Notes under the pieces: model-generated
Databases searched by the model: none
What the model saw: only the letters and a program-made list of their open reading frames with translations
Told to the model about the DNA's origin: nothing
Shown: positions 1 through 58,009 of the stretch, piece by piece
How the letters are laid out: each line of letters starts with the position of its first letter
Position numbering within the stretch: the stretch's first letter is position 1
Source of the DNA: Vairimorpha necatrix
Lineage: Eukaryota
NCBI GenBank assembly: GCA_036630325.1
Contig: CP142729.1
Span: forward strand, 1,302,001-1,360,009
Reading direction: 5' to 3'
Length of the DNA stretch: 58,009 bases
Program-made: the position numbers and the translations under genes

Positions 1-446
1 TATATTGGCGTGTTTACCATGAATTTTGCCTGTAGCAAGGAAGCATTCAATGATGCTAAGGTTTGGAGTGCCGTGAAAACCGGAGTTTAGATAGTTGGAA
101 GAAAAATATTGGCTTATCTGAATTATAGAAGGAAGAGAGTTTGTAAGTGTTCAAGTGATGTATCATGTAGATTATATATTTTCTTTATTTATAGTTAGAG
201 TAACCAATAGAAGCAAATGTGATATAACTAATCAATATAAGCTGCCCATCATTGATTGTTCCAGTGAAGAGCCTACGTTTTAGTTTTTATTAGTAAATTA
301 TAGAACATGTAGTATAATCCATTATACCACATATATCATAAATAGATATAAATTTAAGATTTTAAAATTCAATAAATAAGTATTAAAATTGTTTCAAACT
401 TTTTTGCTATTTTTTGCAATTTTGATCAAAAGAAAATAAAATAAAA

Positions 447-1049
447 GGATACATGATCGTTTGGAACCCATATCGAAAATTTTAAATCACGGCCTATAAG
501 AAAATGAAAACATCGGTAAGAACAAAATTTGTTATATCTGATAAGTTTTTTTTAATATGAAAATAAATCGAAATTTAATGCAGAACCAGCGTGTGCTTAC
601 CCGTCCCGTAGCCAATATAAATGCGGCTATTCTCCTTGAGATAATACAAGATTATATATTGACTAGTTTTTTTTTGTGATCATTGATCAATGAAGAGCAT
701 ATGATGCCGCATTAGACAAATTACAGGAATGGCGCACAGGATTAGAAATTACGCCGTCAATTTCGCAAACTTTAACGATCTCGAGACACAATACCAAACA
801 AATTAGGAGGGTTAAAGGTTTCTCAAGGGAGATGTTTGGTCCAAACGTGAAATAAACCAGGGCGAACTCTATAAATACCTTTACAGTTTCTCTAGTCTTA
901 TCAAATAACAGAACAAAGTATAACTAATCCTTTTTATTATTCAAAACAAATTGCTAAGTCTCTTTTATAGAAATTTTTTTATTTTTCCCGATTTTAAAAC
1001 TTCAATGAGGGTTCATTTTCTCAAGATGGGTTCAAGACGGTCATCTACT
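447..1049 (+). mobile_element. Degenerate Merlin (IS1016/ISXO2-like) DNA transposon derivative
   Basis: Left TIR GGATACATGATCGTTTGGAACC (447) and diverged right TIR GGTTCAAGACGGTCATCTAC (~1029-1048) match the TIRs of the 1435-2085 element. Internal 580-790 is homologous to the transposase remnant at 1640-1840. No TSD is retained. Confidence 0.6.
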
Positions 1050-1179
1050 GACATCTAACGACTCAGAGCTATTATTGGTATCCCCCCTAAGATACCACCT
1101 TTGTCACAGTTAATTTTCATACAAATCTTAGCTGCCCATCTGCTGACTTGACACACTTTATGTTTCAAAACATCAAGAG
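1050..1179 (-). mobile_element. Fragment of the RT region of the APE-LINE family seen at 23.4-29.0 kb
   Basis: Colinear similarity to 24817-24948 (e.g. shared CTGCCCATCTGCTGACTTGACA and CTAAGATACCAC). It is cut by the Merlin TIR on the left and the hAT TIR on the right. Confidence 0.75.
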
Positions 1180-1434
1180 CAGGGGTCGGCAACGAAGACC
1201 CGCGGGTGCAGTTCCTCCCGTTTTATAAATTTGGTGCGCCCGTTTTCATTTTTCACATTAAGAAGGAATTTTAAAAATTTAATATTTCATTTTTTTAAAT
1301 AAATTTGGTCAATTACATTTTTAATGCTAAATATTGGGATTACATTATAAGGAGTTGATGTACTTTTAGTTAAGCAAAAAGAGCTTTCAACAAAATTTTT
1401 TTGACATATGATGATTATAACAATAAAATTATTT

Positions 1435-2085
1435 GGTACATGATCGTTTTGAACCCGCATTGGGAAAATGAACAAGTATTGGGAAAATAAACCCGCTTTG
1501 AAATTTTAAAGGACCGCCTTTAAAAAAATGGCAAAATTGACAAAACAATGTTTGTTGAGGCAGATGAGGTTTTTAGTGATGAAATGTATTTATACATGGA
1601 ATACAAAGAAAAGTTTATTTTGAAAACATTTGATGCTGAATCGGCGTGCGCTTTGCTCGTTTCTGTAACTAGTAGAAATATTGCTTTTTCCTTGAGGTTA
1701 TACAAGAAAATGTATAACCTGTTTCTATTATGATCTCTAATCAATGGGTACGTATGATGCCACATTAGCTAAGCAAAGAAATGGAGCACAGAACTAAGAA
1801 TCACACCATAAATGTTGTAACCTCTAGCGACTCTGAGTCATAATTCCATATAATTTAGTTGGTTTTGGGCTCATTTTTATAAGTGATATTCGTTTTTAAC
1901 ATACACAAAGAAGAACATTATGATTACCTTTTACAGTTCCACTGGGCTTTCCAAATTCCTAAAAATCTCCGGATAAATTGTCTTCTGTCCTTATTTAAAA
2001 TAAATTATCAAATCCCCTTTTTTATAATTTTTTTAATTTTCCCTTTTTTGAATTTTTCAAAGCAGGTTCCAAACGGTCATGTACC
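1435..2085 (+). mobile_element. Non-autonomous Merlin (ISXO2-like) element nested in the hAT 5' region
   Basis: TIRs GGTACATGATCGTTTTGAACC / GGTTCCAAACGGTCATGTACC and a perfect 8-bp TSD AATTATTT (1427-1434, 2086-2093). The internal remnant translates across frameshifts as ...VTSRN..LEVIQENV.P.SIMISNQW...MEHRT.NHTIN, the ISXO2/Merlin 'TD.W..Y...H.TVNH..NF' region. Confidence 0.85.
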
Positions 2086-2207
2086 AATTATTTATTTCAA
2101 TTATAAAAATCTTAAAAATTTATTTTGACAATAATTACGCCATAAAACATGCTAATGTAACATTCAAAAAATTTTAAAAATTTATAACAAAATTTTTTTG
2201 CCCCTTT

Positions 2208-4043
2208 ATGGAACCTTCAAAAAAAAAGAAATTATCAATTTAATAGTTCATGGGAAGAAGATTTTTTCTTTATAGAATTTTAAGGTAGGTGTATTTATTT
2301 TTTGTGCAACAAAAGCTTTGCAATATTCAAAATGTTAACTTAGAACGACACTTTAATGGTTTGCATGAAAATATAAATATTGAATACCCACTGAAGTCCG
2401 AACTGCGAAAAAGTAAGTTGATATCTTTAAAATCAGCAATTGTAAAACAGCAGAGATGTTTTACAAAGCCAAAAGAGCTTTCAAAGGCGGCCACTGTGGC
2501 TTCTCTAAAAGTTGGACATCTGTTGGCTAAAAAAAAACCCTTTTTTGATGCAGAAATTATAAAAGAGGCAATGATAACAGCGGCGGATTCTCTTTTTGAA
2601 GATTTTGAAAAAAGACAGAAATTTTAAAAGCTATTTATATGTTGCAGTTATCAGCTAGAACTGCATCAAGAAGAATAGAATTAATTGCTAATAATTTAGA
2701 ATCAAAATTAGATAAAGACTTAAGAAATTGTATGTATTTCTCTTTTCAGCTTGATGAATCTACCGATGTGGTTGACACAGCACAACTAATTTTTTCTTTA
2801 AAAATGGTATTTAATGACTTTTTAACTAAAAAGCAATTGTTGAAAATTCTACCTTTAACTGCTCGTACAACAAGAAAAGAAATTTTTTCTTTATTTAAAA
2901 AATTTATTGTCGATAAAAATATACCACTTCAAAAACTTTCTTCTATTACTACTGATGGTGCACGAGCAATGGTTGGAAAAGAAAACGGATTTATTGGTTT
3001 ATGTAGAAAAGATTCTTTGTTTCCAAAGTTTATTTCATATCACTGTATAATTCATCAAAAAGTTTTATTTTCAAAAAATGTTAATTTTAATCATATTTTT
3101 TTTTTGTTACTAAAATTACAAATTCGATAAGAGCCAAAGCAACTCAACATAGACTGTTTAAGCTGCTTATGGAGGAGAAAAACGCAGATTTCAAAGATTT
3201 AGTTCTTCATACAGAAGTGAGATGGCTTAGCCGAGGCAAAGTTCTTGAACGCTCTATTGAGCTGTTATCTCAATTAAAGAAATTTTTTGCAAAAAGAAAT
3301 GCAACTTATATAGAATTAGAAAACAAATTTGGTTATTAAATCTTGGATTTTTAGCGGATATCACAATGAAATTTCACGAACTAAATTTAAAATTACAACC
3401 AAATAATTCTGATATTGTAGATATGATAAGCTTAATTAATTCCTTTGCAAAAAAGCTAGAATTTTTTAAAATACATTTAATAAAGAAATCCTTGTCTTAT
3501 TTTCGCAATACTAAGTAAATAATTGAAAAAATAAATTTAAGTATTTATGAATTCGATCCTACATCGTAAATAGGCGCAATAGAATTATCACAGATTGAGT
3601 TTTCTAAAAGATTTCATGATTTTCGATCATTAAAGGAAGTAATATCATTTTTTGTTAATCCTTTATATGTTTTTGATTCTGATTTACCAGTAAAAATTTC
3701 TAATTTTTTTCATATAGTTAACATGGACGACTTAGAAATTGAAATTATTAATTTGAAAAATGATATTTTTTTAAAATCTCATTATTTAGACAAGGACTTT
3801 TTAAAATTGGTCCCAGATAATAGTTTACCCATTTTAAGAAAATGTGCACGCAAAATATTTTCATATTGTGGAACCACATATAATTGTGAAGCTCTTTCTT
3901 CGAATATGACGTATTTAAAATCAAAATATCGAACACAACTTACTGACAAACATTTAGATAACTGTTTAAGAGCTGCCAATTGATCTTATATCTATAATTA
4001 TGACCAAATTGCAGGTGACATGCAGAATCAAGTTTCTCATTAT
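2208..4043 (+). pseudogene. hAT transposase pseudogene (frameshifted; ORFs 2289-2627, 2639-3130, 3723-3983)
   Basis: ATG at 2208 is preceded by CCCC. Motifs present: BED-type ...NLERHFNGLH, FSFQLDESTDVVDTAQL, SITTDGARAMVG, YHCIIHQ, HTEVRWLSRGKVL, GTTYNCEALSSNMTYLKSKYRTQLTD and C-terminal QVSH, all typical of GTF2IRD2/Buster-like transposases. Confidence 0.9.
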
Positions 4044-5154
4044 ACTGTATATTTTCTTAGTATTTCTCTACACATAGTTAATTTTTTTTATTTCTTCGAG
4101 ATTTAATCGAAAACAAAATTTAAACCTCTTTTCAAAGTAATTATGAAGAAATTAGCTTCGCATTCTTGTCAAAACAATGTCTATTAAATCTATATAAAAC
4201 AATAAAATTTATTTTTTTTCGATTCTTTTAATCACTTAAGAAAACTCTTGTAAAAAAATTAAATAATAATTTTCGTTTTAATATAAAAAATTTATACTTG
4301 TTAAGGCATCTTTAAAAAAAATACTGAAAAAAATCATAATCGCATTATTCGCTACGAAATGTTTTTTTTAAAAGGATTTCCAGAGCATTTATTTTAATTT
4401 TCTTAAATATTTTTTTAAGCTTAAGCCCGTTTTTTTGTTTTAGGATTTTGAAATTGCCCTTTTCGAACTTTATTTAAAAAAAGGTTGCCGACCCCTGAAG
4501 TAGATAGTAAAATAAAGAAATAAAAAATAAAAAAAAATGAAAATATAATTTGTAAATTTTGCGTTATTATGTTGTTTAATTATAACATTTTTTTTTTTTG
4601 AGATTTTCTCCTTCTCGTTCTGTTCGCTTCGAATTTCGAAAATCAGAAATATTTTTAAAAAATTGGTATTTATATATGTAAGGGGAGACTAAAGTAGAAA
4701 AGCTCCAGTTTTTTTATATTTTAAAACATTTTTTTTAATTCAAAAATAAAGTGTTACTGACAAAAGTTTTTATATGTTAAACAACTTTAATTAGCTTTGA
4801 GACCCCTCTTTTGGTTTTTTTAATGAAAATTTCATTTTTCTGGTAATTAGTCCGGTTCTGGTAAACATAAGGGCTCGCGATATTAAATAAATGAATCTGA
4901 GGCATTACACGGAGTTTGCGTTCTTCAATATCATCCCATGATGATTCTCCGTGATCAAGAGTTTTAAGTTTGTTTCTATGGTCTACGCAAGCGTTAGTTA
5001 TCCTCCCTTGGATACAGTTCTTCAGTGTGCTGCTTAGTATAATTTCTATGCCTTCTCGTTATTAGAGGGGGTAATATTACAAGAAAACATATAAAGGAAA
5101 ATAAATTTTAAAAATTCTATAGGTGTAAAATTATTTAAAAATAATGTCAGTTTA

Positions 5155-5432
5155 TGTGGTATTAACTCCACATTATTTTTATTTTATTTTTCCCTCTTAA
5201 TGAATTTTCTAGAATTTATTTATCTTTTATTTTACCCCACTAAAATATGAACAAAAGGAACGAGAATAGGAATGAAAAACGTGACGAACACGTGTATCCT
5301 CAGAGGAGGACTAGTAACGCCCACGGAGGCAACTATAATAAAAACATTACTAATAAACCTATTATTTCAACATCCAGGAGAAGCATCATAGAGTGCTACT
5401 TAAAGAATGGCCAACTTCCGGGTAATGCCTAA
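5155..5432 (+). mobile_element. Solo LTR (TGTGGTAT family), nested in the 4898-5444 LTR
   Basis: Starts TGTGGTATTAACTCCACA and ends GGTAATGCCTAA, with a perfect 5-bp TSD GTTTA (5150-5154, 5433-5437). Homologous to the paired LTRs at 43586 and 45276. Confidence 0.85.
5247..5432 (+). CDS. LTR-borne 61-aa micro-ORF (coding status uncertain)
   Basis: CCCC 9-12 nt before the ATG. The motif RRSIIECYLKNGQLPGN recurs in other LTR copies. The stop codon is the last 3 nt of the LTR. Confidence 0.3.
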   Translation: MNKRNENRNEKRDEHVYPQRRTSNAHGGNYNKNITNKPIISTSRRSIIECYLKNGQLPGNA

Positions 5433-5522
5433 GTTTATACCACAGAAACAAAATAAATTTTACATTAGATATCTGATATACATTAAAACAAATTTCATTA
5501 AGTAAAACTAAATAAATTTAAT

Positions 5523-8057
5523 TTAATTTAACATTTGCAAATTTCTTTTACGTCTTTTTTCTTCTCTACATAAATTTTCATGCATTAATATTTCTTCAAA
5601 TGTTTTATTATGATTTGTTCGGACATAACTAAAAAGTTCATCACTGTCATCTTGTTCTCCATAGTCATTTTGTTCTTCATTAAAATAAAATTCTGTATTG
5701 AGAGGATTTAATTGATTGGGAAAAGGTCCATTATCATGAATAAGTTCTCCATTTTCATTTTGTTTTCCATGGTCATTTTGTTCTTCATTAATTAAAAATT
5801 CTGTATCGGGAGGAAAAAATTGATCAAGAAAATGTAAATTTATATTAAGAAGTTCATCACTGTCATCTTGTTCTCCATATTCATTTTGTTCTTCATTAAT
5901 TATTAATTCTGTATCGGGAGGATTTAATTGATCGGATAAAAGTCCATTATTATAAATAAGTTTCATACTGTCATCTTGTTCTTCACTGTCATCTTGTTCT
6001 ACAAAGTTATTTTGTTCTTCATTAATTATTAATTCTGTATCGGGAGAATTTAATTGATCGGATAAAAGTCCATTATTATAAATAGGTTCTTCACTGTCAT
6101 CTTGTTCTTCACTGTCATCTTGTTCTACAAAGTCATTTTGTTCTTCATTAATAAATAATTCTGTATCGAGAGGAATTACTTGATTGGAAAAAAGTCCATT
6201 ATCATAAATAAATTCTCCATTTTCATTTTGTCCTTCAATAAAAAATACTGCTGTATCATAATCATAAGTAATTTCTTGGTCAAAAAACTGTTCTTCGTCA
6301 TTAATTATTTCTATATCGACATAAAATCCAGTATTGTTATCTTGTCCTTCAATATAAAATACTGCTGTATCATTATTATAATCTAATACTTGGTCAAAAA
6401 ACAGTTCTTCGTCATATAGATGTTCAATATCAGAAGGAGAATCTTCATCAGTATTATGTTCCTCATCAAAAAAAACAGTACCCCGTGTAGAATCAATTGG
6501 AGTTTCTGTATCTTTAAATTTGATAATTTTTGTATATAACTTTGCTACATTATCTATGTCCCAATTTTTTTTTCTTCCCCTCGAAACAATATCTTTAAAA
6601 TAAACTTTTAATAATTCTTTTAGTGTCATTCGAAGGCTAAAAACACTTTTATTATTTAGATCTGGTTCAATTTTATTAGTCACAGATTTCTTTTCTATGT
6701 TTCTTATATGACATTCTATATTTTTCAATTCACTGAATATTGTATCAAAAACTTCATTTTCTCTTATGTATTTTTCTGCTTCAAAGAATAAAAAAAATTT
6801 AATGAAATAATTAGTTGATGGGTATACATCGTCTGATAAATTATCTAATAATGCGCCTATAATTTCTTTTTTTCGAATTCTATTTATGTAATTGTTTTTT
6901 ACAATTTTATCAAATTCTCTTTCTCCTATTATTTCATGATACAATAAAACATGAGCAAAAATTATATTCGATGCTTTTCCTGATTTATAAAAAAGAATTT
7001 TGACAAAATTTTTAATTCCTGTATTACAATTTATTAGTCTAAAAAATAATTCTACTATTTTGCAACTTTCTTCATCTTGTTTAAATTCTAAAATATTTTT
7101 AAAAAAATCTTGAAATTCTTTAAAACAATTATCTGTAATGATGCTATCATTGTATTGAGAATATACGTATTTCAAAGACTTTTGTGTAAATTCTATTTTA
7201 TCATTTTTTATCTCGATTACAAATTTCTTATCGTCTAACTGGATATTGTTTGGTCTACAGTTTGGCATAAAAACTTCACCTATAGTTTGTATATCCTCAA
7301 TATAGATAGACATGTATAATTCATTGAACTTGTCACAAATCATGAAGTCCCCTATTGGATTATCAAAAAAATCTAACACTAAATTATCTTCTATACCAGA
7401 ATCAATTCCCAGATCTCGAATATTAACTTCAAAGAAAAAACAAATATTCTTGTTAAAGATATAAATATCCATATACCTTTTGCTTTTTCTTTTTACAAAA
7501 TTCCGTATTCGATTAGTATTAAAGCTATTACTTAGAATATTTTTATCTGAATTTATCCTTCTAAACACTTGATAAAACGAAGATGTACTACTGATAATAA
7601 ATTCATACAAGATATCTAGACAAGAATTATCCTTTTTTCTTATTTCATTTAATTCCTCAAACTCATAGATTATTTTTTTAAAAATTGGATTATTAACCCA
7701 ACAACTTGGATTATAGCTTAGTCCTATGTATTCTAACCCATTCATCTTAAATTCTTGAATTAAATTGGCTTCAAAATCTTTAACAATATCTCCTATTTTC
7801 TTATCATCACAGTTAAATTTTACAATCATAATGTGTTCTTTATAGATGTTGTCCGAATTCTTATTAAAAATAGTAGAAACAAGCTCATTACTCTCCATAT
7901 CAAATGTTAATAGAATATCAAGATAAACTTTTTCTAGATTAATTGTTCGATAATTTCCTGTTTCTGCATCTCGAAGCAAATATCTTTCCAGATTTGATAA
8001 AATTTCATCTTTTCCTTGTACAAAGACAGCCGTTAAAATTATTTTTATGATTTTCAT
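5523..8057 (-). CDS. 844-aa putative secreted orphan protein with acidic C-terminal repeats; paralog of 29824-31485
   Basis: Long intact ORF. The true start is probably ATG 8057 (MKIIKIILTAVFVQG, signal-peptide-like) with CCCC 5-8 nt upstream, rather than the upstream TTG used by the ORF track. Shares blocks with the 553-aa protein (NIIFAHVLLYHEIIG vs NIFFGHILVFDELIG; IKFFLFFEAEKYI vs IKVFLFVEAENYI). Confidence 0.9.
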   Translation of the reverse strand: MKIIKIILTAVFVQGKDEILSNLERYLLRDAETGNYRTINLEKVYLDILLTFDMESNELVSTIFNKNSDNIYKEHIMIVKFNCDDKKIGDIVKDFEANLIQEFKMNGLEYIGLSYNPSCWVNNPIFKKIIYEFEELNEIRKKDNSCLDILYEFIISSTSSFYQVFRRINSDKNILSNSFNTNRIRNFVKRKSKRYMDIYIFNKNICFFFEVNIRDLGIDSGIEDNLVLDFFDNPIGDFMICDKFNELYMSIYIEDIQTIGEVFMPNCRPNNIQLDDKKFVIEIKNDKIEFTQKSLKYVYSQYNDSIITDNCFKEFQDFFKNILEFKQDEESCKIVELFFRLINCNTGIKNFVKILFYKSGKASNIIFAHVLLYHEIIGEREFDKIVKNNYINRIRKKEIIGALLDNLSDDVYPSTNYFIKFFLFFEAEKYIRENEVFDTIFSELKNIECHIRNIEKKSVTNKIEPDLNNKSVFSLRMTLKELLKVYFKDIVSRGRKKNWDIDNVAKLYTKIIKFKDTETPIDSTRGTVFFDEEHNTDEDSPSDIEHLYDEELFFDQVLDYNNDTAVFYIEGQDNNTGFYVDIEIINDEEQFFDQEITYDYDTAVFFIEGQNENGEFIYDNGLFSNQVIPLDTELFINEEQNDFVEQDDSEEQDDSEEPIYNNGLLSDQLNSPDTELIINEEQNNFVEQDDSEEQDDSMKLIYNNGLLSDQLNPPDTELIINEEQNEYGEQDDSDELLNINLHFLDQFFPPDTEFLINEEQNDHGKQNENGELIHDNGPFPNQLNPLNTEFYFNEEQNDYGEQDDSDELFSYVRTNHNKTFEEILMHENLCREEKRRKRNLQMLN
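5630..6480 (-). repeat. Coding tandem repeats (~100-120 bp units) in the 844-aa gene
   Basis: Repeated peptides DQ...PDTE.IINEEQN..EQDDS and DEE.FFDQ...Y..DTAVF.IEGQ, with near-identical DNA units (e.g. TCATTAATTATTAATTCTGTATCGGGAG). Confidence 0.85.
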
Positions 8058-11000
8058 ATTTGGGGTATAAAAATTTTTATTTATATACAAAAAATACAAT
8101 ATTTATCAAGATTTTGCAATTATTTTACTGAAAATGTGCCGAGTTATATAATGCAATTTTCATGGACAATTTTTTTGATTTTTTATATATAGTTTACTCA
8201 ATTAAAATTAATTTTTGCCACAATTTGTGTAAATATAAATTTCAATATGCAATTACCAGTGCCATATTTTCCTTATATACCACGCAATTTAACTTGATGT
8301 TTTTGTTATTATGTTAAAATAATTTTTTACATTTACTTTTTTAAAAAGAGCAAAAATGGTAAATATGATTTTAAAAAAAAATTAATTAGTTAACATATTG
8401 AGTAGAATCGTTTAAAAACAGATAAAAACTGATATAGTTTAATTAAAACAACTTATTGTGTATGTTTATCGCATTCAGAAATCAAATTTTATTAATTGAT
8501 TTTTTTTGGATTAAAATGGTAAGAATAAAATAAATTGTAAAAAACAATTTACGGCATTGGAACTTAGTTTGATAACAAAATAAAAAAAAAAATAACGATT
8601 AATAACATATATTTATTGCTTTTTTGATCTAAACGGGATGTTAAGTATATATGTGATATTTTATTCAAGCAATAAAGACAAAATATATAGTCTGGATATT
8701 TTTGGTGCATTACCACCTAGGAGACGCTATAATCGAAAGAATCACTCTATTTTGCTATACACTGCAACATGTAGCGTACGTTAATGAAAAAATATTCTTT
8801 TTTTGTAGATGTTTGTTCTTACAGCATTCTAGTCCTTGAGTGTGTTGGTTGCAAAATGAAAAAAATATTCGTAGTAAATATCTTGTAAAATATGTAAAAA
8901 AGTTAATGTGGTAAATAACATATAAATTAGCAAATAAATTGTCCATAATGTTTAATCACGAATCTCTTAAATATACATGAAATTCATAATAATGAGAAGA
9001 TTATTTAAGTAAGTAAAATAATGAAATATTTGTGAAATTAGTATTGTTGTGGATCGAATATCCAAAGATATATTTTATAAATAAACTAGCTTATGCTTTC
9101 CCGTTTTGAAAAACGACATTGTTATGTTTTGTTTATTTAATATTTTTTTTGACAGAATAAAAGAACAAAAAACATTGTTCACCAAATTTGGTAACACTCT
9201 ATACAATGACTTAGTTAGTTTAATGCATTAAGTTATAATCTTATAAAAGAAAATAGTTGGTAAGTTTATTAAATGTTAACTCATTCTTTGGTGATAGAAA
9301 TTAATTCGATTAGATACTATTCAAAATTTTAATATCAAATTTAAATTTTAAAGCAAATTCAAAAAATTATTAACTAAAATAGTTTATAAAATCAAATAAT
9401 CAGTTAAAAGTTATTGCAAAATGAATTTTCGAGTGTATATTCTACTATCTTGCAATAATCAAACAAAGCCAATTTTATACCATCGATTTAAAGTCAAAAT
9501 ATCACAATTTTAGATATTATTAAAATATGTCAACAACAAAATTATAAAAAACTAATAAATTACCAAAAGAATACAAGAACCCAACGTAGGATCAATAAAA
9601 ATGTAGAAAAATTTTTGTTTTTAAATCTTAATGGTAAAATATCAAATTAACATCATATTTACATATACTACAATAATAAATTAATCAATAGAACAAAAAA
9701 AATTACACTGATATCGAAAGCAAAAATGAAATAATATGTAACATATCTGATTATAGATTTTAATCGTATGATGTAATAGATAAAAATGAAATTAAACGAA
9801 TTCTATTTCATAATAGACTACTATCACAAGTAGTTAACTAATTAAAACAAAAAAAAGTCATATAATTTAAATAAAATATTCTATAATTAACTTAAATCAA
9901 TTGTATCAGATTATGAGAAAAAAACTAAGAATATTATAAGCCCATTTAGGCATACAATATTTCTAAATAAATTCCCTAAATAGAAAAAGACATTGCAAAG
10001 ATAAATCTATACTTTTTTAAATAAACAAGAACCATGACTAAGAAAAACTTAATAAATTTTAGCATATTTGAAAGAAGAAGTGGTTTCGCTCAATGATTAA
10101 AACAACATATGATCGAATTACCAGCTCATACAAAAAAAATTTTACTCAAAAGTATAAAAAATCAAGTGGGGGCTTTTTGACTCAATTAGATTCTTGTGTG
10201 TAAATTATAACATTTAGACGTAGAAAATATGATAAATATAATTATATAACAAAAATATAATTAATAGATTGGGTCTTCTATAAATTTAAATTGCGAACTT
10301 AAAGATGTTGAAATTTGTCAACTCTACTTACATTTTTAAAGTTTCGATTGCTTATCCACAGTATTAATTTAATTTGTCTATAAAATTTCATAAAAATCTC
10401 TATACAAAGAAATTGATTTTTAGCTGAAAACTAGGTAAATATTATTAAAATACATTAATAAAAAAAAATTTTAGAATCAAGGGGAATTATCCGTATATAA
10501 TATTTAAGATGAAAACATTTTTAAAGAAAAATATAATAATGTTAATAAACAAAAAGAAATTTTAAATTCGTGACATTTAAGTATATTTATATCTAAAAAA
10601 TGTGAAGTTCATGTTAAAGTGATAATAACGCTAATTAGTTTTTGAGTTCCAGACACAAAAAAAGAAAATTATGTAAAATCATTACATAAGTTCTTTAAAT
10701 TCAATTATATAAACTATACTCATTTCTTTAACTGTTTACAAATATTTTTTCTAAGGAAGCCCAATAAAGAATGAAAAGAAACTAATAGTAAGTAAAATTA
10801 TAAAGTAAAATATACTATAAGCATTTCTATAAATATAAATTTTTCTATCTACTCATTTACGCAATTTTTTTAAAATGGAAAGTTATTTGATTACCTTAAG
10901 AAAAAAGAAAAATTACTAAACTATTTTACTTAACAAATGGCAAGAAAAAGATTTGTTATGTTCTTCTAAATATAGAAATATATATCCACTACAAAAAGAC

Positions 11001-12324
11001 AAATGATTTTATAAAAAGTATTTAGAAAATCAAAAAAAAATAAACGTAGAAAATTTATGAAAATTATGTATAACTTTAGTATTCAAACCTTTATGTTATA
11101 CAAATTATTCTTCAAAGTCTTAAAATAATTAAAGTACAATAAAAATAATAGTAAATAATATTATAAAATTTCACTATAATAAAAAAAAAAGGTTAGTTAA
11201 TTTATGGTTAAGTACTTTATAAGAGAAATTTGGTTTTCCACATAGGGAGTGATTTAAATATTATGATAAATATTTGTATAAAACAACACTTTGAGTCAAG
11301 CTAAACTATTTAAAACTAAAAATTTTTATAATAATATAGTGGAATATCAATAAATATGTATTATGTAATTGAATAAATAAAAAAATAACGAACCTATTTA
11401 TATAAAAGTTCTGTAACACAAATTAAATTTTCCTTATTTTACAAATGTCCCATCACACTATCATAAATAAACTAAAATATTAATAAAATAAATAAAATAT
11501 TTGCTCAATAATTAGATGGTTTTACTGAAAAGATAATTGAAACGATTTACAAATATTATATAAGTTTTTAATAAACGATTAACTTTTTTTTAAAACAAGA
11601 CACAGAATAGTTCTAATTAAAATTAAAAAAAAAAAAAATTTTATTAAGTAATATTAATAAAGAAATATTTTAAAATCGAAATTTTGTTATGTATAAAACG
11701 TTAGAACTAAAAGATAAAATAAATATTTAATGATGAGATATTTTATATCAATAACTAAAATAGAATTAATTCAACAAATAAAGCTGCTTTTGTACAATGT
11801 ATTAAATTGATTTTCTACACTAAATGAAAGGTTTCGTATAAAATTCTTAGATTTTATAAAATTCCATGCTTAATAGATATGAATATTAAGATACATCGAC
11901 AATAATGCGAACTAATTGTAAATTTATAACTCACATGCTTCAATACCATAATTTTTATAGTTTAGTTCATTGACAGATCGATAAATTCAATTATATTTCA
12001 GTTATACACTAAACAAGATAAATAAATTTTTTTTATTAGAATGAGATGTCTCGCAGATTCATATTTGCAATTCTTGCTTTAAATTCATTCGTTTATCGAA
12101 TCGGACGAGAATAATAAATAGAAGACTAAATATATTCTAATCATAACCCTTAAATAGTGTATTTATGATTACAAATAATTTACAGAAATATCACATAAAC
12201 ACACAACTTTTCGGTATTATTACTAATTGTCTATAAATTATAGCCTTCTTATGCATTATATTGCTCTAAAAAATATATTTCAAACTTAAATTAAAATCAC
12301 AAAAATGTTATTATAGATTATATT

Positions 12325-13073
12325 TGTTAAAGAAAATTGTAAGTTAAGGGTTAAATTTATTAAATCTATTATCTCAACATCCCCGCGCTAAATTCAGAAT
12401 TGGGCGATGAAATTATCTTTACTACTTCCTACGCCTACTACTGGGCTCTCAAAATAAAAGTGCATTTTTATGTTAACTGACCATGGGCTGCGCTTTACTC
12501 TACCGCGTCTTACTATCCCTGTTAGCCTGGTCTTCGCGATACTTTCTTTCCCTGTTATAACACATAAAGTCTATGGGCATGTGATTTTTCTTTACACATG
12601 TCTTCCAAACAATGAAATCGAATTTTTTCCGTCTATCTCATTCTTCGACTATAACACAGTTTCTTTTTGATTTTCTTCTCTTTTTAAATCTCTCTGGATT
12701 TTTGAACACTATTAGTTCAACTATCTTGCCACGATAGCTTTAATGTGAATAGTGGGATTACCACTACACTCAATCTCGACAACTCTTATGCCAGATCTTA
12801 TTACAGTCAATACTATTTCGCCATAGCTCTTTATAGCTACTTTACGTCTTCACCTATCCGGGTCCCTCGACTGATGCAAGCCATCACCTTCTCTTCTGTA
12901 AGACAACCAAACATCCCCTTTCTAACCTAGACTGCATTTTTTTACGTCTCATGCTTCGACGGAACTTACGTTCTCTTCTTTTGTTTTTGTTTGGGTTCAA
13001 TAATTTTATTATCCACCATGTTAAAGACAATTGTAAGTTAAGGGTTAAATTTATTAAATCTATATTCTCAACA
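12325..13073 (-). mobile_element. Miniature LTR retroelement (TRIM-like, 749 bp) with 55-bp LTRs
   Basis: Direct repeats 12325-12379 and 13019-13073 (TGTT...AACA) and a perfect TSD ATATT. On the minus strand a PBS TGGTGGATA follows the 5' LTR and a purine-rich GCGCGGGGA precedes the 3' LTR. Confidence 0.85.
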
Positions 13074-13094
13074 ATATTAAATTTATTTGAATTT

Positions 13095-13581
13095 TGTTGT
13101 ATTATTTAAAAATTTATATTTTCACCCCTTAATTTTATCATAATAAAGATCTTAAAAATAAAAAATTTAATTAGCGAAATTATAAAAAATCAAAATATAA
13201 ATCAAATTATATTTGTTATATTTGTATAATTTCTATCCCCCATTATGATAAATAAAGACATTAATTATAAATTAATCTTACTAAACCAGAGGAGCTACCT
13301 CTTTATAAATAGAGTTCTATAAAATTAATAGCTTTATTATTATATTTTCTATTGTAGCGCTGGCCATCTCATGTAGGAGCCTGATCCCTGGCTTTATCGC
13401 CCTTCCTTGGTCGTTGGTTCCAAGGGCATTGATCGTTCTTTTGTTTCATGATCCGGTGAAGATCAGGACAAAAAGAAATAAATATTTGATTTTTGGGATA
13501 AACCGGTCGAATGGTCTTTTTCCAAAAAATTGAAATTAATAAAATTATAAATAATTAATTTGTGGTATTTGTAATACCAAA
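13095..13581 (-). mobile_element. Divergent, longer solo LTR related to the TGTGGTAT family
   Basis: The minus strand begins T(T)TGGTATTACAAATACCACA (the family's terminal hairpin) and ends TAATACAACA. The internal ATG frame reads ...RKGDKARDQ...NFIELYL*RGSSSG, resembling ...KREDKAQGG...SIIECYLRNGQLPG. The TSD match is only partial. Confidence 0.5.
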
Positions 13582-13901
13582 AAACTCAATAAATTAATTT
13601 TTTTTGATCGATTATATCCATAGAAAGAACACAAAAAAGAATCTTCTATAAATAATATTATATACTAAAACTTGAGTAAAATTTGACAGTAAATAACATT
13701 AAATAGTTCAAAACATTTAAATTTGATCTTTACTTACTTTTTTCGAAAAGAAATGAAAAATATCGCCTTTTCATCTATTTTTTCAAAAAAGTAATTTATG
13801 ATTTTTTAAAAACACTTTATTCACCCCGAATTTAAACAAAAAAGGTTTTAATATCTTCTTAATTGTTAAATTTAAACTTTTTCAAAATTTTTATTAGCAG
13901 A

Positions 13902-14790
13902 CTAAAGTTCTTGGAGCAAAATAATGATATTTTGTGTTACTTCTAAAAATTCATGTCTTTTTTTGAATACGTATGTCAGATTTATTGACATATCATATAA
14001 TAATTGATTTATAATACAATGATTAGACGAAAAAATGATGTATCGCTTAATAATCAATTCATACAAATTGATAAATCTTTTACACAAATTGAAATAATCA
14101 AATGGATAAGGAAACCTTTCTAAAGATAGCCTATGATATAAAATCATTGTATCAGTATTATAATTATATTTTAAATATGTAGGCTTGAGTTTTGCAAAGT
14201 AAGAAATCGTACGAGAAATTATATCTATATTTTCTATTATCAGGGATTTGGAAATTGTATCTATAGAAGAACTTTCCACTTCGTTTTTAATAGTGGGCAA
14301 AAACACATCATTTAATCTTTTAAAATTATGACTGAACTTATTAATTATTATACAACACTTTTTATATTTTTTCCAAATATCTTTTGGAAATACTTTAACC
14401 TCATTTTTTGAAACCTGATGATGTTCATTTATCCATATTCGAAATAAATTATCAAAAGTTACAGATCTGAGATAACAAGTCAATAATTTTTCTTTTTTTT
14501 AATAGTTTTTGTATTGAGATAATTTGTTTCCATAAGATTGACAAAACCAAGAAGTTCTTGTAAATAATTTGGTTCGTGCTTTTAATTTTAGCCTCTGGCT
14601 GAGTCGGTTTCTCTCTTTGTGAAGGTAATGCTTGTTCTTTTAAACTTTTCGCTGTGATTGATATATCATCTATATTTACACAACTGATTTTTACATTTGA
14701 ATTACAATTGGGCTTTTGTTCGTATAATGGCTCAAAATTTTTATCTTGGTCGTGTTTTGAGCAAAATATTAATAAAATATATTGAAACAT
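13902..14790 (-). pseudogene. Orphan gene (~295 aa, hydrophobic N-terminus) split by a frameshift in an A-homopolymer
   Basis: CCC shortly before ATG 14790 (MFQYILLIFC). The ORFs 14452-14790 and 13902-14483 overlap and join across the T-run at ~14493-14500. This could be a sequencing homopolymer error in an intact gene. Confidence 0.6.
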
Positions 14791-15529
14791 ATATGGGTCG
14801 AAAAAAAAAAATTTTATATAAGAAAAAAAAACACAAAGTTTTATGAAATAGTATAAAGAGATAAAATGCTATCTCGTTGTCAAAAGTTCATAAATCTTTT
14901 TTAACAAAACCTTAATTTTAATAACGAGATGAAAACAACATACAATCAAAATCATTCTAGACAAATACACAACGTCATTTAATAACAAAACCTATCTTTC
15001 CTATTACAATTATTTGTAATCTCAGCTTACAGCTTTCTACTTTATACCTACTATTATTTACACATAAAATTTATCATAGCTTTTAGAAAATCCAAAATTC
15101 AGAACTGATTAAAAAAATCCTTCTCAAATATCAAAGTTTTAATACAACATCTATTTTTTCATATTAATATTTTATATATAAATTTATTTTTCTTTATTTC
15201 ATTAATACACTTATTTGATCAAATCTTTTTTATTATAAATTTTATGTATAAATAAGAGAAAACCTTTTATATGTACACAAAAAATTATTTTATTACTAAG
15301 CTAACATGTTGTATTAACAATACGTAAGAACTATATTTTTTTAATGCATAAATTGAAAAAAAAACTGAAACGGATTATTTTTTTTTTAGTGTTCACAAAA
15401 TTGTCGCCGTTTAAATGGTATATATGTTATAACAATACAAAAAAGAGATTTTACTTCTTCATAATCTATGAAAAACAATACTTTAAAAAAATGTTGCAGT
15501 TTAGAAATTCAATTTTTTTCACAAATTAT

Positions 15530-18500
15530 GGGCGATACAAAAGGTTAAATTTCTTAGTGATGAATATGGCCAATTTGGCAAAAAGCATTAGAAGGAATGT
15601 TAAATTCAATTTTTGCATTGAATTTAGATATGACTAAAAAAACTGCAAGAAAGAATTTACTGTGAGATTTAGCAGGGCTTGGAAAAAATTTAAGGCCTAG
15701 GACATAAAAAAGAAAAAATAGTTGAAGCATAAAAAACTCATATTTTAAAAGTCAAAGAGACGAAAAAATGTAAAAAAGCTAAGAACCTATAAGGTTGTCT
15801 AAAAACAAATACTAAAGTCAAGGGGGGGGGGGGCAAATTCTAGATAATTTAAAAAAAGAGTGTCAATAAAGAGGTGTTTCCACAAAGATATGAACTCGTG
15901 GCTAAAACTTGTTATTTTTGAAGGGCTAAGATAGTATAAAATGAAAGCGAATCCAATAATTCTTTTTATAAAATTAAGGAAGCAATATAAACCATCATTG
16001 CAAGAGGATAAAGGAATACAGGCAATGTTTATTTAAAATTAGCTGCGACAAAACAACCATGAAAATATAAGGGGCGGTAAAAGCATGAATCGTTACTTAG
16101 ATTCTTATATTGAAATTTTAGAGAGCATTTTGTTGTAGATAATAAAAAAATAATCTGTTTTAAGCAAGAGAAATGTAAAAATTGCACTATGATGAACCTA
16201 AGAAGGAACTTTGGAGGAACTATGGTATTATTAAAAGCAGATTAAATTACGAATTTAATTAAGGATTATGTGATACATATAGAAAATCTAAGGAAAAGAT
16301 ATTTATGAAAGAACCATCATAAGGAGACGATGGTTGTGTCACCTAGAACGCCTAAGGAAGTATGAAATTGTAAGTAAAATATTTGCCCATATTAAATAAC
16401 AAAATCAAACATACGAGATCTAGTTCGAGCAACCGGGGCGAACGCATTATATCGACATTAAACATAATTTTTTTTTACTGTTGGTATTATTTAAGTGCAA
16501 TATAAGTATAAGCCCGAGTTTGAGTTAAATTGACAAGAGTACGATGGAATTTGGGGGACGTAAGTTGTAAAAACTCGCCAAATATATTGCAGAAAATAAT
16601 GGAGTTATATTTAAAGAGAATAAAAAACATTGAAAATTTAGCCTGAAGGCTTTTTTTGTATAGAAGTAATATTAACCGCCACATTGTTATTTTAGAAAAG
16701 TTCTACAAAATTTATTAAGATCAATATAAAAATTTTCCTCAAATAAATACAGTTTCGAAGAAAACGGTACAATAAATATATTTAATTTTTAAAAGAATTA
16801 ATTTTACGCTTATTATGATTTATAATTGGGGCTTTATAATATTTACACCGGGATTGTTTCTAATGAATGAAGTTTTTAAGACCAACTTAATATTCCAAAG
16901 ACATAGACTTAATAAAAGAGTACGCAGCGGAGTGTATGACTGATATTCCATTGAAGACGAAAAGATTTTACATGGAAAAAAGAAATGAACATAGATTTTC
17001 TAATTATGACGAAATATAAGTGATTTCGGATAATTTCGATTGTGTAGTATGATAAAGAATTATTACCAAGAGCCGATGTTTGCAACATAAAAAGACATGG
17101 TTATTACAAAAGAATGAAAAAGGTTAAGAAAATACAGTAATGCTCTAAAAACTTTGCACCAAAAGATGCGAAAAGGTATTTTATTACAGAATAACGCAGT
17201 ATTTGTCATTAAGATATTTAAATATATGAACCTAGAAAAGATTTAGTACAGCAATAATTCAAAATCCACAGTAGAGATTAGCAATAAGATGGATTTTTAC
17301 TATGCGCGAGAAAATAGACATGAGGATAAAATCCATAATTTGAATTTATGTTCAAACGTAGGCAACAGGAGCAGATTTTTTACGTGTAATTGTCTATGTG
17401 CAATTTATACGGCGGAGGTAGCAGTATAAAAGATGATGATAACGCTGAAAAGAGAAACAAATCAGAAAATAATGGTTGGGCATTTTGCAATGTGGAAAAT
17501 TCGAGATGTCATTAGCTAAAATTACAAGAAATTTTGATTGAGTTGTATGAATTTATGTCCTAGATGTAGAACATGGTTTGTTACGAGGATATTGAAAGAT
17601 ACTAATAGCCGAAAATTACGGACCAAAAATTTGAGACATTTTCAAAATGTGAGATTTGCTAAAAGTACATAATAAAGACGAGTATATAAGTGCATTTATG
17701 AGTACCACAAGATATTTAGAAAAGATTCGTAGAAATAGAATTTAGTGTAGAGAGAAAGAAAGTAATAAATATTGTCGTGTATTATTTTTAAGAGTGTTGA
17801 AGGTGCATTAGATCAAAAGCAAGCTGTCAAGATTGTTAGATTTCTATAAGAATTGCGTATGCAGGAAACAAACCAGTGGGGATTGTAACTGATAATGAAT
17901 TAAATTTCTATAATGTTGATGTGATGGAACAACTCGGGCAACTAAAAATTGATAAAAAATAGTTGTAGAGCCTCGGTAGAGAATCAAAGGATTGAAAGAA
18001 TCATAAAAACGATAAAAGATGATATTTTGAAAGTTCGAAGAAATGTTAGTGGGCAGGGTTTATGAAGCCATTGGGAAATGTGGCTATAATCACCATGTAG
18101 AAATATAATGTACTCCAAAAAGCATTGTGTGCGATAAAATGAGCATTAAAATGGTCGAGAATACCTTAGAAGAAAGTTATGCAAGGTGTTTGATAAAAAA
18201 ATTAATAGAATTTTGTTAATAATTGATACAAGACTGCGGACGAAAAAATCATGAAGGATTTGTAAATATGATCGAGCGAAGGTTAAGACGCAGGAGTTAT
18301 AGTAAAGTGTGTCAAAAAGATATTTATATAATTGAGTTAGATAATGAAAGATACGTGAATAAAAGACACTTTGATCTGAGGAGGTTGAGTATAGAAGTGT
18401 AGTTGAGAATTTAATAACAATACTTTAAAACTATGATGTTAAATTTTATTTTTTGTCAACCCCAATTATGTAAACCAAAATATTTAAATTTAATAATTTG

Positions 18501-18550
18501 ATCTCCTAAATTATATATTTTGAATTTTATGACTTAATCTTTATACAACA
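15530..18550 (+). mobile_element. Heavily decayed Ty3/Gypsy retrotransposon
   Basis: Remnants appear in pol order: protease-like LDS (~16098), RT-like region (~16850-16950), integrase CPRC (17556), VTDN (17885), IERIIKTIKD (~17990) and C-terminal KRHFDL (18361), matching KRHYDL of the 51.9-55.0 kb element. Possible 3' LTR at 18437-18550. Boundaries are approximate. Confidence 0.65.
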
Positions 18551-18918
18551 TTTTTATTAATTAAATCAAGTTTAAATTTTTAATATAAATCCAATTGAAT
18601 ATATACGGCAGGTATTTTTTAACGGTTTATTATAAAAAAAGATCTTTTTTCATAAATCCCTTCATAAAAAACATACGGCTTAAAAATTAACCCGCAGAAA
18701 ATGCATAATAATTTAAATGTAATAGCAACATAAATAATGAATTTCGCTAGATAAATATACATATAAGTAATTTAACCTTTGTAAGTTTGAGTGAGTTGCC
18801 TCCCTGGGCGCGCGGCTCGTATAGATAATTTATATTCTTATGATTTTTTTTGCTCTTGTATTTTTCAGCCCTCGGCGAAAAGCTAGAGTTCATCCTTTTT
18901 AGTTTTATTTTTAATAAA

Positions 18919-19123
18919 TGTCAAACCTTTAATTCATTAAAAAGAACCCCAGTTGACTGTACAGCTTTCCACATTATGACATTATTCACTAGAATAGACA
19001 TTTTATTGTTTGCCATTTGTTTGTTTACGTCGATTGCCGGACGTAATTAAGACGTGACGCCCAAGGGGTAAACTCTTAGAGTCCTACTGGATCGAACTAT
19101 GTAGAGAAGAATGTCGTGTGACA
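18919..19123. mobile_element. Solo LTR of a different family (205 bp)
   Basis: Termini TGTCAAAC...GTGTGACA, perfect 5-bp TSD ATAAA, and internal GC-rich hairpins (TTACGTC/GACGTAA). Confidence 0.6.
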
Positions 19124-22100
19124 ATAAATACTTAGTAATTTTTGTCTCCTGCTTTTTGCACTTTATTTTGGGTAAAAAATAAAGCGAAAATTAACTGAAG
19201 GGGGATGGGTTGTTTCCGATTTTCTCCAAAAAATTTACCGTTAAGGTATTCTATTTTACATTCGGTTAATGACATGTATCCGTGGAAGTGGACATTTTTG
19301 TACCGCTCTTCTAAATGCTTATTTATATTAATATTTTTATTGATGGTCTCTCTTTTTCTCTTAAACCAAACCCCTTCAAAGACAAACTTTGTTTATATTA
19401 TATTTTTATTTATTATTTGTTGTCAACACTAAACTACAAACATTGACATATTTACAAAAAAAAAATACAATTATACAACTTCCATATGTTTAGTTGGGTG
19501 GCCTTTTTGATAGGCGCTGAGATGCTTAACATGTCTCTGGGCATTTGTGGCAGATGATGTTTATGTTATCTGCACATGTGATGTAGTAATGTAAATCACA
19601 GTTGGTTTTTTAGTTACCATATAGTTGTTTTTTATTTTTTTTTCTGCTCATATTACGTTTTAAATAAAGAAAAATAAATTTTAGCAATTATATGGCTTTA
19701 GAAATTATAAAGTGAATTTAATACTTAAACAAATAATAAACTATTCTAACTTTAGGCTAATAGTATTTTTCGTATAATATTCATTTTATTAAATTCGTGC
19801 AAAAAAAATAAATTTTAAAATATTGTTTATAATTAAAAATTAAATTTTTTTGCTTTTTAACATTGAAGATATTGACATAAATTTTGTCAAATTTTTGATA
19901 TTTTCAATAAAATTTTAATAATAATGATTATATGAAACATTATTTTTCAATATAATGTGATCTTTAGAGAAATAGAGTCATAATGTAAGCATAGAACAAT
20001 TCTGAATTTACAGCTAATGTTAGATGAGACCTTTAAAATAAAGATACCGTCGCACCCCGACAAGTATTAAGTTTTTTTAACAATTAACAGTTTTGGTTCA
20101 GACAATAAAGAAACTTTAATTATGAAGCAAATAAAAAAAATTGGAGGCATAGTCTTGTATAAAAAAGTAAAAAAAATCAAGGTAAATAGGAGTTGAAGTT
20201 GTTTTATCATGTAAAATGTACGAAGAGCCAGAACGTTTATAATGTGCAATAAATATTTGTTTATTACAACTGAAAACTTAAATAGTGCCTACTTGCGAAC
20301 TGTATATAAATATATCAAGTTAAAATTGCTCTACGTTATAACCAAAATTAGAATTCAAAAACAATATCTCGACTTATAACGATCTTATTATAAGATGAAA
20401 CTATTATTATCAAAACGTTATGTTTAACATAACATATTTAATATTGAAGAAGCAGTATTTTTGTCGTGGTTTGAATTGTTATCAGCATTTTTTGGTAGCT
20501 AAATTTATAGTGTATTGAAGCTTTAATTTTAAGAAATGAAATAAAGTGAAAGCTCAAAACGGCGAAATCAAGAAACTAAGCTTTTATAAAATAAAGGCAT
20601 AATTATATGGTGCAAATTCAAATTCGCACGCCCAAGGAATGATTCATTATGGCACAATGTAGATATTTTTTTTCAAAATGTTTGTAAATTTAATTTTCTT
20701 TAATTCGCTTACGCAACTTTTGATTTTTAGTTTTAGTAAAAATCAATGATTGAATTACGAACAAATAAAAATTTTTATGGCAGAAATTTAACCGTATATT
20801 GTTTCTATTAATCCCTACTTTGTGTAATATTATTCTTTGGATAATATTAATACATCTACAATGATCTATTTTTCAAAAATTTGATTTACGAATAAAGGCG
20901 GCGCTACAGTCCGATATGGACTTTCCAATTTATTAACGAGTTATACAAGTGCAGATTTCTACATGAAGAAATGTTTTTTTGCAAACCACACATCATAAAG
21001 TTGAAGTTTTACCGCTTTGTTTTAGTTTAATTCGGAATAAAGATTCTTGTGCAATAAACATTTTTGCTTTTTACATGATTCTTTTAAATAAAATTTTACT
21101 CTTATATAGATCCTGGGGACTCTTGACAAAAGGTCAAGAAGATTTCAAGAGACACATTGGCTGTTATGTTAAAACATTAGATGAAATATACTAAAAAAAA
21201 AAAGTTATTACGAATTATTTGTGATAGTGGCATTTACACCGGACTTTTCGCACATTGACTGCTACGGGTTTAAATGTACTAGAAACAAAGAAGATTCTAA
21301 TTCAACAGGAATTTAGGTGAACTTGTTTTCTACTCCTATATACTTATAAAAATCTTTTGTTAATTTTATAAACATTTCCTGAAATACAGTCTACTAAAAA
21401 AACAATAATATCCATTTGTCAGCTTCCATTGTCATAAGGGACTAAAAATAAATTAAACCCCATTTAGCAATGAAAATTTCAATTATCAAAAAAAGGAGGG
21501 ATAGAAGAAGTGACATAGACCGATGAAACGGCAATGTATAGTGGGAATTTTAAATTATTATTAAAAGTATATGAAACAATTGTTAATTGTACTTGGTTAG
21601 TTAAAAAAAAATGTTCGAATATTGGAACTAAGGATCGAAATAGGACCAACTAGACATAACTTACGATGATACATTACTTAAATATAAAACATAAATATCG
21701 CAACAATTTTCATATTGATAATAATAAATCTTATCTAAAGTTGTAGAATTAATGAACGTTAACATTATGTTGTTATTTGTGATAAGGGCTCTAGAAAAAA
21801 AGAAGTAGAGGTTAGCAATCTAGTAGAATAAGTCTAAAAACATCTTAGTTGGTTGTAATATTTTAAATGGATAATAAAAAGTGTGCAAACATGGAATTTT
21901 TTAGAAGAATATAAATGACGAAGAAGATGTGCAATTTCCAGAAATATTATTTTTATCAGAAAAATCTACGCCTAAACAATTTAATAATTGTAAACCAAAC
22001 CGATTTTTTGTTTTTTTATTTCTCTCTTATAGGGGACCCCTGAAGAAAAAAAGTCCGACCTTGAACTTTTTCCTACCCTTAATTTCCAGCAACCAATCAG

Positions 22101-22329
22101 ACCATATCCTACTAGCAATTATGATTTATTATTTATATTAATTTATCCACAGCAATAAAATACTAATGTATTATGAAGACAATAACTACAAGAGGAAATT
22201 TATGATTTAAATAAATGATTAAAGTTCTATCCTTTTTTTGCAATACAAGTGGCTTTTTAAACAATGATTACATATAAATAATACATTTTTATAAGAATAT
22301 TTCTATATATTATGTATAATATAAACTTA

Positions 22330-23270
22330 AGGAAAACGTAACAGCTAAAATATTAATAGAGGCTCAAACCGAATCTCTTTATAGCGATATAAAAATTAAA
22401 ACAAATCATTCAAAGCTATTTAGACCAAGAGACGATCCACTTATTTATAAACAGACTGCCACGTGGCTCACAAAACAAAATATAAGCCCGAGAGAGGAAG
22501 GCAATTTATGTGCACTACAAGACCGAAATATTTTCTTAGAGAAACAGACAAAATGCCCACACTGCCATGAATATTCAAAGACAGTAGATCATGTGGCCAC
22601 CAAATGTGATCGTATGCTTTCACATGATTACATGAGACGGCACAATGAGGCACTGCGATGCATCCACCTGCAGTTGTATAAGACGTATGGTCTATCCCAT
22701 GCCAAAAGAATTAGAAATCATTCAGTCCAGGAATGTGCAGCTAATGAGTATGTTGAGATACGAGTCGACAGTAGGATTTATTCAAGTATTAAAATAAAGT
22801 ATAACAAGCCTATTATACTAATTGCAGACAAGTTGAGGAAAGAAGTGATCGTTGTAGAAGTTTGAATCACAAGTTAACAACCTCCATGCAGTAGAAACAG
22901 AAAAGAAACATAAATACGACTTGCTCGCAAATCATGTGGCTTCTCTCTACAAATACAAGCCGAAAATTATGCCTTATGTGATGACATGGGATGGAATAGT
23001 AACTAATTTTCATCGTACGCATATCAAAGTGCTCAGATTAGAACCCAGAACGGAAGCATATATACAGTCAAGAGTCCTTAAAATGACTTTAGAAAGCCTA
23101 ACTATGTCAGCCAGACACGGGCTTGATACAGATCAGGAAGGGGTCTTAGAGGGGCCAATGAGTGAATCTCAGAAGGAAGTCCTGGAACTGCCAGATGAGA
23201 CTGTAAGCGTATCTTGTGAAAATTAATTAATAAGCCGAATATTATACCCAAAAAATTATATATAATCTAT
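22330..23270 (+). mobile_element. 3' portion of a restriction-like-endonuclease (RLE) non-LTR retrotransposon (R4/NeSL-like)
   Basis: CCHC knuckle CPHC...TVDHVATKC, then RRHNEA, NKP(I)I.I.DK...VIVVEV, EKKHKYDLLA and PYVMTWDG: the canonical C-terminal RLE layout. Stops and frameshifts are present. Confidence 0.85.
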
Positions 23271-23373
23271 AAGTTAAAAAAATGTCTTTTGTAAGTACAA
23301 ATATGTAAAAATAAAATTTATTTACAAATTTAATCAGCAACGGCTTATATTATTCTATTAAACATCATATATA

Positions 23374-23518
23374 TAAAAAAAAACTAAAAAACTTTAATTT
23401 TTATTAAAGAAAAGCCACCCAGCAAATAAAAACTTCAACAGCCTTAAAAAAAAAAAAACTAAAAAAATTTTATTGTTATTAAAGAAAAGCCACCCAGCAA
23501 ATAAAAACTTCAACAGCC
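23374..23518 (-). repeat. Tandem duplication (~70 bp) of the LINE 3' terminus
   Basis: Two copies of An-CTAAAAAA...TTATTAAAGAAAAGCCACCCAGCAAATAAAAACTTCAACAGCC (23374-23443 and 23446-23518). Confidence 0.85.
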
Positions 23519-23751
23519 AATAACTTGTGATACACACCAGCATACCATAAAGGCCTTGCTTGTAGGAGAAAAAATATCCCTTAGGATTAGAACCACAAAC
23601 ATTCCTGTCTGTGACCTGCGTTCAGCAGGGTTCTAAGAGAATAACACGTCTGACCTACTCGTCAGTTAAAAACCTAACTAGTTCAACGTAAATGCTACGG
23701 CACCAGCAGCTTGCCATACCTCCCCCAGGTAAAAGTGTGTTTTTTTTTCTT

Positions 23752-26700
23752 CTAGATTTCTCTAGATCTGTTCTGGCTTACAAGCCTTTCCTTTTCTCGT
23801 ATAACGATATATCGTTGTACAATCATCTTGTCTAATAACTCTACTCTTACAAGTAGAGACTTCCTTTTATCAAAAGAAGCTTTGATGCCATTGATGTTAC
23901 CAATAATCATCTTAACTAGCTCCTCTTTTGTTTGAGTTGAAGATCTCAACTCAGATATTTTATTCTCATATAGAGATCTTGTGTTAGAGAGCGTCGGACA
24001 GTCTAACAAGAAGTGTTCAAGGTCTTCTCGTTCTCCCTCACATAACAAACAATGAGTCCTATAAAAAGGAGGGATTCTGTGGCATTAGCCAAAGCAGAAA
24101 ACCATCTGACTAAATTACACCAAAGCCTGGTGTAATTCCTGATCTGCCTGTTGTTTACTTTTGATAGTATGTGCTTAATCTGCGAGTCACAGATTCCATA
24201 CTTATCTGCTACTAGAGCACCTAAAGTGGTGTTGTAGGAACCCCTTGCCTTAAGTACCTCTAAAATCTTGTTCTTGTCTGTAATGTAGGCAATGCTTTCA
24301 TAATCGTTCCCGATATATCTCTTACACCAACGCCTAGTCCTCGAACTCCACGTTGTTTTCCTTTCCCTCGGAGGTTGGTTAATGAAATCCGAGATAATGG
24401 TTTTATTGTGTTTCCACTTCTTTAATGCCCTAAATCTACTTAGGGCCGCCTGTATGTGAACTCTATTCATACAGAGTTCGTCCATTATCCTATCTAATGG
24501 CACTATTTTTGTTCGAAATATCATTCGTATCGCTTTTCTTAGGATTCTATTGATCAAAACAGACCTTATACTAGACATCCCCCATAATTCACTTCCGTAC
24601 ATTAGTGAGGAAAATAGCATATTTTTTATTAATATACCTTTAAAAGCTATATTAATTCTTTATTTAGAAGCTTTGGTTTCAAGACTTTAAAGCTTTTCTG
24701 CCTCTATAGGCTCCATCTCTTACTAAGTGTTCTTCTAATGAAGATCTTTTTATAAGAACACCCAAATACCTGTATTAGGCGACTTCAACGATTTTTCCAA
24801 AGTCAGTCCTGATAGCGACATCTACAGACTCGGATCTATTATTGGCATCCCATACTAAGATACCACTTTTGTCACAGTTGATCTTCATACGATTCTCAAC
24901 TGCCCATCTGCTGACTTGACATACTTTGTGTTTCAAATCAGCAAGAGTATTGCCTAGAACACGATGTCATCTGAAAACATCAGTCCGGGCAGGCTTATAT
25001 TTGAGCGGGGAACGCTTAATCCTGTCATGCCGTCAAAAATATCATTTATGAATAGTTTGATAAGCGTAGGAGAACAGGGGCACCCCGTCTCACACCTTTT
25101 TTGTAGAGATATCCACTACTTGTGTCTCCTTTATACGGATTCTCATCTCAGTATTTCCATAGATATCTTTCAATGTGTTTATAAGATATCTTGGAATACT
25201 ATACCTTTCTAGCTTATTAAATAGTAGCTCATGGCTAACATTGTCGTAAGCTTTTTCAAAGTCAATAAAACATAGAAATGTTTGTTGACTTTGAAACCCT
25301 CTTCTTTTAACCACCTCAACAAGGTTGCAATCTGATTCATACATTCTTCTATTGCTCTAAATCCGGCTTGGAAAGGAGAAAGAATGTTCTTTTCTTCAAC
25401 AAACTGTGTAAGTCTGTCGTTTACTATTTTTAAGTAAATTTTGCTTATTGTGTTAATTAGCGCAATTCCTCTATAGTTGTTGAGATCTGACACATCTCCT
25501 TTTTTATGGAGGCAAATCATGTCAGCAACACTCCAGCTAACAGGAGGGCTGTCTCCTGTTAGTATTCTGTTGAACTCGTTCACAAGGAACAGAGGTAGCT
25601 TTTTATCTACTAAACTATGTTTAAGTAAAACCTTGTATAGCTCGGTTGGAATCTCATCCGGTCCAGCTGCCTTGTTGTTGCCACAGTTATTAGTGGCTTT
25701 TAATAATTCCTCCATAGTGATGTTCTCTGGATTATCCCTTTCGATATTTTTTTGATATACATTTTCAACGTCTGAAATTGAGTTAGCTAGATTAGCGTAA
25801 AAGTCATTGGTTATCTCTAACTTCTTTTTATGCTCGTTATGAGCCATGCCTGATACATCTTTCAAGCAAACATTGTCTAATCTAACAGTGACGTTAGAAG
25901 AACTTTAAAACCATTTCCAGAAGTCTCTGGATCTGTTACTTTTATAGAGCTCAATGCCCTCGAAGGCCCAAAGATTGGCTCGATCTTTCCGAACTTTTAT
26001 CTTTGTTGCCTTAATCTTATCCTTCAGTAACATGTACCTATGCACAGACGTTACGGACCTATTCGTTAGCATACACTTAGTAGCATATCTAAAACTTTTA
26101 AAGACATTTACGTGTCTCCATCTGATGGGCAGCCCTTTGAATGTCCCCACTTTACTGTATATCTTTGAGGATATACAAACGTCTTTTAAAAGTCTAGAGA
26201 GTTCATCGAGTGTGAATGTTTTTTCATTCAACTTTCTTGAAAGCTTAGCTCCCATTCCTGGATGCTCAAGTTTCTTCCTATTGTAGGCAAATGGCCGTTC
26301 TCTCACTGGAGAAGGAAGAAATATCATTCTCTTCAGCAATATATGATCACTTACCGCCCTCTTCGAGAAATTATTATTTTCTCGCTTTCCTGAATTAAGA
26401 CCCTAAAAATCGTAACAATACGTCTTTAAGAGACTTGTCCATCACTCAGGATTCTTGTTCCTGATAATCTGTTATAGTTTATTGCAGGGCTTAACCCTGC
26501 GATAGCAAGCTTCTTTTTTGGGAAGAATCACTAGTATTCATATCCCCCATCACTACAATCTCCTTATAGTTTCTTTTATCCCTCTCAATACTAAGAAGGT
26601 CAATTACATTACTTAGAGTTTCGGCCTTTAACTTTCTCTCTTGTGGAACGTAAACATTGATTATTAAGACCTTTGTCCATCCCGTACTAGTTTTGAATTC

Positions 26701-26975
26701 AACGACAGTTTGTAGAATATTGTCGTCATCCCCCTTTTTAGAACATCTTACTGCCCCGTCTTTTCTGACTAGAGTCATTAGACCTGGCCGATTCTTTCCT
26801 ATGGCTGGTGTCTCCACCAGCATATACTTTTCTAGTCTCGTAGAACCTAAGGATTTCTTCCAAGTTTCTTGAAGACACAAGACTGTTGGCTTTTCTACTT
26901 TAAGGAGGATTTCCAAGTCCTCCTTCTTTCCGTAGAAATGGTTGATGTTAAGACTATAGAGCCTGGCCTTCTCTA
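23752..26975 (-). pseudogene. LINE ORF2: APE endonuclease + reverse transcriptase + C-terminal CCHC
   Basis: APE: YSLNINHF, LCLQETW, INVYVP, VVMGDMN. RT: KAAGPDEIP, NNYRGIALINTISKIY, QAGFR, FIDFEKAYDNV, GCPCSP, MFSDDI. C-terminal: CMLC...EDLEHFLLDCP. Several frameshifts. Confidence 0.92.
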
Positions 26976-27451
26976 TGGACTTGCATCTTTTTTATTCTCC
27001 ACCCTATCACGAGTTGGAATTTCTTTTAATATTTCTAGGCCAAGTATATCCATGGCTTCAGAAATTTCTTTTTTTCTTGACCTTCTGACTACGCAGAAGG
27101 TGAAGTTAGCATCTTTTCTGCGATGCCTCTGGTATAGATAAGAGAGTCCGATAATTTCGTTACACTCTGTCTAACTGTTGTCGGAGTTCTTCTCCTTTGA
27201 TATGGTTAGCCATTGTTTTAATTAGACACAACCCCTTTTGAATGCTTGTTCTCAGCATTCTAGCTTTTACCATGATATAGACATGAGATTTAAATCTCAG
27301 TTTACATCCATATCTTTTATTAGTAAAGTTACTAATTTTTGGTGAATTATTGGGTAGACAATAATTTTTGATACAGCTAAGAAGCCGTATAACTTGTTTT
27401 TTATTAAAATATAAATTATTTAATAAAAATCTTTTAATAATAGCATTTTTA

Positions 27452-29029
27452 TCACTGTTCATTGTGATGTTTACTATCAACTTTCCTGTCTTTCCCGAGA
27501 TGTTCAAAGTTTAACTCGGATAGAAAGAACTCTTCATGGCTTACTGTAGGCTTGTAAGATAGACCGTTTTTTATAACTTTTATTGCCTTTTCGACAGGAA
27601 CATACTTCCTCCAATTTTGACGAAGATCGGAGAATATTTTCGTCAAAGCTGATCTGTTCCTAGAGATATAATTGCCCACTTCGTTTTCGGCAACTAATAC
27701 TCTTACATTTTCTGAAGCGTTCTCAAGAGCTTCTGCAGCTTGAAAGCAGATTTCATCTCTAATGAGGAAGATTCTGCCCTCGACTTCAATATCTTTTACT
27801 AGTGGAATGTTCTTTTTCTCTATGCCCATTAATTTGGCCCAGGTCTCCCTGATAATGTGTTCCCCTCGGGGGAAACCATGAGCGACCACAATTTTGTATT
27901 TGCAGTCTTTGGGCCTCTTTCCGTTTATTGCTAGGTCTATCAACTCTTCTCTGGATAGTTTATCTATCCAATTCGTTTGTTTCTTCCTCGTAATGTGAGA
28001 AGAAGGTGCCTTAGGTGAAGATGTTTTCTTCATCTTGGATTTGCGCTCAGTCATAGATTTCGACTTCGCACAACCTTTTATAGATGACAGTAACAAATCA
28101 TCTTTCAGTATTTTTTTACAAGTTTTAGAACTTAAAGCGGGTACTTTCAACTGTTTCGTATCACAGTTGAAGTTCTTTTTTATACCTTCTAGGAATGGGG
28201 CAAACCTATTGGCATCTTCTGTTTTTGAGGCATCAGCTTTTTTTTTACCTTTGGTTTCATATCACAATTTTTAAGAATGATTGTCCAGTCATTCTCCGTC
28301 TTTTCTGTTAGAAGAATATTTTTCTTCAACAATTTCCTGTTTCCTTTTACGGCAGCGGTTACCTTCCGTAAAAACACATTAATGGTATTGGATGATGGGA
28401 TCCTTTTACCCGTAACCTTTATTTGCTCTTTATCTTGAGCTTTATAGAACACCAAACTTCTCCTTTTCCTTTTTTTTTTATCAGTACGATCAGCTTTTTT
28501 TGTGATTGGTTCTTTACACTCTCCTTTTTTTGCAGTGAGAATCATGTCAATTCTCTGTTCTAATCTTTCATTTGAAGCTTTTAGGGCATCAATTTGTGTG
28601 TTGAGTTGGTTTCTCATTACGAAATCTCAATCTCATGCTGCTTCTTCAAGTTTTTAAGCTTGAATCTCTGTTCATTGAGCTCTTCACAGATGGCATCTAA
28701 GTACTCCCGATGAATACTTGTCACTCCATGTGAGCTTTTACAATAGGAAGCAAGGATAGCCATCAGCCCAGGTCTCCCACAGTACCTTTGGTTGGCATTT
28801 CTGCCTTCTTCTATCTTTATTTTGTTGAATAAAGTCTCTGTTCGTGACCAGAATTTTATCAATTCTTGGTCTGTGTGAATAGCAGCCTTGCGGAAGCTGC
28901 TAACTTCACATTCTGGTTTGTAGCCTTCCAATACTAGTGAATTAACACTTTCTTGTACTCCAGAGGTCGATAAGCCGGCCTCAATCTCGCAAGTTTCTTC
29001 CTCCTTTTTTTGCGTTTGGCGAACCCCAT
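27452..29029 (-). pseudogene. LINE ORF1 (Lys/Arg-rich, coiled-coil), fragmented
   Basis: Consecutive minus-strand ORFs 28617-28931, 28189-28617 and 27452-28150 lie upstream of ORF2. The probable start is ATG at 29029. Confidence 0.65.
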
Positions 29030-29034
29030 TTTTT

Positions 29035-29405
29035 TATTGTGTTTCAGAATCGCTAAATATACAGCATTGATCGTGTGATTCACAGTCCCGTGCTCCATCT
29101 CTTTGCTTGTCTAATGCGGCCACATATGTTACCCATTGATTAGTGATCATGATAGAAACGGTTTATACATTATCCTGTATTACCTCAAGGAAATAGCAGT
29201 ATTTCTACTAGTTACAGAAACAAGCAAGGCGCAAGCTGATTCAACATCAAATGCTTTTAAAATAATATTTTCTTTGTTTTCTATGTAAATTTCGTTTCAT
29301 CACTAAAAAGCTCATCTGTTTCAACAAACATTGTTTTTGCCAATTTTTCCATTTTTGAAAGGGGGTTTTCAAAATTTCAAAGCGGGGTTTAAACGGCCTT
29401 ATACC
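29035..29405 (-). mobile_element. Truncated Merlin derivative (one TIR), cut by the LINE 5' end
   Basis: The reverse complement is colinear with 1490-1840 (e.g. shared GTTTCTGTAACTAGTAGAAATA and CTAATCAATGGGTA). TIR-like GGTATAAGGCCGTTTAAACCCC at 29405. Confidence 0.8.
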
Positions 29406-29612
29406 GATTTTTCTTTTTTTTATACCCCACATAAAATATTAATGTGAAGAACAACAACGCTTATAACTACGGGAGGTCACAAAGAGACTTAACCTATCTT
29501 AAGAGGATTGAGTATTACCCACCGGGGGGAAATTTTTTATAATGAAACTAATTTAATTGCAGGAGAAGTATTTTATGATCTATGCTAATAAATTTTTATC
29601 GCGGGTTTACAT
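29406..29612 (+). mobile_element. Partial, decayed LTR of the TGTGGTAT family (3' half)
   Basis: TTTTATACCCCAC motif, CCCCACCGGGGGG hairpin and AGGAGAAGTATT occur in the same order as in other copies. The 5' half is replaced by the Merlin element. Confidence 0.5.
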
Positions 29613-29823
29613 ATGTTTTAATTTGTCTTAAGTTTATTTTTGTCATTCTTTTGATTGTAAAGATATGCAATTCAACTATTAATGATGTTTAAGACATGCA
29701 GGACCAGTAAAAATTCTATGTTATTTTGTTAATCATAAAGAAAAAATGAAATATTTTGATGTAAATTGCTAGAGAATAAAAATATAATCAAATTAAACGG
29801 AAAGTTTTAGCTAGAAAATATTT

Positions 29824-31485
29824 TTATTTTCTTTCTTCTTTGGCAATTTCTGCTAGTTCTCCTTCAATCAACCTGATATTTCCTTCTACTTCCTTTGGAT
29901 CAAGATCACAAAATTTTATGAAGTCATTTTTATCTTTTGCTTGTTGTCCATTTTTATAAAATCTGGCCATATAAAAACTGGCTTCTTGGGAACCTGATTC
30001 TGCTACCAATTCAATAAAACATAACATATTATGCAATGTGAAAACTTCAAAGTTTTCACTTTGTTTTACAATTACTTGATTCATTATATCAACTAAATTC
30101 AAATATTGAGAACTTTGCTCATTTTGATCTTCGTTTCTTATATTATCTTTCATAATATTTCCAATTTCTTTCAAAGTTTTAAAAGATCCTTCAGCGGCGT
30201 CATCGTCATCGTTGTTAATGTAATTTTCTGCTTCAACGAATAAAAATACCTTAATATATCTAGATTGGTCCCCTTCACTGTTAAATATCTTTGATATGAT
30301 TGCTTTCCTGTTAAGATTCCCTTTATTTTCAATTAGGCAATCTAAATCCTCTGTGCCTATTAATTCATCGAAAACTAATATATGTCCGAAAAATATATTC
30401 AACTGATCTTTTGTTTTATCCAAAATTCTTTTGACGAGAAACCCAATTTCCTTTTCTTTCAATAGAATATTAAACGCATCGATGACTGCGTATTCTGTAT
30501 TTCCCATTAAATCTTGCATTCTTTCTGCATATTCCCTGCTTTCCAAATTATTTTCTTGCACTGGATTAATTGTAGTGTTATTATCTTCAGAACACTCCAA
30601 TAAACCTAGCTCATCTCTTAATAATTTTATTATTTTGCAATTTTCATTCTGACGTAGAGTATTCGGAATTTTCAGCCTTCTTTCTGTGAAAAAACTCACA
30701 CTTTTATTATTAAAATCTAAAGAAAAAAAAGCATCTTTGTATAAATCGAAACACTTAGGAGAAATTTCGTCCTTTTCTTTTAGACATAGTTTTACTATGT
30801 CCAGCATTTCGACTTTGGAAAATTCGAAGTAAAAGTAAGCCTTTTCTATATAAACTAGAACACTGATACATATGATGTCGTCATTCGCATCATACCTAGG
30901 TGAAACATATGAATTAGCTCTAAATCTGTAGTATTCTGTTTTTAGGGGAGCTTCTTCGATCATATGAAGCATAGATTTTTCCTCATTAATATAAGCTTGA
31001 ATAGTTTTTTGATGCAAAAATTTGTTTTCGTTATTTGTATTATTTCTTTTATCATGTATTTTTCTGATTCCTTCTATAATGTCCTTAATAATGATATTTT
31101 CATTTGACTTTATGCATACGTCTGTATCAGCAACCATATATTTTAAAAAGACCTTATATAATTTATATTTGTTCATAATTTCTATTAATTGTCTTTCATA
31201 TTCATTAAGAATAATATCTAAAGATTTTCCCTCACAATTAATATTAAATGATTCTGGTATTTCTGAATTTTCATCCTTCTCAAAGTCTATTATTTTAAAA
31301 GAAAAACTTATTTCCTTATTTTCATAATGCCATAAGTCTGCATAACCATAATTTTTAGTAGTGTCTACCATTCGATAATCTCCTTTTACGATTTTTTGAT
31401 TGAACCCTTCTGGGATTTCATTACATAGAGATCTATAAATTGCTTGTGTAGAAACAAACATATAGAAGACATGTAAGATGAACAT
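29824..31485 (-). CDS. 553-aa putative secreted orphan protein; paralog of the 844-aa protein
   Basis: Intact ORF, CCCCCC just upstream of the ATG, hydrophobic N-terminus MFILHVFYMFVSTQA, and shared sequence blocks with 5523-8057. Confidence 0.9.
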   Translation of the reverse strand: MFILHVFYMFVSTQAIYRSLCNEIPEGFNQKIVKGDYRMVDTTKNYGYADLWHYENKEISFSFKIIDFEKDENSEIPESFNINCEGKSLDIILNEYERQLIEIMNKYKLYKVFLKYMVADTDVCIKSNENIIIKDIIEGIRKIHDKRNNTNNENKFLHQKTIQAYINEEKSMLHMIEEAPLKTEYYRFRANSYVSPRYDANDDIICISVLVYIEKAYFYFEFSKVEMLDIVKLCLKEKDEISPKCFDLYKDAFFSLDFNNKSVSFFTERRLKIPNTLRQNENCKIIKLLRDELGLLECSEDNNTTINPVQENNLESREYAERMQDLMGNTEYAVIDAFNILLKEKEIGFLVKRILDKTKDQLNIFFGHILVFDELIGTEDLDCLIENKGNLNRKAIISKIFNSEGDQSRYIKVFLFVEAENYINNDDDDAAEGSFKTLKEIGNIMKDNIRNEDQNEQSSQYLNLVDIMNQVIVKQSENFEVFTLHNMLCFIELVAESGSQEASFYMARFYKNGQQAKDKNDFIKFCDLDPKEVEGNIRLIEGELAEIAKEERK

Positions 31486-31759
31486 AATGGGGGGTAAAGA
31501 AAAAATTTATTAATATACAAAAAAATAAATTAAAAATCTTCGATATTTTATAAAACTTCTACAAAAAAATTAAAAGATGTTTATGATTTATGTATAAGCT
31601 TTTAATACATTTTTTATTTTTTTAATTTACCATTTTTGATTTTGAATTTTTAAATTATTTTTTTGAAAAAAAAAGAAAAATTAAAATTTTAATTAATGTT
31701 TTGAAAATTCGAAAAACCAATAAAAAGTTACGGAATTTGCAATTTTAATGTCACACAAT

Positions 31760-32925
31760 TGTGGTATTAATTACCACATTATTTGTATTTGTTTATTTTT
31801 CCCTCCAAATTAATTTTCTAGAAAATATTTTGCTATAAATATTTTCTTTGGAGGTGGGGTACTTTAGAACCCCCCTTTTGAAGCGCTTCGATTTTTTTTT
31901 CGAACCCCAAAATTGAAGTGCAAAAAAAAAGAGGAGCAGGAAGGGGACAAAAATTACTAAGCACTTATGACATTAAAAACAATAAATAAATATATATTTA
32001 TGTACACAATTATATTTTAATACAAGTTTTTACAATTATATAAACCAATAAGCATTTTTTGCCCTTCTGATTTTTTAGAATTGGGAACCCAAATGCTCCT
32101 CTCTGAGGGTGTTCACTTTATAATTTTGAACCCCAAAAACGAAGTGCAAAATAAAGGAGAAGCAATCATTAGTACATAAATTACTTGCATCTTCAAACAG
32201 TAAAAATACCAAATAAAAGTATATTTGTATACGAAATTTAATTTAAAAAAAAGAATATAACCATAAAACTATATAATTCTAAATAAAATAACATATTTAA
32301 ATTAAAATTTTTGATTTAACAATCTGTATAGATCGTTGAACATTTATTTTTATTTTCTTATATAAATAATATTTATAATTTTAATTGTTGGTTTGTTTTT
32401 AAAGTAGATTTTCTTCAAAAATCTACTTTCATAATAAACCAACAAAAAAAAAAAATTGAAAAAATAAGAAGGGCGAAAAAAGACACAATACTTCAAATGA
32501 TTATTATAACTAAATCTAAAATTAAATTTTGTATAAAAGCATATATTTATTTGTTATTTTTAATGTCATAAGTGATAAGAAATTTTTGTCCTTTTCTTGT
32601 TCCTCTTTTTTTTTGCACTTCAATTTTGGGGTTCGAAAAAAAAATTGAAGCGCTTCAAAGGGGGGGGGGTCTAAAGTATCCTTCACCCATTTTCTTTTTA
32701 CTTTACCCCAATTTTAGGAAGATGAGAAGCACTGAAAACTCATACAGATACAGAGACATCGGGAAGGCCCTTCATGCCTTACCCCCTCACATGAGGAACG
32801 GAACTAGCCCACAGTTGAAAGATAATAAATACAATTTTAATAAAAATATTCTTAATAATGTTGCAAGGAGGAGTATCATCGAAAGGTACTTACAAACCGG
32901 CCTCCTCCCTGGTGGTAACACCACA
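31760..32925 (+). mobile_element. Solo LTR (TGTGGTAT family) interrupted by a foldback element
   Basis: Starts TGTGGTATTAATTACCACA and ends GGTAACACCACA, with a perfect TSD ACAAT (31755-31759, 32926-32930). A micro-ORF from ATG 32722 contains RRSIIERYLQTGLLPGGN. Confidence 0.85.
31850..32688. mobile_element. Mutator-like / foldback MITE with ~160-bp TIRs
   Basis: Long imperfect TIRs (31850-~32010 and ~32530-32688) and a perfect 9-bp TSD ATTTTCTTT (31841-31849, 32689-32697). A 9-bp TSD with long TIRs is typical of Mutator-like elements. Confidence 0.85.
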
Positions 32926-33345
32926 ACAATATTTTATTTTCACTCTTATTAACCAGTACAAGTTCTATTTTTGAACTTTTTGGACATCAGATTTTTTATC
33001 TGAAATGAATATTGATTTAATTAAACACGTGATATCCAAAACAAAACTTCAAATCAAAAAGCGCCTGGAAGATATAACACAGCATAGATGGGAGGAGTTA
33101 CATGTGAAAAAAAACTTTAATTAAACATTGTGATAAAAAACTAATAATGAAAGTTTATCGTACAAAAATTTATATAAAAAATATTAGTTCTTTTTTATAG
33201 CATATTTTTGTTCTTTAACTCATGCTCTCTTGTTTTCTTATAACTAAATTGAATTGTGTTATTTTTGAAAAAAAGAAGATGTTTTTTAATTATTTTTTGA
33301 ACTGATTAAAAAAATCATCTAAAAATTAACAGTATGTATATAAAC

Positions 33346-33560
33346 ACGGAAGCATATATACAGTCAAGAGTCCTTAAAATGACTTTAGAAAGCCTAACTA
33401 TGTCAGTCAGACATGGGCTTGATACAGATCAGGAAGGGGGTTTCGAGAGCCCAATGAGTGAATCTCAGAAGGAAGTCCTGGAACTACCAGATGAGACTGT
33501 AAGCGTATCTTGTGAAAAGTAATTAATAAGCCGAATATTATACCTAAATAAATTATATAT
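33346..33560 (+). mobile_element. 5'-truncated copy of the RLE LINE 3' end
   Basis: Near-identical to 23050-23263, including the stop codon and 3' UTR (TAATTAATAAGCCGAAT(T)ATTATACC). Confidence 0.9.
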
Positions 33561-34709
33561 TAATATTTCAACGATATCTTATGGTAGTATAACATAGAAT
33601 TTTGCGACCGAATATAGGATATTATAAAATTAGTTATAACATCTTGATCTTAAGATATCTCATGATTTTACGAGATCAAAATTACTTTTAATAAAGGATA
33701 GTTTTAGAAAAACTTACTTTTAATATATGATAATATTGGCAAACCTGTTCAGGAGATGATTAGACCACCTTCAATTAAAACGAAATATATATATCTGATT
33801 GTTATGTTAGTATCTTTCTATTAGAGAAAATATTTTATATCTGATCGTATAATATATACTCGTTTAATCAGTAGTAGATAAAAAAAAGCAAAAAACTCAA
33901 CATTTTAAACTAATAATTTTTGTATATCTTTTACATAGAAACATAATTAAAAACAATTTCTAATATATATATAAAATACTTTTTTGTTTAATATTTTGTT
34001 TTCGATATTTCTAAAATTTTATCCTTATACATCTGTTTAAAATTAAAAGCAAATTGAGAATAAGGGATATTTATGCATACTTCTTAATTCAAAATATTCA
34101 TTGTTAATCGTATAGTGTTATAACATTAAATATGATAACGTTTTGAATTTTACCATTTATTTATATCAGTATATGGAAGTAACACATAAAATCTTAAGCA
34201 TTCTAAAAGTTTTAATAAATTATCTATTTAAATTCTCATAATCATAAAAAAAAACTAGAATAATCATCAAAATATTCTTGTTTATACATATCACACAATT
34301 CATCAGACATATGTTCTATGAATAATATTAGTAAGTAAATTTATTTAAATAGTCGAAATGTCTAAAATTGCACCTTTATTCTACGTAAAACTGTTTCCAA
34401 ATAATCTAATATTCATAATTTGATCTTAATCTAATATCTCTTTTAATAATTGAAACATTTATTTAGATAATGTAAAACTTATATCTATAAAAGTTTTCGC
34501 ATACATTCATCACAATGATTATGTAATAATCATACTTATGTTTGATTGGCAATAATTAGGTATAAATGCGATCATTAAAATCATTATTTTCGACGGACTA
34601 GAAATATATGACCGGAGAAACCTTATGTTTATCAATCAAAAGATTATATGACTAAATTTGGGTAAAGCACATGTAGCGGAAGTGCTTCTTTTATAATTAT
34701 AGTAAAAGC

Positions 34710-35055
34710 TGCATTACAATTCTTGTGGCGGCCCGTGTTTTTTCACTGTTAATGTAATTTTTTTATGTTATGCTCATGATCTTATTTATCAGCTAATGAA
34801 TATTATACAATTTAATACTTCGGAAATTTGAGTATACATCTGTATTCCAACTTTTCAACTTCTCGCGACACGTGGGATGCGCAAGCGCTATAAGGTCTTG
34901 TCCATTGAAGTTGGTATAACTAACGGTACTCAAATTTCTGAAGTATATAATTCGTATAATAACCATTTGCTGATAAAAAAGAATATAAACATAAAATATA
35001 AAGATTATAACACTAGCAGGAAAAAAATTGACTGTCTTAATTAGAAATTGTATAA
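34710..35055. repeat. Long imperfect inverted repeat (foldback/MITE-like)
   Basis: Arms include TTATCAGC...ATTATAC...TACTTCGGAAATTTGAGTA vs TACTCAAATTTCTGAAGTA...GTATAAT...GCTGATAA and CAACTTC/GAAGTTG, around a GC-rich core. Confidence 0.7.
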
Positions 35056-36734
35056 TCCTATATTTTTAAAAATACTATATGTTCTGCAAATTTTCATTGT
35101 CATTCCAAACTTTCTTATCTCTTTTATGCACCAATCCAATCTTTGATTTATCATTGCCCCTCAACAAAAAAATTTTATTTAATATTTTAGGAGGGAAATT
35201 TAAAATAAACAAAAATTTAAAAGAGCGTAGATTTTGAATTTAAAGGATTAAATAGCAAAAATAAAACAAATTTTTGTCATAAATTAATTAAAAAATATAC
35301 AATCAAAAACTAAACAAAAATGTTAATTACTCTTTATTCAATGATCTTTATTTGAAATTTATTATTAATTTTTCTTTGTCTACAGAGTAACAACTCAATT
35401 AAAAAGATGACCAGATAATATTTTTTAAAATTTAATACGGCCTTTAAATTTTTTAAATTCTCTTGACATTTTGAAAAAATTCAAAATTTAATTAAATTTT
35501 TAATAAAAATCAATCGTAATGTCAAACTAAAATATTTTTTCAAAAATAATAGTTACAGTTGTAAAATTTTAAAAATTTAGGCATTCATCATTTCTAAACT
35601 ATATAATTATTGTGTACATATATATAATAATATTTTAAAATCTTATTTGCATTCTGCAGAAATCTAAACATTTCTGGAAGCATACATTCAGTCTAATGTG
35701 ATGAAGAAAACTATAGAGTATATCTCTTTGGACCGACGAACAAGATACGATAAAGATTATGCAGAAGAAGAAGAAGTGTTAGAGCTGTAAGCGCACTGGC
35801 GAATATGGCGACTGTTAAACAAGCGATGTCGGTATAAGAGAATGAGCTAAAAATTTGGAGTTGAAAAACATAAATAATTACACAGAAACTTAAGTCTATG
35901 TAGAGACGAATCTAGTGAGCGATACCGAGGAAAACTGTACTAATCTTACTTTAATGATAAATTAAGCTAATAAATCTTTTATATGTTGTCAACACATGAT
36001 ACAAACATTGAGGTACTTGTGAATGTAGTAACGACCATGCAACTTTCGTTTGATTGTGTGACCCAACTTGACATGCCATCCGAAGTGGTTGACATATTTT
36101 TGACATCTGTCCATGTGTTGTAGTAATGTACATCACAGTATCTAAGAAAAACAAAATCTCAATAAAGAATATTAGTTAAATCACATAAATATGTTATTAT
36201 TATTTTGTAGTCTGAATTATTAAAAGAATGTAGTTCATATATAGTTGTAGCAGATCAAATACAAATTAAACATATTCTTACAAATGACAGTTTTAACTTG
36301 TTGAAAAAATTATTTAAAAAAATTTACTTTAGAGGGTATGGAAAATAAGAATAACAAAATTGCCAGATAAAATAGAGAAATTGAAATACGATGCCAGTAA
36401 ATCTTAAAATGTGCGGTCACATATGAAACTATTTTGTATATAATATATGATATATACTCGTTTTTGTCTTGTAAAATGTATTTTATTTTTTAGTTACTAA
36501 GTATATATATATTAGAAAGGTATATTCGGATCAAAGAAAATCTTATATAATTTTATTTTATGTAAGAAAGCATAAAACTAACATTGTAAATTGTTCTATT
36601 ATTTGATTCATTCAGATTAATGATCTTTTAATCTGACTAATATGAAATGTTTTTTTTATGCATAGAAAGAAAACAAAAATAAAAGAAAGTTGTCTATAAT
36701 TGTTTTCTCAAAGTATAATAAAAAATTAAAATAA

Positions 36735-36805
36735 GTGTGCTTGGCAGAATGGTTGCACCTTGATTTGGGATATCGAAGGTCCAAAGTTCGATCCCCGGCG
36801 TGAAT
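36735..36805 (+). other. tRNA-derived Pol III element (pseudo-tRNA or SINE head)
   Basis: A-box TGGCAGAATGG (36742-36752) and B-box GTTCGATCC (36786-36794) at tRNA spacing. The acceptor and T stems do not pair well, so this is not a functional tRNA. Confidence 0.55.
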
Positions 36806-37425
36806 AAAATTAAAATTTATATTCTAAATATAAAGATATCTACTCGCGGACATATCGACGTCACTAAATATAATATTTTAAAATTGATAGGCTAAACAAA
36901 TATTATGAAAAGTATCCCTTGCAATGAATTGATTATTAATTTCTTAATATATTCACAATTCGAATTTTAATACATATAATTTGTCCTTCTGTGTTTCAAA
37001 ATACCATAGCTGTACATTATATAGGGATCTAAAAGCCAATTATGGCACTCTTGATGTAGAAATTTAAAAGAATGTTTGTTTTTATACAAACAAGATAAAG
37101 TATAAGATGGAGATCTGTTCATTTTTTTTCATTAATGACAAAGAAGTTTAATAAGTTTGCTTTTAGTGTTCTGTGTGAGAGAAAGACACATCTTAGATCT
37201 AGATGATTTATTTATATAATATCCGACACTAAATTAAAACGATAAATTTATACTGCGTTTTTAAAATCCCCATTTTAATATATTTATCGATTTAATGACG
37301 CGATTAGAGGCTTCTATATAAAAATATTCTTACCAAATCAAATCCCAATGGCTACGTCGGAGATAGTGCAGCGCAAGTATTTGGTAGATGTTAAGTGAGT
37401 AGAAATACCTATGATATCCTAAATA

Positions 37426-37611
37426 TCATACGATATGTTTACTAACATTTCCCTCCAAATTTGACATCTTTCCCTCCAAGTCCAATACTTTTCCCTCCGA
37501 TAAATATTTAAACGTTTTATCCATCCAGGGGTACGAGATGAATAAAGAACAGGAAACAAGAAGAATAACCAATACGGTAAACAAACAAATAAATATTAAT
37601 ATTCTTGACAT
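37426..37611 (-). CDS. Small putative membrane protein or remnant (N-terminal TM, three heptad [LS]EG[KN] repeats)
   Basis: MSRILIFICLFTVLVILLVSCSLF hydrophobic helix, followed by a 21-nt repeat unit encoding SEGKVLD/LEGKMSN/LEGNVS. Confidence 0.3.
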   Translation of the reverse strand: MSRILIFICLFTVLVILLVSCSLFISYPWMDKTFKYLSEGKVLDLEGKMSNLEGNVSKHIV

Positions 37612-40600
37612 GTTCTTAAGTGGTGGATACCACAATACCCCATATCAATTGGATTGTTAACTCAATTTCTTTTGAGTTCATGTATAATATTTCATCTTTC
37701 CTTCTACTCGCCAAGAATATGAAATTTTAAATTAAATATAGGCTATAAGTCAAAATTTTGTTTTTTGGATTTCCAAATTTTTAATTTTTCAAGGATGACA
37801 AGTATATATATTCAAACACCAAGAATAAGAATAAAATCATGAAAAAAAATTATCTAAAACGACATAATTTTGATTTTCTTTCTTTATTGATGAAAAGAAC
37901 ATATACACATTTATAAAAAATAAGAAGTTGTTAAAAATCATGAAAAAATATTGTCTAAATTGCAATAATTTCTATTTAAGAGTTTTGAAATTTTCATTTT
38001 TAAAATGAGGAAAATTCTATATACATACATATATATATATATATACATAAGACAGAAAAAAAAATTATGAAAAAAAAATTAGTCTAAAATGCAATAATTT
38101 CTAATTTTAGAGTTTTAAATTTTAGATTTTTCAAAGATGACAAGTATATATACAAATGTAAAAAGAAAGAGAAGAAAATCATGATAATTAACTGAGGAAA
38201 ATAATCACCCCCAAATAATATATTCCAAACAAACTTAGCTATATCATGAAGGCTTAAAAGTAATTATTTTTGACATTTTAAACACCCAATTAATTATTAT
38301 AAAGAGACGTATTTGTATTTGTATATATATTAAGAAGAGATAATAATATCAACAAGACGAAAATAATCTATTTTTAAAATTCAGAATAAACAGTATTGTA
38401 AGTACCAAACTTAAAAGTAGATTTAATATTTTTTGCGATTGAAAAATTATAATTATATCTATCGCTTGCAAACAAAGTAAAGTTAGTATGTATAATAGAG
38501 AAACAATAAAAATTAGTTAATCGTTTATTCAACAAACACTGTTAAATACATTGTTATATAAATATTTATCTATATAATCGAACTTAGATGATCTAAGAAA
38601 TTTGTATTTCGAACAGATTTCACATCAATACTTTTAAATTGAATAATCTATGTGTGACGAGTCATTTGCATACTTAGACGTGCCCTTCCCTGAGTATTAG
38701 CCATTATTGACTGGCACATAGATAGACTAAAGAAATCATTGACTTTAGATGGCAAAATATGCAGGTATATATCTGTAATGTTGACATATAAAGATTTATA
38801 TAACAAATGTTTCTTGTGTTTTAAATATCTCCAATTAGTCATTAGCATTTTACTTAAACAAGAAACTTTTAGTGAAAGACTAAGAAAAATTAAACATTAA
38901 GGATCGAAAAGCGCAGAAAAAATGAACACATTAAAGAAAACAACAATATTCCTTCTTTAGGGCATAAATCAACCTCGAAGTCTATATATAAAATAAAATA
39001 AAAATTAAATGATACTAGAAATTCAAAATGCAAACAAAATTTATAAATTTTTACTAAGATACGTGTAGATATAATAAACATGGCAAGTGTTTAATATAAA
39101 TATACACAAATATACTAAGAAATAAAAATCATATTAATAAGTTTGAGTTAATTGCAACAATCAGATGTATCTATGTATAAAAGAATGAAATACCCCAGAA
39201 TCAATTGAATCAAATATTTTATTCGTACAGACTAAACATAATGAACATTAACAGTTTTATTTATTTCTAATTAGAAATTATGTTTGTTTCTGAGTTATGA
39301 ACAATATTAATTAATTAATAAAAAAAAATATTTCATATGTAAAAAGAGTAAACAAATTATATTAAAGAACCCAATCGATGGAAATTAAGTATTGTAAACA
39401 ATCAAACTATTGTTCTCTTTGGCAAGATAATAGTAAAACCCAAAAACAAAATTAGAGACAAATTAAAAAATAAAATTCACGTATCTTATATATTCTAAAA
39501 ATATAATGTCAGTAAAAAGACATAATTATTAATATTTTTAGGACTGATTATAGAGATTTTGACCTACGATAAAAAAATAGAAGAGAAATAATCAGTTATG
39601 TAAGATAGTAAATAAACAAAAGTTGAAAAATAAAGGAAATATAGAGTGGAAATAACGAGATTATAATTGTTTGTGATTTTGATTGAAAATAAAACCATTT
39701 TTTAAAACATATATACAATAGAGTAATAGAAATCCGCAATTTAATATTTGATATGTTTAGATTTCATTACGTTAACATTTTATTGTAAAATTATATAATC
39801 TTGACAATGAAAAAATTATATTTTGGGATACTATATTTTTTGAATATTCCAGAGATAAAAGTATTTTTCATAAGATGGGGTGAATGATCATTTAAATTTA
39901 ACATATCTATATAACAAGTAAATTGGTATATTTTGCATTACACCCCCTAATAGATATACTTTCTGTTTGCAAATAATAAAACCATTAGAATCATACATAA
40001 TTCAAACAGGAAAGAGGACGTTGTATATAATAGAAAAGAAAACAAAAAAATAGATTTCAGATCTAACAATAGTTATAAAACTGTACACTAAATCAAATTT
40101 ATTGCTCACATTAGATATTATACCATGGATTTAATAATTGAGGCATAAATTTTGACTGAACCTTCCTAAGATTAATTTGGTTGTAAATTAAATATTCTAA
40201 ATAAATGCACATATTTCATTCTGTTCCATAAAAAAAGGAAAAAGACATTATATTTACATTATAAGTTACTTTAAAAATATTTTGACACAAAATAAATTAT
40301 CCAGAAAAAAACCAATTAACTCGTTTCGCCCTTATTTATAATTTCTAAATAAAATTCCATACACTAATTTTTTTTGGCAGAAAAACAAATCCCTAGATGA
40401 AAGATTATCGAAATGTCGTTTCTTACAAAAACAATTGGATAATAAGTTCAAGCCATTTATAATATTAAGGGCGAAAATATATATATATATATGCGAGAAA
40501 TTAATATTTACAAAATAAAAGATCAATTTCTTTGAAAAAACAGTCTAATATTTATTTTAGATGATTCAATAGCTTATTTCCTCGTGTAAAAGACAAGGTT

Positions 40601-43585
40601 TATTATATCATTTTTAAAATAGTAATACTGTCATTATTATTTGTTTGTTCCGTAAATCCGAACCAAATCTTCTATCGTATAACAAAACACAAGTTTAATG
40701 TATGATAATATTTAAGAATCTCGTGTTATTAAAGTATTACTGATTCTTTAATAGAGATGTATTCTTTTAATAAATATCATTGAAGATAAAATCTAGACCT
40801 TAAGTAAATATGAAAATTACCTTATAAAACCTAGATGAAATACGCTTAATACGTACAATTTATGTCGAATTAATAAAATCAACTTGTATTAAGTTTAGAA
40901 TATAATGTTAAGCCGCATATTTAATGTATCTGTGTAAATTCAAAAATGGGATAAATTCTTACGTAAAAAATAAATTATATAAAATATAATAATTTGAAGT
41001 ATTTATATTTTTTAATTATTATTTGAAAATGACAAGAAACGTATCGACAATATAAATATAATACAAGGATCAAAATGATACAAATCTAACACACTCTTTA
41101 AAAATCAAAAACAACTTGCATTATAGACATAAAACTATGTATGTAGAAATATTTAAAAAACCAATTTGAATATAAAACTTGCATCAGCAATATATATAGA
41201 GTAGATAAAAAAATATTATGTTCAAAACTAAGTAACAAATCATTTTCTGATATAATTTTATAATAAATAGTGTAATATAAGGAAAATTCTCATATAGAGT
41301 ATTAATAAACTGAAACTGAATGTTCTATATATAAATTAGAGTTGGGTTTTTCATAAAAAATGATAAGTAATATTGTATAAAGTAGCTTTTAATAACTATT
41401 TTTAAATTATATTTTTGTAGTGGACACTGAATATGTAGAACATTTTGAAAATATTTATGAGATATAAAATGATATCCAGTCCTTTATCTTTAAGATTAAC
41501 GTCGCTAGAAAAAACATTGTAACCAAGCTTTTTCCATAATGACTATTAAGATTTACTTTTTTTTGAAAAAACTTTTTTGTTCCCCGCACGAAGAAGTTTA
41601 TTTGGAAATCATTAAAAAATTTTATATAACAATGAGCTTTAAAAAATACAAAAATAGAACTTTTTTATTAATAAACAACATCACCTACAACTAGAGATAA
41701 AATTGATGTTTACATCGACCATGTTTAAAAAAAAGGCAAGTTTTTTTTAAAAAAAAACATTACTGATGCAGTGTTTAATGGAATTTGTAAATGGTGAATT
41801 AACGACTAGAAGAATTTATCTGGAAGCATCTTCTTTTCTTTTATACGATTCTATATCTCCATTTTCCAAAAATCGAATAATGGTGGTCAAAGAAGTTCGT
41901 AGAAAGCAGGATCGAATTTTAGTAATGTTAGAAGTCGCGTAAAAGATTCATGTAATGATAGGTGTTATTCGTGTTAGTAAATTATGTACATAGTTTTGCA
42001 ATTTAGAAATTATTTTAATCTTAGTTTCTTATCAGCAGTGAATCTTGACGATGTAATATAAAGATAGATAAAAACATATGTTCTGAAACGAAAAAATTGT
42101 ATAATATGTACTTTCTGTAATTTGTATAAAAATTCAAATCAGTATTTATCAATAAACTCTATACACGAAACGTATGAGAATAAATTCATTGTTCATAAAA
42201 TTCTAAATAATGGTTTTTCTTATCTTACATGGAAAAAAATAAAAATTTGGAAGAGAGTAATATTATGAGAAAAGTAGAGAATGTCTGAAAAATATCTGAT
42301 GAATGATCATTAACATTTAAGAAAAATTTATAACAATCGAAATGCGAAAGTATTAGATAAGAAAATTAGCATATAATAATATTTGAAAGTATGTGCATAC
42401 GGTAATTGATTGAAATTACACATCTGTCCTATAAATTATATATTGACACTGATTCAGACAAAGCTTCTATATCAGCTTTGAAGGTCTTTATTAGTTATCT
42501 TACAATTCTAGATAATATATTAGTAAAATATAGATACCAAATTATCATATAAACTGTTTACAGTTATAATTAAGATGAATCAGTAGAACAAAATATATCA
42601 AATGTAAAGTTATAAATAATTAGAACATTATATAAATACCAAATTAAAGACTGTCATTCTTTTATAATGAATAATTTTAATGGGTTTAATAAATACAAAT
42701 ATCATAAACACGTATATATGATATAAAATTCTTAATAAATTAGAATGATTATTATATATATATATATCAGTAAAAATCTAGAATTTAGTATAAAAATATA
42801 TTTAGAAAAAACATGTTGGTCATTTAACATAAGATGTCTATAAATTTTGTTGTTGGTAATGAATTTTGCTTTTTTAGAGATAAAGATAATTAAAACAACG
42901 AATTATAATACAATAAATAATAATGAAGGAATTAATCATCAGATCAAGGCTTATTGAATTCTGATATTTTTTTTCGATGCTAGGTTTATATTAATCTTGT
43001 CTATTATATGTAATGAAACTAATCTTTTTGTAATATTTAAAATTATATAATTTGGGATCTGTAATTATCTTCATTTGAGGATAAAAACTTTAAAACATAA
43101 TATGGTTAAACAAAAATGATATATTAAAATTTAAATAAGATATTTATAGAGATAATTTAGAAGATATATATACATTTGAATTAAAATATAATATAATATT
43201 AATATTGTTGTGTTATATAATATAAAAAATAGGTTAAACTATCAAATACTCTAAGAAAGTAGAAGCGTACATCAAGATGATTAACAGAGAAGACAAACAA
43301 AAACATTCCAATATACTACAAAAGAGGTGTGAAGGTTCCGATTTAAAAAAGACTAAGTGCCGATAAGCTGCTTACAAACAGGAGACGCAAACGCGGAACC
43401 TATTCAGAATATACTATAATATAAAACACCATTAGCATTTTCCGTTATAATTCATTTTTATTAGAAAAATAATAGTAATTATGTTGTATATATTTGTAAA
43501 GATTGTTTTTATATATATATTATAACAATGGTATTTATTATGTTATTTTCTGAAATAAACTATTTTTTTATATTAAATATGAATT

Positions 43586-45561
43586 TGTGGTATTATTTAC
43601 CACATTATTATATTTTCCCTCAAAATGAATTGTCTAAAATTTATTTTTCTATAAATATTTTCTTTTTATTTTTACCCCCACCAAAATATGTCAAGAAGAA
43701 CAGAGGAGTCTAGAAATCATCAGTATCAATCACTGCATCCCCAGAAGAGGGAAGACAAAGCCCAAGGAGGCAGATTTTATACTACAAATTTAATTATAAT
43801 AAAACTTTATTACCCGGGAGAAGCATTATAGAATGCTATCTGAGGAACGCCCAACTCCCGGGTAATACCTCAATGAGCTGATTAGTATTAGAAAAAAGTA
43901 ATAATACTGAGAAACAAAATGATGATGAAGCATATACCACATTTGATAAAACCATAGAAGGAACTACAATAGTGGTTAAAGAAAAAATTGAAAAATGTAA
44001 AACGAGACTGCACCATAAAGCATCTCGAGCTGTTTGAAGAGCTAGGAACGGCCAATAAATGGACTGATGAGCAGATGGGACTCATCTACCATTCTTTGAT
44101 TGAAGATTCTAAGGTGAAAGATAAGCTAAATAAGAAAATCTTTAAAAAACAAAAAAAAAGAACTACTAGAATTTAGATACCCAAAAAATGATGTAGCTTT
44201 ATTATTAACAGAGATGGAAACTGTAAAACAGGTAAATTATAGAAGTATAGCAGATTACTATGAGAAAATAGAGTCGATGATTGAAATATACGGACTATCT
44301 ATGAACCAATCGAAAAAGGAATCTGATGTTAGATTGAAACAGATTTTTGAGAGAGGATTAGGCAGATCAACTGCCATTGAAGTTTTAAAATCAGGAATGA
44401 AAAACAAGGGAATGGACGAGCTATTAAAATATTCACAAGATCTGGAAGAAATGATTATTTTACAGGCGAAACTGAAAGGGACACGAATATCTCAATTTAT
44501 ATCTAAGAAAGAGAATTATGAAAGACCTGAAGAAACAGGAAGATACTTTAAAAGTGATAAGTGGTGCTCTATACATCGAGCAAGATCACATGATACACGA
44601 GATTGTCGTCTACAAAAACCAAAAGCCAACGATAGAGAAATAAAAAAAGAAGGAAAATCGTTAATGATAAAAAAAATTCCTAACGATGAATTGGATGAAA
44701 AAATAAAAAAACCGACTGCCTATTAATTCAGAAACAAAAAGAAAATAAAATCATCAATAAACAGAAATGTATAAATGAAAGAATAAATAATATAGATAAT
44801 TGTATTAAAAGGAATTTGAATAAAAAATAGACAATCTTCTAGCTAAAGTCTTAACTAATATAGTTGACTTTGTGAAAAGGACAGGGAATACGATACCATC
44901 AGATGATATATATTCAAAAATATTAAAATAAATAACAAAGGAAGAAGCAAGCCTCCTGATAAAATTAAAGATAACCATCAACAGGTAAAAGATTTGGCAA
45001 CATCTAAATATGATAGTTATCAGAATAAAAAAAAAATCTTGGAACTTTCAGAAAACATTGCCTCAAAAATAAAATGCAGCAGATGCAATTTAGCATATGT
45101 AGATATGGAGTAAAGGGCGAATTTGAGAAGCTCAAATGTGATAAGTTAAACTCATACCTTGATTTGAGGTTTAGAATATCCAACCCAGCTATTACTAGGA
45201 AACGGCGAAAAGAACTATTTGATGATTTCGGAGGAATCCGTATTCTAATTTGCTGATTTTTTGCAGGAGGTAGTATGTGGTATTATTTGCCACATTATTA
45301 TATTTTCCCTCCAAATGAATTTTTAGAATTTATTTTTCTATAAATATTTTCTTTTTATTTTTACCCCCACCAAAATATGTCAATAAGAACAGAGGAGTCT
45401 AGAAATAAGCAGTATCAATCAATGCATCCTTAGAAGAGGAAAGATAAAGCCCAAGGAGGCAGATTTAATAATACAACTTGCATTATAATAAAACTTTAAT
45501 ACCCGGGAGAAGCATTATAGAATGCTATCTGAGGAATGGCCAACTCCCGGGTAATACCTAA
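43586..45561 (+). mobile_element. Internally deleted LTR retrotransposon (Ty3/Gypsy-type gag, most of pol lost) with TGTGGTAT-family LTRs
   Basis: Direct repeats 43586-43872 (TGTGG...CCTCA) and 45276-45561, a purine-rich GCAGGAGGTAG just before the 3' LTR, and internal gag remnants. The flanks GAATT/AAATA are only a partial TSD match. Confidence 0.85.
43873..44726 (+). pseudogene. gag pseudogene
   Basis: An ATG lies immediately after the LTR. Fragments HLELFEELGTANKWTDEQ and KQIFERGLG, and a Cx2Hx4Hx4C knuckle WCSIHRARSHDTRDC. Confidence 0.7.
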
Positions 45562-48500
45562 AAATAAACATAAAAACAAGAAATAAATATATGACAAATT
45601 AATAATTTTTTTTTCTTTAGGGAGTATCTACACATCTTATATCCGGCATGAAGCCTGATCCGAAGTTGAAGTGATGAGTCTAAATTTACATATTGATTTA
45701 TATTATTTGTTTGTTTTGCTGCTCATCGGAATTGTAGGTCAGGGGTAAATTCCGTTTAAATAGTCAATCAGATTAACTGTCAAACTCTTTGAGATGTAAT
45801 CAAACAAACATGAAACCGAAGTTCTACTGAATTAGTAGTACTTCATGTGACATGCACTTGTCTTACTTTTAGTTTGTGAATGTCAAACATGTCTAATGTT
45901 TATTTACAATACTCTTAGACGTTTGACAGTACCAATAATCATTGTATAATTATAAACAAGATTCGTCAGTGCAGGTCTGCAGCCTCACACATCTGAAGAA
46001 AATATTAATATTGTTATTTTGAAAATTATTTCTTGCACAATTTAGTACATTTTTTTAGAGGTTGCCAACGTATGTATCTGTATAATTAATATTTTAAGAA
46101 ATTTAGATTTATTTGTCTTTTCATATGAGTACGTAAGTATATAATTTGCTGTATATAAAATAATTATGAAACGCATTATGTGCAGAATCGACATAAAAAT
46201 AAAAAATTGTAGTAAAGTTAAACATATTAATTCGGCTTTGGACAAATACGTTAATTAAACGCAATATTTACTTCTTTTTGCAAGGTAAAAACATATTTTT
46301 CAAAACAAGTAAATTAGATTCTTTCAAAAAGAAATTAAAACACAATCATTGAGTGATTTAATTACAAGAAATGTCTGACACTATATAACAATCATTTAAG
46401 ACATATAATTTAGTCTAACAATATATTTGTTGAAAGAATTAGGACATATTTATATACAAGAAATAAGATTATAAATCTATTTAAAATAATTTATGTATAT
46501 GCATTAAAGCATTTAAATTAATGTTAAATATACCAAAACTTGATAAACTAAATACAAAGGTTTTATGGAAGTGTGTAATAACGATTACATCATAAGGACA
46601 GTTTTCAAAGTTTACTCTGTCAAATATTCACCAACAACGTTCCAACACATCAATAATACAACAAAAAATGAAAAATTTACAATATGTGTTTATCCATGCA
46701 AAATAATTAACCTTTAACTTACGTGGCTAAAAAATGATTACAATAAAAATAAAATTTAAAAAAAAAGTTTGTGTATGAAGGGCAAGGAATATCTATGAAG
46801 CAAGTACATAATCATAAAGTTATTAATAGTAAAATATTTTTAGTCTTCAAAGTTTTATCTATGAAGAACAGAGAAATAAAGAAAAAATAAGAAGGAGCAT
46901 ATTGGTTATAAGAAAAAATATTTTTAAAACGAACTCTACAATCTATCTAAATTTACAACGTAGGTAATAACAAGATAATTTAAATTTGATCTTTCGCTTT
47001 TTCATTTGGTATAAATACGAAAGCAAACAAATAAAATTTCTTTTACGATCAATATAGCACTGTTTTAGAAGTGATACAAATAATATTCATTTATTATAAC
47101 TAGATAGTAAAGGTATTATAAAGAAAAGATATACATATGATTCATACATATTGCTTTGCAAGATAAATACATAAGAATTCAAAATAAAGATATACGATCA
47201 AGATATTATATGAAATATAATTTTCTTTTATATATAAAACCTACGCCAAGATAAACAAAAATAAATCATAATATTGCATATAGTATTATTTAGGTACACT
47301 TAACACATGCAATGAAGTTTTTTTAATTATCTAGAACATATCAGACGATTTTTTAAATAAAAATTATACTAAAAAATCAACTATATTATATTTATATATG
47401 ACCAATATGTACACGTTATTAAGTATAATAATTACTAATGGTAAAAAAACGAAAACAAATATTATATAAAAATTTTAAACGAATTAAGATTGACCTCGTA
47501 TATTACATTTTTTTGGTTTATAGAATTCTAAAGAAGTTTCAATTATAAAACATTGTAGACTTTTGAAATCGAAGTTGGTAAAAAACAATTGTCACAAATA
47601 TTAATTTGTTGTTTACAATCATATTGACCACACAAAATTAGAAATTATGACCAAAAAATTCTAAAAAGTAAAATCATTAATGTTTTTATCATATTTATAA
47701 AAATATATTATTTTATTATTAATTGAAATAAAAAAATAAAACAATTCAAATATCTATCGGTTAAATATTTAAGAATTGCTCTTTTGTTATATATAATACC
47801 TTCTAAATCCGTAAAGTATAATATTTTTATATAATATTTAGATTAAAATTTACGTATGAAGATCGAAATATTATAAAAAAGTTCATTTACGAAAGAAAAA
47901 AAAATTTAAAATTCAATCAACAATTATCGTAAAATTATATAATCATTAGAAAATCATTTATTTAATTATAATTAGAAGAATTGATGAAAATTATTTAAAT
48001 TAACAATATAAAATAAAACCTATTCATTTTAAAATCGTTCAGCAACAGTAAAAAGAATTTTACTTAGAAACGACATTTATGTAATTGATTTTAAAAATCC
48101 TAGGGAACCACTACTTAAATATATTTTCCATATTTTTATATAATAAGAAATAATAAGTAAATTTTCAATTATGAATAATTAAATAAAACAATCGCACATA
48201 CAATTTAATATAAGGTTGCTGTAAAATGGGTTCGAGATTTTGAAAAAGGCGTCGCATATCTCAAAAAAATAAAACAAAAATATTGAGGGGAGTAGAATAG
48301 AAATGCATATAAATCCAATACATTTAATAACAATAAAAAAATTAATTATGAAATGCTATATTTATTAAAAAATCTTTTATGCCATAGTTACACGCTAACG
48401 GAATATAATTTTCAATATTTATATATTTAAGCAGAAAATAATTTAAAGTAAGGTAAAGAGTAATAACATAATATAAAATGATTAACACTTGCTTAATTTA

Positions 48501-51500
48501 AATTAAAAAACTTATAAAAACACGTTAATTTAGAATAAGTATTTCTTAACTATAATACTATATATTATTTCACCTGGACGTTTTCAAGATTATTTACAAA
48601 AAAATAAAAAAATTCGAAAAGTTTGAATTGCATATATTAAATATTAACAGTATGATAATATTTCGGGAAAATAAATAAGAATCTTAGAAAAAACACCTAA
48701 ATAATATTTATATATCGTTAGTTTAAAAAATTTACAAGTATTCTTAAGAAATTAAATTTTTAGAATATATAAGAATTCATTTACACATATTTAAATAAAA
48801 AAAAAAATTTATATTATTTAGCATAAAAATGAAATATTATTAGTTAAAAGAAAAACTTAAAAATTCCTCTTATAAAATAAAAAATTTTGTTCTTTGTCTT
48901 ATAATTATCAGATATTTAAATTTTTTGAATCAAAAATTTTATATAACTGTTATAGTCAATATTTTTAAAGAAAAATTGAAATTTAATTTTGATATTATAT
49001 ATTGTATAGTTCAATAAAATGCGTTAGATTAATTCTAAGTATGAAAAGGTCAAGAAAAGTTATACTTCAATATAAATTTTTAATACACAAAGATTGACCT
49101 ACAAGTAAAATAAAATAATGCCAATAAAAAACTTTGAAAAAACTAATATATTATGAAATGCAATTTCAATAATGATATTTGAGGTTAATATTACAAAAAT
49201 AATTAAAAGAAAATATATTTAAAGTAGTAGGATAACTTTTTTTTAAAAAAAAACGTATTGGACTAAAACTCGTTTTAAAAATAAATATTTTCATCTAGAA
49301 TAGTTAATAAAAAAATTCAAACTAAACATTCAAATAATTTTAGATTAGTAAAAAGAAGGAAATTTTTATACAATTAAATTTTCACGACTAATTAAGCTAG
49401 AAGTCTCAACCACTAAAACGAAAATAATTTTTTTTGATCATTAAATTGAATTTTATATTTTCAAATTTCGCTCATAATAATACACATAAGACTGATTAAA
49501 ATAAGTAATAGTTTTAGAACATATAACGACTTAATCTTTTTTTAAAAAAAAAATGTATCAATCAAAATTTAAAATCAATATATTACACCTACATTATTAA
49601 ACATGATGATATATACAACCTACACGAAAACATATGATTCAATAACGAAAAATTTATAAAAATATTAAAAATTTTTATATGAATGTATTTCAAAGGAAAC
49701 CATATCACGGAGGGTTTTAGAAAATTGTAGATTAAAGTTATCAAAAAACTATCAATATTTCAAAAAATTTCAAAAATGATTTAAATTATTCTTATAGTAA
49801 ACATTCAATACTAATTATCGCAATGAAACATTGGAAAGCTCTTCATATTTGTAAACTCATTTTTTATGCTTAACTTAAGTTTTTAAAATTATTATAAAAA
49901 TTTAGCATTTATAAACCAAATAATATCAAGAAAATTCATAAATAAAAATTTAAAGTCTCAAAGAAACATAAAGACATACGACGAAAATAAAATATAAACA
50001 TCTATAGAGGAACACAACGAACGACATTTCATTCTGTTATCCTTTATTACAACAGTATTTTGAAATTTTAAGTTATAATCTGTAAAAATATTATAAAATA
50101 AAATACAAAAAAATTTTCTAATGGAAATAATGATAAATATCTGAGAAATAAATCTAATAATGGTCAGAAACAAATTAAATACATTTCAAATGATAAGATA
50201 ATCAATATTCATACAAATTGTAAATTTATAAACAAAAATAGGCTGGAAATGAATTTCGTATTTCTTCATATAAATTTTTCTAGTAAATATCATATATTCC
50301 ACGTATTTATTATTTTTAAAGTATGATAAAAATAAAATTAAAAAAAAATACAGAATTAGTAATTTTATTGAAAAAAATTTACACTAACCGAAGAATTAAA
50401 AAATATAAATCAATAAGAGCTAAGAAGGGTTAATAAAAAGTATAAACAAAACCCAATGCAACTAATCAATAGATATTTATATAAATTTAAGGATAATATA
50501 ATGTAAGAGCATATAAATTAAAAAACAAATCTTATCTTCAATAATGAAAAAAAAAAAGTTTAATTAAAATATTTTAATGCATAAACCCAATTACATATTA
50601 AACATAGATGCGGTTGACGATTTCTAATAATTATTAAATTATATTACTTTAAATATTTATTGAGAAAAAAAAATATAATAAATTGAAAAATTAAATTGTA
50701 AATATTTTAACAAAAAAATATTTATGAATTTTAATTGGAATAAGCATTTTGATTTTCGTAGAATGAAATCAATCTAATGATTTAATTAAAAATTAGAGTT
50801 TTTTAATAATCCATGTATTGGTTTTATCATAAAAAATAACATTTTAACATAACACATTATGTAAAACATTTTCATAGATAATGATAGGTTACTTTTAAAC
50901 TATTCGCCTTTTTTACGCAATAATTTTAAATATACAACATATCTTAATCGCAAAAAATTTATCAATTTTAACTGGTTATCAATAATATCAAATAAGTTCT
51001 CTTCATAATAAAAAATTTTATGAAGATCAAGCAAGAAGTAAATCTAACAGTTATAAAAGAAAATATAAAAGTATAAACAAAACATATCTTTGGTATTATG
51101 ACCATATTATCAAATATATTATTTATAGGATGTATTTTTCAATTATCCAATATTTTCACTCCCTCTTATTTTTAAAATTTTTATTTTCTACCATAAAAAA
51201 TTGAATCCTAAAGAAAACATAAAAAATAGACACAATAACAATTGTAATTATAAAAGACTTCCTGAAAAGTTGGGCAAATACATAGATAAATAAGATTGTA
51301 CATTAGAAGAAGCCGCATGTTTATGCAGCAGCTGAGTAGATATAATTGTTCAATAACAAAATATAAAAAAACAATTTTTTTCTAAAATTTTTTATTTTAT
51401 AAAAATAAATTAGATCATATTAATTTAAATAAATCATAATTACTTTCATTGTTCTATTGCAATATAACATAATTTTATAATGAAATATTCAAATGTAATT

Positions 51501-51891
51501 AGTTATTCGTATTGTATTTTCAAACAAACACTAGAATCTAGTCCTTAATGTTTCCAAATTTTTACGTCCTTTTACTTTCTTGGAATAATGATTTAATTTT
51601 TTTTTCAAAGTGGTTTTTATAGGCTTTCCGAAGAGTATAAGCTCCTGTGTCTGTATATATGCGTAGTACATCATTCGAGATTTAAGTTATTTGTATAATA
51701 TCCCTAAAATATTATTTTTTTAGTATAATACGAATATTTCCAGTAAAAAAAAATATCTTAAAACACAAGAATGACCTTTTTTACAATAATATATATTACA
51801 AATTAAAGAAGTAATTTTTACTTTTACAATATATTATTACATAAATTTATTCGCAGAATTACACCAAAAATACTTTGTGTTTTAATTATAA

Positions 51892-54800
51892 TGTTAAAGT
51901 TGAACCTCCTATTAAATAAATGTATAACATGGCAAACACAAAAGACGAAAGGGTAACAAGTGAGACCTGTGTTTAGGAGATAGAAAATTACTAAAAGAAG
52001 CTCAGAGAGTAGAAGCAATCATCGGAATGCAGAAAGATGTAAAAGATGTGACAACGAAGCAGTCGATAAAACAAGTAAGTTCTGAACTTTAGGATTTTAT
52101 TATTGATAAAAATTTGATCAGTATGATTAATTGGAATGATATTATTGATGAAATTGATAAATTAGTTGTTGAAAAGAAAGAGAATTAGAACAAGGAAAAA
52201 TTAAGGAGTAGAGAACCAGAAGATATGGTAGAGGTTATGAAAGAAAAATTAAAAAAGAGATTAAAGAATAACTGACTAGGACTGTAGCAGTGCCGGGAAG
52301 AAACTTTCAATATCAAAGACGAGAAGAAAACCATTGTTTTATATGTGGAAGAATTATACATATAGCTAGAGATTGTATGGAGCGTAAAGGAAGACATGAA
52401 GAGAATAATGAAAATAAAAGGGAAAAATATTTTGGCATTCGTGATAATAGAAAATTGAAAATATTAAAAGGAAATGATTTTAAATTGAGACTACCAGTGG
52501 AGGTAGAAAGATTAACTCAAGAAACAGTTTTTATGTAAAAAAAACGAAACAAGATAAAAGAAGAAAAAATATTATTAAATATGAAGAATTGGAAGGAAAA
52601 TTTCCTGAGGCATTAGGAAAAGACGAAGAGTAAATAAAATATTTAACAGGGATAAAATGTTCTTTTAAAACAAAACAATGAGTGAAAGTAGTAAAAAAGT
52701 AAAAAATATTTCTTATAATAATCGAGAAAAGTATATTAATTTATTAAAGTAGAGGTATTATCAGAAGGACAAAGAGCGAATGGATAAGCCCAATTAGGCC
52801 CATAGAATTACCAAATGGTGAAGTACAATTGAGAAGCAATTTGATGGCTTATAATGAACTGGAATAAAAAGATCCGTATGAATTGCCATTGATTAGAGAT
52901 ATTATTGGGGAACGCAAGATTCTAAAGTATTTATGGTTATAGACCTAAAGGAAGGATTCTATCATATAGAAATTGACAGACTTACAAACATAAGACAGCT
53001 TTTAAGATAAATGATAGAGTTTACGAACGGAATGGCCTGGTAAAGGGATTTAAAAATGCTTCCCATATTATGCAAAGAGTGATATACGGAGTTTTAGATA
53101 AGTTTAGAGGCAAGAGTGTTAAGGTGTACATGTATGATATTATTATTCATGCAAGAGATAGTAAAATACAAGAAAATTCTTTAAAACAAGTAATTCGAAA
53201 ATTTAACGAATGTGGATTTTAAGAAACTTAAAAGATACAATATAAAGAAGAAGTATAACTACTTTGAGTATCAATTAACGGAGAAGACATTACACCTAAC
53301 AAAATTAAAAAGAATAAGACATTAAAATACAAAAGGCATAACAACATAAAAGATCTTAGAAGATTTTTGGAGTGGCAGGCTGGTTTAGAGATTTTATTCC
53401 CAATTATGCTTATCGGACAGCACGTCTTACAGATGCACTAAAAAAGATAGCAAATAGAAATGATCAAAGATATGGAAAGAGCTTTTATGGATATCAAAGA
53501 GGGTTTTCAGGATTCAAAAAATCAAAAATAGTAGATAGAAAAAAAATATTTAGTATAAGAACGGATGCATGCGATACGGGCATTAAAGTCATACTTCTGC
53601 AAGAAAACAAGAAAGATAGGTGGATTCCAATACAATGGGCATCAAAAATGCTAACACCAACAGATAAAAAGTTTACGATTAGTAAAAAAGAGATGTCGGC
53701 AGCGTTTTTTGGAATAAATAAATTCGAGTCATATTTGAGGGAAGAAAATTTTAATAAATGACAAATCATAAAGAAATGGCCGAGATTAGAACAAACCGTT
53801 TTTCAATAATTATAATTTAGAGATGGATAGAATATATACAATAGTTCGATTTTACTATTAAATATGTAAAGTACAACTAATGACGTATGTAGATGCTCTT
53901 AGTAGATAATTTGAAAATAACGAAGTAATTGAAAAAGGCGAATAAGAGAAACGGATCAAAAACAAATGAAAGGGAAAGAAAAAAAGCGCATGGTTAAAAG
54001 TGAAAGCAAAAACTTATGGAAGTTCTCAACAGGGGAAATTAATAAATACAACACAAAGAAATAAGTGAGAACAGAAATTCGTAGAGTTCCTGAGAAATTA
54101 AATCATCGAGAAGTGAAAAAAACTTATTATAAGGAAAAACAAAGATTGTACTGGCCAAGTATTGGACCAGATAACCACAACGCTAAAAAATTGTGAAGTA
54201 TGAGTTTTAATAACAGAAAAACGACCGGAGGTTGAAATTTTGTAACAATATTTAAGAAATTAGAAAAAGTAGTTTAGACGTAATGGATATTGCAGAAAAG
54301 GAAAGATACGTGCTATGCAGGGACTGACTACTTTTCTAAAAGAGTATGGGGCGCAAAGATGGAAAATGAGAGAAGTGATGTTATTACGAAAATTTTAGAA
54401 AAAATTGTTTAAGGAAGATGGATACACAGATGAATATTTTACGGATAACGGTAAGGAATTTGTCAGTAATAAGTTTGTAACTTGGTGTAAAGAAAACGAA
54501 ATTATGCAATGGAGAGTATGTTTAGAAGCTCATAGGAGTAATGGAAGAATAGAACGATGTATTTGAACAATAAGGGAATCGATGATCCATGAAAAAGAAG
54601 GAAACCCAGAGGAAAAACTAGAACAAGCTGTAAGAACTAATAATTCTTACACAGAGCGATTAATTCAACACAATTGAAGCATGGAAAGAACAAGGAAAAT
54701 AAGTCTTTATTGAAAACAATAAAAAGGGTGTGTATTCAAGTAATTTTAAATTAAGGCATAGAGAAAAATTTGAAGTAGATCAGGCTGTGAGAATTGCAAT

Positions 54801-55042
54801 AAGAGAAAACAAGGGTAAATAGATGAAAAGTATGAAAGGAAGATTTACAAATGTTGATAAAAGGAGGGGAAAGTCTGAGAATGATTCTTATATTGTAAGG
54901 ACTGATAGCAAAAGATACATTAAAAAACGACATTATGACCTAAAAGATTATAAAAATGGAAAATTAGAAGCTTGTAACGTGAGAATACCTGTTTGGTGGG
55001 GGATTTTAGGGTTTAACTTTCATATTAAATAAATGTATAACA
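51892..55042 (+). mobile_element. Ty3/Gypsy retrotransposon (3.15 kb, decayed) with 38/39-bp LTRs
   Basis: LTRs at 51892-51929 and 55004-55042, perfect TSD TATAA, PBS TGGCAAAC and PPT GGTGGGGGA. Domains: gag CFICGRIIHIARDC; RT WISPIRP, IDLKEGFYHI, VYMYDII; RNase H RTDACDTGI, WASKML; integrase TDNGKEF, SNGRIER. Confidence 0.9.
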
Positions 55043-55203
55043 TATAATCATTAATCTGAAAAAAAATAATTGAATTATAAAGATAGTTAGATAAATTTTA
55101 TCTAAAAATTTCCATTTTTTATTTATTTTAGTTACATATTGATGTAACTGAATTTTTTTCAAACAAAAGATTCAGGAAGGTTTGAGGGCTAAAAGCTTAC
55201 GTG

Positions 55204-58009
55204 TTAGGTAGGTTAGGTAGGGTAGGAAGATAGGGTAGGTTAGGTAGGTAGGTAGGTAGGTTAGGTAGGTAGGTTAGGTTAGGTAGGTTAGGTTAGGTAG
55301 GTTAGGTAGGTAGGTAGGTAGGTTAAGGTAGGTGGTGGTAGGTAGGTTAGGTAGGTTAGGTAGGTTAGGTTAGGTAGGTAGGTTAGGTAGGTTAGGTAGG
55401 TTAGGTAGGTTAGGTAGGTTAGGTTAGGTAGGTTAGGTAGGTTAGGTAGGTAGGTAGGTTAGGTAGGGTAGGTAGGAGGTAGGTTAGGTAGGTAGGTAGG
55501 TTTAGGTAGGTTAGGTTAGGTTAGGTAGGTTAGGTAGTAGGTTAGGTAGGTTAGGTAGGTTAGGTAGGTAGGTTAGGTAGGTAGGTTAGGTAGGTAGGTT
55601 AGGTAGGTAGGTTAGGTAGGTAGGTAGGTTAGGTAGGTAGGTTAGGTAGGTTAGGTAGGTTAGGTAGGTTAGGTTAGGTAGGTTAGTAGGTTAGGTTAGG
55701 TAGTTAGGTAGGTTAGGTAGGTAGGTAGGTAGGTTAGGTAGGTTAGGTAGGTTAGGTAGGTAGGTAGGGTAGGTAGGTAGGTTAGGTAGGTAGGTAGGTA
55801 GGTAGGTTAGGTAGGTTAGGTAGGTAGGTAGGTTAGGTTAGGTAGGTTAGGTAGGTTAGGTAGGTAGGTTAGGTAGGTAGGTAGGTAGGTAGGTTAGGTT
55901 AGGTAGGTTAGGTAGGTTAGGTAGGTAGGTAGGTTAGGTAGGTTAGGTAGGTTAGGTAGGTTAGGTAGGTAGGTTAGGTAGGTAGGTTAGGTAGGTAGGT
56001 AGGTTAGGTAGGTAGGTAGGTAGGTTAGGTTAGGTTAGGTTAGGTAGGTTAGGTAGGTTAGGTAGGTTAGGTAGGTTAGGTAGGTTAGGTAGGTTAGGTA
56101 GGTTAGGTAGGTTAGGTAGGTTAGGTAGGTTAGGTAGGTTAGGTAGGTAGGTTAGGTTAGGTAGGTAGGTAGGTTAGGTAGGTTAGGTAGGTTAGGTAGG
56201 TAGGTTAGGTTAGGTTAGGTTAGGTAGGTAGGTAGGTTAGGTTAGGTAGGTTAGGTAGGTAGGTTAGGTAGGTAGGTTAGGTAGGTAGGTTAGGTAGGTT
56301 AGGTAGGTAGGTAGGTAGGTTAGGTAGGTAGGTAGGTAGGTAGGTAGGTTAGGTAGGTTAGGTAGGTTAGGTAGGTAGGTAGGTTAGGTAGGTTAGGTAG
56401 GTAGGTAGGTAGGTTAGGTAGGTAGGTAGGTAGGTAGGTAGGTTAGGTAGGTTAGGTAGGTAGGTTAGGTAGGTTAGGTAGGTTAGGTTAGGTAGGTTAG
56501 GTTAGGTTAGGTTAGGTAGGTAGGTAGGTAGGTAGGTTAGGTAGGTAGGTTAGGTTAGGTAGGTTAGGTAGGTTAGGTAGGTTAGGTTAGGTTAGGTAGG
56601 TTAGGTAGGTTAGGTAGGTAGGTAGGTAGGTAGGTTAGGTAGGTAGGTTAGGTAGGTAGGTAGGTTAGGTAGGTTAGGTAGGTTAGGTAGGTAGGTAGGT
56701 AGGTTAGGTAGGTAGGTTAGGTAGGTTAGGTTAGGTAGGTAGGTAGGTAGGTTAGGTTAGGTAGGTAGGTTAGGTAGGTTAGGTTAGGTAGGTTAGGTAG
56801 GTTAGGTAGGTTAGGTAGGTTAGGTAGGTAGGTAGGTAGGTAGGTTAGGTAGGTAGGTAGGTAGGTTAGGTAGGTAGGTTAGGTAGGTAGGTTAGGTTAG
56901 GTAGGTTAGGTAGGTAGGTTAGGTAGGTAGGTAGGTTAGGTAGGTAGGTAGGTTAGGTTAGGTAGGTTAGGTTAGGTAGGTAGGTAGGTTAGGTTAGGTT
57001 AGGTTAGGTAGGTTAGGTAGGTAGGTTAGGTTAGGTAGGTTAGGTAGGTAGGTAGGTAGGTTAGGTAGGTTAGGTAGGTTAGGTAGGTTAGGTTAGGTAG
57101 GTTAGGTAGGTAGGTAGGTTAGGTAGGTTAGGTAGGTTAGGTAGGTAGGTAGGTAGGTAGGTTAGGTAGGTTAGGTAGGTTAGGTAGGTTAGGTAGGTAG
57201 GTAGGTTAGGTAGGTTAGGTAGGTTAGGTAGGTTAGGTTAGGTAGGTAGGTTAGGTTAGGTAGGTTAGGTTAGGTAGGTAGGTTAGGTAGGTTAGGTAGG
57301 TAGGTAGGTTAGGTAGGTTAGGTAGGTTAGGTTAGGTAGGTTAGGTAGGTAGGTTAGGTAGGTTAGGTAGGTAGGTAGGTTAGGTAGGTAGGTTAGGTAG
57401 GTTAGGTTAGGTAGTAGGTTAGGTTAGGTAGGTTAGGTAGGTTAGGTAGGTAGGTAGGTTAGGTAGGTTAGGTTAGGTAGGTAGGTAGGTTAGGTAGGTA
57501 GGTTAGGTAGGTAGGTTAGGTTAGGTAGGTAGGTAGGTTAGGTAGGTTAGGTAGGTTAGGTAGGTTAGGTAGGTAGGTTAGGTAGGTAGGTTAGGTAGGT
57601 AGGTTAGGTAGGTTAGGTAGGTAGGTTAGGTTAGGTGGTGTAGGTTAGGTTAGGTAGGTTAGGTAGGTAGGTAGGTAGGTTAGGTGGTGGTTAGGTAGGT
57701 AGGTTAGGTAGGTAGGTTAAGGTAGGTTAGGTTAGGTAGGTAGGTGGTTAGGTTAGGTTAGGTAGGGTAGGTTAGGTAGGTAGGTTAGGTAGGTTAGGTA
57801 GGTTAGGTAGGTAGGTTAGGTTAGGTTAGGTTAGGTTAGGTAGGGTGGGGTAGGTTAGGTAGGTAGGTTAGGTAGGTTAGGTTTAGGTAGGGTAGGTAGG
57901 TTAGGTTAGGTAGGGTAGGTAGTAGGTTAGTGTAGGTAGGTAGGGTAGGTAGGTTAGGGTAGGTTAGGTAGGTAGGTAGGTTAGGTAGGTTAGGTAGGTA
58001 GGTTAGGTA
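55204..58009 (+). repeat. Telomeric array of mixed TTAGG and TAGG repeats
   Basis: The G-rich strand runs 5'->3' to the end of the sequence over ~2.8 kb of T(1-2)AGG units. Variant units cluster at the proximal and distal ends. Confidence 0.95.

Follow-up and report, generated by a model that had tools for sequence, protein, structure and literature searches.

A probable gag start encoded in U5 of a microsporidian Ty3/gypsy LTR family, with a patchily kept RNA hairpin laid over it

The window, that is, the whole 58-kb stretch of DNA analysed here, is subtelomeric DNA of a microsporidian of the Nosema/Vairimorpha clade. Its TGTGG...CCTCA repeats are, as the initial annotation had proposed, genuine LTRs; they are associated with target duplications of 5 bp and number eight copies from seven insertions (A–H) where five had been seen at first. 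The LTR ends read TGTGG...CC(T/A)(C/A)A, and the target-site duplication (TSD) is exact in C (GTTTA) and E (ACAAT), matches at four of five bases in D, and is not preserved around A and B. Copies A (43586–43872, forward strand; nhmmer E 2e-82) and B (45276–45561, forward) are 92% identical and form the 5′ and 3′ LTRs of a 1.98-kb, gag-only, pol-less element; the start of A is bounded by contigs from sequencing runs, in which the loose ends of other copies begin at 43584–43586. Solo LTR C (5155–5432, forward; TSD at 5150–5154 and 5433–5437) sits inside the first bases of the older solo LTR D (4898–5154, reverse; TSD GTTTC/GATTC), whose first 7 nt lie at 5438–5444. The sequence ATACCACA just 3′ of C, which resembles an LTR end, is this split start of D. 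Solo LTR E (31760–32925, forward) is split by a foldback insertion of ~830 bp at about 31850–32682. Copy F (13270–13582, approximate boundaries, reverse) is very diverged and has weak match scores (E 8.2 by nhmmer, E 3.9 by covariance model), G (29402–29640, forward) is decayed and 5′-truncated, and H (1–331, reverse) continues beyond the window edge. An unfiltered search with a covariance model of five copies brought up no additional good copy; the H hairpin scored E 1.9. Of five sequencing runs listed, three contain part of the stretch, and none of the listed runs containing it is an RNA run. Many related copies occur in contigs of sequencing runs X1 (90 pieces) and X2 (364 pieces); contigs from X1, X2, X4 and X5 were compared with the window, and among the differences listed for them none fall inside 43808–43872. 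This comparison yielded no usable covariation. The viral contig collection held 0 matches to the module pattern described below, and three metagenome contig loci that do match it lie in unrelated, GC-richer sequence and are chance matches.

The A–B element begins with an LTR in which a promoter motif of microsporidian type, TTTTACCCCC, is followed by the ATG of an open reading frame at 43688–43690 (43670–43690, forward); motifs of this type are described in PMC2803860 and PMC11592040. The CCCC motif noted in the initial annotation lies 5′ of the module in all copies. A candidate poly(A) signal, AATAAA (43798–43803, forward), marks the putative R/U5 border just 5′ of the module and recurs 10–35 nt 5′ of it in B, C, E and F. 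The module itself (43808–43867, forward) consists of an outer stem (43808–43820/43855–43867), an inner hairpin (43822–43827/43832–43837) and a junction (43838–43854), and the sequences quoted earlier for this copy are present at these positions. The outer stem of A comprises 13 perfect base pairs, and its 3′ arm stops 5 nt short of the LTR end, so that the module occupies the U5 end and adjoins the expected primer site, as had been claimed. In copy B the module lies at 45497–45556 with an outer stem of 10 bp. The sequence after the 5′ LTR is ATGAGCTGATT, again as first described, and the position where a primer site would stand (ATGAGCTGAT, 43873–43882, forward) lacks TGG. The gag coding region extends from U5 across the LTR end (43813–44726, forward; frameshifted), and a polypurine-tract-like sequence recognised by eye, GCAGGAGGTAGTA (45263–45275, forward), stands directly 5′ of the 3′ LTR.

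By its sequence, the module is the U5-encoded start of gag in an uncharacterised microsporidian family of Ty3/gypsy LTR retrotransposons, and protein coding accounts for most of its sequence conservation. The reading frame opens within the LTR, 3′ of the CCCC motif, and crosses U5 and the nominal primer site into gag; in C (an intact 62-aa ORF, 5247–5432) and E (ORF from 32722), frames opening at the ATG after this motif also reach or pass the LTR end. The module of A encodes, in frame, (L)LPGRSIIECYLRNAQLPGN, that of E (32860–32925) encodes ARRSIIERYLQTGLLPGGNTT and that of H encodes LSIIECFLATGKIHGKH; F reads ...NFIELYL*RGSSSG and G reads RRSIL*.... Homology to a Gag-Pol fragment of Nosema granulosis (P0004) is unbroken at the LTR end, where its residues 11–75 align by tblastn onto 43807–44001, and residues 11–75, 76–120 and 122–289 align onto 43807–44633 (BLASTP against P0004: 38% identity over 64 aa, E 9e-9). 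The intact gag piece at 44214–44726 contains a C-x2-H-x4-H-x4-C knuckle, KWCSIHRARSHDTRDC. A HMMER library search with gag gave 66 relatives; a homologue search with the 170-aa gag piece, confined to longer proteins, found none. Thirty of the HMMER relatives extend at least 86 aa N-terminal to the gag core; 12 of these 30 have [ILVMFY][ILVMF][ED].Y[LFWYV] near the N-terminus, and in 9 of the 12 [LM][NS]S follows at most 30 aa further on. The order [ILV][ILV]E.Y[LF]..G close to the start of Gag, then gag core and Cys/His knuckle, is present here as well, and the module encodes a Gag N-terminal motif, (R)RSIIE.YL..G.LPG, common to Gag-Pol proteins of Nosema, Vairimorpha and Dictyocoela elements. 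The element in the window has no pol; the Ty3/gypsy domain order is seen in a gag relative, P0023, with protease at 321–410, reverse transcriptase at 536–692, RNase H at 759–881 and integrase at 946–1117. A 93-codon open frame through D (4777–5058, reverse), which has neither start codon nor similarity, is put down to chance.

Codon comparison shows strong purifying selection on the module peptide RRSIIECYL..G.LPG, with pN of 0.05–0.15 against pS of 0.58–0.81 among A, B, C and E (16 codons; pS/pN 0.68/0.08 for A–C, 0.58/0.05 for B–C and 0.81/0.15 for C–E). The module is the best-conserved stretch of the LTR because of this protein selection, and part of the stem complementarity arises because the codons themselves are complementary (AGC..TGC, AGG-AG against CT-CCN, and the palindromic CCN-GGN). 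The same holds for two upstream hairpins that had been reported as recurrent, which sit in conserved codons (P-Q-R-R and A-x-G-G), CCN and AGG being complementary by nature. The module is not a free-standing non-coding RNA but the in-frame, protein-conserved 5′ part of gag.

The frame of the A–B element is damaged. In A, the module frame runs 51 codons beyond the LTR and its sole stop is a TGA at 43879–43881; position 43880 is G in the window and C in every other contig compared (4/4 in X1, 5/5 in X2), where C leaves the frame open and yields a palindrome of 10 nt and G creates the TGA. The distance from the ATG to the Ser codon is 134 nt in A and B and 135 nt in C, which places the ATG out of frame with the module in A and B. 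Since both LTRs have this frameshift in common, the element was already non-coding when it transposed. It is this frameshifted element that has the longest perfect stem.

The evidence for an extra RNA hairpin over the coding sequence holds in some copies and is patchy overall. The stems of A have pair probabilities of 0.95–0.98. Compared with dinucleotide-shuffled sequences, A and B are far more stable (z −5.2 and −4.4), with E marginal (z −2.8) and C and D no more stable (z +0.19 and −0.09). Copy D, in which the ORF has decayed and a TGC>TGA change has placed the previously noted stop codon in frame, retains perfect stems at 4953–4947/4914–4908 and 4945–4940/4935–4930; these are the CACGGAG/CTCCGTG and ATCATC-ATGG-GATGAT of the initial annotation, and they pair with probabilities of 0.97–0.99. 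RNAalifold unprompted predicts the identical two-stem architecture. The statement that every well-preserved LTR has both stems was too strong. The inner hairpin is found at homologous positions in five of eight copies (A, B, C, D and H), is absent from F and G, and forms in E with a probability of 0.35 only, and then only with its 3′ arm displaced by one codon; the outer stem forms in four of the eight, A, B, D and E, and is missing from the others. Of the two copies thought to keep both stems with minor changes, C retains the inner hairpin without the outer stem, as judged by pair probabilities, and E the outer stem without a firm inner one. The palindromes CCCGGG, TGGCCA and GAGCTC also occur in and 3′ of the module.

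These copies do not suffice to establish a new covarying RNA. In an alignment of five sequences, paired cells amount to 77.9% against 73.7% in shuffles and the covariation score to 0.232 against 0.164, each reached by 8 of 500 shuffles; double changes are seen at 4 pairs, compared with 2.2 in shuffles (46 of 500 reach this). Covariation is weak, and RNAalifold gives an unfavourable covariation term of +0.96. The four double compensatory changes first counted reduce to two solid ones, at pair 24:37 (in D) and pair 16:61 (in D and E). Pair 17:60 depends on the placement of a 1-nt gap in D, and pair 28:33 was, with C and E as outgroups, a C.A mismatch that A and D repaired by different single changes (C and E are taken from the five-copy alignment; H was read by eye). 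The observation as first made is thus upheld for the stems of A, B and D, and falls short in the universality of the stems and in the covariation count.

A constraint of some kind at the level of the nucleic acid is nevertheless likely, as the initial annotation had held, on the strength of third-position GC content (GC3), the perfect stems of the two non-coding lineages, synonymous recodings and simulation. GC3 in the module is 10/19 in A, 10/18 in C and 12/19 in E, compared with 52/225 in the remaining gag (binomial P 0.005, 0.003 and 0.0002, respectively). Against their synonymous recodings A, B and E are more stable (z −5.06, −4.26 and −2.55). Of 20,000 simulated neutral descendants at the divergence of D (33–34%), started from an A-like or C-like sequence, 0.01–0.03% retain both stems by criteria of at least 6 inner and at least 7 outer Watson–Crick pairs; the thresholds were set after seeing D, and P is about 1e-4 to 3e-4. 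One rival, which we consider possible but doubtful, is that coding is the only constraint and that the stems reflect codon complementarity plus chance in a short, GC-richer patch. It agrees with pN far under pS, with a pS of 0.55–0.99 between lineages in the module, which is near saturation and reveals no synonymous suppression, with the unfavourable covariation term, and with copies C, E, F, G and H, whose stems are missing or displaced. It also agrees with the absence of excess stability in C and H, which have the best-kept coding motif outside A and B (C, z −1.06 against recodings; H, z +0.68). On the other side, GC3 falls sharply to 9/54 directly after the LTR end within the same ORF, although it is high across the whole LTR-encoded ORF, upstream codons included, and not in the stems alone; the rare codons AGC and TGC are retained in A, B, C and H while adjacent synonymous sites vary; and the outer stem lies at the identical place in A, D and E. 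The perfect stems occur in both non-coding lineages, the pol-less A–B element and D, and can be read either way. Template switching within an imperfect inverted repeat (quasi-palindrome correction), unopposed once a copy is freed from coding, would produce them in exactly these copies without RNA selection; against this, the A–B element transposed after frame loss yet retained and lengthened its stem.

The primer position, for which the evidence comes from one locus, the sole copy with an internal region, together with the contig comparison, offers no conventional site. No TGG matching a tRNA 3′ end is found from 43873 onward (ATGAGCTGATTAGTATTAG), and there are no tRNA genes in the 58-kb window. 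The initial annotation had seen in the module either Tf1-type self-priming or a ribozyme of uncharacterised kind, which solo LTRs might express as an RNA of ~180 nt; this interpretation now appears very improbable. The missing TGG, the U5 stem adjoining the primer position and the self-priming known for fungal Ty3/gypsy elements (PMC7175516 and PMC4600332) speak for it. A Tf1-type complement of ~11 nt between the RNA 5′ end and the post-U5 sequence is absent, however, with no duplex of at least 9 nt anywhere in the LTR; the longest complement of 43868–43900 to the whole LTR is 8 nt, A/T-rich and not at the RNA start, and the sequence directly after the LTR has no complement anywhere in the LTR. 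At gathering threshold Rfam yields 0 matches in the 58 kb, the LTRs have no match even at E values as high as 5, and the module is translated sequence. A MIR166 hit at 45638–45700 scored 21.5 bits, where the gathering score is 60, and is ascribed to chance. Of that interpretation, the LTRs, the U5 position and the lack of TGG stand, and the free-standing RNA, the self-priming and the ribozyme are wrong or find no support.

Priming by an internal tRNA fragment, in the manner of copia and with the U5 stem-loop in the role of the U5 inverted repeat (U5-IR), is a further and improbable explanation. The post-LTR ATGAG, which starts at the first base after the LTR, would pair with C32–U36 of a tRNA-Met cut after its anticodon, and CTCAT would pair with the 5′ strand of the tRNA-Met anticodon stem. 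The consensus of the other copies is ATGAGCTCAT, and [LM][NS]S at the equivalent place in 9 of the 12 motif-bearing relatives corresponds to an NTG codon and then a possible A-purine codon, which fits an anticodon, U33 and a pyrimidine at 32. However, the window is without tRNA and the pairing assumes a tRNA-Met sequence, five bases at a fixed place are a weak match, the same bases are codon-constrained, and the relatives were compared as protein only. We know of no precedent for priming by a tRNA cut so as to end at position 36. Equally improbable is the fuller version, in which a microsporidian Ty3/gypsy clade would have gag start and primer site fused in a single translated stretch, be primed by an anticodon-loop-cut tRNA loaded with the help of the U5 stem-loop, and have this stem perfected in non-autonomous derivatives after their release from coding. 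If it were true, the first post-LTR codon (ATG here, Leu in relatives) would be cognate to the anticodon of the primer.

In Ty1, gag begins inside the 5′ LTR. The present element resembles it in this respect, in a translated primer position and in palindromes in and after the module; unlike the Ty1/copia element with its tRNA-iMet 3′-end primer site, it has Ty3/gypsy relatives and no TGG. PMC3592414 places the Ty1 primer site and cis-acting RNA structures within the GAG coding sequence and regards short palindromes close to the 5′ end as candidates for dimerisation; internal-tRNA priming, by the initiator tRNA, is established there for Ty1/copia-group elements such as copia. In this type of priming, as here, the primer site does not begin with TGG; the post-LTR ATGAG could pair with a Met anticodon loop. 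The U5-IR of avian retroviruses and Tf1 (PMC3601003 and PMC4600332) is likewise a U5 inverted repeat with its 3′ arm near the primer site that encloses a hairpin or loop; a U5-IR-like stem-loop adjoins the primer position in A, B, D and E, whereas C, F, G and H lack one. The avian and Tf1 stems lie in untranslated leaders, whereas the module is translated and its outer stem is missing from half of the copies. Tf1 and Tj1 are also fungal-lineage Ty3/gypsy elements without a tRNA 3′-end primer site, but the first 11 nt of their RNA are complementary to the primer site (PMC7175516), which is not the case here. Retrozymes, plant LTR elements with hammerhead ribozymes in the LTR, are similarly non-autonomous and carry structured RNA in the LTR; here Rfam finds neither a hammerhead nor any other ribozyme, and the module codes for protein. 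For microsporidian LTR elements, the literature searched contained nothing on priming or 5′-end layout, and journals beyond it may do so.

On balance we favour, as the probable reading, a U5-encoded gag start with a weaker, U5-IR-like RNA constraint overlaid. Transcription would start just 3′ of the TTTTACCCC motif in the LTR, at a position predicted as 43680–43687, and translation at the ATG a few bases further, with the reading frame crossing R, U5, the LTR end and the primer-site position into the body of gag, a layout like that of Ty1. Transcripts polyadenylated at the AATAAA of 43798–43803, if it functions as a signal, would end inside the module, at a predicted site of about 43815–43825. 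Over the coding sequence, a second constraint would act on the inner hairpin and, in some lineages, on an enclosing stem. This constraint is most likely a stem resembling the U5-IR next to an unconventional primer site, which it would present in cis as in avian retroviruses and Tf1; it may alternatively serve packaging or dimerisation. In lineages freed from coding, the A–B element and D, the stem would turn perfect. The weak points of the structural part are the outer stem missing from 4/8 copies and the inner hairpin missing from 2–3/8, in a set of seven independent insertions in the window.

Protein homology suggests a clade of elements in Nosema, Vairimorpha and Dictyocoela with the gag start inside the LTR, and in the window element the primer-site position is translated and without a match to a tRNA 3′ end. 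For annotation, LTR-embedded ORFs of 60–90 aa, and likewise 'orphan' N-terminal Gag peptides, will be missed or mis-called as genes. The locus offers a concrete case for testing how constraints on protein and on RNA overlap.

The repeated sequences in the window are LTRs of one family (TGTGG...CCTCA), with eight copies from seven insertions, more than the initial annotation had recognized in proposing a conserved, covarying RNA structure in U5 for self-priming, packaging or ribozyme activity. Of that proposal, the LTR repeats, the stems in copy A and the missing TGG stand; the double change at a hairpin closing pair does not. Neither Tf1-type self-priming nor a known ribozyme is supported. A (43586–43872) and B (45276–45561), 92% identical, are the 5′ and 3′ LTRs of a pol-less element, in which 1.4 kb carrying a decayed gag and no pol separates the two and a purine tract lies directly upstream of B. 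At 4898–5444, two solo LTRs on opposite strands are nested: C (5155–5432), whose target duplication is an exact 5 bp (GTTTA), sits 7 nt past the start of the older D (4898–5154 and 5438–5444, minus). ATACCACA occurs just downstream of C because C interrupts the first bases of D. It also occurs in gag at 43934–43941, 62 nt past the 5′ LTR. U3 opens with 8 nt complementary to this sequence; with one copy to judge by, this complementarity could allow 5′–3′ cyclization of the RNA, much like CYC5/CYC3 of Ty1. Solo LTR E (31760–32925, duplication ACAAT) is split by a foldback, MITE-like element of ~830 bp (31850–32682) with G/C-run termini and 213-nt arms that are 78% complementary. A peptide-motif scan and nhmmer added F (about 13270–13582, minus), truncated G (29402–29640) and H (331..1, minus, cut by the window end); metagenome and viral sequence collections yielded no further usable copies. 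The LTR starts (43586–43604 in A, and other copies) have their own small inverted repeat, TGTGGTA-N5-TACCACA.

At the end of the window, TTAGG and TAGG are mixed in a telomere repeat of ~2.8 kb, and annotated relatives of its gag protein come from Vairimorpha necatrix, Nosema granulosis, V. apis, Dictyocoela muelleri and Anncaliia algerae; therefore, this is subtelomeric DNA of a Nosema/Vairimorpha-clade microsporidian. Within the array (55190–58009), TTAGG and TAGG units are interspersed with start-to-start spacings of 9 and 13, and a composite TAGG/TTAGG telomere is described for one Nosema species in PMC11592040. GC content across 2-kb windows is 19–46%, mostly 20–37%, and a tRNA gene search of the window found none. 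An 844-aa ORF (5523–8057, minus) without a significant Pfam family contains 108-bp tandem repeats at 5630–6431, in seven copies 61–82% identical to the reference copy, plus a second pair. A stop-rich stretch at 53360–53740, ~1.5 kb from the telomere, holds remains of a Ty3/gypsy pol (RT thumb/RNase H region; 27% identity, E 1.5e-9, to P0023, a gag relative with PR-RT-RNaseH-IN order). A run of ORFs at 24000–29400 (minus), pieces of which recur at 1087–1750, includes an RVT_1 match just under the Pfam cut-off (E 2.2e-6); as P0023 gives no match there, the run is probably a retroelement of a different kind.

The module near the U5 end (43808–43867 in A), taken for a structured RNA in the initial annotation, is coding, a point which that annotation missed. 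Every LTR carries TTTT(A)CCCC followed within about 10–15 nt by an ATG, and a CCCC-type motif with a near ATG is described as a microsporidian promoter and start arrangement (PMC2803860; PMC11592040). In C, the ORF opened by this ATG reaches the LTR end after 62 aa, and in E it continues past that point. The module frame of A reads PGRSIIECYLRNAQLPGNTSMS, then TGA, then 51 further open codons into the element; in every other contig aligned from sequencing runs X1 (4/4) and X2 (5/5), position 43880 is C rather than G, which removes the stop. In the module, C encodes the peptide RRSIIECYLKNGQLPGNA, E RRSIIERYLQTGLLPGGNT and H LSIIECFLATGKIHGKH, and over 16 codons among A, B, C and E, pN is 0.05–0.15 against a pS of 0.58–0.81. 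A Nosema granulosis Gag-Pol fragment (BLASTP E 9e-9) aligns, starting at its residue 11, with 43807–44001 and onward through gag with no break at the LTR end. Among the 30 relatives whose N-terminal sequence is long enough, 12 have the N-terminal motif, near residue 6–37 and in one case at residue 123; [LM][NS]S follows it in 9 of these 12, where the window element has MSS, and a full-length relative has Ty3/gypsy domain order. Read together, the ORFs, the uninterrupted alignment and the motif-bearing relatives place the predicted start of gag in R/U5, with a frame that reads through the primer-site position (43873–43882). Ty1 has the same layout, its gag beginning within the LTR and reading across the primer-site position. 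PMC3592414 describes Ty1 cis elements that lie inside GAG. Protein coding is thus the main explanation for conservation of the module.

Copy A has the outer stem (13 bp) and inner hairpin (6 bp) first described, and these dominate the ensemble (P 0.95–0.98). As a general LTR feature, both stems hold for A, B and D, whereas C, E, F, G and H each lack at least one intact element. The outer stem is found only in A, B, D and E, half of the eight copies; the inner hairpin has homologous positions in five copies (A, B, C, D and H), requires a 3′ arm moved by one codon in E (P 0.35) and is absent from F and G. Relative to dinucleotide shuffles, A (z −5.2) and B (z −4.4) fold more stably and E is marginal (z −2.8), while C (z +0.19) and D (z −0.09) fold no better. 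In a five-sequence alignment, the paired fraction is 77.9% versus 73.7% in shuffles (reached by 8/500), and double-change pairs number 4 versus 2.2 (reached by 46/500); RNAalifold predicts the same architecture with an unfavorable covariation term (+0.96). At the hairpin closing pair, the supposed double change resolves into two distinct single substitutions: starting from a C.A mismatch, copy A changed C>T and copy D changed A>G, in an alignment with C and E as outgroups and H read by eye. The complementarity described as upstream hairpins falls in conserved P-Q-R-R and A-x-G-G codons. Palindromic hexamers resembling the PAL sites discussed for Ty1 dimerization occur in or beside the module: A and B each have two CCCGGG, the B and C junctions have TGGCCA (AATGGCCAAC, 43846–43853 region), and GAGCTC follows the LTR (43873–43882). 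They are not conserved in the junction of A or in D.

Several features bear on constraint beyond coding. Module GC3 (A, 10/19; C, 10/18; E, 12/19) exceeds the 52/225 of the remaining gag (P 0.005–0.0002); GC3 is also raised in upstream LTR-encoded codons and drops to 9/54 as soon as the frame leaves the LTR. This sharp compositional step separates LTR-encoded gag (43688–43872, 5247–5432 and 32722–32925; GC3 0.42–0.63) from the rest of gag (0.17–0.25), and host-like ORFs have 0.16–0.24. Measured against synonymous recodings, stability is raised in A (z −5.06), B (z −4.26) and E (z −2.55); C and H, in which coding is best preserved apart from A/B, do not exceed controls in stability, and synonymous sites in the module are near saturation. 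The ORF of D has decayed, yet 6 + 7 perfect Watson-Crick pairs are kept, its TGC>TGA being half of a compensated pair; when neutral descent to the divergence of D was simulated, only 0.01–0.03% of the 20,000 descendants retained as much, with thresholds picked after D was seen. The same frameshift between ATG and module (134 nt vs 135) is present in A and in B, and therefore the pol-less element was already non-coding at its last transposition, yet it contains the longest perfect stem. Alternatively, template-switching during replication in an imperfect inverted repeat would yield perfect stems in exactly such copies, freed from coding. We put a real cis-acting structure in the module at roughly even odds, and a putative U5-IR-like structure superimposed on coding is plausible.

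The absence of TGG after the LTR is confirmed. In Tf1-type self-priming, the RNA opens with ~11 nt that match its primer site (PMC7175516; Tj1 in PMC4600332); here, the best complement to 43868–43900 anywhere in the LTR, 8 A/T-rich nt, is in the wrong place, so the model fails. Rfam returned nothing in the window at gathering threshold, leaving a known ribozyme unsupported. The consensus post-LTR sequence is a palindrome, ATGAGCTCAT, whose first five bases could pair with the Met anticodon loop, a putative pairing akin to the copia-like internal-tRNA scheme (PMC3592414). AATAAA lies upstream of the module at 43798–43803, and also in B, C, E and F, which suggests an R/U5 border in the 5′ half of the module. 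If the border is there, the complete module would be present only at the 5′ end of the RNA.
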